Source of the DNA: Candidatus Eiseniibacteriota bacterium | GTDB taxonomy: Bacteria > Eisenbacteria > RBG-16-71-46 | Assembly: GCA_039917105.1 (NCBI GenBank) | Contig: JBDSKE010000003.1 | Coordinates: forward strand, 1-54,251 | Direction of reading: 5' to 3' | Length of the DNA: 54,251 nucleotides | Position numbers and translations under genes: made by a program | The notes under the pieces: model-generated | Seen by the model: the letters and a program-made list of their open reading frames with translations, nothing else | Database searches by the model: none | Told to the model about the DNA's origin: nothing | Shown here: piece by piece, positions 1-54,251 of the stretch | Position numbering within the stretch: position 1 is the first letter of the stretch | Layout: every line of letters starts with the position of its first letter

Positions 1-4
1 AATA

Positions 5-2527
5 GTGCCCTCCAAGAAAGCGCTGTTGTGGGCCGGCCCACTGCGCCACCTGAACAAGGCGCGGGCGGCAGCCAAGCTCGCAAAGTCCAAGCATGCCAAG
101 CCCGGCGTCACCGTCAAGAAGGCGTTCCAGGAAGCCGACGCGGCATCCAATGAGCCACGCACCTGGACCGGCCTCACCAACCCCATGTCGGCCTCGGCCA
201 CAACCGCCACGCCGGCGAACACTCGCGCGAATAATCCGGCCATCGACGTCGGGCCATCCTCAGGGCAGTCCGAAAGCAGCATCGCCGCTCTGGGCGACCA
301 AGTCGTGGTCGCTTGGAACGATGGGGACGGCTTCGTCACCAACGGCGACACCCAAGGCTTCGCGTGGTCCGCAAATGGCGGAGCGACCTTCACCGATGGC
401 GGCGACGTGGTACATGCTTCGCTGGCGACCTATCCGGGCTTCTCCTGGACCAGCGATCCAGTGCTTACTGTGAACGAGAAAACCGGCGAGTTCTGGTACT
501 GCGGCCTGTTCGATTATAACAACGGTGCCAACAACGGCATCGGCGTCGCACGCGGCCGCTTCACCGCCGGAGTGTTCGCCTTCGACAGTGTGTTCGTGGT
601 CCGCACCGCGGTGAGTGCCTCGGAGTTCCTCGACAAGCAGTGGGTCGCCGTGGACTCCCTCTCGGGCAATCTCTACGTCACGAACACCACATTCAACACG
701 ATCGACTTGATTGACTACTACCGCTCCACCAACGGTGGGCGCACTTGGACTGGTGCGGCCAAGCTGTCCTCTGCACTGGACGATGGTTTCGTGCAGGGTT
801 CACGCGTGGCGATCGGTCCGGCCGGTGAAGTGCACGTGACCTGGTTCGCGGTCGATCAGGTGACCGACCCGGATAACTTCCGCTACCGCAAGAGCACCAA
901 CTTCGGGGTCAGCTTTGATTCCGAGGTGAATGCCGTGAAGACAATCGCCAATAACTTCGCCGGAGGCCCCGCGTTCAATCGCGAGCGCGCCTCCACATTC
1001 CCGAGTATCGCGGTCGACCGCACCACCAGCAGCACGCGTGGTCGCGTCTATCTTGGCTGGCACGAGAGCTACAACTTCTGGGACGACTTCTTCCCCGCGC
1101 CGACCGCGGGCGCAGCCAGGAGCGAAGTGGAGAGCAACAACTCCACCATCACTGCCACGCCATTCACCTTGGGCAATGTGCTTCGAGGGACGCTCGCCAA
1201 GACCCTTAACACGCTGGATACCGACTATTGGTCCGTCTCGCTCACGGCGGGCCAGAACATGTATGTCTACCTCGACTCACTCAGCGCGGGTCGTGCGTGG
1301 ACCCTGCGACTGTTCGCGCCGACGCCGGATCAAACGCAACGGCTCGTCTACACGGGTCGGCCGGACAGCACGAGTGGCGCCACCACTGCGCGATTCGTGT
1401 TCACGGCGCCTACGAACGGCACCTACTACATGCGCCTGGCGCAGGTCAGCAGCCGATCCGTTTTCTACCGCGTCCGCACGATGGTGGCTTCCTCGGCCGG
1501 CGATCGCAGCCGCGACCAGCGGGATGCCTTCACGACCTACTCGGACAACGGCAGCGCTTGGACCACGCCGGTGCGTGTGAACGATGACCCGATCGGCTTC
1601 GACAACTTCCTACCCGAGGTGATCGTCGGTGGCGACGGAATCCCCTACATGCACTGGTACGACCATCGCGATGATCTCTACGGTTCACGGGCGTGGATCT
1701 ACACATCACGCGCAGGGGCGTTCGGGGGCGCGTGGCAGGCCGGCACCAAGCTGGGCACCGCGCAGAGCAACTTCAGCACATCGAGCAGCAACATCGCGCC
1801 CAACCACGGTGACTACAACCATTTCGCCGCCAGTACCTCACGCGTGCACGCGTCATGGTCGGATGGTCGTGGCGCGAATGTCGATACCTGGTCCGCCGCC
1901 ATGACGACGACCTGCGGGATCACTTCGGGTCCCAATGACACGACCATGGTGGCGAACTCCAACGCCGACTTCGGTTGGACGCTACGAAACGACAACGAGC
2001 TGTTCTCGGGTCTGTACTCCGTCTCGTACACAGACACACGCGGCTGGCTCACCGGCGCCCCGACACCCATCACACTGGCCGCGGAGCAGAGCTTCTTCCA
2101 GACACGCAACATCGCGGTGCCGGATACGGCCGTGTCGGGCGTGAACACGGTGTGCTTGACGCTCACCAACTCGACCGGCGCGGTGGTGAAGCAGGACTGC
2201 TTCGCGATCACGGTGCAGGGGGGTGCGCTCGCTGTGGGCGATCAACTCACCGGCTTCGCGTTGGCCCCGAGCGTACCGAATCCCGCATTCAAGCAGGCCC
2301 GCTTGGCGTTCTCGCTGCCCGTCTCGGGCCGTGTCAGCCTTGCGATATTCGACCTATCGGGCGCGCGGGTGCGGCAACTGGTGGACGGAGAGTTGGCGGC
2401 CGGTCAGCACAGCGTGGTCTGGGACGGCACGGATGCGCGTGGCCAGCGAGTCAAGTCAGGAGCCTACTTCTACCGGCTCGAGAGCAACGGCCAGACCAGG
2501 ACCCAGCGCATGGTGTTCATGAAGTGA
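5..2527 (+). CDS. Secreted BNR/Asp-box (sialidase-fold) beta-propeller protein with an inserted PPC-like domain and a C-terminal FlgD-Ig/Por-tail-like domain; the 5' end may lie beyond the window
   Basis: 840-aa ORF. Repeated Asp-box motifs SANGGATF, STNGGRTW, STNFGVSF, SDNGSAWT. PPC-like stretch DTDYWSVSLTAGQNMYVYLDS...GTYYMRLAQ. The last ~85 aa (PNPAFKQARLAFSLPVSGRVSLAIFDLSGARVRQL...WDGTDARGQRVKSGAYFYRL) fit the FlgD-Ig/T9SS-tail pattern. No signal peptide follows the GTG at 5, and the frame is open to the window edge. Confidence 0.8.
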   Translation: MPSKKALLWAGPLRHLNKARAAAKLAKSKHAKPGVTVKKAFQEADAASNEPRTWTGLTNPMSASATTATPANTRANNPAIDVGPSSGQSESSIAALGDQVVVAWNDGDGFVTNGDTQGFAWSANGGATFTDGGDVVHASLATYPGFSWTSDPVLTVNEKTGEFWYCGLFDYNNGANNGIGVARGRFTAGVFAFDSVFVVRTAVSASEFLDKQWVAVDSLSGNLYVTNTTFNTIDLIDYYRSTNGGRTWTGAAKLSSALDDGFVQGSRVAIGPAGEVHVTWFAVDQVTDPDNFRYRKSTNFGVSFDSEVNAVKTIANNFAGGPAFNRERASTFPSIAVDRTTSSTRGRVYLGWHESYNFWDDFFPAPTAGAARSEVESNNSTITATPFTLGNVLRGTLAKTLNTLDTDYWSVSLTAGQNMYVYLDSLSAGRAWTLRLFAPTPDQTQRLVYTGRPDSTSGATTARFVFTAPTNGTYYMRLAQVSSRSVFYRVRTMVASSAGDRSRDQRDAFTTYSDNGSAWTTPVRVNDDPIGFDNFLPEVIVGGDGIPYMHWYDHRDDLYGSRAWIYTSRAGAFGGAWQAGTKLGTAQSNFSTSSSNIAPNHGDYNHFAASTSRVHASWSDGRGANVDTWSAAMTTTCGITSGPNDTTMVANSNADFGWTLRNDNELFSGLYSVSYTDTRGWLTGAPTPITLAAEQSFFQTRNIAVPDTAVSGVNTVCLTLTNSTGAVVKQDCFAITVQGGALAVGDQLTGFALAPSVPNPAFKQARLAFSLPVSGRVSLAIFDLSGARVRQLVDGELAAGQHSVVWDGTDARGQRVKSGAYFYRLESNGQTRTQRMVFMK

Positions 2528-2601
2528 CCTGGAACGATCCTGGCTCGTTGCCACAGTTGTTTCCAAGGGAACTGTAACCCGAAGCCATACAAAGCCTTGC
2601 A

Positions 2602-2640
2602 CCAACGGCGCTCCCCGCAGGGGGGGCGCCGTTGGCTTTT
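2602..2640 (+). terminator. Rho-independent terminator downstream of the BNR-propeller gene
   Basis: ccaacggcgctcccc / gcag loop / ggggggcgccgttgg forms a ~15-bp GC-rich stem (one G-U). It is followed by cTTTT (2637-2640). Confidence 0.75.
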
Positions 2641-2655
2641 GGGGCAGACGGCGAG

Positions 2656-2721
2656 TGAGAAATAATGCATGCAAATGAGAATTAATGCTTGCGCTCCGGG
2701 CGGCCGAATGTTCTCATTGCA
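2656..2721. promoter_or_regulatory. Tandem ARG boxes (ArgR operator) upstream of argR
   Basis: This is the only strongly AT-rich stretch in the region. TGAGAAATAATGCA (2656-2669) and TGAGAATTAATGCT (2676-2689) are near-identical and spaced exactly 20 bp apart. Each matches about 10-11 of 14 positions of the TGAATwwwwATTCA ARG-box core. A related inverted copy, tgttctcattgca, lies at 2709-2721. The site sits ~40-100 bp upstream of the argR ATG. Confidence 0.6.
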
Positions 2722-2759
2722 CGCTCTTGCATGACCATGCACCCGCTCCGGAGGCCTCC

Positions 2760-3233
2760 ATGTCCCGCAGCCGCAGGCTCACTGTCATTGCGCACATGCT
2801 CAACGGGCGCCGCTTCTCTAATCAGGAGGAGCTGGCCACCGCGTTGACGCGCACCGGCGTCGAGGTCACGCAAGCCACTCTGTCGCGTGACCTGCGCAGC
2901 ATGGGGGTATCCAAGCGCGCCGGGGGTGACGGCACCAGTTGGTATGAGTTGCCGGGGCCGCCGACCGAATCGTTGGACCGCGAGCGCCAATTGCTCGACT
3001 TGAAAGTATTCGTCAACGAGACCCGGCTGGCGCAGAACCTTGCAATCGTCAAGACCCCTCCGGGCCACGCGAGCGCGGTTGCGCGGGCGATCGACCTCAC
3101 CGGATTCGAAGGGCTGATGGGGACGGTGGCCGGCGATGACACCGTGCTGTGCATTCTCGAGGACCTGTCGTTCGCCAAGAAGTTCAAGAAGCGTCTCGAT
3201 GGCCTGGCCGGCAAGACGGGAGTGGGCAAATGA
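2760..3233 (+). CDS. argR: Arginine repressor ArgR
   Basis: ATG 2760 is preceded by GGAGG (2750-2754). Winged-helix segment FSNQEELATALTRTGVEVTQATLSRDLRSMG. C-terminal motif GTVAGDDTVLCI is typical of ArgR/AhrC. Confidence 0.9.
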   Translation: MSRSRRLTVIAHMLNGRRFSNQEELATALTRTGVEVTQATLSRDLRSMGVSKRAGGDGTSWYELPGPPTESLDRERQLLDLKVFVNETRLAQNLAIVKTPPGHASAVARAIDLTGFEGLMGTVAGDDTVLCILEDLSFAKKFKKRLDGLAGKTGVGK

Positions 3234-4294
3234 CCACATCGATCGCACCGGCGGCAACGCCGACCTCGCGCACCTCAGGGCGTGATGCTCGAATCGCAGT
3301 GCTCGGCGCAAGCGGATACACCGGGCAGGAGTTCGTGCGTCTGGCGCTTGGCCACCCGGGACTCGAAGTGAGCGTCCTGGTTTCGCGTGAGCACGCTGGC
3401 CGGTCGGCCGGCGAGGTCATGCCCGGGCTGGATGCACGTCAGGCCAAGTTGCCCGATCCTGTCGCGCCCGATGCATTGCCCGCGCTCCTGGCCGAGGGCG
3501 TATTCGACACTCTCGTCGTTTGCCTGCCGCACGGTGCGTGGCGAGAGTTCTCGACCGAACACCCGGGCCTCGCCCAGAACACCGAGTTCATCGTCGATCT
3601 CTCCAACGACCACCGTGCTGGCGAAGAAGGCTATGTGTACGGCTTGCCCGAAGCGTTCCGGGACTCGCTGGCTGGCGCCACGCGTGTTGCCAACCCGGGC
3701 TGCTATCCCACCGCAGCCACGCTCGCGCTGCTGCCGGCGCTCGAACAGGGCTGGCTCGGCGGCCCCGTCACGATCACCGCGCTCTCGGGTGTCTCGGGGG
3801 CCGGGCGCAAGCCGGCGCTGCGCACTTCGTTCGTCGAACTGGATGGCGGGGCGGCGTTCTACAAAGTCGGCGAGGAACACCAGCATGTCCCCGAGATGGC
3901 TCGCAACATGGGTCGTCTCGCCGGTCACGATGTCGCCGTGGCATTCGCGCCGCAACTGGCGCCCATGGCGCGAGGCATCCTATTGACCGCGGTCGCGCCG
4001 CTGGCTGAGCCGCTCGATGCCCAGGCCGTTGCGGCGGCATACGCGGATCGGTATTCCGACGAGGTGTGTGTTCGCGTCCTCGAGCCTGGCGTCTGGCCCG
4101 AGACCCGCACGGTCAAGGGCTCGAATCGCTGCGATGTCGCAGTGAGCCTGGTGCATGGCGGTCGCACGCTGATCGCGACCGCCGCAATCGACAACCTGGT
4201 GAAGGGCGCTGCAGGTCAAGCGTTGCAGAACCTCAACCTGATGCTGGGCTGGCCAGAACACTGGGGCCTGCCGGTGCACGGGAACCCTTGGTGA
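3230..4294 (+). CDS. argC: N-acetyl-gamma-glutamyl-phosphate reductase
   Basis: ATG 3230 overlaps the argR stop (ATGA). NAD-binding motif IAVLGASGYTGQE. Catalytic-Cys motif ANPGCYPTAATLAL. Confidence 0.95.
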   Translation: MTTSIAPAATPTSRTSGRDARIAVLGASGYTGQEFVRLALGHPGLEVSVLVSREHAGRSAGEVMPGLDARQAKLPDPVAPDALPALLAEGVFDTLVVCLPHGAWREFSTEHPGLAQNTEFIVDLSNDHRAGEEGYVYGLPEAFRDSLAGATRVANPGCYPTAATLALLPALEQGWLGGPVTITALSGVSGAGRKPALRTSFVELDGGAAFYKVGEEHQHVPEMARNMGRLAGHDVAVAFAPQLAPMARGILLTAVAPLAEPLDAQAVAAAYADRYSDEVCVRVLEPGVWPETRTVKGSNRCDVAVSLVHGGRTLIATAAIDNLVKGAAGQALQNLNLMLGWPEHWGLPVHGNPW

Positions 4295-5154
4295 AGCACG
4301 CGGAGCCGATGACGCAGGCCAAGCCTGTTGTGGTGAAGCTCGGTGGCCGAGCCCTGGAAGCGCCGGGAGCGCTTGCAGGGTTCGCTGCTGCGCTGGCGCA
4401 CCTCTGCCGGCCGACGCTCGTCGTGCACGGCGGGGGCGCCGAGGTGACGCGCTGGTGCGAACGGCTTGGCATCGCCTCGCGATTCCATGATGGCCTGCGC
4501 GTGACCGACCCCGACACACTCGAGGTGGCAGCCGCCGTGCTCGCGGGGCTGGCCAACAAACGCTTGGTTGCCAAGCTCCGCGTGATGGGCATCGACGCTG
4601 TGGGACTGGCCGCACTCGATGGCGGCATGCTCACGGTGCAGCGCCATACGAACGCCGATGAGTTGGGCGAAGTCGGCGAGGTGGTCGGCGCCGACGCCTC
4701 GCTGCTGCAGCAACTCCTGGGAGCCGGCCGCACACCCGTCGTCGCAAGCTTGGCGTGCGACGCGACGGGCAGGTTGCTCAATGTGAACGCCGATGACGCG
4801 GCATCCGCGCTGGCCGCCGCCATCAACGCCAGCGATCTGGTGCTGCTGAGCGACACCCCCGGACTCAAGCTCGATGGCGCGGTCGTGACGCGTCTCTGCG
4901 CACACGAACTGCCGTCCACTATCGCGCGGCCCGAAGTCGGGGGCGGCATGGTTCCCAAGCTGCTTGCGGCGCAGGCCGCGCTCGCGGGCGGCGTCGCGCG
5001 CGTGCACATCACCGCTTGGGACAACGACGACACGCTGCACCGCCTGCTGTCCGGCGAAACCCACGGCACGACATTGTCCCAGGATTCCAGCGCCTCCATC
5101 GCGAGCGCGATCCCGATTCCAACAACCCCGAAGGCACCCCATGGCCAGCTCTGA
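4291..5154 (+). CDS. argB: Acetylglutamate kinase
   Basis: GTG 4291 overlaps the argC stop (GTGA); an alternative ATG lies at 4309. Amino-acid-kinase motifs VVKLGGRAL and LVVHGGG. Confidence 0.92.
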   Translation: MKHAEPMTQAKPVVVKLGGRALEAPGALAGFAAALAHLCRPTLVVHGGGAEVTRWCERLGIASRFHDGLRVTDPDTLEVAAAVLAGLANKRLVAKLRVMGIDAVGLAALDGGMLTVQRHTNADELGEVGEVVGADASLLQQLLGAGRTPVVASLACDATGRLLNVNADDAASALAAAINASDLVLLSDTPGLKLDGAVVTRLCAHELPSTIARPEVGGGMVPKLLAAQAALAGGVARVHITAWDNDDTLHRLLSGETHGTTLSQDSSASIASAIPIPTTPKAPHGQL

Positions 5155-6400
5155 AACGCTCACGCCGCAGCAATCCGTCATTCCCCCTGGCTTCGCCGCC
5201 GAGGAGCCGGGCCTGCTCGCGCCCATCTATCCGTTGCCCCGCCTCGAGCTCGTCTCCGGCCATGGCGCGCGCGTGCGCGATGCCCTCGGGCGCGAATACC
5301 TCGACTTCGTGAGCGGTATCGCCGTCAACGCCTTCGGCCACACGCCAGAGGGACTCGCCGAGACGATCTCCACGCAACTGGGCACGCTGGGCCACATCTC
5401 GAACCTGTACGCGAATCGTCCAGCGATCGAGTTGGCCAAGCTGCTGACACGGCATACCGGTTATTCGCACGCGTTCTTCTGCAACTCCGGAACCGAGGGG
5501 ATCGATTCCGCGATCAAGTTCGCGCGAGCGCATGCCTTCCAACTCGGCCGCCCCGGCCGCGACATCGTCGCGTTCCAGGGGGGCTTCCACGGGCGCACGG
5601 GATTCGCTTTGTCCGCCACCTACACACCTTCCTACCGCGAGCCGTTCCTGCCGCTCATTCCAGGGGTGCGCTTCGCGCCGTACAACGATGTGGCTGCACT
5701 GGAGACCGTGCTGGATACCGAGGTATGCGCGGTGGTACTCGAACTCGTGCAGGGCGAGAGCGGCGGCGTGCCGGCAACGAGCGAGTTCCTGCAAGCACTG
5801 CTGGCGCGTAGCGCGCAAGTCGGAGCCACGCTCACCTTCGACGAGGTGCAGACCGGCATGGGTCGGACGGGCCATCTTCTGGCGCAACAACACCACGGCG
5901 TGCTGGGCGACATCACGGTGATGAGCAAAGCGCTCGGCGCTGGCCTGCCCATCGCCGCGGTGCTGCTCACGCCGGCGTTGGCGGCGACACTGGCGCCCGG
6001 CATGCATGGCTGCACTTTCGGGGGCAATCCCGTCAGCGCCGCGGCAGGGGTATGGGCGCTCGAGCGCGTGCTCGCCCAAGGCTTCCTCGAACAGGTGCGG
6101 TGTTCGGCGGAACGCCTCACCATCGGGCTCGAGGCGCTCACCAAGAAACACGCGGCGGTCCGCGAGACGCGAGGGCTTGGATTGCTGCGCGCCATTGACC
6201 TTGCGCCAGACGCGGGCTTCGACGCCCCAGCGCTGGTGGCTGCTGCGCGCGGTCAGGGCCTGCTGCTGATCCGCGGAGGGGAACGCGCGCTGCGACTGCT
6301 GCCGCCCTTGAATGTGACCGACGCTGAGATCGACGAGGCGCTGGCGAAGCTCGACGCCGCGCTCACCCAACTGACGAGCGCGAAGGGGGGTTCGCAGTGA
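5141..6400 (+). CDS. argD: Acetylornithine aminotransferase
   Basis: ATG 5141 overlaps the argB end by 14 nt. Class-III aminotransferase motifs FCNSGTEGIDSAIKFAR and DEVQTGMGRTG. PLP-lysine context MSKALGAG. Confidence 0.95.
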   Translation: MASSETLTPQQSVIPPGFAAEEPGLLAPIYPLPRLELVSGHGARVRDALGREYLDFVSGIAVNAFGHTPEGLAETISTQLGTLGHISNLYANRPAIELAKLLTRHTGYSHAFFCNSGTEGIDSAIKFARAHAFQLGRPGRDIVAFQGGFHGRTGFALSATYTPSYREPFLPLIPGVRFAPYNDVAALETVLDTEVCAVVLELVQGESGGVPATSEFLQALLARSAQVGATLTFDEVQTGMGRTGHLLAQQHHGVLGDITVMSKALGAGLPIAAVLLTPALAATLAPGMHGCTFGGNPVSAAAGVWALERVLAQGFLEQVRCSAERLTIGLEALTKKHAAVRETRGLGLLRAIDLAPDAGFDAPALVAAARGQGLLLIRGGERALRLLPPLNVTDAEIDEALAKLDAALTQLTSAKGGSQ

Positions 6401-7650
6401 AGCCGATCAAGAAAGCGGTGCTCGCGTACTCGGGCGGGCTCGACACCAGCATCATCGTGCCGTGGCTCAAGGAGCATTACGGCTGCGAGGTCATCTGCTA
6501 CTGCTCCGATGTGGGCCAAGGCGGAATGGAACTGGATGGGCTGGAGGCCAAGGCGCGCAGGATCGGCGCCAGCGATGTGATCGTCGAGGACCTGCGTGTA
6601 CCGTTCCTGCGCGACTTCGCCTTCCCGGCGTTGCGCGCGGGTGCGGTCTACGAGGGCCGTTATCTGTTGGGAACGGCGCTCGCGCGGCCGCTGATCGCCT
6701 CACGTCAGGTGTGGTGCGCCGAGCGGGTTGGCGCCGACGCACTGGCACACGGCTGCACCGGCAAGGGAAACGATCAGGTCCGCTTCGAACTCACCTATAT
6801 GGCGCTGGCGCCGCATCTGGCGGTGATCGCGCCATGGCGGGAGTGGGACATCGTCTCGCGTGAGGACGCATTGGCCTACGCCGAGAAGCATCACATCCCG
6901 GTCGCACAGAAGGTCGGCGATCTGTATTCACGCGACGCGAACCTGTGGCACCTCTCGCACGAAGGCGGGCCTCTGGAGAATCCGGCCAATGCGGCGCCCG
7001 AACCCATGTTCAAGTTGACCGCTGCGCCCGAACAACATCCGGCATGGCCCGAGCGCATCACCGTGGGCTTCGAGGGTGGACGGCCGATGAGCATGAACGG
7101 CAAGGCGCTGGGCCCGGTCGAACTCGTCGAGGCCCTCAACGAGGTCGCGGGCCGCCATGGCGTGGGCCGCGCGGATCTGGTGGAAAGCCGGTTGGTGGGC
7201 ATGAAGTCGCGGGGTGTCTACGAGACTCCGGGCGGTACCGTGTTGCACGAGGCGCTCGAGGACCTGTGCCGCCTGACACTGCCGCACGACCTCCTGCACA
7301 CGCGCCTCGAGCTGTCGCACCGATATGCCGACCTCGTCTACAACGGATTGTGGTTCTCGCCGCTCCGGCGTGCATTGCAGTCGTTCGTGGACACCGCCAT
7401 GGAAGTGGTCACGGGCGAAGTCTCGATCGAGTTGTACCGAGGCCGTGCCACCGCGGTGGCGCGCACCAGCCCGTATACGTTGTATCGCCCCGACCTGGCC
7501 TCGTTCGACATGACGGGCTACAACTCCGCACATGCCGAGGGGTTCATCCGCCTGTTCGGCCTGCCTCTGGCCACCGCGGCGCGGCGCGGACAGGCTGCCA
7601 TGGTCACCCCCACGGCGACGCCGCAGGAGGTTGTGCCGCATGTCGGCTGA
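6397..7650 (+). CDS. argG: Argininosuccinate synthase
   Basis: GTG 6397 overlaps the argD stop (GTGA). ATP-pyrophosphatase motif AYSGGLDTS. GCTGKGNDQVRFE is also present. Confidence 0.96.
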   Translation: MKPIKKAVLAYSGGLDTSIIVPWLKEHYGCEVICYCSDVGQGGMELDGLEAKARRIGASDVIVEDLRVPFLRDFAFPALRAGAVYEGRYLLGTALARPLIASRQVWCAERVGADALAHGCTGKGNDQVRFELTYMALAPHLAVIAPWREWDIVSREDALAYAEKHHIPVAQKVGDLYSRDANLWHLSHEGGPLENPANAAPEPMFKLTAAPEQHPAWPERITVGFEGGRPMSMNGKALGPVELVEALNEVAGRHGVGRADLVESRLVGMKSRGVYETPGGTVLHEALEDLCRLTLPHDLLHTRLELSHRYADLVYNGLWFSPLRRALQSFVDTAMEVVTGEVSIELYRGRATAVARTSPYTLYRPDLASFDMTGYNSAHAEGFIRLFGLPLATAARRGQAAMVTPTATPQEVVPHVG

Positions 7651-9700
7651 CGAGACGGGCACGCCAGTGGCGGGCGCGGTGTGGGCCGGGCGGCTCAAGG
7701 CCGGTCTCGACCCGCGTGCCCAGAAGCTCAACGACTCGCTGCCGGTGGATGCGCGCCTATGGCCCGAGGAGATCACGCTCTCGCGTGGCTGGTCCACCAC
7801 GCTCGCCGAATGCGGCGTGCTGTCCGCCACTGAGCATGACGCTTTGCTCAATGCCTGCGATTCGCTCGAGGCGGACCTCGCCTCGGGGGCAGCGAAGCTC
7901 GTCGGAGAAGACGTGCATTCCGCGGTCGAGGCCGCGCTTGAACACCGTTGCGGGGATCCCGCGCGCCGGCTGCACACGGGTCGGAGCCGGAACGACCAGG
8001 TTGCAACGCTGTTCCGCATGCACGTGATGCGCTTGGCCGAGGAAGCCATTGAAGGCGTGCGGGATCTGGAGCGCGCGCTGGTCCACCAGGCGCAGCGCTC
8101 GGGCGACCTCGCGGGCGCGGCCTACACCCACCTGCAGCCGGCGCAACCGGTGTTGTTCGCGCATTGGTGGTTGGCGCATGTGGCCGCACTCGAGCGCGAC
8201 GAAGAGCGCTTCGCCGCGGCGCGGGAAGCCGCGGATCGCATGCCATTGGGCTCGGGCGCCATCGCCGGCACGCCCTTGGTGCACGACCGTTACGCGTTGG
8301 CGACCCGGCTTGGCTTCAGTCGACTGGCGGCCAACAGCATCGACGCCACCTGCGACCGCGACTTCGCGCTCGAGTACCTGCAGGCCGCCGCCATGCTGGG
8401 CTTGCACCTCTCGCGCTTGGCCGAGGATCTCGTTCTGGGCTGCTCGGCGGCATTCGGTTGGTTCCGTGCACCGGATGGCTTCAGCACCGGCTCCAGCTTG
8501 CTGCCCCAGAAGCGCAATCCCGACGTCTTCGAACTCACGCGTGGCAAGAGCGCTCGCTTGCTGGCTAACGCGCAACACCTGGCTGTGCTCCTCAAGGGCC
8601 TGCCTTCCGGTTACCAGAAGGACCTGCAGGAGGACAAGGAAGCGGTGTTCGATACCGGCGACACGCTGAGCACGTTGCTCGCGGCGCTCGCCCCGGCCGT
8701 GGCCGCGCTTGAACCCGAGCGCGATCGCATCGCCGCCACGCTCACGCCCGACCTGCTCGCGGTGGAACTCGCCGACGCGCTCGTGGAGCAGGGCGTGCCG
8801 TTCCGTGACGCGCACCGCGTCGTAGGTCAGTTGTGGGCCGTGGCGGAACAGGCCGGCGTCGCACCCTCTGCGTTGCCTGAGGCTGAACGCCTGGCATTGC
8901 ACGCTTCGTTCACTGATACGCAATTGGGTGCGCTCACCGTCCAGGCATCGCTCGCGCGCCGTTCGCATGCGCCCGGCGCAGGTGCGCGCTCGGTGGCCGA
9001 GCAGTTGGCGCACGCCCAGGCGCGGCTGGGCCTGGGGCCGGGCGACCTGCTGGTTGGCGCCGAGGCGAACGATGCACCGGCTGCCACGCCGTCGGTGGCG
9101 ACGAGTCCCAGCACTCGAGAAGGCACGCTCAAAGTGCTCGAGGGCGGAATCGTGGTGCGTCGTGCGCGACTTGCCGATGTGCCCGGCATCGCCGGCGTGA
9201 TGGCCAGCTACGTGGCCGACGGGGTCCTCTTGCCCCGTCCCGTGTCGGAGCTTTTCCAATGTGTGCGGGAGTTCTTCGTTGCCGAGCATGATGGCGAGAT
9301 CGTGGCATCCGCCGCGCTGCGCGTGCTGTGGCGCGACATGGGAGAAGTGCGCTCGCTCGCGGTGCGTCAGGACCACCATGGCCGCGGGCTCGGTGCCGCG
9401 CTGGTCGAAGCGGTGATTGGTGATGCGCGTGCGCTGGGCGTGCCGCGATTGATCGCGCTCACGCGCGAAGTCCCGTTCTTCGAACGCTGTGGGTTCACCG
9501 TGGAACAGCGCGAAGCCCTGCCCCGCAAGGTCTGGACCGATTGCGTCCGTTGCCCCAAGCGGCATGCCTGCGACGAAATCGCCGTCGTGCTCGACTTGGT
9601 GCCCAACGTGCCCGAGAGCGCACTGCAGCGCACGCGCGCCTACACGCTATCCATGCCCACCGCGGTCCCCACTGAACCCCTGCTCCCCATCCTCTCGTGA
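7640..9700 (+). CDS. argH: Argininosuccinate lyase fused to a C-terminal GNAT domain of the short N-acetylglutamate-synthase type (ArgH(A)-type bifunctional protein)
   Basis: ATG 7640 overlaps argG by 11 nt. Lyase signatures TGRSRNDQVAT and GSSLLPQKRNPD. After ~470 aa comes an Ala/Pro/Ser linker, then from ~9128 a GNAT domain: VVRRARLADVPGIAGVM...EFFVAEHDGEIVASAALRVLWRDMGEVRSLAV...GRGLG...LTREVPFFERCGF. Confidence 0.93.
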   Translation: MSADETGTPVAGAVWAGRLKAGLDPRAQKLNDSLPVDARLWPEEITLSRGWSTTLAECGVLSATEHDALLNACDSLEADLASGAAKLVGEDVHSAVEAALEHRCGDPARRLHTGRSRNDQVATLFRMHVMRLAEEAIEGVRDLERALVHQAQRSGDLAGAAYTHLQPAQPVLFAHWWLAHVAALERDEERFAAAREAADRMPLGSGAIAGTPLVHDRYALATRLGFSRLAANSIDATCDRDFALEYLQAAAMLGLHLSRLAEDLVLGCSAAFGWFRAPDGFSTGSSLLPQKRNPDVFELTRGKSARLLANAQHLAVLLKGLPSGYQKDLQEDKEAVFDTGDTLSTLLAALAPAVAALEPERDRIAATLTPDLLAVELADALVEQGVPFRDAHRVVGQLWAVAEQAGVAPSALPEAERLALHASFTDTQLGALTVQASLARRSHAPGAGARSVAEQLAHAQARLGLGPGDLLVGAEANDAPAATPSVATSPSTREGTLKVLEGGIVVRRARLADVPGIAGVMASYVADGVLLPRPVSELFQCVREFFVAEHDGEIVASAALRVLWRDMGEVRSLAVRQDHHGRGLGAALVEAVIGDARALGVPRLIALTREVPFFERCGFTVEQREALPRKVWTDCVRCPKRHACDEIAVVLDLVPNVPESALQRTRAYTLSMPTAVPTEPLLPILS

Positions 9701-10701
9701 AGAAGGAGGTGTCGCCGTTGGCTCAGTCGCCCCCGCATCTGATCGATCTCCTGGGTCTGGAGCGTGCATTCGTCCTCGAGTTGTTCGCCGAAGCCGACCG
9801 CCTGCGCGCCGCCCGTGGCACCGCGCGCGCGCCCAAGCCGCTCTCGGGTAAGACTGCCGCGTTGGTGTTCCACAAACCGTCGCTGCGCACGCGCGTGTCG
9901 TTCACGGTGGGCATGCATGAACTGGGCGGCGACGCCATTGATCTGGGCGCCACCGAAGTGAGCGAGCACGGCCGCGAGAGTGTGCCCGATGTGGCGCATG
10001 TCCTGAGCGGCATGTGCGATCTGGTTGTGGTGCGCACTTTCTCGCACACCCTGGTCCAGAAGTTGGCGAAGCACAGCACGATTCCCGTGATCAACGCCCT
10101 CACCGATCACTCGCACCCCTGTCAGATCCTGGCCGATCTTTACACCCTCTGGCGCGCGGGACGCGACTTGGACCAGATTCAGGTGGCGTGGGTTGGCGAC
10201 GGCAATAACGTCCTGCACTCGTGGCTCGAGGCGGCCACGTTGTTCGGGTTCCAGTTGCGCGTCGCCGTGCCCGACGGGTTCGAGCCCGATGCCGGCCTGT
10301 ACATCCATGCCGAGCTGAACGCCAAGGGCGGGGTGCGTCGCGTCCGCGACCCGCAGGAAGCTGTGCGCGGCGCGGATGTGATCTACACCGATACTTGGAC
10401 CAGCATGGGCCAGGAAGCCGAGGCCGAATGGCGGCGCGTCGCGTTCGCGGGGTATCAGGTGGACGAGCGCCTGCTTGCCATGGCCGCACCCGAGGCGGCC
10501 TTCATGCACTGCCTGCCGGCGCACCGGGGCGAGGAAGTGACAGACGCCGTGATCGACGGAGCGCAGAGTGTCGTCATCGAGCAAGCCGAGAACCGCCTGC
10601 ATCTGCAGAAGGCGCTCATGGCGGCGCTGGTCGCGGGCACCCCGACTCGGGCCCGGCGCACGGCGCGCAAACCAGAGAAGGCCGCGGCGGCGGTGGCATG
10701 A
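9697..10701 (+). CDS. argF: Ornithine carbamoyltransferase
   Basis: GTG 9697 overlaps the argH stop (GTGA). Motifs KPSLRTRVSF, HPCQILADL, DTWTSMGQE (ornithine loop) and HCLPAHRGEEV. Confidence 0.9.
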   Translation: MKKEVSPLAQSPPHLIDLLGLERAFVLELFAEADRLRAARGTARAPKPLSGKTAALVFHKPSLRTRVSFTVGMHELGGDAIDLGATEVSEHGRESVPDVAHVLSGMCDLVVVRTFSHTLVQKLAKHSTIPVINALTDHSHPCQILADLYTLWRAGRDLDQIQVAWVGDGNNVLHSWLEAATLFGFQLRVAVPDGFEPDAGLYIHAELNAKGGVRRVRDPQEAVRGADVIYTDTWTSMGQEAEAEWRRVAFAGYQVDERLLAMAAPEAAFMHCLPAHRGEEVTDAVIDGAQSVVIEQAENRLHLQKALMAALVAGTPTRARRTARKPEKAAAAVA

Positions 10702-11630
10702 GCGATTCACAAACCCTCTTCGACGCCGTGATCGTGGGCGGAGGACCCGCGGGACTCAGCGCCGCATTGGTGCTGGGGCGCTGTCGGCGCCGCGTGCTGG
10801 TGTGTGATGAAGGGCACCCGCGCAACGCGGCCTCACACGCCCTGCACGGATACCTGAGCCGCGACGGTATCCCGCCCGCAGAACTGTTGCGCATTGGACG
10901 AGAACATTTGCGTCCCTATGAGACCGTGCAATCGCGTTCGGTCGGCGTGACGGATGCCCGGCCACTCAAGGGCCACTTCGCCGTGACGCTTGCGGATGGA
11001 AGCTCGGTGGCCGCGCGCAAGGTGCTCTTGGCAACCGGCGTTACCGACCTGCTTCCCCCACTGGCAGGCATGCACGATTTTTACGGATCGAGCGTCTTCC
11101 ATTGCCCTTACTGCGACGGATGGGAACTTCGCGACCAACGGCTGGCGGTCTATGGAAAGGGCGAGCATGGAAGCAAATTGGCCTTCGAGCTGACGACATG
11201 GAGCACGCAACTCCTGCTCTGCACCGATGGCCCCTCGGAGTTGAACGAGGACGACTGCGGGCGCTTGCACCGGCTGGGGATCGAGATCCACCAGGATAAG
11301 ATCCGTGGGCTGGAGGGCACCGCCGGCATATTGGAGCGGATACGATTCGTGGATGGAACTTCGGTGAGCTGCCGGGCGATGTTCTTCAGCACCGGGGAAG
11401 CCCAAAGCTGCGGCTTGGCCGCCCAGCTCGGCTGCAAGTTCACCCCCAAGGGGACGGTCAACACGGGGGAATACGAGACCACGAATATTCCGGGACTCTA
11501 CGTTGCCGGAGACGCTTCGCGCGATGTGCAGGCGGTGATCGTCGCCGCCGCAGAGGGCTATGAGGCCGCTGTGGCAATCAACACCGCTCTGGCCCGGGAG
11601 GATCTGGACGCGCGGCTGCAGCATGCTTGA
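10698..11630 (+). CDS. Thioredoxin-reductase-like FAD/NAD(P)-dependent oxidoreductase with a CxxC motif
   Basis: ATG 10698 overlaps the argF stop (ATGA). FAD motif VIVGGGPAGLSAAL. Redox motif FHCPYCDGWE. C-terminal GLYVAGDA. Confidence 0.85.
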   Translation: MSDSQTLFDAVIVGGGPAGLSAALVLGRCRRRVLVCDEGHPRNAASHALHGYLSRDGIPPAELLRIGREHLRPYETVQSRSVGVTDARPLKGHFAVTLADGSSVAARKVLLATGVTDLLPPLAGMHDFYGSSVFHCPYCDGWELRDQRLAVYGKGEHGSKLAFELTTWSTQLLLCTDGPSELNEDDCGRLHRLGIEIHQDKIRGLEGTAGILERIRFVDGTSVSCRAMFFSTGEAQSCGLAAQLGCKFTPKGTVNTGEYETTNIPGLYVAGDASRDVQAVIVAAAEGYEAAVAINTALAREDLDARLQHA

Positions 11631-11678
11631 GGAAGGCGTAGAACGACCCTCGATCCCCCTGTGCTAACCTGCCGCGCC

Positions 11679-13667
11679 ATGAAACCAATGCCTCTGAATC
11701 GCGCTGTCGCCATGCTCGCCGCGGCTTTCCTCGCCCTCGCAATGACCTCATTGGCGCCCGCCCAGACCCGTACTTCATTGCCCTCACGCGCCGGCCGTGG
11801 CCCCTCGCCAGATAGTATCGTGCGCGCCGTTTTCGCCGCCGGATCGGCTCGTGTCACCGCGGTGCCTGTCGTCAGCGCCGATATCCCGCGCTATTGGCAG
11901 ACCCGCGCCGAGCGCACTCGCTATGTTCAGAGCGCGGATTACGAGGAGACCATGCGCTACTGCCGCCAGCTGGAGGCAGGTTCGCGCTGGATCAAGCTCG
12001 ATTCGTATGGCCGCAGTGGCCAGGGCCGCGAGTTGCCGCTGCTGATCCTCTCCAAGGAACGTGCCTTCACGCCAGAGGCGGCCCGCGCCCTCCACAGGCC
12101 CGTTGTCCTGATCCAGAATGGCATTCATGCCGGCGAGATCGAGGGCAAGGATGCCTGCTTGGCGCTGGCGCGCGACCTGGCAGTGCTGCGCAGCCGAGCC
12201 GACCTGCTCGACTCGTGCACGGTCTTGATTCTGCCCATTTTCTCGGTGGACGCACATGAGCGCCGCGGTCGTTTCAACCGCATCAACCAGAATGGACCCG
12301 AGGAGATGGGCTGGCGCCACACGCCGGCGGGCCTCAACCTGAATCGCGATTACGTGAAGGCCGAATCACCCGAGATGCGCGCGCTCCTGACGAACGTGTA
12401 CAGCAAGTGGTGGCCCGAGCTTCTGATCGATGACCACACCACCGATGGCGCCGACTATCGCCACGACGTGACTTACGCGTTCCAGCATGGCCCGACATGC
12501 CCGCCCAGCATCGAGCGCTGGTTCACCGAAGCGTTCGAGGGCCGCGTGCTGCCCCGCCTGACCCAGATGGGACATCTACCGGCGCCCTACCTGTCGTTCC
12601 GCGGCACTACTCCCACCACCGGGATCGATTTCGGCGCCACCACGCCACGCTACTCCACCGGCTATGCTCCACTGCACGGCCGCGCCGGACTCCTGGTGGA
12701 GACTCACATGCTCAAGCCGTATGGCTCGCGCGTGAAGGCGACCTATGACCTGTTGGTCGGGGTGCTTGAGGAACTCCATGCTCGACCGCGCGCGCTCATG
12801 CTGGCGGTGGCAGAAGCCGAGGCACGGGCGACGGCGCGGGGCGCCGAGCCTGATCCGGCCAAGCGGGCATTCGTCATGACCAGCATTTCCACCGACAAGG
12901 CGGTGCTGTTCCCATTCAAGGGCGTGGTCACGGCTTGGGAGGCCAGCGACATCACCGGCGACAAGGTGCCGCGCTACACCAGCGCGCCGTGGGACACTTT
13001 GATTCCGCTGTACCGCGACCTTGCGCCCTTGCTGACCGTGACGCTGCCGGTCGGCTACTTGATCCCCCAGGAGTGGACCGTCGCGATCGATAAGCTCGAT
13101 GTGCATGGCGTGAAATACCGCCGCCTGGCCAAGGCCTTGCGCGACACGGTCGAGATGACCCGCATCATGGAATGGAGCGCCGGGGCGGGCACCTTCGAGG
13201 GCCATCGACTGGTGAGCGTCAAGAAAGTTCGAACCGAGCGCCAAGTGCGTGCCTTCCGCCCTGGCGATGTGTGGGTGCCACTCGAGCAACGCTCCTCCGC
13301 GCTTGTCGCAATCCTGTGCGAAGCGCAATCGCCCGACGGCCTGATGGCGTGGAACACGTTCGACACCATCTTCCAACTCAAGGAGTCCGGAGAGCAATAC
13401 GTCATGGAACCAGTCGCACGACAGATGCTCGCAGCCGACTCCAAGCTTGCGGAGGAGTTCCGGGCCAAGCTCGTGAACGACACCACTTTCGCCAGGAGTC
13501 CCAGCGCCAGGATCGATTTCTTCTACCGTCGCTCGCCCTGGGCCGACAGCGAGCAGGACCTGATGCCGATCGCGCGGGCGCTCCGCGCGGTACCCGAGGC
13601 AGTATTGGCGCCACTTCCGGGTGCGCCGCCTGCACCCGGCAAGCCCACCGACAGAGGCCGCCGCTGA
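11679..13667 (+). CDS. Secreted M14-family zinc carboxypeptidase
   Basis: Signal-like N-terminus MKPMPLNRAVAMLAAAFLALAMTSLAPAQ. HxxE zinc motif IHAGEIEGKD, plus LNLNRDY and DDHTTDG. The start could also be the GTG at 11661. Confidence 0.87.
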   Translation: MKPMPLNRAVAMLAAAFLALAMTSLAPAQTRTSLPSRAGRGPSPDSIVRAVFAAGSARVTAVPVVSADIPRYWQTRAERTRYVQSADYEETMRYCRQLEAGSRWIKLDSYGRSGQGRELPLLILSKERAFTPEAARALHRPVVLIQNGIHAGEIEGKDACLALARDLAVLRSRADLLDSCTVLILPIFSVDAHERRGRFNRINQNGPEEMGWRHTPAGLNLNRDYVKAESPEMRALLTNVYSKWWPELLIDDHTTDGADYRHDVTYAFQHGPTCPPSIERWFTEAFEGRVLPRLTQMGHLPAPYLSFRGTTPTTGIDFGATTPRYSTGYAPLHGRAGLLVETHMLKPYGSRVKATYDLLVGVLEELHARPRALMLAVAEAEARATARGAEPDPAKRAFVMTSISTDKAVLFPFKGVVTAWEASDITGDKVPRYTSAPWDTLIPLYRDLAPLLTVTLPVGYLIPQEWTVAIDKLDVHGVKYRRLAKALRDTVEMTRIMEWSAGAGTFEGHRLVSVKKVRTERQVRAFRPGDVWVPLEQRSSALVAILCEAQSPDGLMAWNTFDTIFQLKESGEQYVMEPVARQMLAADSKLAEEFRAKLVNDTTFARSPSARIDFFYRRSPWADSEQDLMPIARALRAVPEAVLAPLPGAPPAPGKPTDRGRR

Positions 13668-13775
13668 GCATTTCCACCAGCGAAAGCCCGGACAAAGAGC
13701 ATCTTGCGAGCCTTGGATATGCTACTCTGACGTGGATTCCGAAGCCCACCCGCCAACCCTCGCGAGTCCCCTCGC

Positions 13776-14291
13776 ATGCGCCTCATCCTGTTTCGACATG
13801 GCCTTGCCGGAGAGCGTGATCCGCTCCGCTGGCCCGAGGACCGCGACCGCCCGCTCACTGAAAAAGGGGTGGAGCGCACCCGCCAGGCGGTGCGCGGCAT
13901 CCTTCGGCTGGAGCGTCGCCTGACGCACGTTCTCGCCAGTCCGCTGGTGCGGGCCGACCAGACCGCCGCACTCCTCTTGGTGACCGCCGGCCTGGCAGGC
14001 GATCCCGAACATCTCGAGTCGCTGGTGCCGGGTGGTTCCTGGCGCAAGACGATGGCAAGACTCGAAGCCATGCCCGCCGACACGGTGATTGCCCTGGTCG
14101 GGCATGAGCCTGACCTTGGCAAACTCGCAGGCGTATTGTTGTTCGGAGCCCCACGCCCCCTGCCGCTCAAAAAGGCAGGCGCGTGCAGCATCGATTTCGA
14201 AATCAAGGCCACCACGGGCGCTGGCACCCTGCGCTGGTTCCTGGCCCCGCGCGCACTACGGCAACTGGCCGGCAGGAGGAAGAACGTATGA
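13776..14291 (+). CDS. sixA: SixA-type phosphohistidine phosphatase
   Basis: 171 aa. RHG motif in MRLILFRHGLAGE. LVGHEPDLG is also present. Confidence 0.85.
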   Translation: MRLILFRHGLAGERDPLRWPEDRDRPLTEKGVERTRQAVRGILRLERRLTHVLASPLVRADQTAALLLVTAGLAGDPEHLESLVPGGSWRKTMARLEAMPADTVIALVGHEPDLGKLAGVLLFGAPRPLPLKKAGACSIDFEIKATTGAGTLRWFLAPRALRQLAGRRKNV

Positions 14292-15040
14292 CCACGGTCC
14301 GCAGCTATGGGCAGCGACCCAACCCGTATCCGGGCAAGCTGTTCATCGTCGAGGGCATCGACGGCTCGGGCAAGAGCACCCAATTGACCCTGCTCGCTCA
14401 ATGGTTGCGAAGCGAAGGGCATCTGGTCGTGTTCAGCGAATGGAACTCCTCGCCAGTCGTCAGCAGCACCACCTCGCGGGGGAAGAAGCGACAGTTGCTC
14501 ACGCCGCTCACCTTTTCGCTGATCCACGCCACCGATTTCTCGGACCGAATCGAACGCGACATCATTCCCGCGCTCAAGGCGGGGGCCATCGTGCTTGCGG
14601 ATCGTTATGTTTACACCGCATTCGCGCGCGACGTGGCTCGTGGCGTCGACCGCGCATGGGTCCGCTCGCTGTATCGCTTTGCGACATTGCCAACGCTGGC
14701 GCTTTACTTCCGCGTTCCCCTGGATGTGGCGTTGTACCGCATCCTGTCGGGCCGACCCAAGCTCAAGTGGTATGAAGCCGGCATGGACATGGGGCTGCAC
14801 ACCGACGTGACCGAATCGTACAAACTCTTCCAGGGCAGCATCCAGGAAGAGTACGAGCACATCGTGGGTGAGTATGGCCTTGCGGTGATGGACGCCACAC
14901 GCCCGGTCGAGGTGCAACAGCGGGCGTTGCGGGAGTTGATCGCGCCCTACCTCGTGGGCGAAACACCCGGTCCGCTCGGTCCTGACTCCCCGGTGCTCGT
15001 CCAGCCGGATCACCCGGCGCGGGTGGAGGCATCGCGATGA
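14288..15040 (+). CDS. Thymidylate-kinase-like P-loop kinase, paralogue 1 (canonical Walker A)
   Basis: ATG 14288 overlaps the sixA stop (ATGA). Tmk-type P-loop FIVEGIDGSGKSTQ. DRY motif LADRYVYT. Non-canonical LID region KLKWYEAGMD. About 250 aa. Confidence 0.85.
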   Translation: MTTVRSYGQRPNPYPGKLFIVEGIDGSGKSTQLTLLAQWLRSEGHLVVFSEWNSSPVVSSTTSRGKKRQLLTPLTFSLIHATDFSDRIERDIIPALKAGAIVLADRYVYTAFARDVARGVDRAWVRSLYRFATLPTLALYFRVPLDVALYRILSGRPKLKWYEAGMDMGLHTDVTESYKLFQGSIQEEYEHIVGEYGLAVMDATRPVEVQQRALRELIAPYLVGETPGPLGPDSPVLVQPDHPARVEASR

Positions 15041-15750
15041 GGCGCTTCGAGTCCTATGGAACCGGCATCCCGAGAGTCCGCTTGGACGATTTATCCGGCT
15101 GGCTCATCGTGATCGAAGGCACCGATGGCGTCGGGCGCACCACGCACATCAACAAGCTCCGCACCCATCTGGAGCGCCTGGGATATGCGGTGGCCGAAAC
15201 CGGCCTGACCCGTTCGGATCTCGCCAGCCGTGGCATCCGCAGTGCCAAGTTGGGCAACACACTCGGGTCCAAGGCATTCAATCTTTTCTATGCGACCGAT
15301 TTCGCCGACCGCCTTGAGCAGCAGATCGTGCCCGCGTTGCGCAGTGGGTTTGTGATGCTCACGGATCGCTATGTGTATTCGCTCATCGCGCGCGCCATCG
15401 TACGAGGCGCCGAACCCGACTGGATCAAGCAGGTCTTCTCATTCGCGCTCAAGCCAGACGCCACGTTCTACCTGCGCATCGGTGTGGACGAGCTCGTACC
15501 CCGCGTGCTGTCGGACGGGGGGGGATTCGACTACTGGGAATCGGGCATGGATCTTCCCATGGGTGACGATCTTTACGATTCGTTCATGAATTACCAGCGC
15601 CGTATCATCCAGGAACTCGACACACTGGCGCGCGAATATGCATTCCAGACGATCGATGCCACGCTCAAGGTTGACGAGATCTCGCGGGACCTGTGCGATC
15701 GCGTCGCGGATGTGTTGGCGCAACGGCCGAAACCACTAAGCAAGGTTTGA
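15037..15750 (+). CDS. Thymidylate-kinase-like protein, paralogue 2 (Walker A Lys replaced by Arg)
   Basis: ATG 15037 overlaps the upstream stop (ATGA). P-loop VIEGTDGVGRTTH has GR instead of GK. DRY motif LTDRYVYS. It shares ATDF.DR.E..I.PAL and YWESGMD with paralogue 1. Confidence 0.8.
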   Translation: MRRFESYGTGIPRVRLDDLSGWLIVIEGTDGVGRTTHINKLRTHLERLGYAVAETGLTRSDLASRGIRSAKLGNTLGSKAFNLFYATDFADRLEQQIVPALRSGFVMLTDRYVYSLIARAIVRGAEPDWIKQVFSFALKPDATFYLRIGVDELVPRVLSDGGGFDYWESGMDLPMGDDLYDSFMNYQRRIIQELDTLAREYAFQTIDATLKVDEISRDLCDRVADVLAQRPKPLSKV

Positions 15751-15755
15751 ACGAG

Positions 15756-16640
15756 ATGCTCGTCCCAGCGTCCGGCGACGTGGCGGATCTGGCTCGTGAA
15801 CTGCGCGCCGCCATGCTGCGCCGGGCCGCCCGGCTCATGCGGACGGCTTCGCGCGTGCGCCAGGATCAGGACCCCGGGGCCGTCCACGACCTGCGCGTCG
15901 CCATCCGTCGCCTTGAGGCGGCCCTTTTCGTGTGGCAGCGGCTGCTGGCAGCCAAGCCGCTTCGCCGGACCATGCGGACCTTGCGCAGCCTGCGTCGCAA
16001 GGCAGGCGCCACGCGCGAATCCGAACTGCATGCCATGCTGATCCGCACGCATCTGGAGGCGGCGCCCGCCGAGTTCCGCGACGCGCTCGAGCATGTGATT
16101 GAAATGCTCGAGGAACGCCGCAATCTGGACGCGACCAAGCTGCGGGTCCGCGTGGCACCTTGGCGCATCGAGCGCCTCACCCGCCGACTGCGGCGCACGC
16201 TGCGGCCTTTGGCGAGCGCGCTGCCCTTCGTGCACGACCCGGAGCGCGACGCCCTTGCGCGGGTCGAGCAACAACGACGCAGAGCGCTCACGGCGCTGCT
16301 CGAGGCCCATCCCAGCGCGTCCGACACTGCGCTGCACGAGGCGCGACTCTGGGTGAAACGTTGGCGGTATGCCGAGGAGGCGCTCACCGCAGCCGGCGGG
16401 CCGGAGATCGCGGGAGACGAGACCCTGCGGGAGCTGCAACAGGTGCTGGGCGAGATCCAGGATCGGGCCACGCTTCGCGTGCGCGCGCTCGAGTTGGTCA
16501 ACGAGCAGGTCCGGCGCGACAACACCTCTGGCGCCGCTGCACTGCAGTGGCTCATCACGCAGTTGGAGTCCGAACGCCTCGACGCGGTGGAGCGGTTCCG
16601 TTCGCGGCCCCAGCCCGTTGACCGCGGCTCACCGGCTTGA
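15756..16640 (+). CDS. CHAD domain protein (polyphosphate-granule-associated domain family)
   Basis: ATG 15756 lies 5 nt after the upstream stop. CHAD signature VHDLRVAIRRLEAALFVW, and a second helix-pair motif LHEARLWVKRWRYAEE. The start is somewhat uncertain. Confidence 0.82.
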   Translation: MLVPASGDVADLARELRAAMLRRAARLMRTASRVRQDQDPGAVHDLRVAIRRLEAALFVWQRLLAAKPLRRTMRTLRSLRRKAGATRESELHAMLIRTHLEAAPAEFRDALEHVIEMLEERRNLDATKLRVRVAPWRIERLTRRLRRTLRPLASALPFVHDPERDALARVEQQRRRALTALLEAHPSASDTALHEARLWVKRWRYAEEALTAAGGPEIAGDETLRELQQVLGEIQDRATLRVRALELVNEQVRRDNTSGAAALQWLITQLESERLDAVERFRSRPQPVDRGSPA

Positions 16641-18210
16641 CCGACTCGCTCGCCGGCCGCACTGCGTGCGCGCGCGGGTCGAGCCCCAGCTGGACACGGG
16701 CGCCCAGGAGCTTGCCCAGCCCCTCCAGGCGCCGCCGGGCGGCCCAGAGCTCGAGCTGGGCATCGCGCCGGGCCATGACCAGCACCGAGACGCACTTCCC
16801 GCGGCGCACCACACGCAGGTCGCGGATCAACTGATAATGACTGCGGTCGAGCCCCTCTGCGATCCGCAGCATGGCCGATAACCATTTCACCATACGTCGG
16901 GTGCCCTTGGACAACGAAGCATAGTCCGCATTGCCGCCCCTGCGCGGCCGGGGCTTGCCGTGATACCGCGCAACCGAGGCCACGACCTCGACCTCTGCTT
17001 CATCGAGCCCTCGCAGCGCACCGTGGCGGATGATGTAGGCCGAATGTTGCGCGTGCCCATCGTAGCCAACCACCGAACCCACGTCGTGCAATAACGCCGC
17101 GTAGTGCAGCAGCTCCCGTTCGGTTTCGTCCAGTCCATGCGCGGCTCGCAGCTCATCGAACAGGCGCAGTGCCAGCTTGGCCACGTGGCGGGGGTGCGGT
17201 CCGTCGGCGCCGAAACGAGCCAGCAACCCGAGCGCACTGCGTATCCGCAGGTCCTCGATCGGCCCCAGGGCCTTGACCTCGCGCGCATGCCGCTCGAGCC
17301 AATCGGTGACCAAGCCCTCGCGGACACCGAAGTCCGACAGCGTGATCTGGTCGACACGGGCCTGGCGCAACACCTCGAGCAACACCAATCCGCCCGGCAC
17401 GATGATCTCGGCGCGACGAGCATCGAGTCCAGGTAGTCTCTCGCGCTGCGCCTCGGACATGCGCCACAACCGCTTGACTTGGCGTTCGAGCGAGGCCGCC
17501 GTGATCACGTGCCCATTGATCTGGCGGATACCCTCACCCCTCTCGTTCCAGTTCGCCACCTGCGCCAACGCATGGATCGCTCCCGAACTGCCGAATACGC
17601 TGACCGGCTTGACCTCGCCAATGGAACGAAAGGCGAAGCGCAATTGCTTGCGGATGTGCCGCTGCAGCGAGGACAACTCACGTGGGGTGGGGGGGTCGTG
17701 CGATAACAAGGTCTCGGTCAGGCGCAACGAGCCCAACGGCACACTCACCACCTGATGCAATCTCTCGCGGTCAGCTACCACCAACTGTGCGCTGCCGCCG
17801 CCGATGTCGACGATGAGCGATGGGCGAGCGTCCAATTGCAACGCTGCGCGGGTCGCCAGATAAATGAGTCGGCCTTCCTCCTCGGCGGGAATCACGCGCG
17901 GCGAAACCCCCGAGGCCGAGCGGGCGGCCCGCAGGAACTCGCCACCATTGCTGGCCTCGCGCACCGCTGCCGTCGCGGTGCACAGGATGCGGTCCACCTG
18001 ATGCCGTCTCGCCAACTGCACGAACCGCCGCAGGGCCGCGACCGTGCGTCGCACGGCCTCACCCTTCAGCCGGCCAGCCTCGAATGACCCACGCCCCACC
18101 TGCACCACCTCGCGTTCGCGATCCAACACTGCGAACTCGGTTTGGCGCACGGACTCGGCGATGACCATATGGATCGAGTTGGTGCCAATATCTATGGCTG
18201 CTATACGCAT
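16555..18210 (-). CDS. ppx: Ppx/GppA exopolyphosphatase with a C-terminal HD domain
   Basis: ATG 18210 gives MRIAAIDIGTNSIHMVIAE (ASKHA phosphate-1 motif). IVDIGGGSAQL is present. HD-domain motif HYAALLHDVG. The upstream part of the ORF (18211-18351) is judged non-coding. Confidence 0.92.
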   Translation of the reverse strand: MRIAAIDIGTNSIHMVIAESVRQTEFAVLDREREVVQVGRGSFEAGRLKGEAVRRTVAALRRFVQLARRHQVDRILCTATAAVREASNGGEFLRAARSASGVSPRVIPAEEEGRLIYLATRAALQLDARPSLIVDIGGGSAQLVVADRERLHQVVSVPLGSLRLTETLLSHDPPTPRELSSLQRHIRKQLRFAFRSIGEVKPVSVFGSSGAIHALAQVANWNERGEGIRQINGHVITAASLERQVKRLWRMSEAQRERLPGLDARRAEIIVPGGLVLLEVLRQARVDQITLSDFGVREGLVTDWLERHAREVKALGPIEDLRIRSALGLLARFGADGPHPRHVAKLALRLFDELRAAHGLDETERELLHYAALLHDVGSVVGYDGHAQHSAYIIRHGALRGLDEAEVEVVASVARYHGKPRPRRGGNADYASLSKGTRRMVKWLSAMLRIAEGLDRSHYQLIRDLRVVRRGKCVSVLVMARRDAQLELWAARRRLEGLGKLLGARVQLGLDPRAHAVRPASESVKPVSRGQRAGAANGTAPPRRGVRTPTA

Positions 18211-18595
18211 GGGACTCCCGAATGTGATCGTGGGCAGGACGACACGGCCCACGAGCAGAAGGCTTTGCTCCCGCGATAGCATCGCGTCGAGGCCACGGCG
18301 CAGAATGTACACGCCGACGCTCAAAGATACCCCGCCAATTGTAAGTAGCATCCCGCCCAGGCAGCGCGTGACGGCATTTCACTCGGCGGGGGCCAGACGA
18401 GCCCCTGCAAGCCGCGTCGGATGGTCCAAACAAGTTCACTTGGCGGCATGATTATGGCTAACCGTGTTCGCGGGGCCGCAACCTTGCGACGCCGAAAGCC
18501 CACCCGACCAATGCAACAGATGGCTGGACGGGGCCGACGTTCGCCATTAATGAAACCTGTTGGCGGCCACGCCGACGGGGAATCGGGAGCTTTGC

Positions 18596-19243
18596 ATGTT
18601 GGATCGTCGAATGTGGGTTGCACCCGTGCTTGTCGCGATGTTGTCTGTCTGCAGTGCCCAGGTACGAGCGGACGATATGGTCGCGGGCAGCATGAAACTG
18701 AATAAAGAGCAGGTGGGCTCGACCATGAGTAACTGGCCAAGCGCATCCAAGGATGCGATCAATTACATGATGGACAAATACGGGCCCCCGACAGCGATGA
18801 CCTCCGAGATGGCGTTATGGGGCAAGACCGGTCCGTGGAAACGGACAGTCGTCTACTCGAAGGAGTATCAGCACGACTTCCCGGGGCCACATACCGATGT
18901 CATGCAGCAATGGCTCGACTACAAGGTCCCCCCCAAGATGTACGCGATGTTGGCCGCATACGACGGCAGTGTCGTGCTTGAGCGCACCACGGGTGAGATG
19001 TCCGCGCGCTGCGACAAAGAAGCCGCCAACTTCCTCGCCGTCAACCTGGCCGACGAGATCGTGCGTGGAAAGCGGTCAGTGCAGTCCGCTCGGCGCATGT
19101 ACGGAGAGCAGATCATGGCGATGAAAGCCGGGAAGTCTGCTCCGTACACCGAGCGGATCATGTTTGGAATGATGACCAGCACGAACGATCCCGATCAAGC
19201 AGTCGCGAAGCCTGGCCAGGGCATGGCCGGGTCAAACCATTGA
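18596..19243 (+). CDS. Secreted methionine-rich hypothetical protein
   Basis: ATG 18596 has GGGAG 7 nt upstream. Signal peptide MLDRRMWVAPVLVAMLSVCSAQVRA. 21 Met in 215 aa, counted from the translation. No family recognised. A terminator follows. Confidence 0.7.
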   Translation: MLDRRMWVAPVLVAMLSVCSAQVRADDMVAGSMKLNKEQVGSTMSNWPSASKDAINYMMDKYGPPTAMTSEMALWGKTGPWKRTVVYSKEYQHDFPGPHTDVMQQWLDYKVPPKMYAMLAAYDGSVVLERTTGEMSARCDKEAANFLAVNLADEIVRGKRSVQSARRMYGEQIMAMKAGKSAPYTERIMFGMMTSTNDPDQAVAKPGQGMAGSNH

Positions 19244-19263
19244 ACTAGAACCACCGTTGCTGT

Positions 19264-19303
19264 CGAGTAGGGCGAGCAATCGTCCTACTCGCTTTCCCCT
19301 TTG
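19264..19303 (+). terminator. Rho-independent terminator after the Met-rich protein gene
   Basis: cgagtagg gcga / gcaa tetraloop / tcgt cctactcg forms a ~12-bp stem including a G-U pair. It is followed by cTTTccccTTT. Confidence 0.6.
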
Positions 19304-19368
19304 GCCCCCACCGCCTTCGTCCAACATGCGCAGCGCGTGGGCGGGCCTCATCAAGGAGACTTCATCCC

Positions 19369-20892
19369 ATGAAACGCCTTCAATCATTCGTAGTCACGGC
19401 TGCTGCCCTGCTCTTTCTCGCCCTCCCGGCTTTATCTGCGAACGCCGCGGGCCCACAACCGGTGGTGCTGAAATTCGCGCAAGCCGCGCCTGCCCGGGTC
19501 TCGATCAATATCTACGACGTCACCGGTCAGCTCGTTCGTCGAGTCCTCGACCAGGACATGACCACGGGAGACCATTCGGTTACTTGGGATGGAGTAGCCG
19601 ATAATGGCCGAACCATCGGGCCGGGGTTGTACTTCACCAAGATCCAAGTGGGCTCGGCAGTGTTCCAGGGTCGCATCGCGGTTGCCGGGGGCGTCATGAC
19701 CACAGCCAATTCAGGCGCCCGCCCTGTGGCGATTCCTGAGAAGCGCCGCCAAAACATTGCAGCGGCCGGCGTCCTGTACGTCGAGAGCAACGATCCTCGG
19801 CCTGGCATGAATGCCATTCTTGCCTATCGGCGCTCCGCGGACGGTTCGCTTTCGCCGCTACCAGGAACTCCCTTCTTGACCGGCGGGGCTGGCGTCGGAG
19901 ACCCGACGCAGGCACTCGGGCCGCTCGATTCCGATCAAGAAATCGTCGTGAGCGACGACCATCAGATGCTGTTCGCAGTCAACTCAGGAAGCAACACCAT
20001 CGCCGTCTTCGACATCGCCTCCGATGGATCGCTTGCTTCCGTTGCCGGGTCCCCCTTCCCCTCGGGAGGCATCAACCCGGTCAGCCTCGGGCTTGCGGGG
20101 GACAAGCTTTACGTCGTGAACAAGAACATGGACCCAGGCCAGGAAGGTGCCCCAGGCCTGCCCAACTACACCGGTTTTCGTGTTCGCCAAAGCGGCGAGT
20201 TGAGCCCGATCCCAAACTCAACAGCCACCGCACCGCCAGGGTCGTCGCCGACCCAAGCACTCATCGCGCCCAACGATCGGCTCATGTTCGGGGCTGATTT
20301 CTTCGCTGGCGATTTGCGCGCCTTCCGGATCGAACCCAGTGGTCGTCTCCAGGAAGCTCCGGGCTCTCCTCAGAAATTGCCCTCATTCGTACCACCTCCT
20401 GCCTTGCCGTTGGGGTTGGCCGCGCACCCTTCGTTGAACCTTCTCTATGTGGGATTCGTCACCGCGGATTCAATCGGAGTCTATCGATACGATTCAACGA
20501 CCGGCGCATTGACATTCCTGCACGTCGCGGACGATTCAGGAAGTGCCCCCTGCTGGATCATCGTCAATCAGCCAGGGAGCGCCGCTTACGTGGTCAACAC
20601 AGGGGACAACTCCGTCTCGTTCTACAGCCTCGCCAACCCAGAAATGCCCCTCGAGACCCAACACCTGATCATGCAGGGCCCCGGCATGCCGTTTCAGGAG
20701 GCACTCGATCCCTCGGCCAGATTCCTCTATGTAGTCTCGCAGCGGACGACAATCGACCCGACTGACCTGACTGGAAACGTGTTGCATACGCTGCTGGTGG
20801 CTCCGGACGGGACCATTACGGAGGCGCCGTTCTCACCGCTGGCTTTACCGGTCCCGTATTTTGCAAGGCCCCAGGGCATCGTGGTGCTGTGA
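19369..20892 (+). CDS. Secreted protein with an N-terminal FlgD-Ig-like domain and a lactonase-type 7-bladed beta-propeller
   Basis: AAGGAG RBS. Signal peptide MKRLQSFVVTAAALLFLALPALSANA. Residues ~30-105 (ARVSINIYDVTGQLVRRVL...HSVTWDGVADNGRTIGPGLYFTKI) match the FlgD-Ig pattern. The remainder has repeated ...FAVNSGSNTIAVFDIASDGSL..., ...LYVVNKN..., ...AYVVNTGDNSVSFYSL... blades. Confidence 0.8.
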   Translation: MKRLQSFVVTAAALLFLALPALSANAAGPQPVVLKFAQAAPARVSINIYDVTGQLVRRVLDQDMTTGDHSVTWDGVADNGRTIGPGLYFTKIQVGSAVFQGRIAVAGGVMTTANSGARPVAIPEKRRQNIAAAGVLYVESNDPRPGMNAILAYRRSADGSLSPLPGTPFLTGGAGVGDPTQALGPLDSDQEIVVSDDHQMLFAVNSGSNTIAVFDIASDGSLASVAGSPFPSGGINPVSLGLAGDKLYVVNKNMDPGQEGAPGLPNYTGFRVRQSGELSPIPNSTATAPPGSSPTQALIAPNDRLMFGADFFAGDLRAFRIEPSGRLQEAPGSPQKLPSFVPPPALPLGLAAHPSLNLLYVGFVTADSIGVYRYDSTTGALTFLHVADDSGSAPCWIIVNQPGSAAYVVNTGDNSVSFYSLANPEMPLETQHLIMQGPGMPFQEALDPSARFLYVVSQRTTIDPTDLTGNVLHTLLVAPDGTITEAPFSPLALPVPYFARPQGIVVL

Positions 20893-20910
20893 CCTGGCCC
20901 GCCCACCAAT

Positions 20911-20949
20911 GAATCGCGATCGCTGGGTTCTTCCCAACGATCGCGATTC
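20911..20949. repeat. Perfect 12-bp inverted repeat (hairpin) between convergent genes
   Basis: gaatcgcgatcg (20911-20922) and cgatcgcgattc (20938-20949) are separated by a 15-nt spacer. Confidence 0.9.
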
Positions 20950-20960
20950 GCTTCAAAATG

Positions 20961-20992
20961 GCGACTCGCAGTCCTGGAGTCGCTATTGTTTT
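20961..20992. terminator. Putative bidirectional terminator hairpin
   Basis: gcgactc / 9-nt loop / gagtcgc, followed by taTTgTTTT on the plus strand and caTTTTg on the minus strand. It abuts the TAG stop of the minus-strand gene at 20983-20985. Confidence 0.5.
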
Positions 20993-22521
20993 CGTCGCTT
21001 GCCCGCCACGGGTCGCAAGTCATCGATCGCGGGCCCCGTGACTACTTTCCCATGGCGATCGAAACGAGATCCGTGACAGGGGCAATCCCAGCTTTTCTCT
21101 GCTGAGTTCCACGCCACCTCGCACCCCAGGTGAGTGCACTTGGCAGACATGCGGCTCAGGCTCCCTTGCTCGTCCCGATACACGGCGTAGGCATGGCCTG
21201 TTCGGCGGATGACTGCGCCTTCGCTCGGATGTATCGAGGCGAGCGTGCGACGCTGGGGTGTCGTCGCATTGTCGTTGGCATTGGACTCCCCAGCCGCGAC
21301 GCTTCGCTGCTTGATTCTGCGGATCTTGCGCGCAGGATCGAAGAGCGAAGCGGCAGGGTGCTTGCGTCCGCTCCATCTGTCGGTGATCAGCGTCGCCGCC
21401 ATCATGCCGTAGGTCATGCCCGAGCCCGAGGCGCCGGTCACGATGGAAAGATGCGAGCCCCTTCCATCCTGCCCGATGAATGCCAGCCCATCATGGGGCT
21501 CGAACACTTGTCCAGACCACCGGTGGGCGATCTTGCCGCACATGGGGAATCGCTCGCGAGTCCAGCGCTCCAGCGCACTCCACCGCGTCGCGGCGTCGTC
21601 ATGCTTTCCGGTCGGATGATCCTCACCTCCCACGATCAGCAGGTCGCCGCTCGAAGCCGATGAATCCCCGCGTTGCACACGCACATAGTGATAGGGCTTG
21701 AGCGTGTCGTAGTACAACGCTTGGGGGACCGAGCCACGCGGAATCTCCACGCCGATCACGAATGTACGATAGGCGGATTGTTTCGCATGCATCGCGAGCC
21801 GCGAATGGACCGGCGTGTTCGTGGCCATCACGATCTCATCGGCCACGATGGTGGGACCATCCTTGACCACAACCTGCCCGGGCCGGCCGGGAGTGATCTT
21901 GCTTGCATGAGCGTTGGTGACGATCAGCCCGCCATTGCGCTGGATCGCTTCCACGAGGCCCCGCAGGTAGCGCAGGGGATGGAACTGGGCCTGATCTGGA
22001 AAATGCAGGCAGCGGCCTGTCTCGAACGGCAGGAGCGGGGCGCGCTCCGACCATTGCAGACCGAGGATTCCGGCCCGTCGAGCCGCCGCGAACTCCCGCT
22101 CCAGTTCTTTCACACTCTGGCCGCGGGGGGCGTACAAATAGGCACTCGCCCGCGCGAAGCCACACGCGATCTGCTCCTGTCGAACAATCGACTCCATGCG
22201 CTCGATGGCGGCAGCGTGACTCTGCGCGGCAAGTTTCGCGCCCCGCGCCCCATGGAGCCGCTCGAGCTCGAAGTAGCGATGGTCGAGGACCTGGGTGAGA
22301 TGCGCCGTCGTTCGAGCAGTTTCGCCGTCAGCGATCGCGCCGCTGTCGATCACCACCACCTCACGTCCCTCGCGCGTGGCCAGATAGGCGGTGCTCAAGC
22401 CCGTGATCCCTGCCCCGATGATGCAGATTTCGGTGCGCAGATCGCGTTTGAGCCGCCGCGCCGATACGATGGCGGGTTCCTGCATCCAGGGCGACCGGGT
22501 CCTGCCCGAGGCGCTTCTCAT
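20983..22521 (-). CDS. FAD-dependent oxidoreductase (DAO-type) fused to a C-terminal Rieske [2Fe-2S] domain (YhfW-like architecture)
   Basis: Rossmann motif [16 protein letters not shown]. Rieske motifs CTHLGCEV and CPCHGSRF. The start is uncertain (ATG 22521 or 22485). The upstream part of the 607-aa ORF is judged non-coding. Confidence 0.87.
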
Positions 22522-22768
22522 GGAACGGTCGGCCTTCTGGGCTCGAGTGGAACAGGCGGTGGTGAGGTTCGACTCACAGGTGATGCTTCTGGCCGGCATA
22601 TAAGGGTGCTGACGCGGTCCGGCGATCGCGCGCGGTCCGCAGACCCATCGGAGCTTGACTCCGCCATCACAAGCCGTTTCCGGTTCACTGCCCGTCTCAC
22701 CGCCTGAAGTGACACGCCTTGCGCTCGAAATAATATAGCAAACGCCGCGCCACCTTTGGCAATCCTGG

Positions 22769-23824
22769 TCAGTGCCAGCCCTCGCGCAGCGCGCGCGCAT
22801 AGGCATCCCAGTAGGGATCGGGCTGCATGTGGTCGAATGGGGTGACCTGCCCGTTGGCCTCGCTCACCCACAGCCGACCGGATCCCGGCATCACCTTGCC
22901 CACCTCGGCTGCCTCGATTCCCTCTTCGGCCAGGGCCGCCAATGCGGCTGGCAAGTGCTGCGGCCGCACACAGGCGATCAAGGCACCCTCGGCCAGCGAC
23001 CATTCCGGGGCGACTCCCAGTACCTCGCAGGCCACCTTCACCTCGGGCCGAAACGGCACGCGCTCGCGCTCGACACGCACATCGCCGCCGCATGCCTTGG
23101 CGAGTTCGAGCAGGCCGCCGAACACGCCCCCTTCGGTGGCGTCGTGCAAAGCGGTGACACCGCGGTCGTGCACACCCACCCGCAACACGGCCCGGCAATC
23201 CGCCACAACGCTCACCTGCGACTCCAGCCCGACCAACCACGCCATGGCAGGCTCGTCGAGCTGTGCGCGCAGGCGTTCCGGAAACAATGATGCGGCAACC
23301 GCCGCCGTCTCGATTGCGAATCCCTTGGTCACGATCACGCGATCGCCGGGCAAGGCCATGCTGGGCGTGAGGTAGCGCCCTTCATCGCCCACGCCGATCA
23401 ACGTGGCGGCGCCGACGATGCTCAGGTCGCAGCCATCATAGCGCCCGGTATGCCCGGTCACCACGGCCACACCCAACTCGCGCCAGGTATCGCTCATCGC
23501 CTGCCAGTACTCCTCGAACGCAGTGTCACTGAAATCAGGCGGCAGGTTGAAATCCACACTCGCGTATGCCGGCGGGATACCGGTCGTCCACAGATCACTC
23601 GCGATCAAGTGGCAGGCAAGCCGCGCTGAACGCGCCGGCCCAAATGCTGGAATCAGGCTGAGCGGATCGGTCGTGATCGCCAGTACGCGGCCCGCGCCGA
23701 TTCGCACGATCGCGGCGTCGTGCCCGATGCGCGGCCCCACCAGCACCTCGGAGCGTGCGGCTCCCAGGTGCGGTGCGACGATGCGCGAGAAGGTCTCGGG
23801 CGTGAGCTTGCCGAGCGCGTCCAT
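22769..23824 (-). CDS. AIR-synthase-related (PurM/ThiL/HypE superfamily) protein
   Basis: ATG 23824 gives [16 protein letters not shown]...[25 protein letters not shown] (N-domain Asp motif). This is followed by [10 protein letters not shown] and a C-terminal PurM-like domain. Confidence 0.8.
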
Positions 23825-23846
23825 GTCAGCTGGACAAGCGAGTCGC

Positions 23847-24626
23847 TCAGGCGCCGCGGAAAGTGACGAGCGCGAACATCGCACCCTGGGGGTCGGCAAG
23901 CACCGCCATCGTGCCGCCCCCGAAGTCCGTCGGCGGCACGAATGACTTCGCCCCCAGCGTCGTGGCCTTGGCATGGGCCGTCGCCACATCGGTGACCGCC
24001 CAGTAAACCAACCAATGCGACGGGGCTCCGGCACCGGCCGGCATTGGCAACATGCCGCCCGCAGCACCATCGCTCTTCATGAACGTGGTGTAGGTGCCCA
24101 TCGGAGAGGGCTCATCGCGGGACGTCCAATCGAAGAGCGTTGTGTAAAATGGTTTGGCCTTCTCGGAATCGGTCACATTCAGTTGGGTCCACCCGAGCGA
24201 ATCGGGCTCGCCCAATCGGGTGACACCAACATGCGTCTTGGCTTGCCAGAGCGAGAACATCGCTCCCGCCGGGTCCTGCAGCACCACCATGCGCCCAAGA
24301 TCCATCACGTCCATTGCCGGAGCCACGACCGTGGCTCCAAGCGATACGGCCTTCGCTGCGGTCGCGTCCGCGTTCTCGCACGACACATACGATCCCCAAT
24401 GCGGGGGCGTGCCCTGCTGGATCATGTCCGGCATGAGCTTGAACAGCGAGCCCACCTCTTCGCCATCCTTGAGGAGGATGGTGTAGACCATGTCGGGGCC
24501 CATCTCGTTGTCGCGATAGGTCCAGCCGAACAGATCGGTATAGAACTTCTTGGCGGCATCCTGGTCAGTGGTGGCGAGCTCCGGCCAGCAGAAGGTTCCG
24601 GGAACATGTTTCGTGACGACAGGCAT
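23847..24626 (-). CDS. Two-domain VOC (glyoxalase/bleomycin-resistance fold) family protein
   Basis: ATG 24626 has GAGGAG 5 nt upstream. Two repeats of the pattern F.W.EL...D...A..FY..LFGW...PPHW..Y..V.D.....A.A..LGA.....P......G......DP.GA.F.LWQ. Confidence 0.85.
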   Translation of the reverse strand: MPVVTKHVPGTFCWPELATTDQDAAKKFYTDLFGWTYRDNEMGPDMVYTILLKDGEEVGSLFKLMPDMIQQGTPPHWGSYVSCENADATAAKAVSLGATVVAPAMDVMDLGRMVVLQDPAGAMFSLWQAKTHVGVTRLGEPDSLGWTQLNVTDSEKAKPFYTTLFDWTSRDEPSPMGTYTTFMKSDGAAGGMLPMPAGAGAPSHWLVYWAVTDVATAHAKATTLGAKSFVPPTDFGGGTMAVLADPQGAMFALVTFRGA

Positions 24627-24774
24627 GGCGGCTCCTCGGCGAAGGGTATTTGGTTGCGCGGATGACGAGCACCCTACTCCAACGTGCACCGGGAATCCCA
24701 CTCCGCCTCGCACGCTGGACTCCTCGACCGGGGCCATGCATCGTCACGGTCCACCCGGACCTGATGGAGGCCGC

Positions 24775-25125
24775 ATGAACCCGATCACCCGCATCGCCCC
24801 GGGCGCGCGCATGAGTGGCGCCGTGATCCACGGCGACACGGTCTATCTCTCCGGCCACGTGGATGCGGATCGCTCGCTCGGTGTCACCGGCCAGACCCGC
24901 TCGATCCTCGCGCGGATCGACGAGCGCCTGGCCGCAGCGGGCACCGACAAGTCCAAGCTGCTGTCCGCCTCCATCTGGTTGGCCGACATCGCCACTTTCG
25001 ACCAGATGAACGTGGCGTGGGACGCGTGGGTGGACCCCGCCCATCCGCCCGCGCGTGCAACCGTCGAAGCGCGGCTCGCTTCGCCTGACTTCCTGGTGGA
25101 GATCGCGGTCATCGCTGCGCGCTAG
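24775..25125 (+). CDS. RidA/YjgF family protein
   Basis: 116 aa. AVIHGDTVYLSGHV...ARATVEARLASPDFLVEIAVIAAR is typical of the YjgF/RidA fold. Confidence 0.85.
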   Translation: MNPITRIAPGARMSGAVIHGDTVYLSGHVDADRSLGVTGQTRSILARIDERLAAAGTDKSKLLSASIWLADIATFDQMNVAWDAWVDPAHPPARATVEARLASPDFLVEIAVIAAR

Positions 25126-26462
25126 TGCCGCTTGCGAGCCAACTCTCCGCGCGGGCGAGTATCGTACTTATGGAACAACCGACTCTGACGATTCTCCATG
25201 GGAATCACCCGACCTCCCATGACCACGAGTGTGCAGTGCGTGCTCATGAGCAGCGGATCGCCATCGGTGACCTGGAGATCCGCGATCTTGCCGACCTCGA
25301 TGCTACCCACGAGGTCGCCCGCTCCGAGGATCTGCGCCGGATAAAGCGTCACGGCCTTGAGGGCTTCGAGCGGATCCAGCCCGAACGCGGCCGCCATCGC
25401 CGCGTGATGCGGCAGGTTCCGGGTGTTGGCTGGACCACTCGCATCCGAGATGCAGTAGCGAACGCCGGCCGCCGCCAGGCGTCCGGGTAGCATGAAGGCG
25501 TCGTCGTAGGAATCCGACCGGCGCCTGGGCAACGCCAGTGTGCCGCCCACGATCACGGCGACATCGCGCTGGCGGAGTTCACCTGCCATGCGCCAAGCAT
25601 CGTTGCCCCCGACGATGACAAGTCGCTTCAGACCCTGCTCGTCCGCGAACTTGAGCACGGCGCGGATCTGTCCAATTGACCCAGCTTCGAAGAACACGGG
25701 GGTCTCGCCGCGCAACGCACGCCCCATGGCCGCCCATTTCACATCGGAGTCGTGTCGCGGGATTCCCGGGGTCTTCTCGGCGTCGCGCGCCTTCCAGAAT
25801 GCGCGCGCATCGTCGAATGCCTTGCGGATGGCGTCAATCTGGGCGTCCCGCGCCTTGTTCTGCTCCTCCTCGGACTGGGTGATGAACCAACCCCGCGCCG
25901 GCACCATATTGGGCCATGCCACATGCAGCCCGATGGGGGAGCGGATGACCATGTCTTCCTGCGTCCACCCGCCCAGATGCACCAACGCGCTGGTGCCATG
26001 TACGGCTCCGCCGCCCGGCACCACCTGTGCGCTCGTCACGCCATTGACGCGGGCCACGGCGAGCAGGTCGCTGTCGGGATTGATCATGACTTCACCACGC
26101 AGGTCGGGATTCACGTTCCCGGTCTCTTGGGTATCATTGCTCCCCACGCTCGTGCCCACTTCGATCAAACCCATCTGGGTGTTGGCCGCGACGAACCCCG
26201 GGTACAGATGCTGGCCCGTGCAATCGATCCGCTTCGCGTCCGAGGGGGACGCGAGGCCGGCGCCCACGGCGATGATGCGGCCATTGTCCACGATGACCGT
26301 CCCGTTGCCGATCGTGGCGCCCGAGACCGTGTGCACCGTGCCGCCGACCAGTGCCAACTTTTGGGCAGCATCCGGCATGGGCGTCTCGGCGCGAACCGGA
26401 AGCGCGAGTCCGAACATGCATGCCGCAAGCGACGCCGTGCGCGCGAGGGGTGCGCGGCTCAT
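25122..26462 (-). CDS. Exported amidohydrolase-fold protein lacking the HxH metal motif
   Basis: ATG 26462 overlaps the upstream stop (ATGA). Signal peptide MSRAPLARTASLAACMFGLALPVRA. YPGFVAANTQMG occupies the position of G.ID.H.H. The C-terminal GSIEVGKIADLQV is retained. Confidence 0.85.
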   Translation of the reverse strand: MSRAPLARTASLAACMFGLALPVRAETPMPDAAQKLALVGGTVHTVSGATIGNGTVIVDNGRIIAVGAGLASPSDAKRIDCTGQHLYPGFVAANTQMGLIEVGTSVGSNDTQETGNVNPDLRGEVMINPDSDLLAVARVNGVTSAQVVPGGGAVHGTSALVHLGGWTQEDMVIRSPIGLHVAWPNMVPARGWFITQSEEEQNKARDAQIDAIRKAFDDARAFWKARDAEKTPGIPRHDSDVKWAAMGRALRGETPVFFEAGSIGQIRAVLKFADEQGLKRLVIVGGNDAWRMAGELRQRDVAVIVGGTLALPRRRSDSYDDAFMLPGRLAAAGVRYCISDASGPANTRNLPHHAAMAAAFGLDPLEALKAVTLYPAQILGAGDLVGSIEVGKIADLQVTDGDPLLMSTHCTLVVMGGRVIPMENRQSRLFHKYDTRPRGELARKRH

Positions 26463-29400
26463 CGCGTGACCACCTTGTCGATGGTCAGTTGTTTCCGCGC
26501 CGTCTCCGACCTGAACGGTTCGTCATGGCCGCTCCCGCCGCAGGTATTGCCACTCATGTCGGTATCCTCGAGGTAACGCGGCGGCCAATTGTCGCGGGCC
26601 CCTGCTTTCGGTCCGTCGCTCTTGGCGGCCTTCGCCCTGACGATCAATGCGGCGCGTTCCTTGGCGAGCGCGTCGCGCCCGGCCAGGTCGGCGGCGCGAT
26701 CGAAGTACTTGCGGCCCTCGATGAACGTCTGCTCGCAGCGCGAATAGGGCGACATCGGCTCGCCGCTCCAGATCGCGAAGTCTGCATCCTTGCCGACTTC
26801 GATCGAGCCCACTCGTCCATCAACCTTCAGGCTTTTGGCCGGATTGAGGGTGACCATCTTGATGGCCTCCTCGCGCGGGACCCCGCCGTACTTGATGGCT
26901 TTCGCCGCTTCGACATTGAGTCGGCGGGCCAGTTCGTCGCTGTCCGAGTTGAAGCCCACGTTCACGCCGCGATCCCACATGAGATAGCCGTTGTAGGGAA
27001 TCGCATCGATGACTTCCTGCTTGTACTGCCACCAGTCGGTGAATCCCATGGCGCTGGCGCCGTGCTTCGCCATTTCATCGGCCACCTTGTAGCCCTCGAG
27101 GATGTGCGTGAACGTGTTCACGCGGAATCCGAACTGCTCGGTGAGCCGCATGAGCATCAGGATCTCGTCTGCGCGGTACGAGTGGCAGTGAATCAGTCGC
27201 GTGCCGTGGATGATCTCGGACAGCGCTTCGAGCTGCAGGTCGCGCCTGGGCGGCAACCTGCGCTTGCCCCGCTTGAACTCTGCGAACGACGCGTCGTAGT
27301 CGCGGGCGCGTTCGAACGCATCGCGGATGCTCTGCTCGACGCCCGCGCGCGTCTGCGGATAACGACCGGTGCGCTCGGTGCCCCAATTGCTCTGCTTGGG
27401 ATTCTCGCCCAAGGCGAACTTGACCGTGCCCGGGGCGTCCGACATGAATAACTCGCTCGGCAACGCGCCCCACTTGTTCTTGATGAGCGCCGCCTGGCCA
27501 CCGATCGAGTTACACGAGCCGTGCAGCAGGTGCATCATCGTGCCGCCGCCAGCGAGTTGCCGATACAGGTTGACACTCTCGGAGTTGATCACATCCTGGA
27601 TGCGCACTTCACAGGTGACGATGTTCGTGCACTCGTTCACATTGCCCAGGATGGCGCTATGGCTGTGCTCATCGATGGTGCCGGGCGCGATGTGCTTACC
27701 CGCTGCGTCGATCACAACCGCACCTTTGGGCGCAATCAAGCCTTTGCCTACCGCGGCGATCCTGCCGGCGCGCACGAGCAGGTCCGCGCCCGTGATCGTG
27801 CCCTGTGGACCCGCCGTCCAGATCGTGGCGTTCTTGACCAGCAGTGCTGCAGGTTGTTCCGGCTGTGCGAACCGCCACGGTTCGGTATTGCCCGCCACAA
27901 CCGCGACCGGTACGAGCTCGCCCGGCCTGTCCGATTTCTTGTCGCTCTTGATCACCATGCGCGCCAGCGTTGTGTCGCGCCTGGCGCCGATGCTCACGGT
28001 GCCGACCAACGCGTCATCCACCGGAGCGAAGTCGTAAGCTTGTGCCTCGCCGCCGCGCGTGATCATGAACCGCAGCCGGCGGTCCTCGAGTCGCACCCCG
28101 GAAGCCTTGAGTGAATCGCCGGCGACGACCAACGTCACGGTGGTGTCCTGCTCGGTACGCACGACGAACACGCCTTCGGCCGCACCCGTGCCCAGAGACC
28201 ACTCGCCTTTGGGCGTGGTCTCATCCCGGGCAACCTCGTAGCGGTCGCCATCCACCCATACCTCGCGCACCTTGCTACCCGCGGCGAACAACGCGCCGCG
28301 GGTGACGGTGAGGTTGGCGACTTTTCCGGGAGCGATGGTGCCGAGCCGGTCGGACAGGCCCAGCAACCTGGCGGGCGTAGTGGTGACGGCGGCCAGCGCA
28401 GCCGACTCCGAGAGCCCGCGCACGATGGCCTTGCCGATGTTGCCGCGGAATGCCTTCACATCCTTCAGCCCGTTCGCGGTCAGCGCAATCGTGGCACCGG
28501 CCCTCTGCAATGCCGCGGGGTTGCCCGGCGCCTCCTGCCACTGACGCAACTCCTCGGTGCTCACCTCGAGCCAGTTGTCGTCGTTCGAGGCATCCGGCGC
28601 GTCGGGGAAGTTGACCGGCACGATCAACGGGACACCCGTCGCCGCGATTGCCTTCACGCGCTTGTATTCGTCGCCATTGCAGACGATCTGCGCGGTGACT
28701 CCGGCTTCCTTCGCCATCGCCGCTGCTCGCATCACCTCGAGCATCTCATCCGCCACGAACAGCGCGTTCTGCTGCCCGGCGATGACCGGCTGCAACGCTG
28801 CCCACGACGTGTTGGTCTCGGGACGCTCGGCCGAGGGTGACTTCGCGTAGGCCGCATTCACATCTCGATACCACTTGGCATCTATCAGGCTCTGGCGGAT
28901 CACCGCGATCGCGCCCATGAGGGACCCCGGGTAGCCCGCGGCTTGCGCCTGTAGCGCGATGACCTGCGCTCCGTCGGACTTGTAGGTATTGCCATTGAGC
29001 GAGCCATCGCCCAAGCCGACCACAGCACTGGTGCCCCGCAGGATTCCTTGGCTGGGCGCCATCTGGGCCGCTGCGAAACCGGCACTCCGCAGGGAGGAGA
29101 GCTGATCGGCGGACAGCGACAGATTCTCGATCACGCGATACTCCGAGCGAACAACGCCGAGCCCGGCAGCCGCGCCACGCGAGGGCTCTGTGGACTCCTT
29201 GGGGATTGGCCCCCGACCAGGGTTCGCCTCGGCCGGGAGCACGAACGCGTCGATCATCCCCGCGTACACCGTCAGGCTATCGCCCTTCCAGATGCGCGCA
29301 TCGGCCGGCACCGCCACTCTTGCACCGACCGCGACGATGATGCCGTCCCGCATCACCACCGTCCCATGCTCGATCACCTGGCCAGGCGCGGTCACGATGC

Positions 29401-29527
29401 GTGCATTGGTGATGGCGTGCACGCGCGGAGTGGCGGCGTGCGCCATCGCCCCCAAGGTGAGTGCCACGAGCGTCAGTGCGCACGAGGCCCCATGCGCGCG
29501 GTGGCCGCGGAGGATCGAGGACATCAT
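26459..29527 (-). CDS. Exported double amidohydrolase-fold protein (degenerate N-module, catalytic C-module)
   Basis: ATG 29527 has AAGGAG 4 nt upstream. Signal-like segment HGASCALTLVALTLGAMAHA. The N-module has GMIDAFV (no HxH) and GKVANLTV. The C-module has PGTIDEHSHS, HCHSY, FNSDSD and GSIEVGKDADFAIW. Confidence 0.9.
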   Translation of the reverse strand: MMSSILRGHRAHGASCALTLVALTLGAMAHAATPRVHAITNARIVTAPGQVIEHGTVVMRDGIIVAVGARVAVPADARIWKGDSLTVYAGMIDAFVLPAEANPGRGPIPKESTEPSRGAAAGLGVVRSEYRVIENLSLSADQLSSLRSAGFAAAQMAPSQGILRGTSAVVGLGDGSLNGNTYKSDGAQVIALQAQAAGYPGSLMGAIAVIRQSLIDAKWYRDVNAAYAKSPSAERPETNTSWAALQPVIAGQQNALFVADEMLEVMRAAAMAKEAGVTAQIVCNGDEYKRVKAIAATGVPLIVPVNFPDAPDASNDDNWLEVSTEELRQWQEAPGNPAALQRAGATIALTANGLKDVKAFRGNIGKAIVRGLSESAALAAVTTTPARLLGLSDRLGTIAPGKVANLTVTRGALFAAGSKVREVWVDGDRYEVARDETTPKGEWSLGTGAAEGVFVVRTEQDTTVTLVVAGDSLKASGVRLEDRRLRFMITRGGEAQAYDFAPVDDALVGTVSIGARRDTTLARMVIKSDKKSDRPGELVPVAVVAGNTEPWRFAQPEQPAALLVKNATIWTAGPQGTITGADLLVRAGRIAAVGKGLIAPKGAVVIDAAGKHIAPGTIDEHSHSAILGNVNECTNIVTCEVRIQDVINSESVNLYRQLAGGGTMMHLLHGSCNSIGGQAALIKNKWGALPSELFMSDAPGTVKFALGENPKQSNWGTERTGRYPQTRAGVEQSIRDAFERARDYDASFAEFKRGKRRLPPRRDLQLEALSEIIHGTRLIHCHSYRADEILMLMRLTEQFGFRVNTFTHILEGYKVADEMAKHGASAMGFTDWWQYKQEVIDAIPYNGYLMWDRGVNVGFNSDSDELARRLNVEAAKAIKYGGVPREEAIKMVTLNPAKSLKVDGRVGSIEVGKDADFAIWSGEPMSPYSRCEQTFIEGRKYFDRAADLAGRDALAKERAALIVRAKAAKSDGPKAGARDNWPPRYLEDTDMSGNTCGGSGHDEPFRSETARKQLTIDKVVTR

Positions 29528-29717
29528 GGAACTCCTTCTCCAAGGTCGTACGGAGCATGCCCCTCGGTCGACGGGGCTGGACGCATGGCTGGCACGAGGA
29601 CGCCAAGGTCGAAGGTAAACCGGGGCGGTGGCAAGCACGGATCTGGCCATGACCGGCGCATGCGATGGCCGTACCAGCGCGGGGGGGTGGGCTGGGCCCG
29701 CCTCACCTCTGGCGAGC

Positions 29718-32657
29718 TCACAGCGTTCCGGCGTCCCCGACCAGCACGAACGACGCCCAATGGAACGGCCACGCGGTCACCGGATCATCGATCAGGCCAC
29801 GCTTGGCGTCACGCAACGACGCCGCACGTGAGCGATGTTTGAGTAACAACTCGCTGTAGAACCGGCGCATCAGGCGCTCGGTCGAGGTGTCGCTCACATC
29901 CCACAGACTCACGACGACGCTGCCGGATCCGGCGGCGAGGAACGCGCGGGTCAGCCCCAGCACTCCTTCGCCGCGCACGACTTGGCCCAAGCCGCTGCCA
30001 CACGCCGACAACGTGACGAGCTCGGCCGACACGGGTTGCGCAAGGATGTCGCGCGCCTCCAGCCGCGTCGGCGCCCCGCTCGAATCCGCCGCGAGCCACA
30101 GGCCCGACCGCTCGGGCTCCGCCACCAGCGCGTCCCCGTGCGTGGCCAGGTGCAGCACGCGTAGTGGCGCATGCGTGGCCGCCAAAAGCGCGGTGCGGTC
30201 GGCGCCGGCGCCAGTGATCCGGGTGAGCGAGCCCTTGGGCGAGAGTGCTTCCAGCGTCGCCACCTCGCCGGCGGTGCCGGGCAGCGCTGCGAGCGGCAGG
30301 CCGGCCGCGACCGGGGCATCTCCGTACCGCGCATCGCCCAGTGCCACGCTCTGCTTTGCGCGTGCGGCGCTCGGCACGCCGAGCAGCGCGGACGACGGCA
30401 GATACGACACTTCAAAGCGGCCGGCGAGCGGGCCGCGCTGGCCCGCGAACGATAGCGCCTCGAACGGCAGCGTCCACAGCATGCCATCCGGCAGGATCAC
30501 CAGATGTTGCACCCCAGCCAGCAATGGTGCGGCGGGATCGAGAATCTGGGCAGACAACTCCGCGCCAAGCTTCGCGGCGCGCGTACGATCGGACTCGCTC
30601 GGATCGGGCTTGGCCCACAGGCGGCGCAGTGTCTCGACCCGCGTGCGCAGCTTTGAGCGGGTGGGCAAGGTCACGCGCTTCCAGCGGTCACGCCGCACCA
30701 CCCACAAAGATGAACTGGAATCCCCCAGGCTATAGGCCAACAGCGCAGTGCGTGCATCGGGCAGTCGCGCCTGCACCTGGGTGAGCCTGAGCGGCCTGGG
30801 CGGCGACCCGCCCGACTCGGTCCGCGCCAACAGATCAAGCAGCGCCCGCGCCCGCGCGCGCTCGGCCCAGTCGAACGCCTCAGCCGCGCGGCCGCGATCG
30901 GGTTGGGTGGCGTCGAGCTTTCCCAGCAGATGCACGAGTGCTTCGTAGGCGAACACGCCACGCCCGAACACCGACAAGGAGGCGCGTTCATCGCCTTGAC
31001 GCACCCGCAGCGTGTCGAGGCGCGCCGCCACCTCGCGGTACGACGCCAGTGCGCCTTCGATATCCCCGGAACGCTCTGCCACATCGCCAAGCGCCAGGCG
31101 CGCGACCCATTCCAACTCGAGCGCGTGAGCCGCGCGCGCCTCGCGTTCCGCCCGTTCCAAAGCCGCGCGCGCATCGGGCAAGCGGTTCATACGACTCCAT
31201 AACCCTCCCAGATTGGACAGGGACAACGCCTCGCGCGCGCGCCCCAATCCACTGGCGGCACGCAGCGCGCGGGTGAAGGCTGAATCGGACGCCGCGAAGT
31301 CGCCGGCATCGAATGCGAGCGAACCCAGAAGCGAAGCGGCCGACCACGCCAGTTCGGGTTGTCCCGTCTCAAGGGCGGCTTCATACATCGCCTCGGCCAG
31401 TACTCCTGCGCTATGGATGTCACCTTCCTGACGCGCTGCCAATGGACGCAACGACCCGACTCGAGCCTGGAGCGGGGGATTCTCGAGCGAGTCGGCCAGC
31501 GCCAGCGCCGCAGCCAGCGGCGCCCGCGCCCGCACGGGGTCTTCGGCAATGAGCCACACGCGCGCTTCATGGAAGTGCGCCTCGCACACGCCACCGGGAT
31601 TGCGGGCCGTGCGCGCGGCATCGAGCCCGGCACGGGCATCGGCCGCTGCCTCGGCATAACGACCCAGGGCGGTGCGCACGCTGGCCCGATTCAAGCGTGC
31701 CGTGGTCTCGAGTCGCGCATCGCCATTGCCCACGAAGATCGCGAGCGCGCGGGAAGCAAGCCCTTCGGCGCGCTCCAGTTCGCCCTGCGATTCCAATTGT
31801 TTGGCCAGATTGAGCATCGCTTCGCCTGCGCGCGCGCTGTCGCCCGCAGCGCTCGTCAGTTGCAGCGCCGACTCGAACGCCACGCTCGCGGAATCGGGCT
31901 CACCCGTTTCGCGGAACACCAGCCCCAGCCCATTGAGGGTTGCCCCGAGCGCAGCCTGTTCGCGCGTGCGCATACGCACCGCGCGCGCCTCGAGTAGAAA
32001 GGGCCGCGCCACGGAGTAACGCTCCAGTTGGATGTTGGTGGATCCGAGCGCATTGAGTGTGGCACCGATCATGCGCTCGTCGCCCAGAGCTCGCCGCGCC
32101 ACCAGCGCCCGTTGATAGTGACGCTCGGCGTCTTCGTATCGGCCCGATAAGAATGCCACCACCCCGCGGCTGCCCAGGACCCATGCGCTTCGGCGCTGCT
32201 CACGAAGCGCCTGATAGTCGGCGAACGCATCCGCGAAGAGCGTGTCGGCCGCGGTGAACTCGCGCGAGCCCTGAGCTGCAATCGCGAGCGATTCGCGCTC
32301 AGCTGCATGCACGCGGCGGCGGCGATCGGTCGGGGTCCACCTGGCCGCAAGCGCCAATGCGTCGGACGCGATGTGGGAGCCGCGCGCCTCAGGTTCCGAT
32401 CGGGCGGTGGCACGAGCCAGTGCCCACCAACGCGCGCCCTCCCCGGCGGGACCCGCGCGCAGCGCGCTCACCCACAATGCGTTCCAGGCGGCCTCATAGC
32501 CATTACCCAAAGACGCGATGGTGGTGACCCGCGTGCTGTCGGGAACATCAAGACGCGCCCAGACCTGCGCTGCTGCTCCTTGCGCACTGAACAGGAGCGC
32601 GAGGCCCGACAGCGACGCGCTGGCGAACCACGCGCCCAAGCACCGCCCCCGGATCAT
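29718..32657 (-). CDS. Secreted TPR-repeat protein with a C-terminal CHAT (caspase-like) protease domain
   Basis: ATG 32657 overlaps the sodA stop (ATGA, tcat at 32654-32657). Signal peptide MIRGRCLGAWFASASLSGLALLFSAQGAAAQ. About 600 aa of Ala/Leu/Arg-rich TPR-like helices. The CHAT dyad is intact: VLHLATHGDA (His) and LVTLSACGSGLG (Cys). Confidence 0.9.
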   Translation of the reverse strand: MIRGRCLGAWFASASLSGLALLFSAQGAAAQVWARLDVPDSTRVTTIASLGNGYEAAWNALWVSALRAGPAGEGARWWALARATARSEPEARGSHIASDALALAARWTPTDRRRRVHAAERESLAIAAQGSREFTAADTLFADAFADYQALREQRRSAWVLGSRGVVAFLSGRYEDAERHYQRALVARRALGDERMIGATLNALGSTNIQLERYSVARPFLLEARAVRMRTREQAALGATLNGLGLVFRETGEPDSASVAFESALQLTSAAGDSARAGEAMLNLAKQLESQGELERAEGLASRALAIFVGNGDARLETTARLNRASVRTALGRYAEAAADARAGLDAARTARNPGGVCEAHFHEARVWLIAEDPVRARAPLAAALALADSLENPPLQARVGSLRPLAARQEGDIHSAGVLAEAMYEAALETGQPELAWSAASLLGSLAFDAGDFAASDSAFTRALRAASGLGRAREALSLSNLGGLWSRMNRLPDARAALERAEREARAAHALELEWVARLALGDVAERSGDIEGALASYREVAARLDTLRVRQGDERASLSVFGRGVFAYEALVHLLGKLDATQPDRGRAAEAFDWAERARARALLDLLARTESGGSPPRPLRLTQVQARLPDARTALLAYSLGDSSSSLWVVRRDRWKRVTLPTRSKLRTRVETLRRLWAKPDPSESDRTRAAKLGAELSAQILDPAAPLLAGVQHLVILPDGMLWTLPFEALSFAGQRGPLAGRFEVSYLPSSALLGVPSAARAKQSVALGDARYGDAPVAAGLPLAALPGTAGEVATLEALSPKGSLTRITGAGADRTALLAATHAPLRVLHLATHGDALVAEPERSGLWLAADSSGAPTRLEARDILAQPVSAELVTLSACGSGLGQVVRGEGVLGLTRAFLAAGSGSVVVSLWDVSDTSTERLMRRFYSELLLKHRSRAASLRDAKRGLIDDPVTAWPFHWASFVLVGDAGTL

Positions 32658-33409
32658 CCCTTCTTCGCGTCGCGGTACCGGCCCGATATCACATTCCAGT
32701 CCATCACCTTCGAGAACGCCGCCACGTACTCGGCTCGACGATTCTGGAACTTGAGATAGTAGGCGTGCTCCCACACATCGATTCCGGCAAGCGGGGTGTG
32801 CCCCGCGCTGAGCGGCGAATCCTGATTGGGCAGGGTTTCGATCGCGAGTGCGCCTTTCACGTCAAGCGTGAGCCACGCCCAACCGCTACCGAACACGCTC
32901 ATGGCGGCCGCTGTCCACTTGTCCTGGAACGCCGAGAACGACCCGAACGTGGCGTCGATCCCCCTGGCCAGCTCACCAACCGGCGCCCGCGTCCCATCAT
33001 GCTTGAGGCTGGTCCACAGCAAGGAGTGGTTCGCATGCCCGCCACCGTGGTTGCGCACCGCCGTGCGGATCTCGGCCGGCACCTGGTCGAGCTTGCGCAG
33101 CAGATCTTCCACGCTCCATTTGGCCAGGTCGGCCTTGCCCGCCACTGCCTTGTTCAGATTGGTGACGTAGGCCGCGTGATGTTTGTCGTGATGGATCTGC
33201 ATGGTCTGCGCGTCAAGGTGTGGCTCGAGCGCGTCGAACGCGTAGCCCAATGCCGGGAGCGTGAAGGGCCCGATGGGCGCGGGGGTGGCGGAAGCGGTCG
33301 GCGACGGGGCGGATGCCTTGGGGTCATGCCCGAACGCCATGCGCGGCAGTAACGCGCCTCCTGCGCCCAGGGCCAAGGTCTTCAGGGCTTCGCGACGGGT
33401 CATCTTCAT
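32654..33409 (-). CDS. sodA: Mn-type (Fe/Mn family) superoxide dismutase with a twin-arginine signal peptide
   Basis: ATG 33409 has GGAGG 7 nt upstream. Tat motif in MKMTRREALKTLALGAGGALLPRMAFG. Motifs LPALGYAFDALEPH, IHHDKHH, GGGHANHSLLW, FGSGWAWL, PNQDSPL and DVWEHAYYLKFQNRR. By eye it is very close to E. coli SodA. Confidence 0.95.
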   Translation of the reverse strand: MKMTRREALKTLALGAGGALLPRMAFGHDPKASAPSPTASATPAPIGPFTLPALGYAFDALEPHLDAQTMQIHHDKHHAAYVTNLNKAVAGKADLAKWSVEDLLRKLDQVPAEIRTAVRNHGGGHANHSLLWTSLKHDGTRAPVGELARGIDATFGSFSAFQDKWTAAAMSVFGSGWAWLTLDVKGALAIETLPNQDSPLSAGHTPLAGIDVWEHAYYLKFQNRRAEYVAAFSKVMDWNVISGRYRDAKKG

Positions 33410-33484
33410 GGCAGAACCTCCGGGTTGAGCGTGCAGCAGCCTGAGGTCCGGATTATCCATGACACTGGAGCGGCGCGCGAGTCC

Positions 33485-34801
33485 CTAGCGCCCCCGCAGC
33501 CGCCACACCAGCAGCGGCGGCGTGAGCAGGGTGGTGAGCGCCACCATCACCACGACCGCGCTGAACACGCCATCGCCTATCACGCGCTCCCCGCGGATCT
33601 GCAGCCCCGCGCCGATCTGCGCGAAAATCAGGCCCACCTCGCCACGCGGGATCATGCCGAGGCCCACCGCGATCCGGTCCGCCCCCTTTTCGAGCACGCC
33701 CAGCGCGCACACTTGCTTGCCTGCCACCGCTGCCAGGGTGAGCACGCCCGCGAACGCCAACACATCCGTGCGGCCGAACACCGCGAGGTCCACGCGCGTG
33801 CCCATGAGCACGAAGAAGATCGGGACCAGGAACCCCGAGAGTGGCTCGAGCAGGTGTTCGAGGCTTCGTCGCTCCCCATCCCGCGCGAGTAGGTCCTGAT
33901 ACTGCACTTCGTCCAGCACCAAACCGGCGGCGAAGGCGCCGACGATGGGGGCCAGGCCCAGCTTGCCCGCGACGAACGACAACAGGAAGCAGAACGCGAG
34001 CGCGAATGACAACAACAACCCTTGGCCCCTCATGCGCGAGGCCAGGGCGAACGCGCCTTTGGAGATCCACTGGCCCACGAACACTGCCGCTCCTATGAAT
34101 CCCACCGCCTTGCCCACGACGAGCAGCACTTGCGAGGGTTGGAACGCACGCCCCGAGTCGGCGGCGTGGATCACCCCGGTGACCACGGCGAGCACGATCA
34201 ACCCGAGCACGTCGTCGATCACGGCGGCGCCCAGGATGATTCGACCCTCGATGCCGGCGGCCTCCCCAAGGTCGCCCAGAACCCGCGCGGTTATCCCCAC
34301 GCTGGTCGCGGCCAGCGTCGCACCAACGAACCAATGGGCCAGCACATGCTGCGCGGGGAAGTACCAAGCGGAAACACCATAGCCCAGCAGCATGGGTGCG
34401 ACCACGCCAAGCACCGCCACCAGCAGCGCCGAGGGGCCCACCGCCACCATCTTGGCGACATTGGACTCGAGGCCCACGGCGAAGAGCAGGAACAACACGC
34501 CGATCTGAGCGAGGACATCCAACACGGGAAGGCGACGCAGCGAATCAAACCCGTGCATGCCGAGCAGGCCAAGATTGCCCAGCGCGATTCCCACGGCCAA
34601 CTCACCCAACACACTGGGCAGGCCAAAGCGTTCGAACAGCGAGCCGCCCAACTTGGCGCCGAGCAGGATGAGGATGAGCGCTTCGAGGATGGGCAACATG
34701 TCCACGCCGCCGGATGCGGCGGCGGCCGATGCGACATGCGCGAGCAGCACACCCACGACCAGCATGGGCAGCAATCCGCGCATGCGAAAAAGCCGGCTCA
34801 T
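33485..34801 (-). CDS. Cation:proton antiporter (CPA2/Kef-type Na+/H+ exchanger family membrane domain)
   Basis: 438 aa, about 12 hydrophobic segments. ILILLGAKLGGSLFERFGLPSVLGELAVGIALG is typical of the Na_H_Exchanger family. Its ATG lies 2 nt after the upstream stop. Confidence 0.88.
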   Translation of the reverse strand: MSRLFRMRGLLPMLVVGVLLAHVASAAAASGGVDMLPILEALILILLGAKLGGSLFERFGLPSVLGELAVGIALGNLGLLGMHGFDSLRRLPVLDVLAQIGVLFLLFAVGLESNVAKMVAVGPSALLVAVLGVVAPMLLGYGVSAWYFPAQHVLAHWFVGATLAATSVGITARVLGDLGEAAGIEGRIILGAAVIDDVLGLIVLAVVTGVIHAADSGRAFQPSQVLLVVGKAVGFIGAAVFVGQWISKGAFALASRMRGQGLLLSFALAFCFLLSFVAGKLGLAPIVGAFAAGLVLDEVQYQDLLARDGERRSLEHLLEPLSGFLVPIFFVLMGTRVDLAVFGRTDVLAFAGVLTLAAVAGKQVCALGVLEKGADRIAVGLGMIPRGEVGLIFAQIGAGLQIRGERVIGDGVFSAVVVMVALTTLLTPPLLVWRLRGR

Positions 34802-34803
34802 GC

Positions 34804-37356
34804 TCAGCGGATGCGCACGAAGCGCGCCTGACGCTCCTCGCCTGCTGCGCGCAATCGCACGAAGTACAGCCCCGGTGCAGCGGCGCGGCCCTCGCCGTCA
34901 CGGCCATCCCACAGCAGCAGGTGTTGCCCCGCGCCGAACACGCCGCGCGCAAGCGAACGCACCACGCGCCCCTGAGGATCGATCACGTCGGCCTCGAGTC
35001 GGCCTTCGCTTGGCAGCGACACCTCGAACCGAGTCTCGCCGCGCGAGGGGTTCGGCCAGGGCGAACGCAACGCCAGTTGCGATGAGACGGGTGCCCCCGT
35101 GTTCGGCGCCGATGCCTCATAGAACACCAAGTCGTCGATGGCCGCCTCCACCACGTTGCCCGGCGTCAGGTCGGAGGCGACGAAGCGGATGCGCATCTGG
35201 GCGGTCGGTATCATGAAGTCGCGCACCCGGACGCGCGACTCGGTCCAAGCGTTGTGCAACCCCTGCACGCGCTCCACCAACGTGTAGGTGGTCCCGCCGT
35301 TGCTCGAGAGGTACACATCGAGTGCGTCGGTCGAGTCCGTGGGCGTATTGGTATAGAACCAGCGCCAATACCCGATCACCGGATCGGCGTAGGACGAGAG
35401 GTCGTATACCACCGTGGTGAGCGAGGTCTTGCCGTTATCCACGTCAGCCTGCCCGATCTGCGTGGGATCGGTACCCTGACCCGTCACCCAGCATAGGGTC
35501 CCAGCGCCTGGCGTGCGGTCGTACTCGGGCTGCACCTCACCTGGCGTGGCGGCGCCCTCCTCGGGCTCTTCGTGCATCGGCTGGGCCGGGCCCTTGAGAC
35601 TCGCAAGCGGACCGCCGTCACGCCGCGCTCCCAATCCGGAGCCGGGCTGTGCGCTGCCCGTGCCTATCGGCTCGCCGCGTATCCACAGCCCCGCGGTCGC
35701 ATTGTCGTCCGTTGCACCCACGGTCCAACCGTTCGCGGCCTCCTGCGCGTCGTAGAACGCTGCAGGCGTGAGTTGAAAGTCTCCCATCTCGTAGCCAGGA
35801 CCCACCCGACGCGTGAGTGTGACGGGCACATAGCCGGGTCGGCGCACCTCGACAAGGTAGACATCCTCGGGGACCGCACCCAGCGCGTAGGCGCCCGAGG
35901 CATTTGTCTGTGACGACAGCGGCGTGTCCTTGAGCGTGATCTCGGCACCCTCGAGCACGACTTGCGTGTTGGCGTCGCGAACCACACCACTGACCGCCGT
36001 CGTGGGCTTGGTCTGCAGGGTGAGCGTGACCGGTGTCACAACGCCGGCCGTCACCACGGCGCTGGCGCTGACCGGCTCGTACCCGAAGACTTTGCACGAG
36101 ACGGTGTAGCTGCCCGGCGTGGGTGCGAACTGTAGTACGCCGTCCATGGCGGTCTCGAGTGAATCGCCTTGCGGCGTGAGCCGCACGCGCGCACCCGACA
36201 CCGCCCCCCCACCCGGCTGTGAGATGGCACTCACGCGCAGCAGCCCGTAATCACGGTTCGGCTGGTACACGTACAAGCCGGTCTGCATGTCGCTGGCGAT
36301 CACCAGGCCCGAGGGAAAATAGGGGCACACGCCCCAGACCCCGAAGAAACCGCCCGAAGCACCGGGCCACGAATCCGCCGAAGCGAACTCGGCCGGATGC
36401 ACCGGATCGGAGATGTCCAGCGCGCGGATTCCCTCCGTGTAGTTCGAGAGGTACAACTCGCGCCCCTTCACATGTGCGTTGTGAATAATCGCGTTGGGAT
36501 TCGAGGTCAGGCGATTCACGAGCACGGGCGAAGTGAGCGTGCTGATGTCGAACACCTTGAGCGGCTCGCCATTGACCTCGTCGGTCACATAGAGCGTGTT
36601 GCCCGAACTGTCCGGCCAGGCGTTGTGGGTGAAGCCGCCCGGATAGGTCCAACTGCTCACCAAGGTGGGTGCTGCCGGGTTGGTGAAATCGAACACCCGC
36701 TGGATACCCGCATACACGGACGAACCATACAACCGCGTGCCGATCGGGACGCTGTCGTGGATGTAGTTCTCATTCGTGACAGGCAGCGCGCCGCCCGGCC
36801 ACCAACTGATCTCCACCGGGGCTTCGGGGTTCGCGATCGATAAGATGCGCATGCCGGCGGCCATGCCGGCAGCGTCCCGGGTGCCGTTGCAGATGAGCAG
36901 CTTCCGCGTGGTGTCGACCGAGACGGTGTGCGAGCGCACGAAGGTGCCGGTGTAGGTGGCTGCCAGCACGGGCGCCTCGGGATTCGTCATCCGGATGATC
37001 TGCAGCCCCTGACCGGTACCGGTCCCTTCGGTCACCACATAGATCCAATCACGGTATGATTTCATCTCGCGCCAGATCGAGGTGGGTCCCAGAATGAGTC
37101 CCACGCGATAAGTCGCAGCAGGATTCGTCACATTGTAGATGGCGGTGCCGGCATTGGTCCCGATCACGGCGTATTCTCTGCCATCCGAATGGATGTAGGA
37201 CCAGCATTCCGAGTAGCTGTTGGCAGTTGGGCCCAACGAGAACTCGTTCAGGTGCGCCAGCATCGTGAAATTGCGGGAGACCGGGATCTGCGCCAGCGCC
37301 AGCGACACGCTGGCAAGCGTCGAACACAGGGCGAAAGCCAGGACGCGGAACCTCAT
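34804..37356 (-). CDS. Secreted LVIVD-repeat / choice-of-anchor-B beta-propeller protein with a CarboxypepD_reg-like domain and a C-terminal FlgD-Ig/Por-tail-like domain
   Basis: Signal peptide MRFRVLAFALCSTLASVSLALAQ. Repeated blades IYNVTNPAAP, IIRMTNPEAP, ILSIANPEAP, VFDFTNPAAP and ALDISDPVHP. C-terminal PNPSRGETRFEVSLPSEGRLEADVIDPQGRVVRSL...WDGRDGEGRAAAPGLYFVRL. Confidence 0.85.
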   Translation of the reverse strand: MRFRVLAFALCSTLASVSLALAQIPVSRNFTMLAHLNEFSLGPTANSYSECWSYIHSDGREYAVIGTNAGTAIYNVTNPAATYRVGLILGPTSIWREMKSYRDWIYVVTEGTGTGQGLQIIRMTNPEAPVLAATYTGTFVRSHTVSVDTTRKLLICNGTRDAAGMAAGMRILSIANPEAPVEISWWPGGALPVTNENYIHDSVPIGTRLYGSSVYAGIQRVFDFTNPAAPTLVSSWTYPGGFTHNAWPDSSGNTLYVTDEVNGEPLKVFDISTLTSPVLVNRLTSNPNAIIHNAHVKGRELYLSNYTEGIRALDISDPVHPAEFASADSWPGASGGFFGVWGVCPYFPSGLVIASDMQTGLYVYQPNRDYGLLRVSAISQPGGGAVSGARVRLTPQGDSLETAMDGVLQFAPTPGSYTVSCKVFGYEPVSASAVVTAGVVTPVTLTLQTKPTTAVSGVVRDANTQVVLEGAEITLKDTPLSSQTNASGAYALGAVPEDVYLVEVRRPGYVPVTLTRRVGPGYEMGDFQLTPAAFYDAQEAANGWTVGATDDNATAGLWIRGEPIGTGSAQPGSGLGARRDGGPLASLKGPAQPMHEEPEEGAATPGEVQPEYDRTPGAGTLCWVTGQGTDPTQIGQADVDNGKTSLTTVVYDLSSYADPVIGYWRWFYTNTPTDSTDALDVYLSSNGGTTYTLVERVQGLHNAWTESRVRVRDFMIPTAQMRIRFVASDLTPGNVVEAAIDDLVFYEASAPNTGAPVSSQLALRSPWPNPSRGETRFEVSLPSEGRLEADVIDPQGRVVRSLARGVFGAGQHLLLWDGRDGEGRAAAPGLYFVRLRAAGEERQARFVRIR

Positions 37357-37475
37357 CGTACGGGGATCTCCTCATATTGGGGCAGTGGGATGGCAACCCA
37401 AGCATAGCCCGGGGGACGCTCAGCCTGTTAGATTCCTTCCGCGCCCATTTGGTTCAGCCCCCCAAAGGACCCCCC

Positions 37476-38996
37476 ATGAGCCTCTCCCGCCGCCAGTTCC
37501 TGCGCACTTCGCTGCTCGCCGGGGCTGCCACACTCGTGCCAACACAACTCGCTTACCTGCTTGCGGGGGACGCCCGGGCAGGGTCCCTCGATTCGCTGCT
37601 CACGCAGGTCTCGGGCGGTCCCGGTGCTCGGGCGGTGGGGTATGGGCCGCTCCGCCCGGACCCTGACGGGTTGCTGGACCTGCCGGCGGGGTTCCGATAC
37701 CAAGTGCTCTCGCCCGGCGTGCTCGAGAGCGACCATGCGCGCGAACTGCGCTTCGCCAGCATCCTCAGCAATGGCGACGCCACCCCGCCGCAACATGATG
37801 GCATGGCGGCGTTCGCGGGCCCCAAGGGCATGACCATCCTGGTGCGCAATCACGAACTGAACCCATGGGACAGGCCACTGCTCGACCCGGCTCGCATGCG
37901 GGCTTACGACGCCAAGGCGGGCGGGGGCACCACCACGCTGTGGGTGGACCGCGACCGACGCCTGGTGAACTCGTTCGCGAGCCTGTCGGGCACGCTGCGC
38001 AACTGCGCGGGCGGCGCTACTCCTTGGGGCTCGTGGATCAGCGCCGAGGAGTGCGTGTACCTGCCGGGCAAGCTCGATCCGCGCAACACCGACCTGACGC
38101 CCGATGTGGCGGAACGGCACGGCTACCTGTTCGAGGTCGACGCGAGCGCCACCTCGCTGGTGGAGCCAAAGCCCCTGCGCGAGATGGGCCGCTTCCGACA
38201 CGAGGCGGTCGCGGTCGATCCGCGCACGGGATTCGCCTACCTCACCGAGGACCGCGATGACGGGCTGCTGTATCGGTTCCGGCCGCAGGTGGTGACGCGC
38301 GGCCAGACAGCACCGGCGCGCCTCGCCGTGGGCGACTACGCCCGCGGCGGCACGTTGGAAGCGTTGCGGATCATCGGAACGCCGCAGGCGATAACAAGCA
38401 ATCATGAAGGATCAGCAGTGTTCACGCGCGGGCGTTCGCACCGTGTGGACTGGGTGCCCATCGCCCAGCCCGATCCGGATTGCGATACCGAACGCGATCC
38501 CGCGGACACGAATCCCGACCCGCAGAAGCGCCGCATGCGTACCGCCGCCGGGAGCACCCGCGCACAAGGCTTTTCCGCCGGCGCGGCGCAGTTCTCGAGG
38601 TGCGAGGGAATCATCCATCACGGCGGTGCGATTTACTGGAGCGCGACGGATGGCGGCCGCACCAAGGCGGGCCAGGTCTGGCGGTTGGAGCCGGCAAGGC
38701 AACGGCTGACGCTGGTGGTGGAACCCAATGAGATGGCCCGCCTGGACATGCCCGACAACCTCTGCGTCGGCGTCAATGGCGACGTCCTCGCGTGCGAGGA
38801 TGGCTCGGGCGACAACTTCCTCGTGGGCATCACGCCGCGCGGCACGCTGTATCCGCTCGCGCGCAACGCCCATCCCCTCAAGCGCGAGCTGGCGGGTTGT
38901 TGCTTCTCGCCGGATGGTCGCACGCTCTTCTTGAACCTGCAGCAGCCGGGAATCACCTTCGCGGTGTGGGGTCCGTGGGCTCGTCGTCGTGCGTGA
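37476..38996 (+). CDS. phoX: PhoX-type (DUF839) alkaline phosphatase with a Tat signal
   Basis: MSLSRRQFLRTSLLAGAATLV (twin-arginine). Motifs HDGMAAF, VRNHE, NCAGGATPWGSWISAEE, GYLFEV, GRFRHEAVAVDP, YLTEDRDDGLLYRF and PDGRTLFLNLQ. Confidence 0.9.
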   Translation: MSLSRRQFLRTSLLAGAATLVPTQLAYLLAGDARAGSLDSLLTQVSGGPGARAVGYGPLRPDPDGLLDLPAGFRYQVLSPGVLESDHARELRFASILSNGDATPPQHDGMAAFAGPKGMTILVRNHELNPWDRPLLDPARMRAYDAKAGGGTTTLWVDRDRRLVNSFASLSGTLRNCAGGATPWGSWISAEECVYLPGKLDPRNTDLTPDVAERHGYLFEVDASATSLVEPKPLREMGRFRHEAVAVDPRTGFAYLTEDRDDGLLYRFRPQVVTRGQTAPARLAVGDYARGGTLEALRIIGTPQAITSNHEGSAVFTRGRSHRVDWVPIAQPDPDCDTERDPADTNPDPQKRRMRTAAGSTRAQGFSAGAAQFSRCEGIIHHGGAIYWSATDGGRTKAGQVWRLEPARQRLTLVVEPNEMARLDMPDNLCVGVNGDVLACEDGSGDNFLVGITPRGTLYPLARNAHPLKRELAGCCFSPDGRTLFLNLQQPGITFAVWGPWARRRA

Positions 38997-39341
38997 GCAT
39001 CGGGAATGCACGCCACTCGATCGATCCGCTCGCGAACTCGCGCCGCGCTCTTGATGCGCGCGGCGATGCGCAGTCAAGAGAAGAAATCGGCAGATACGAC
39101 GCGTGAATCTTCGGGCTTGTGGCGGTGTGTACTCCCGATGGTATAAACCAATCCACCGTTGACGCGGCTCTTTCCCTCGGCGTCGACGGCGAACTCGAGT
39201 CCAATCTGTCTCCGAATGGTTCAGCCACGACGGCCTCACGATGAGGCCCGATTGCTCGGTCGCCGTCCCGGCCGAACCGCCCCACCTTTCATGGAAGCAG
39301 CCTAGCCGCTTGCTTTCGCCGCGGACCAGGGAGGTCCAGTG

Positions 39342-42300
39342 ATGTCGAATCCCTACGTTCAGGATGCCGCAGCTCCCGCCTCGAACACCGCCGCCACGGC
39401 AACGAATGCCGGCCTTCGCGTGCCCCGTCATTTCACTCGTCCCGGCATCGACCCGCTGGATGAGGTGAGATGGGACAAGCGCAAAACGGTCATCCAGAAC
39501 CCCGATGGTTCCGTCGTATTCAAGATGGACGCCGTCGAAGTGCCGGCGGATTGGTCGCAACTCGCCACGGACATCGTGGTGAGCAAATACTTCCGCAAGG
39601 CCGGCCTACCCGGGACGCCGGGCCACGAGACCAGCGTCCGACAGGTGGTCACCCGCCTCGCACGCACCCTGCGCGTGGCAGGCGAGGCGCAGGGTGGGTA
39701 CTTCGCCACGGCCGAGGATGCCTTGGCATTCGAGGCCGAGCTCTCGTACATGCTGGTGCACCAGATCGGCGCGTTCAACTCGCCGGTCTGGTTCAACTGC
39801 GGCCTGTTCCACGAATACGGGATCGTCGGTTCGGGCGGCAGCTTCGCCGTGGACCTTGCCACCAACACCGTGCAGATGACCACGGACTCGTATTCGCGTC
39901 CCCAGGTCTCGGCCTGCTTCATCCAATCGGTGGGCGATGATCTCATGTCCATTTTCGAGCTGGTCAAGAACGAGGCGCGCGTCTTCAAGTACGGCTCGGG
40001 CACCGGCACCAACTTCAGCAAGCTGCGCGGTCGTATGGAGAAACTTTCGGGCGGCGGGACGTCGTCGGGCCTGATGAGCTTTCTCGAAGTGCTCGATCGC
40101 GGCGCAGGCGCCACCAAGTCGGGCGGCACCACGCGGCGCGCGGCCAAGATGGTCGTGCTCGACATGGACCACCCCGAGATCCTCGACTTCGTGCGCTGGA
40201 AAATGCGTGAGGAGCAGAAGGTCGCCGCGCTCGTCGCCGCGGGCTACTCGTCGGACTTCAACGGCGAGGCCTACGCCACGGTGTCGGGGCAGAACTCGAA
40301 CAACTCCATCCGCGTACCGGATTCATTCATGAACGCGCTCGAGACCGACGGCCCCTGGAGCACGCGACTGCGCACCACCGGCGAAGCCTACGAGACCATG
40401 CCGGCGCGCCAGATGTGGCGCACGGTGGCCGAAGCGGCGTGGGCTTGCGCAGATCCGGGCGTGCAATTCGACGACACCATCCAGAAGTGGCACACCTGTA
40501 GCGGGACGGATCGCATCCATGCAACCAACCCGTGCAGCGAATTCGTGTTCCTGGATGACACGGCTTGCAACCTGGCCTCGGTCAATCTCATGAAGTTCCG
40601 CGATCAGAACGGCTCGTTCGATATCGAGGGTTACCGCCACGCGAATCGGGTGTTCTTCCTGGCGCAGGAGATCGCGGTGAGTTTCGCCTCGTACCCGACC
40701 GAGCGGATTGCGCGCAACTCCGAGGACTTCCGCCCGCTGGGGTTGGGTTACGCCAACCTCGGCACGCTGCTGATGGTCGAGGGCCTGCCCTACGACAGTG
40801 ACGGCGCGCGCGCGTACGCCGCAGCGATCACGGCCATGATGACGGGTGAGGCGTATGCCCTGTCGGCCGAGATGGCCGCCAGCAAGGGCCCGTTCCGCGG
40901 CTACGAGAAGAACACCGACAGTATGATGCGCGTGATGAAACAACATCGTGATGCGGCCCGCGCCATCGACCCGGCGCTCGCGCCGCGTGCGATGCGCTCG
41001 GCGGCGATTGAAACGTGGGACCGCGCGGTGGCGTATGGCTCATTGCACGGTTATCGCAACTCGCAGGCCACGGTGCTCGCACCGACCGGCACCATCGGCC
41101 TGCTCATGGATTGCGATACCACGGGGGTCGAGCCTGACTTCGCGCTGGTCAAGTTCAAGAAGTTGGCCGGCGGAGGCTACTTCAAGATCGTCAACCAGTC
41201 CGTGCCGTTGGCCTTGGAACGCCTCGGCTACGACGCCACCGAACGCGAACGCATCATCCGCTACGCCATCGGTCACGGCACGCTCCAGGGCGCGCCTCAC
41301 ATCGATGAACCCGCTCTGCACAACAAGGGGCTGCGCGAAGCCGAAATCGCCGGCATCGAGAAGGTCCTGCCGAACGTGCTCGACGTGCGCCAGGCCTTTG
41401 GCCGCGGCATCGTCACCGATGAAACGCTCACACGCTTGGGAGTTTCGGGTGCCGAGCGCGAGAAGCCCGGCTTCAGCGTCCTGCCGTTCCTGGGCTTCAC
41501 GGAACAGCAGATTGACGAAGCCAACCTGTACATCTGCGGCACCCAGACGGTCGAAGGCGCGCCCGGGCTGAAGCAGGACCACCTCGCGGCATTCGACTGC
41601 GCGAATCGTTGCGGCAACAAGGGCACCCGCTTCATCCAGCCGATGGGTCATGTCCGCATGATGGGCGCCGTGCAGCCGTTCATCTCCGGCGCCATCAGCA
41701 AGACCGTGAACATGCCCCATGAGTCGTCGGTCGATGACGTGGAAGACATCTACTCACAGTCCTGGAAGCTGGGGATCAAGGCGGTGGCGCTGTATCGCGA
41801 CGGCTGCAAGATGAGCCAGCCGCTTGTCACCTCCAAGAAGAAGGAAGACGACAAGCCCGCCATCGAGACCGACAGCCCCTCACCGGCCAAGCTGCACCGT
41901 CGCCGCCTGCCGAGCCGTCGTCACGGTTTCACGCAGGAAGCGCGGATCGCCGGCCACAAGGTGTTCCTGCGCACGGGGGAGTACGAGGACGGCACCCCGG
42001 GCGAGATCTTCATCGACATGCACAAGGAAGGCGCGGCGTTCCGTAGCATGATGAACTGCTTCGCCATCTCGGTCTCCATGGGAATGCAATACGGTGTGCC
42101 GCTCGAGGACTTGGTCGATCAATTCTGCTTCACGCGCTTCGAACCGCACGGTCGCGTGGACGGACACGAGAACATCAAGGTTGCCACCAGCGTCATCGAC
42201 TATGTGTTCCGCGTGCTCGGGGTCGAGTACCTGGACCGGCGCGACCTCGCCCACGTGTTCCCCGAAGAACCGCCGATCGGCGACCTCATCCCGGTGGAGC

Positions 42301-42551
42301 CCAAGCAGCACGCGACGGGAGTCTTGGTGGGCAAGGAGCATCGTCAGGCCGCGCGGGCGCAGAACGGAGTGCGCAATCGCTTTGTCGATGCCGAACGCGA
42401 GGTCATGCAGGCGAATGCGCCAGCAGCCTCTCCCGTCCCGATGAAGGCCACAGGCGATACTCCGTCATGCACCACGTGCGGACATGTGACCATCCGCAAC
42501 GGCACCTGTTTCAAATGCCTCAACTGCGGCACATCGATCGGGTGTTCGTGA
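39342..42551 (+). CDS. nrdJ: Class II (adenosylcobalamin-dependent) ribonucleotide reductase with a C-terminal zinc ribbon
   Basis: GGGAGG lies 7 nt upstream of ATG 39342 (GTG 39339 is also in frame). Motifs SPVWFNCG, SACFI, GSGTGTNFS, active-site NPCSEFVFLDDTACNLASVNL and ISKTVNMP. C-terminal CTTCGHVTIRNGTCFKCLNCG. Confidence 0.96.
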   Translation: MSNPYVQDAAAPASNTAATATNAGLRVPRHFTRPGIDPLDEVRWDKRKTVIQNPDGSVVFKMDAVEVPADWSQLATDIVVSKYFRKAGLPGTPGHETSVRQVVTRLARTLRVAGEAQGGYFATAEDALAFEAELSYMLVHQIGAFNSPVWFNCGLFHEYGIVGSGGSFAVDLATNTVQMTTDSYSRPQVSACFIQSVGDDLMSIFELVKNEARVFKYGSGTGTNFSKLRGRMEKLSGGGTSSGLMSFLEVLDRGAGATKSGGTTRRAAKMVVLDMDHPEILDFVRWKMREEQKVAALVAAGYSSDFNGEAYATVSGQNSNNSIRVPDSFMNALETDGPWSTRLRTTGEAYETMPARQMWRTVAEAAWACADPGVQFDDTIQKWHTCSGTDRIHATNPCSEFVFLDDTACNLASVNLMKFRDQNGSFDIEGYRHANRVFFLAQEIAVSFASYPTERIARNSEDFRPLGLGYANLGTLLMVEGLPYDSDGARAYAAAITAMMTGEAYALSAEMAASKGPFRGYEKNTDSMMRVMKQHRDAARAIDPALAPRAMRSAAIETWDRAVAYGSLHGYRNSQATVLAPTGTIGLLMDCDTTGVEPDFALVKFKKLAGGGYFKIVNQSVPLALERLGYDATERERIIRYAIGHGTLQGAPHIDEPALHNKGLREAEIAGIEKVLPNVLDVRQAFGRGIVTDETLTRLGVSGAEREKPGFSVLPFLGFTEQQIDEANLYICGTQTVEGAPGLKQDHLAAFDCANRCGNKGTRFIQPMGHVRMMGAVQPFISGAISKTVNMPHESSVDDVEDIYSQSWKLGIKAVALYRDGCKMSQPLVTSKKKEDDKPAIETDSPSPAKLHRRRLPSRRHGFTQEARIAGHKVFLRTGEYEDGTPGEIFIDMHKEGAAFRSMMNCFAISVSMGMQYGVPLEDLVDQFCFTRFEPHGRVDGHENIKVATSVIDYVFRVLGVEYLDRRDLAHVFPEEPPIGDLIPVEPKQHATGVLVGKEHRQAARAQNGVRNRFVDAEREVMQANAPAASPVPMKATGDTPSCTTCGHVTIRNGTCFKCLNCGTSIGCS

Positions 42552-42581
42552 TCGAATGACGGGCCGGGAGAAGTGATGCGA

Positions 42582-42609
42582 GGGGCGGGACCCATGCGGG
42601 TTCCGCCCC
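42582..42609. terminator. GC-rich hairpin between convergent nrdJ and the methyltransferase gene (terminator-like, no clear U-tract)
   Basis: ggggcgggaccc / atgc / gggttccgcccc forms a 12-bp stem including one G-U pair. Confidence 0.45.
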
Positions 42610-42669
42610 CATCGCTTGTTCGCCGCAACCCCGCAGAGAAGGGGTCCCCTGCAGGCTCGGTGTTCCCGC

Positions 42670-43689
42670 TCATCGCCCCGCGCCAACCCCCGCGCATTCC
42701 ACCACGAACAGGTGCTCGCGATTGTTTGCCGCTCCGGGCTTGCCCACCTTTTCGCCGGAGGGGTTGTAGACGCCCAGACGATGCCCGATGTGGCGCGGTT
42801 GTTGGAACGCCACCTCGCGCACCTCACCGCGCTCGGACAGCATGGCCCGCAGGTCCGGCAGCGACAGATGGCCCTCATCGCTGAAGGACACCACCAAGAA
42901 GCGGGCCCGCACACGCTCCAGCACCAAGGCCAGCGCGCCCGCGATCTGGCCCCGCCGGTTGAATGCGCTTGGACGCTGGCGCACATCCACGCGTTTGCAG
43001 GCGACACCGTACACGGCGGGTTTGTCCCAGAGTACGAGCGATTCCCACACATGATAATTGCCCAGATAGCTGTGCTGATTATACGGCGGATCCAGATAGA
43101 CGAGGTCGGCTTCATAACGCTCGGCAGCCACCGTCGCATCCAGGCATGACGCGGAGCCCTCGCCGTCGAGCAGTTCCGGCAGGCGCAGTTGCAGCGGCTG
43201 GTGGGACCGCGCCGCCCATTGCTTCAAGTACGCCATCTGCAGCCCGACGGTGGAGTCGACGCGGTCCGCAGCCTCCATCAGGCTCACCAGCGCAATGGCC
43301 TCGAGCCTTGGCTCCAGCGACAGCGCGGAGATCCGCTCTCGGATCGCGTCCACACGGGCGCCGTTGGCGGGCTGCAGATAGCGCGACGCCAGGCAGAAGG
43401 TCTCCGTGAACCAGCCGGCCTTGCCCGCGAGTGCGTCCAGCTCCCCGATCACTCGCTCCGCCCGCAAACGCCACCGCCCCGCATCGGCGCCCACATAGCA
43501 CGACGCAAGCACGTGCGCGTAGGCGTTGTGATCGTTCGCGTGCACTCGCAGCCCCAGACGCTTGAGCGCTTGGCCCACTCGGGCAGTTCCCGAGAATAGG
43601 TCCAGCGCCGTGCGCACCCCCTGAAGCGGCGCGACCGCCTCGAGGATATGTGGCAGCAACCGACGTTTGGAGCCGAGATACTTGATCAT
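42670..43689 (-). CDS. D12-class N6-adenine DNA methyltransferase, with no cognate nuclease visible
   Basis: ATG 43689 has GGAGG 5 nt upstream. N-terminus MIKYLGSKRRLLPHIL. SAM motif DLFSGTARVG. Catalytic motif VYLDPPYNQHSY. The 591-aa ORF in the track is an artefactual upstream extension antisense to cax. Confidence 0.9.
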   Translation of the reverse strand: MIKYLGSKRRLLPHILEAVAPLQGVRTALDLFSGTARVGQALKRLGLRVHANDHNAYAHVLASCYVGADAGRWRLRAERVIGELDALAGKAGWFTETFCLASRYLQPANGARVDAIRERISALSLEPRLEAIALVSLMEAADRVDSTVGLQMAYLKQWAARSHQPLQLRLPELLDGEGSASCLDATVAAERYEADLVYLDPPYNQHSYLGNYHVWESLVLWDKPAVYGVACKRVDVRQRPSAFNRRGQIAGALALVLERVRARFLVVSFSDEGHLSLPDLRAMLSERGEVREVAFQQPRHIGHRLGVYNPSGEKVGKPGAANNREHLFVVECAGVGAGR

Positions 43690-43816
43690 GTGGACCTCCG
43701 TGTCCGCGATTGACGCGGATACAATACCGCATGGGTGCAGGACGATGCGCGCACGAATCCCACGTGAGTGACCCGCCCTTGCGAGCCCCAGTCGCTCTAC
43801 GGCACAGTGCGCCTCC

Positions 43817-44938
43817 ATGAGCGCACGCGCTGCTGCCCCACCCACGATCTTCGCGCCCCAGCACATCCTCAAGCTGTTGCTGGTATTCGTCGTCATCGCC
43901 CCGCTCGCAGAGTTCCTGCACTGGGGTGCATTGCCGGTGTTCGCCTGCAGCGCGCTCGCAATCATCCCGCTCGCGGGAATCATGGGCGAGGCCACCGAGC
44001 AACTCGCCGCGCGCATGGGTGCGGGAGTGGGCGGATTGCTCAACGCCACCTTCGGTAATGCCGCCGAGTTGATCATCGCGATGATGGCACTGCACAAGGG
44101 CCTGTACGACGTGGTCAAGGCGTCGCTGACGGGGTCCATCATCGGCAATGTGCTGCTGGTGCTCGGACTCTCGATGGTCGCCGGCGGGTTCAGGCGCGAG
44201 CACCAGCGGTTCGATCGCGCGGCCGCAGCGGCCAGCGCCACCCTACTCATGCTCGCCGCCATCAGCTTGATCGTGCCAGCGGTGTTCCATTTCGTCGCCG
44301 AGGGAGCCGTCGCGCAACACAAACTCTCGCTCGTTCGCGAAGTCGCGATCGAGCGCAGCCTCTCGCTCGAGATTGCCATCGTGCTCGCCGTGTCGTACGT
44401 CCTGAGCCTGCTGTTCACGCTCAAGACCCACAAGCACTTGTACACCGGCGCCGCCGGGGATCACGAGCAGGAACCGGCCAACATCGGCCGCGCGGTGGTC
44501 ATGCTGTTGATCGCGACGGCGTTCGTGGCATGGATGAGTGAGATGCTGGTGGGCGCGGTCGAGGAGACCTCGCACGCGCTGGGCTTGACCGAGGTGTTCG
44601 TGGGCGTGGTCGTGGTGGCCATCATCGGCAATGCGGCCGAGCACTCCACCGCGGTGCTCATGGCTGTGAAGGGCAAGATGGACCTGGCGCTCAACATCGC
44701 CATCGGCTCGTCCATCCAGATCGCCCTATTCGTGGCCCCCTTGCTGGTATTCGCCTCGTACGCCATGCCCAAAGGCCCCATGGACCTGCGCTTCAGCCCC
44801 TTCGAGGTGCTGGCCGTGCTGGCCGCCGTAGGCGTGGTGAACCTGGTGTCACAGGACGGCGAGTCCAATTGGCTTGAAGGGGCACTGCTCCTCGCGGTCT
44901 ACTTGGTATTAGCGATCGCATTCTACTTCCTGCCCTGA
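43817..44938 (+). CDS. cax: Ca2+/H+ antiporter (CaCA family)
   Basis: Both alpha-repeat signatures are present: [13 protein letters not shown] and [13 protein letters not shown]. About 11 hydrophobic segments. Confidence 0.92.
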
Positions 44939-44972
44939 TTCCCCCGTCCCGCTCCACGGAGGTCCATCGTTC

Positions 44973-45545
44973 ATGTCGACCCACACGCAGGCCCGAGTGC
45001 CGGAGTTGATCCGCCGTCTCGACGAGGCGATGACTCCGCGCGATGACGCCGGCCGATGTCGCGCCGTGAAGCAGGTGCTCATCGACTTCCTCAAGGTCGG
45101 CGCCGATTTCCTCGATCCGCTCTTTCTGGTACCCACGCCCGAGCGCTACGCGCGCCGCTTGATTCATCGGGATCCTGCAAACCGGTACACCGCGATCGCC
45201 ATGGTATGGGACAAGGGCCAGGGCACCTCGTTACATGACCACGCAGGCATCTGGTGTGTGGAATGCGTGTACCAGGGCCGTATCCGCGTGCAGAGCTACT
45301 CGCTGCGGGGCGGCGACCCCGAACGGGACATCGTCAAGTTCGAACCCGAGACACTCATCCACGCAGGGGTGGGCGAAGCGGGCGCATTGATCCCACCCTT
45401 CGAGTACCACGTCCTGGAGAATGCGCTCGACACTCCGGCCGTGACCATCCACATCTATGGCGGCGAGATGGACCACTGCCATGTGTTCGTGCCCGCCGAG
45501 GACGGATTCCTGCGCCAATACCGCGAGCTCAGCTACACGGCGTGA
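44973..45545 (+). CDS. Cysteine dioxygenase type I family cupin (CDO / 3-mercaptopropionate dioxygenase-like)
   Basis: 190 aa. GQGTSLHDHAGIWCVECVYQG (HxH cupin motif) and a downstream PFEYHVLEN histidine. YARRLIHRDPANRYTAIAMVWD is typical of bacterial CDO homologues. Confidence 0.75.
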   Translation: MSTHTQARVPELIRRLDEAMTPRDDAGRCRAVKQVLIDFLKVGADFLDPLFLVPTPERYARRLIHRDPANRYTAIAMVWDKGQGTSLHDHAGIWCVECVYQGRIRVQSYSLRGGDPERDIVKFEPETLIHAGVGEAGALIPPFEYHVLENALDTPAVTIHIYGGEMDHCHVFVPAEDGFLRQYRELSYTA

Positions 45546-46537
45546 AGCGACTCATCGAGGCCGCTCCCGGCGTCGCGCTCGCGGCGTTGTTGGCCACGGC
45601 GGCGTTCCTTCTGGCCCGGCTCCCATTCGTCAAGGACACGCTGCACGTCTCCGCACTCCTGCTCGTGATCCTGTTGGGCATGGCGTGGCGGTCGATGCTG
45701 CCGGTGCCGGCCGCTGCGCTGCCCGGCATCCGCACGGCGCAGCGCCCCATCCTGCGCTGGGCTGTTGCGGGCCTCGGACTCAAGTTGTCACTGGGCGAGA
45801 TCCTGCGAATCGGAGGTCCCGCGCTGGCAGTGGTGGTCATCTCAACGATCGCCACGCTCGGATTCGGCATCTGGGTGGCCCGGCGGCTCGGGATGGGCGA
45901 GAAGTCCAGCATCCTGCTCGCGGTGGGCAGTTCGATCTGCGGCGCCTCAGCCGTGGTCGCCGCGGACAGCGTGGTCCAGGGCGAGAAACAGGATTCGGCC
46001 ATCGCGCTGGGAGTGATCACGCTGCTGGGTACCATCGGCATCGTGATCTATCCGCTCCTGGGACGCTCACTCGGCATGGACGATTTCCTGTACGGCTTGT
46101 GGGATGGGGCCAGCCTGCACGAGATGGCACAGGTCGTGGCCGCCGGCGCGGGGTTCAGCAAGCGCGCGGTCGAGGTCGCAACGGTCGTCAAGCTCACGCG
46201 CATCTGCCTGTTGGCGCCAATCGTGTTCGGCTTGGCATGGTCGCTCCGCCGCAAGGGCGCCACGGGCGACGCCAAGGTCAGCCTGGTGCCATGGTTCCTG
46301 GTGTTGTTCGTGGTGTTCGCGGCGATCAACTCGACCGCGCTGGCGCCCAAGCGCGTACTCGATGTGCTGAGGGACATCGACCTTTGGTTGCTCTGCGTTG
46401 GCATGGCGGGAGTCGGGCTTCAAACCGGGTTCCACGACTTGAAGCGCGCCGGGATCGCGCCCATCGCTGCCGGGGTTGTCCAATGGCTGTTCATCGCGGG
46501 ACTGTCCTACGCGTTGGCGGTGGCGCTGGTGCGATGA
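45542..46537 (+). CDS. yeiH: YeiH/UPF0324 family membrane protein (putative sulfate/sulfur-oxyanion exporter)
   Basis: GTG 45542 overlaps the CDO stop (GTGA). Multi-pass hydrophobic protein. GSSICGASAVVAADSV and WDGASLHEMAQVVAAG are typical of the family. Confidence 0.82.
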   Translation: MKRLIEAAPGVALAALLATAAFLLARLPFVKDTLHVSALLLVILLGMAWRSMLPVPAAALPGIRTAQRPILRWAVAGLGLKLSLGEILRIGGPALAVVVISTIATLGFGIWVARRLGMGEKSSILLAVGSSICGASAVVAADSVVQGEKQDSAIALGVITLLGTIGIVIYPLLGRSLGMDDFLYGLWDGASLHEMAQVVAAGAGFSKRAVEVATVVKLTRICLLAPIVFGLAWSLRRKGATGDAKVSLVPWFLVLFVVFAAINSTALAPKRVLDVLRDIDLWLLCVGMAGVGLQTGFHDLKRAGIAPIAAGVVQWLFIAGLSYALAVALVR

Positions 46538-46568
46538 TGCACCACCGGCTGCAAGCGGGCCGCTGCAA

Positions 46569-48005
46569 TCAGGCCGCCCGGAGCCCATCCCCGGCACTGG
46601 CGAGCGCAAAGCGAAGTGCATCAAGACAGTCGGAGTCGAACCCGACGCCGCGGTCGCGCTCCATCAGTTCCAGGACATGCTCCGTAGCCAGCGCATCGCG
46701 GTAGGGCCGGTTCGAACTGAGCGCGTCATACACATCGGCCACCGACAGCACCCGCGCCAGCGCGGGAACATCCTCACCGGCGATGCCCCGGCAGTAGCCG
46801 CGGCCATCGAGCCTCTCGTGATGCGCGCCGACCTCGAACGCGTGGCGTTCGAAACCCGAGACGTGCGCAAGGATCCGCTCGGTGTAATGCGCATGTTGGC
46901 GCATCACATGCCACTCGTTCTCGGTGAGCGCGCCAGGCTTGTCGAGGATGGTGTTGGGTACGCTCAACTTACCCAGGTCGTGCAACAAGCCGGCGCGGCG
47001 CGCATCGGCCACCTCGGTGGCGGTCCAGCCCAACTCGCGGGCAACATCACCAGCCAGATCGCCCACGCGCTTGGAATGCGATGCCGTGAACGGCGACTTC
47101 GCGTCCACCACGCGGGAGAACTGCAAGGCCACGCGGTCCAGCCCCTGTGGGCCCGCGAGCAAAGCTGCCCCGCCTGGCTCCGCATCGCCCATCCGGTCGC
47201 GCAGCGTGTGCGTGTCCATAGCGCACCACGCCACCAGGTGCGGCTCGATTCCCTCGCATGCGCGCACCAGAGTCGGGTCGAACCAGCGCCCGCTGCGCGA
47301 GCGCACGACCTCCACCGCGGCCTCGGCGCCATCGCGCACCGCGAACACCTCGAGTGAGCGCGCCAGGCTGAGCAGTCGCGAGAGCAGCGGGATGTCCTCA
47401 CCCGAGAGCCCGCGAGGCTGACCGCCGCCATCCCAATGCTCCTCGAGCGCTCGTACGCCTTCGCCCACCGCGCGACCCAGACCCATATCATTGGCGAGTT
47501 GGGCGCCGCGGTCGCAACGCGTTTCCACCAAGCGCATGGCTTCGCGAGGTGCGGCTCGCGCGAACTCGACGATGCGTCTGGCGCGGACGGGCCAGGGCTG
47601 ATCCGGGGCGGTGCGCGACAACAGGGTCAACCCCGCGCGCAGGAGGTCGCGCATGTCGACCCGCACGAGCGCCGCCTTGGTCGCGCGGTCATCGCTGCCG
47701 AACAGGCGGTAGACCTGCGAGGCATTGCTGGAGCAGCCCACATCCTTGACCATCGACGCGAAGTACAGGTCGCGTTGCACTCCGAGTGGAAGCCCGAGTC
47801 GCTCGGCGATCCAAAGGGCGATGAGCCCACTCCGCACCGAGTGCCCCATGGGCTGGCCCTCGGTGAGATCGAGCGCGAATGACAGCGCGGAGAGGACGTC
47901 GGAGAGATGCAGCGATTCCGGCGATCGAGGTCGGTCGTTCACAGGGCGGAGTATCGGCGCTCGCTGGCCGTTTATTGAGGGGGACTGCGCACTTCCCAGG
48001 AACAT
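46569..48005 (-). CDS. HD-GYP-type phosphohydrolase with an N-terminal degenerate HD-like domain
   Basis: ATG 48005 has GGAG 7 nt upstream. C-domain motifs GLLHDLGK, HHERLDGRGYCRGI (GYP is replaced by GYC) and ADVYDALSSNRPYR. The N-domain has MGHSVRS...MVKDVGCS, where HD is replaced by KD. Confidence 0.87.
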   Translation of the reverse strand: MFLGSAQSPSINGQRAPILRPVNDRPRSPESLHLSDVLSALSFALDLTEGQPMGHSVRSGLIALWIAERLGLPLGVQRDLYFASMVKDVGCSSNASQVYRLFGSDDRATKAALVRVDMRDLLRAGLTLLSRTAPDQPWPVRARRIVEFARAAPREAMRLVETRCDRGAQLANDMGLGRAVGEGVRALEEHWDGGGQPRGLSGEDIPLLSRLLSLARSLEVFAVRDGAEAAVEVVRSRSGRWFDPTLVRACEGIEPHLVAWCAMDTHTLRDRMGDAEPGGAALLAGPQGLDRVALQFSRVVDAKSPFTASHSKRVGDLAGDVARELGWTATEVADARRAGLLHDLGKLSVPNTILDKPGALTENEWHVMRQHAHYTERILAHVSGFERHAFEVGAHHERLDGRGYCRGIAGEDVPALARVLSVADVYDALSSNRPYRDALATEHVLELMERDRGVGFDSDCLDALRFALASAGDGLRAA

Positions 48006-48175
48006 TCCTGATCTCCCCGAGCGCGAACCCTTGGGGGCGTCCATGAGCAGCGGGCGGAATGCCCCACCCCGCCTTTTCCGGCCCATGACGCGCCCCGAGA
48101 GGGCGGATCGCGTTGGCCCCGCGCGTGCATGGCGCGCTACACTTGCAACCGCACTCACCCCAGCAGGAGTCCTCA

Positions 48176-50179
48176 ATGGCCCCCGAGCACCTCCGCAAGC
48201 GGACAGCATGGCTCGCTTCACTCATCGTTGTGCTCGCCTCGCTCGCCGCCCCGGCGCACGCGCTGCGCGTCACGACATGGAACCTTCTCGATTATCGCGA
48301 GGGCACTCTTGAGGCACGTCAGGTGCACTTCCGTAAGGTGATGGGTGCCATTGATACCGACGTGCTGGTGGTGCAGGAACTCAAGAGCGCTGCCGCGGCG
48401 GACTCGTTCCTGAACAACGTGCTCAGGGTGGCCCAGCCCACGCGCGTGTGGAAAGGCGGAGCCAGCACATTCCTGTCCACGACCGAAAGCTCGCTGTACT
48501 ACGATTCACTCAAAGTCACGCACACCAACCTCGGAGCAGTTGCCACGGGTGGCCCGCGTCAAGTGCTCGTGGCGCTCATCAAGCCGAATGGTTACCGCAC
48601 CGCCTCCTCGTGGTTCCGGCTCTACTCCGCGCACCTGAAAGCAGGTCAACCGGCCGTCACCGGTTCACCACCGGATTCGGCATTGCGTCGCACCGAATGC
48701 ACGAACCTGCGCAACACCCTCAACGCGGCCCCCGCGAACACGAACATCCTCTTGGGCGGCGACATGAACTTCTACGGTGACTTCGAAGGCGGCTACAGCC
48801 GCCTGACCGAGTCGCAGCTCGACAACGATGGTCGGCTCAAGGACCCGCTCACCATGCCCGGCACTTGGCAGAACCCGGGCTATGCGATCCACCACACCCA
48901 GTGCCCGTGCATCACCGGGGATTGCCCAGCGGGATTCGGATTCTCGGGTGGCGGGCTCGATGATCGCTTCGACATGCTGCTGGGCACCTACTCGCTCTCC
49001 GATGGTGCGGGTCTCGATGTGGTGCCCGGCGCCCTGCCGAACGGCTATGGCGCGTATGGGAACGATGGCTTCCACTACAATCAGAATATCGATGGAAGCG
49101 GCGTGAACTACGCGGTGCCCTTGGATGTGGCCAGCGCGCTGCATCAGGCGGCGGACCACATCCCCGTGGTCCTCACGCTGCAGCTGCCGCCGAAACTACA
49201 GGCAGCCTCGACGCTCCCCTTTGGCGACGTGATCGTGGGCGGGAGCGTCAGCCAATCTTTGGCGGTCAGCAACGTTGCGCCCGTGCCCGCCGACGAACTC
49301 GACTATTCGCTGAGCGCGCCCGCGGGATTCTCGGCGCCGGCGGGAGCATTCGTGGCGAACGCGGGAGCGCTCGCCACGCTGCAAACAATCGGCATGAGCA
49401 CCGCTGCGACAGGGGTCAAGTCCGGCACCCTCACGATCGCGAGCGACGACCCCGACACGCTCTCCAAGTCCGTGGCTTTGTCAGGCCGCGTCCTGGCGCA
49501 CGCGGTGGCCTCGCTCGATTCCATGAACGTGCTCACCAGCAGCACGCTCGACCTGGGGGACCACATCGCGGGCCAGTTCCCTGACTCGGCCGTCCGCGTT
49601 CACAACCTGGGCTACGTCGCGCTGCAGGCACGCTTGTCGTTGGAGGGCGCAGCCATCGTGGGCGGCGCGGGCCGCTTCTCGCTCATCGGAGGGTTCTCGA
49701 GCGCGCTGCTCGCGGGAACGGGACGCAGCCACACGGTACATTTCGAGGACAGCGGCGCGACGGCCGACTCGACCTACGAGGCCACGCTCACGTTCACGAG
49801 CAGCGACGAGCCCCTGCCGGGGGCGACCTCGGCGTCGCCGTTGGTCGTCACGCTCCGCGCCCGGCGCGCCAGCGGAGGCGTGGGAGTGGGCGAGAGTCCG
49901 TCGGCGCTGCGTTTTCTGCCCCCCAGCCCCAACCCCCTGCATCGCGGAACCCTGTTCGGGTTCTCATTGCCCCGCGCCGCCCAGGTCACGCTTGCCGTCC
50001 ACGACCTCACCGGCCGGCGCGTGAGCCTGGTGCAGGAGGGCGAGATGAGTGCAGGCGCACACTCGCTGCGCTGGAACGCCCAGGATCGCACGGGGCAGGC
50101 ACTGGCGGCGGGTTTGTACTTCGTCCGCTTCGCCACGCCGGGCCTGACCCGGGTCGAGCGCCTGGTGGTGCTGCCGTAA
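48176..50179 (+). CDS. Secreted endonuclease/exonuclease/phosphatase (EEP) family protein with choice-of-anchor-D-like repeats and a C-terminal FlgD-Ig/Por-tail-like domain
   Basis: AGGAG lies 6 nt upstream of ATG 48176. Signal peptide MAPEHLRKRTAWLASLIVVLASLAAPAHA. EEP motifs LRVTTWNLL, VLVVQELK, GGDMNF and DHIPV. C-terminal PSPNPLHRGTLFGFSLPRAAQVTLAVHDLTGRRVSL...AAGLYFVRF. Confidence 0.85.
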   Translation: MAPEHLRKRTAWLASLIVVLASLAAPAHALRVTTWNLLDYREGTLEARQVHFRKVMGAIDTDVLVVQELKSAAAADSFLNNVLRVAQPTRVWKGGASTFLSTTESSLYYDSLKVTHTNLGAVATGGPRQVLVALIKPNGYRTASSWFRLYSAHLKAGQPAVTGSPPDSALRRTECTNLRNTLNAAPANTNILLGGDMNFYGDFEGGYSRLTESQLDNDGRLKDPLTMPGTWQNPGYAIHHTQCPCITGDCPAGFGFSGGGLDDRFDMLLGTYSLSDGAGLDVVPGALPNGYGAYGNDGFHYNQNIDGSGVNYAVPLDVASALHQAADHIPVVLTLQLPPKLQAASTLPFGDVIVGGSVSQSLAVSNVAPVPADELDYSLSAPAGFSAPAGAFVANAGALATLQTIGMSTAATGVKSGTLTIASDDPDTLSKSVALSGRVLAHAVASLDSMNVLTSSTLDLGDHIAGQFPDSAVRVHNLGYVALQARLSLEGAAIVGGAGRFSLIGGFSSALLAGTGRSHTVHFEDSGATADSTYEATLTFTSSDEPLPGATSASPLVVTLRARRASGGVGVGESPSALRFLPPSPNPLHRGTLFGFSLPRAAQVTLAVHDLTGRRVSLVQEGEMSAGAHSLRWNAQDRTGQALAAGLYFVRFATPGLTRVERLVVLP

Positions 50180-50188
50180 GCTGGACCG

Positions 50189-50413
50189 TCACCCCCCGTC
50201 CTGCCGCAGGGGCGGCCCTTGGGCGGGGGACTCGTCATCTGCGAGCGCCCCGAACCCTTCGCAAGCCGTGACCGGCAGACGAGGGTATCGCGGATAGCGG
50301 GCATCGGTCCGCGATAGCCCACAGAGCCAGAAGTGGGTACGCGGCGTCGCCACCTGATGTGCGTTTGCACATCGTGAACACAGGCCAACGCGGGGATCAA
50401 GCGGGGGCTTCAT
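50189..50413 (-). CDS. Small Cys-containing hypothetical protein (possible zinc-ribbon-like)
   Basis: MKPPLDPRVGLCSRCANAHQVATPRTHFWLCGLSRTDARYPRYPRLPVTACEGF has four Cys in a CxxC...C...C arrangement. It resembles, from memory only, a conserved small protein family. The start is uncertain (ATG 50413, 50437 or 50467). Confidence 0.45.
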   Translation of the reverse strand: MKPPLDPRVGLCSRCANAHQVATPRTHFWLCGLSRTDARYPRYPRLPVTACEGFGALADDESPAQGPPLRQDGG

Positions 50414-50647
50414 GGCTCCTACGATACACCGTTGCATCGGAATCGAGCCGTAGCGGTGTCGGCGCACTCGACACTTTCTACAAGCTCGCGCATTCCGTTT
50501 ACTCCGGGAATACGAAGCAGGGTTGGGCTAAGGCATGCGCTGCATGGCCTTCCGCTTTGCTCATCGAACATGGCCCGGCCCTTGCACAGTAATACGGGTG
50601 ATCCCCACCCCCCTTGCCTCTTGTCCCTCAGAGGAGAGCATACAACC

Positions 50648-50926
50648 ATGAAGAAGCTACTCGCGCTACTCCTGTTCTGTGCGCTGGCCGCATCGCCGGC
50701 CCTCGCAGTCGATCTCGGTAATCAAGTGAACGATCCACATCGCTCGGGCGGAACCCTGCCTTCGGTGGATCCTTATGCGGGCCCTGGTATGGGTAGGAAT
50801 ACCCGGCCACACGACGAGCATGGTGAGACCCCGGTCGAGCCTGTGCCAGAACCCGGCACGATGGCGCTCGCTTCGATGGGCCTGATTGCGCTGGGCGCGG
50901 CCGCTCGCAAACGAATCGGTAAGTAA
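50648..50926 (+). CDS. Small PEP-CTERM sorting-domain protein
   Basis: Signal peptide MKKLLALLLFCALAASPALA. C-terminal VPEPGTMALASMGLIALGAAARKRIGK has the PEP motif, a TM helix and a basic tail. A strong terminator lies downstream. Confidence 0.75.
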   Translation: MKKLLALLLFCALAASPALAVDLGNQVNDPHRSGGTLPSVDPYAGPGMGRNTRPHDEHGETPVEPVPEPGTMALASMGLIALGAAARKRIGK

Positions 50927-51025
50927 AGAAAGTCACAAAGTATCAAGGGTCATCGGACTGGCGCGCTTGTCCCCACGGGCGTGTCGTCCGCACGCAGAGC
51001 CCACGCTCGGCTGACCCCCAGTGAG

Positions 51026-51067
51026 CCGGCGGAGAGATTCATCACTCTCCGCCGGTTCGACTTTTTT
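51026..51067 (+). terminator. Rho-independent terminator downstream of the PEP-CTERM gene
   Basis: ccggcggagag / 8-nt loop / ctctccgccgg forms a perfect 11-bp stem, followed by ttcgacTTTTTT. Confidence 0.8.
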
Positions 51068-51116
51068 GGGTAGACTCCTCGTTCATGCCCAATAACCTCC
51101 CGCCCACAGCGGTCAC

Positions 51117-53186
51117 ATGAGACCCCCGCGCCGCCCGCCGCCGTCCCGAGCCGCATCCAGTCCGCCGCAGGCGGAGGTGCTCCGCTCCAACCGCATCCCC
51201 GAGCTCGCCAGCTGGGGCGTGATCATCGTCTTCGCCTGTGTCGCCGCTTGGTTCGTGGCCGTCCCACACCGCGTGGGCGATGTCTTCACCGAGACCGATT
51301 TCTACGGCGCCTATGCTCAGGGCGCACGCTTGGTGCAGCAAGGGCACCTCGACCCGGCACGATATGCCGTGGTCGGACCGGGCTTCGAGCTGGCGTTGGC
51401 ACTGGTGGGCCTGGTGGTGCGCGACCTGTTCCTCGCCGCCGAGCTGATCTCGCTCGTCTCGATGGTGGCGATGCTGGCACTGTGGCGCACGACGCTCCGC
51501 CACTTGGGCGGCGCGGTGCTTTCGCTGGTCGCAGTCGCCTTGCTCGCCAGCAATGCCCAGGTGCTGCGCTACGGCTACGCCGTCACGACCGATGCGCTGG
51601 CCCTGGCCCTGCAGGCCGCGGCGCTGTGCGTGCTGCTCACGCGCGCGGGCTCGCGCGCCATGTTCCTGGCAGGCGTGCTGGCGGGGCTGGCATTCCTCAC
51701 CCGCTACACCCACGGCGTGCTGCTGGTGGCCGGGCCGGTCGCGATCATGGTGGGCTGGACCGCGGCGCCTCGCGAACACCGTGTGCGCGAGGCATTGCGC
51801 TTCGTTTCGGGGTTCCTGGTGCTGGTGGCGCCGTGGGTGGTGTACTCGCTGGCGCGCGGTGGGGGCGCCGGTATCCAATTGCACCACAACCTCGCCTACG
51901 ACGTGTTCGCGCGCGCAAAGGGAATCCCATGGGACACCTACCAGCGCGAGATGCAGTCGCAGTTCCCAACCCCATGGTCGGTGTTCGCGCGCAGCCCGAG
52001 CGCGGTCACCTCGCGGCTGCTGTTCAACATCTGGGACCATTTGCGGCTCGACGCCTTGAAGACCACCGGACTCGCCTTGGCGGTTTCCGCCGGGGCGGGC
52101 CTGGTGCTGGGCTGGCGGGAGGGAGCACTGCGTCGGCTTGCGCCCGTGTTGTTCACCTGCGGCCTCGCGTTCATGGCGCTCGTGCCGGCGTTCCACTCCG
52201 AGCGCTACTCCATGGTGCTCCTGCCCGCGTGGGTCGCCTTGGCAGGCGCAGCGTTCGCGCCGCTGGTACCCAGGCGCGGAGTGTTGCCTTGGCTGCGCGG
52301 GTGGCTCGCGCTGGTGCCAATCGCGCTTGGATCCATGGCCAGCGTGCGCGTCCAACAACGCGCCTTGTCGCAACTTCCCGTCGAAGTCCTGCCCGCGGCG
52401 CAGGCCGTGCAACCGTTCATCAAGCCGGGCGAGTATGTGCTCGCGCGCAAGCCCCACTTCGCGTACCACGCTGGCCTCAAGCCATTGGCGTTCCCGTTCG
52501 TGGACACGCTGCCCGAGCTGGCGGACTACGCACGCGCGCATGGCGTGCGTTGGCTGTACTTCTCGTGGCCTGAGGCCGAGATGCGCCCGAGCTTCCGTTA
52601 CCTGCTCGACACCACCTCGGCAGTGCCGGGCTTGACCGTGCGTGCCGTGACCACCCACAACCCCGCCGTGGTGTACGAGATCGGCCCCGGCTTTGGCGCC
52701 GAGCCCGCATGGGCGGGCAACGACACGCTGCGGGCGGTGCACGAAGCACGTGCGACCGCGGCGATCGACGATCGGGATGTGAACTCGCGCGTGCTGCTGA
52801 CGCTCTATGCGCGCCAGAATCAGCGCTGGAGCGAGGCACAACCGTATATCGAACAGGCCGTGCAGTTGCGCCCTGACGATCTGTTCGTGCTTGGTTTGCT
52901 GGCGGAGAACCTCACGCAACTCGGCAGGTACTCCGCGTCGGAGATGACCTGGCAGAAAGTGGCGGCGCGAACGCCGAACGATTCCCGCGTCGCCTTGGCC
53001 CGCGGCGGCAATGCCTTGTTGGACGGGCGTCCACAAGACGCGGCGCAGCTATGGAGGCCGGTGGTGTTTGCATGCGAGGACCCTGTTACATTGCGCCGCA
53101 TGCTCGAACTCTTCACTCAGGCCGAGGACCCCGCCGCCATCGCCGAGGTGCGCGCACGGATGACCGCCTTGGGCGTGCGCCCCTGA
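51117..53186 (+). CDS. Polytopic GT39/ArnT-PMT-like glycosyltransferase-fold membrane protein with C-terminal TPR repeats
   Basis: About 10 hydrophobic segments in the first ~400 aa. The first loop is VFTETDFYGAY. The soluble C-terminal region has TPR-like helices (LYARQNQRWSEAQPYIEQAVQLRPDD...). The antisense 664-aa ORF is rejected on composition. The family call is moderate. Confidence 0.7.
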   Translation: MRPPRRPPPSRAASSPPQAEVLRSNRIPELASWGVIIVFACVAAWFVAVPHRVGDVFTETDFYGAYAQGARLVQQGHLDPARYAVVGPGFELALALVGLVVRDLFLAAELISLVSMVAMLALWRTTLRHLGGAVLSLVAVALLASNAQVLRYGYAVTTDALALALQAAALCVLLTRAGSRAMFLAGVLAGLAFLTRYTHGVLLVAGPVAIMVGWTAAPREHRVREALRFVSGFLVLVAPWVVYSLARGGGAGIQLHHNLAYDVFARAKGIPWDTYQREMQSQFPTPWSVFARSPSAVTSRLLFNIWDHLRLDALKTTGLALAVSAGAGLVLGWREGALRRLAPVLFTCGLAFMALVPAFHSERYSMVLLPAWVALAGAAFAPLVPRRGVLPWLRGWLALVPIALGSMASVRVQQRALSQLPVEVLPAAQAVQPFIKPGEYVLARKPHFAYHAGLKPLAFPFVDTLPELADYARAHGVRWLYFSWPEAEMRPSFRYLLDTTSAVPGLTVRAVTTHNPAVVYEIGPGFGAEPAWAGNDTLRAVHEARATAAIDDRDVNSRVLLTLYARQNQRWSEAQPYIEQAVQLRPDDLFVLGLLAENLTQLGRYSASEMTWQKVAARTPNDSRVALARGGNALLDGRPQDAAQLWRPVVFACEDPVTLRRMLELFTQAEDPAAIAEVRARMTALGVRP

Positions 53187-54055
53187 TGCGACGATTGGTT
53201 GCGTCCGTTCTGGCCCTGATGCTTGGCGCCTGCGCCAGGAGCGGCATACATCCTGCCAATGCTCCAGGGATCGCTCCTCAGGCCCCGGCTGCCGATTCGA
53301 TCACCTCGGCGCTATGGCGCATGGACGAGGCCGGCACCACGCGTGTCGTCGACGCCGGGCCGTTCCGCCTGAGTGGGACTGCGGGTGTTGACACGCGCAC
53401 GGATTTCGGGCGTTACCGATCCTCACGCCTGTTCACCCGTAATCCCAATTCGTTCGTCCATGTGCCGTACAATCCCGCGCTCGAGTCCACGCGCGGCCTG
53501 ACGGTCGAGGCCTGGGTGAACGTGACCGAGTACGGCCTGTTCGAACTGGCACCGCTGGTCTCGCGCTGGAGTCCGGTGCCCAACGAACAGAGTTGGCTCC
53601 TGGGCATGGTCGGGCGCAAGCTGAACATCGCCACCGCCGGATACAACAGCCCGGGAATTTTCTCGTCATTGGTGACCGGCATGCCGCCGGGCCGACTCGT
53701 GTTCATGTTCCAGCCCGAGCAGGCGGCCGCGGCGGTGGCGTGGCCCTCCATCTCCACCATCCCGGCGAATCGGTGGGTGCACGTCGCGGCCACGCTCGAT
53801 GGCGAAGTCGTGAAGCTCTATGTGGACGGCCGGCTCGATGCCCAATACGCCACCGTGGGTCAGGTGCGTCGCAGCACGGCGCCGCTCATGATCGGCAACG
53901 TATTCGATGAGCGTCGGCTGACCGACTTTGGCGGCGACCTGCGCTGGGACCCGAGTCAGGACCAGAAACCTTACTACGCTTTCGTCGGCTCGATCGACGA
54001 GGTCCGTATCTCGAGCCTTGCGCGCACCGCGTTCGACTCCGCTCGCCCGCGCTGA
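53186..54055 (+). CDS. LamG/concanavalin-A-like lectin-fold lipoprotein
   Basis: ATG 53186 overlaps the upstream TGA by 1 nt (TGATG). Lipobox in MRRLVASVLALMLGAC. LamG_3-like core LTVEAWVNV...WVHVAATLDGEVVKLYVDGRL...IDEVRIS. Confidence 0.8.
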   Translation: MRRLVASVLALMLGACARSGIHPANAPGIAPQAPAADSITSALWRMDEAGTTRVVDAGPFRLSGTAGVDTRTDFGRYRSSRLFTRNPNSFVHVPYNPALESTRGLTVEAWVNVTEYGLFELAPLVSRWSPVPNEQSWLLGMVGRKLNIATAGYNSPGIFSSLVTGMPPGRLVFMFQPEQAAAAVAWPSISTIPANRWVHVAATLDGEVVKLYVDGRLDAQYATVGQVRRSTAPLMIGNVFDERRLTDFGGDLRWDPSQDQKPYYAFVGSIDEVRISSLARTAFDSARPR

Positions 54056-54184
54056 ACCCAGGAGCGCTGTCCACGCCGTCGCCGCCCCCGACCCCATCGT
54101 GCCTCTGGCGGCGGCCGGGGGCGGCGCGATAGCCTTTCGGCCGTGAACCCCGCTCCCGGCCACCGCCCCGCAGGACCTCCTCCC

Positions 54185-54251
54185 ATGCGCTTGTTGCTTT
54201 TGCTCGTCTTGGCCCCGTTCGTACTTGTCGTGCCCGCCGCGGGCATGGCTT
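54185..54251 (+). CDS. 5' fragment of a gene encoding a signal-peptide-like N-terminus (truncated by the window end)
   Basis: ATG 54185 gives MRLLLLLVLAPFVLVVPAAGMA. Only 22 codons are visible and there is no clear RBS. Confidence 0.3.
   Translation, partial: MRLLLLLVLAPFVLVVPAAGMA

Follow-up and report, generated by a model that had tools for sequence, protein, structure and literature searches.

A bacterial gene cluster related to the family-3 polyphosphate kinase system of Sulfolobus

Family-3 polyphosphate kinase and its neighbours

Family-3 polyphosphate kinase (PPK3) belongs to the dTMPK superfamily, apart from PPK2, and was described in a 2024 preprint (bioRxiv 10.1101/2024.08.28.610084) and in the subsequent article of Hofmann et al. 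(JBC 2026, PMC12995831). The operon of Sulfolobus acidocaldarius comprises saci_2017 (sixA), saci_2018 (ppx), saci_2019 (cPPK3), saci_2020 (rPPK3) and saci_2021 (CHAD), and its pair of Tmk-like proteins was shown to form a heteromeric polyphosphate kinase of a2b2 composition (PMC12995831). The enzyme, SaPPK3, reversibly converts polyP and ADP to ATP, uses ADP as preferred acceptor and GDP only weakly, and favors ATP formation at low ATP/ADP ratio and polyP synthesis at high ratio (PMC12995831). It has no dTMP kinase activity. This activity was missing from both Saci_2019 and Saci_2020 and was found in the separate protein Saci_0893, while the inactivity of rPPK3 was ascribed to the loss of the catalytic DRX arginine (PMC12995831). 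A further trait of the family is that c subunits conserve the positively charged residues of the putative polyP cleft and r subunits do not (PMC12995831). A genome with PPK3 is expected to contain a canonical tmk as well and usually to lack PPK1 and PPK2. It has been proposed that PPK3 took the place of PPK1 in situ, or PPK1 that of PPK3 (PMC12995831). The abstract of the same paper mentions an occurrence in "a few bacteria", and bacterial operons with PPX, SixA and CHAD were already predicted in it; polyP:ADP phosphotransferase activity was demonstrated only for the Sulfolobus orthologues (PMC12995831).

Several other known systems resemble parts of this one. The STK_15430 protein of Sulfurisphaera tokodaii, annotated as a probable thymidylate kinase, has been solved repeatedly (PDB 2plr, 4nzy, 4rzx, 5h70) as a homomer that contains neither the partner subunit nor polyP. 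In class II PPK2 (for example P. aeruginosa PA3455), an active and an inactive P-loop module cooperate and polyP-dependent nucleotide phosphorylation is favored, but this enzyme phosphorylates AMP whereas SaPPK3 phosphorylates ADP (PMC12995831). Finally, bacterial ppk1-ppx neighbourhoods with SixA and CHAD carry the same accessory genes as the locus described below, but PPK1 domains are absent from the whole window, that is, the entire stretch of 54,251 nucleotides that was analysed.

Organisation of the bacterial locus

The locus belongs to a bacterium of mesophile type with 65% GC and is made of four plus-strand genes followed by a convergent one. The chain opens with a SixA-type histidine phosphatase of 171 aa (13776-14291, + strand) that carries RHG and GHEP motifs, the former within the N-terminal sequence MRLILFRHG; its product scored 77.1 bits against TIGR00249, above the cut-off of 74.5, also matched PF00300 (His_Phos_1) and is 28% identical to its Saci_2017 homologue. 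Next come two Tmk-like genes, A (14288-15040, + strand, 250 aa), which encodes a predicted catalytic polyphosphate kinase subunit of cPPK3 type, and B (15037-15750, + strand, 237 aa), which encodes a predicted regulatory or oligomerisation partner of rPPK3 type. The two proteins are 33% identical to each other and both match PF02223 (72 and 71 bits, respectively). The last gene of the chain encodes a CHAD-domain protein of 294 aa (15756-16640, + strand; PF05235, 83 bits), a predicted polyP-granule binder. The reading of the sequence gave ATGA overlaps at 14288-14291 (sixA/A) and 15037-15040 (A/B), while B ends with TGA at 15748-15750 and CHAD starts with ATG at 15756, leaving a 5-nt gap.

The convergent gene lies on the minus strand (16555-18210, with its start at 18210 and its stop at 16555) and encodes a Ppx/GppA exopolyphosphatase of 551 aa with an HD-like domain III. 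Its Pfam matches (PF02541, 211 bits; PF21447, 87 bits; HD, 39 bits) place it by both domains in the Ppx/GppA family, within which these matches do not tell PPX from GppA specificity; it reached 261 bits against TIGR03706, for a cut-off of 307, and the GppA and PPX equivalogs scored far under their cut-offs. CHAD and ppx, being on opposite strands, share 86 nt at their 3' ends (16555-16640). The original prediction had described this gene chain, its overlaps and gap and the convergent Ppx/GppA neighbour, and all of its coordinates were verified.

All five genes recur in a 92%-identical relative (L086/L087), where each of the three junctions is a 4-nt overlap, indicating that the arrangement is not due to chance. 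The proposal that the four genes of the plus strand are a single conserved unit tied to polyphosphate was supported. In this relative, the homologous convergent ppx was also called at 551 aa and the CHAD homologue at 294 aa, and the 86-nt overlap was present as well. The gene order was likewise the same in the closest locus of the genome collection, from a Candidatus Eisenbacteria MAG. Arginine-biosynthesis genes and an M14 peptidase flank the locus, neither holB nor replication genes were found near it, and no third Tmk, PPK1 or PPK2 was found within the 54-kb window.

When compared with the S. acidocaldarius locus (SixA, PPX, Saci_2019, Saci_2020, CHAD), the bacterial cluster contains the same five families, with c followed by r and then CHAD, and has lost the same dTMP-binding motifs. 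It differs by the position of ppx, which is convergent and downstream here but co-directional and between sixA and the c gene in Sulfolobus, by the size of Ppx, which has 411 aa in Sulfolobus, and by its host, Sulfolobus being a thermoacidophilic archaeon. The locus is thus a bacterial representative, itself uncharacterised, of the PPK3 system already known rather than a new system, and the claim that the Tmk-like pair stands outside any known polyP system does not hold, as PPK3 had been published.

Two Tmk-like subunits of unequal type

The cluster is very probably a bacterial PPK3 operon in which A is the cPPK3 and B the rPPK3. Subunit A shares 50% identity with Saci_2019. In a search of the PDB, it matched the S. 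tokodaii cPPK3 homologue (2plr/5h70) at 188.6 bits and E 1e-54, whereas the highest-scoring canonical Tmk reached 57 bits. No solved structure matches either subunit better than this STK_15430 protein, its alignment with A covering residues 16-218 versus 4-205 at 48% identity and that with B reaching 125.5 bits. In a neighbor-joining tree, A and Saci_2019 were found in a c clade with a bootstrap of 90/100, and E. coli Tmk was placed on a branch of 1.3 units. The P-loop of A, EGIDGSGKST (14351-14380, + strand), has an intact Walker-A lysine, K29, which was observed in all 80 c-type sequences, and the DRY motif (DRX, Walker-B-like) was read at 14600-14608 (+ strand), its arginine being present in 100% of c-type sequences. 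By sequence, A is a cPPK3 orthologue of the Saci_2019/STK_15430 clade, apart from canonical dTMPK.

The distinction between the two classes was also made with c and r profiles built without the window sequences and without any archaeal sequence. A scored 380.8 bits against the c and 216.3 bits against the r profile, a margin of +164 toward c, while B scored 344.2 bits for r and 201.6 bits for c, a margin of 143 bits toward r. The same profiles sorted the Sulfolobales proteins, with c subunits at +62 to +73 toward c and the four r subunits at -41 to -57 toward r. In parallel, the best match of Saci_2020 in the window was B (99.4 versus 63.9 bits), although monophyly of all r subunits in the tree received a bootstrap of 48/100. 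The P-loop of B is a degenerate EGTDGVGRTT (15115-15144, + strand), in which the Walker-A lysine is replaced by Arg34 (CGC, 15136-15138). Together, the profile and this arginine, which two Sulfolobales r subunits share, assign B to the rPPK3 class. The original prediction spoke of a pair of Tmk-like kinases; the two are not equivalent, A being of catalytic type and B of regulatory type.

In P-loop NTPases, a lysine to arginine change in Walker A usually abolishes phosphoryl transfer while nucleotide binding can persist. The arginine was found in 73 of 74 r-type sequences (99%). Its presence in the S. tokodaii and M. sedula r subunits as well connects the r class of bacteria with the one proven inactive. 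In addition, 95% of c subunits have K/R at lid residue K160, whereas 78% of r subunits, including B, have Asp. The arginine and the aspartate suggest that B is a regulatory, probably inactive subunit. The GKK motif of A is reduced in B, and most arginines are conserved in both classes. Yet B retains DRY (15364-15372, + strand) and every other active-site arginine, so that its inactivity is not established. The pattern is different from that of Saci_2020, which keeps the P-loop lysine but carries Q and W, along with DGY, in place of three arginines that B retains; the glycine of DGY was seen in all four Sulfolobales r subunits, as opposed to a DRX arginine in 97% of r-type sequences.

This pattern leaves some room for another reading, in which both subunits are functional in bacteria and B provides a further site for ligand binding or catalysis, for instance as an allosteric sensor of nucleotide or polyP or as a kinase of other nucleotide specificity, which would make bacterial PPK3 mechanistically unlike SaPPK3. 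It is a possible but rather unlikely reading. It would fit with the retention of DRY, R92, R119, R123, R156 and the WESGxD lid segment in 97-99% of r-type subunits, B included, with the conservation of 44 of 237 columns at 95% or more, with an r class evolving only slightly faster than the c class (50.5% versus 57.1% mean pairwise identity) and with the three arginines lost by the inactive Saci_2020 but kept by B. It is opposed by the near-universal arginine of the r-type Walker A, by the aspartate at the lid position where c subunits conserve a lysine, and by the Arg-type P-loop shared with the r subunits of S. tokodaii and M. sedula. Similarly, it seems doubtful, though conceivable, that the r subunit of bacteria and Nitrososphaerales has a working nucleotide or polyP site, built from its conserved Arg-type Walker A and its intact DRY, arginine set and lid, with a role in sensing energy charge or even in catalysis of another reaction. 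In that case, the model of a dead rPPK3 devoid of the DRX arginine, drawn from Sulfolobus, would apply to a derived special case rather than to the family in general.

The other readings concern the identity of the pair itself. That A and B are ordinary or duplicated thymidylate kinases placed beside polyP genes by coincidence is very improbable. Both do match PF02223 and share with E. coli Tmk (b1098) the fold, the P-loop, the DR(Y/H) motif and a lid arginine, and their relatives are named "dTMP kinase" in source databases. Nevertheless, A (76.2 bits) and B (77.3 bits) fall under the 83.25 cut-off of the TIGR00041 dTMP-kinase equivalog and share only 24-27% identity with E. coli Tmk, whose R78 aligns to F and whose dTMP-binding loop REPGGT is replaced by EWNSS in A (invariant in c subunits) and by TGLTRS in B (G-x-x-R-S in r subunits). 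Moreover, E. coli tmk is flanked by holB, a context that is missing here, whereas A and B occur as an obligate pair in a polyP neighbourhood that recurs across phyla, and the orthologous Saci_2019 and Saci_2020 are the proteins that lack dTMPK activity (PMC12995831). The view that the pair is not a housekeeping tmk was supported. A PPK2-like polyP:NMP kinase that phosphorylates NMPs or dNMPs rather than ADP is also improbable, if somewhat less so. The P-loop kinase fold, the polyP context and the weak use of GDP by the Sulfolobus enzyme speak for it, but the PPK2 profile PF03976 had no match to A or B at E <= 0.1, so that the suggested link to that different family found no support, and PPK3 is set apart from PPK2 with ADP as its preferred acceptor (PMC12995831). 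The idea of a polyP-driven nucleotide kinase, essentially right but already in print, agrees with what was demonstrated for the orthologous Sulfolobus pair, except for the substrates, which there are ADP/ATP, and weakly GDP, instead of (d)NMPs.

Distribution, proposed mechanism and meaning

The neighbourhood of the pair was surveyed in the best 80 related loci, of which 78 come from genomes of bacterial species and 2 from those of archaea. The c and r genes were found together in 79 of these 80 loci, the lone exception being interrupted by a contig end, and r was directly downstream of c in 76 of 80. At least 12 bacterial phyla are represented among the best 80 loci, including Acidobacteriota, Chloroflexota, Nitrospirota, Planctomycetota, Desulfobacterota/Binatota and Armatimonadota as well as Bacteroidota, Ignavibacteriota, Actinomycetota, Eisenbacteria and Zipacnadia. 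PPX, SixA or CHAD was present within 8 kb of the pair in 56 of the best 80 loci (PPX in 50, SixA in 35, CHAD in 34) and all three in 20, while 24 loci, some being short contigs, had no polyP gene within this distance. The two Tmk-like genes therefore do travel together and, in most of these loci, with at least one of the accessory genes. More broadly, a match at E <= 1e-20 to the cPPK3 homologue of S. tokodaii was obtained for about 4000 protein clusters (90% identity).

By analogy with the a2b2 enzyme of Sulfolobus, A and B would assemble into a hetero-oligomer, with A as catalytic subunit and B as a paralogous, catalytically impaired regulatory subunit. Such an assembly is indirectly supported by natural c-r tandem fusions (P0008, P0025, P0362, P0437), which mimic the two-domain architecture of class II PPK2, and by the correlated divergence of the two subunits, their pairwise identities being correlated across loci (r = 0.86). 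Fusions of the Tmk-Tmk-Ppx domain III type were also observed (P0397, P0406, P0414). From its 50%-identical archaeal counterpart, the holoenzyme is expected to catalyse the reversible reaction polyP(n) + ADP <-> polyP(n-1) + ATP. The co-transcribed CHAD protein may bring the system to polyP granules, polyP ends would be hydrolysed by the convergent Ppx and SixA probably has a regulatory role.

The c and r pair thus occurs widely among uncultured bacteria of soil and sediment, beyond the thermoacidophilic archaeon in which PPK3 was characterised, and bacteria together with Nitrososphaerales hold most of the family sampled here. As genes of A and B type are still annotated "dTMP kinase", the polyP metabolism of these lineages is misread when phosphorus cycling is deduced from genomes. 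In addition, the pattern of degeneracy of the bacterial r subunit, which differs from that of Sulfolobus, raises a concrete question on how the regulatory subunit of PPK3 works.

The Sulfolobus PPK3 system and the operon in the window

A full-text search combining CHAD, thymidylate kinase and polyphosphate retrieved a study in which the Sulfolobus acidocaldarius operon of saci_2017 (SixA), saci_2018 (PPX), saci_2019 and saci_2020 (two "thymidylate kinases") and saci_2021 (CHAD) was found to encode a new family of polyphosphate kinases, named PPK3 (Hofmann et al., JBC 2026, PMC12995831; bioRxiv 2024.08.28.610084). Saci_2019 is the catalytic subunit, cPPK3, and Saci_2020, or rPPK3, is inactive alone, stimulates the enzyme and drives its oligomerisation; this inactivity was attributed to the loss of the DRX arginine (PMC12995831). 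The resulting a2b2 enzyme, SaPPK3, reversibly converts polyphosphate (polyP) and ADP into ATP, ATP formation being favoured, and dTMP kinase activity is absent from Saci_2019 and Saci_2020 and present in a third, separate gene (PMC12995831). The published model of SaPPK3 has an ipTM of 0.86.

The five gene families of this operon are also those carried by the window. PPK3 has already been described, and the same study explicitly predicts such operons in bacteria (PMC12995831); the locus is therefore a new, uncharacterised PPK3 member of an already known kind. The original prediction had regarded the system as unknown, which does not hold; its inference of a polyP-driven kinase was nevertheless sound and essentially anticipated PPK3. 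All its gene coordinates were recovered in the ORF list and the raw sequence.

On the plus strand, sixA (13776-14291; Pfam His_Phos_1, NCBIfam SixA score exceeding the cut-off) is followed by the Tmk-like genes A (14288-15040) and B (15037-15750), which both match Pfam Thymidylate_kin (72 and 71 bits), and by CHAD (15756-16640; Pfam CHAD). The minus strand encodes a Ppx/GppA protein with its stop at 16555 and a likely start at 18210 (Pfam Ppx-GppA plus domain III/HD). In the raw sequence, the sixA/A and A/B junctions are ATGA overlaps at 14288 and 15037, and 5 nt separate the TGA of B (15748-15750) from the ATG of CHAD (15756). A 92%-identical relative (L086/L087) has the same five genes; each of its three junctions is a 4-nt overlap, and its Ppx is also 551 aa long. 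The ORFs for the Pfam scans were picked by hand, a GC3-based gene caller having missed several operon genes. At their 3' ends, CHAD and ppx run into each other on opposite strands for 86 nt (16555-16640), with an overlap of identical length in the relative (L086 12265-12350), and both protein tails are low-complexity in appearance there. A promoter and terminator scan of 13400-18700 gave nothing above shuffled expectation, and footprinting 5' of sixA with three relatives revealed patchy conservation and no recognisable Pho box. In the flanks of the operon lie genes for arginine biosynthesis, for a TrxB-like reductase and for an M14 peptidase.

Class assignment and genomic company of the Tmk-like pair

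A and B are 33% identical to each other. In the PDB, A is matched best by the cPPK3 homologue of S. tokodaii, STK_15430 (2plr/5h70), with 188.6 bits against 57 bits for the best canonical Tmk; for B, the two scores are 125.5 and 51.5 bits. A shares 50% identity with Saci_2019, and B shares 35% with Saci_2019 and 30% with Saci_2020, which itself finds B as its best match in the window (99 vs 64 bits). In a neighbour-joining (NJ) tree of 155 sequences, a branch of 1.3 units sets the whole family apart from E. coli Tmk; the catalytic (c) clade including A and Saci_2019 has a bootstrap of 90/100, and monophyly of all regulatory (r) sequences one of 48/100. With c and r profiles built from bacterial loci alone and the window left out, the margin is +164 bits for A, in favour of c, and -143 bits for B, in favour of r; among the Sulfolobales it is +62 to +73 for all four c subunits and -41 to -57 for their r counterparts. 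The class labels rest on tblastn, the NJ tree and these separately built profiles. Labels from iterated profiles were dropped as unreliable, both having converged on the whole family. By these sequence comparisons, A is orthologous to cPPK3 and B falls into the rPPK3 class.

The scan covered a single genome for each GTDB species, and the best 80 loci were retained and verified. The 549 relatives counted may include canonical Tmks, the pattern EGIDGSGK not being PPK3-specific, and verification is claimed only for those 80. They cover at least 12 bacterial phyla and the Nitrososphaerales, with c-type genes 54-82% identical to A, and the best match among the listed loci is a Candidatus Eisenbacteria MAG. 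As for family size, clustering at 90% identity leaves about 4000 clusters that match STK_15430 (E <= 1e-20), and clustering at 50% identity leaves 189 that match B (E <= 1e-30).

Whether the two Tmk-like genes travel as a pair had been asked with the original prediction, and by tblastn an r-type gene lies directly 3' of the c gene in 76 of the best 80 loci. Three others, from Planctomycetota, have the order r-(CHAD)-PPX-c, CHAD being detected by tblastn in one (L023) and by the profile census in all three; the last is interrupted by a contig end. In the Planctomycetota loci, CHAD and PPX domains share one ORF, an apparent fusion lying between r and c (L022 4729-8004, L023 5242-8001, L036 4913-7981). 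The divergences of c and r across loci correlate with r = 0.86, which indicates that the two are co-inherited. Nor does the pair occur mostly outside polyP contexts, the other concern raised: among the best 80 loci, domain-trimmed profiles place PPX near it in 50, SixA in 35 and CHAD in 34; 56 loci have one or more of these genes, and 20 have the full set. These profiles replaced a whole-ORF iterative HMM census, dropped because its CHAD profile absorbed PPX via read-through ORFs and SixA matches were inflated to 197.

Proposed function and the regulatory active site

It is very probable that A and B would assemble into a hetero-oligomeric PPK3, in which A would exchange phosphate between polyP and the ADP/ATP pair while B would stabilise or regulate A, with CHAD tethering the system to polyP granules and Ppx trimming the polymer. 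Granule association is given as a known CHAD property in PMC10892726. Plain duplication of Tmk is hardly credible as another explanation. Both proteins stay just under the cut-off of the NCBIfam dTMP-kinase equivalog (A 76.2, B 77.3, cut-off 83.25). Against a canonical Tmk also speak the REPGGT dTMP loop, which gives way to EWNSS (invariant) in c subunits and to G-x-x-R-S in r subunits, an identity of 24-27% to E. coli Tmk, and the absence around the pair of the holB context that flanks E. coli tmk. Against a PPK2, neither protein matches PF03976 at E <= 0.1. No third Tmk is present in the rest of the window, and neither PPK1 nor PPK2 is encoded there. For genomes that carry the pair, a PPK3 function predicts a separate canonical tmk in every case and frequent absence of PPK1 and PPK2. 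That phosphate would go to an NMP or a dNMP and not to ADP, as originally proposed for these Tmk-like proteins, is highly unlikely.

Within the PPK3 reading, B could itself be functionally active or allosteric, which is unlikely although much of its active site is kept. All four Sulfolobales r subunits compared have DGY and have lost two more arginines (R->Q and R->W), whereas B retains the DRX arginine as DRY (15364-15372), as do 97% of 74 r-type sequences. B also retains R92, R119, R123, R156 and the WESGxD lid, and conservation across r subunits reaches 95% or more at 44 of its 237 positions. On the other side, most r subunits have Asp in place of the lid lysine K160 that is specific to c, and a Walker-A Lys→Arg exchange marks the r class (73/74 sequences; R34 in B, codon CGC, 15136-15138). 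In P-loop NTPases, this exchange usually spares nucleotide binding and cripples phosphoryl transfer. From this general behaviour, B would most likely be a nucleotide-binding pseudo-kinase.

The main text of PMC12995831 does not mention this exchange. The Sulfolobales r subunits were compared at the P-loop (L083 3626-4243, L084 3624-4256, L085 3617-4243 and the S. acidocaldarius locus L081 5621-6253): S. tokodaii and M. sedula have Arg, S. acidocaldarius and S. solfataricus Lys. Because the residue varies within this order and is Lys in Saci_2020, the r subunit tested biochemically is atypical of its class at this position.

Natural fusions, other genes of the window and significance

Tandem c-r fusions occur in the homologues P0008, P0025, P0362 and P0437. 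In an alignment with P0008, MAFFT put every r sequence on the c half, leaving the C-terminal half without depth. Moreover, three metagenomic proteins of 650-696 aa (P0397, P0406, P0414) join two Tmk-like domains and a Ppx/GppA domain III/HD module in one polypeptide; these Rosetta-stone fusions physically link the PPK3 pair to a polyP-handling domain. Other metagenomic proteins (P0479, P0484, P0494; 507-1237 aa) have a PPK3-like Tmk domain fused to DUF2252/APH-type phosphotransferase domains, in one case also to an MFS transporter, a different architecture, for which no description was found.

A second phosphate-economy gene, encoding an alkaline phosphatase of the PhoX type that carries a TAT signal (37377-38996, plus strand, 255 bits), lies about 19 kb from the operon. 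Inside an argC-argD-argG-argH-argF cluster, an argininosuccinate lyase carries a C-terminal GNAT acetyltransferase (7532-9700, plus strand), an ArgH-ArgA-like fusion kept in the relative (L086 2497-4560). FlgD_ig domains are present in four large predicted secreted or surface proteins (5-2527, 19369-20892, 34804-37356, 48113-50179), together with PPC, lactonase-like, CarboxypepD_reg/LVIVD and Exo_endo_phos domains, and look like a lineage-typical sorting or adhesion module. The window also encodes a 1018-aa TPR and CHAT (caspase-like protease) protein (29718-32774, minus strand; CHAT 216 bits) and a 1070-aa ribonucleotide reductase of the B12-dependent class II (39339-42551, plus strand) with a C-terminal TSCPD domain, whose barrel domain is matched in two stretches and possibly contains an insertion.

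Three points of interest remain: how broadly the PPK3 family occurs in uncultured bacteria, how persistently its genes are mis-annotated as dTMP kinase, and a conservation pattern that sets the bacterial r subunit apart.
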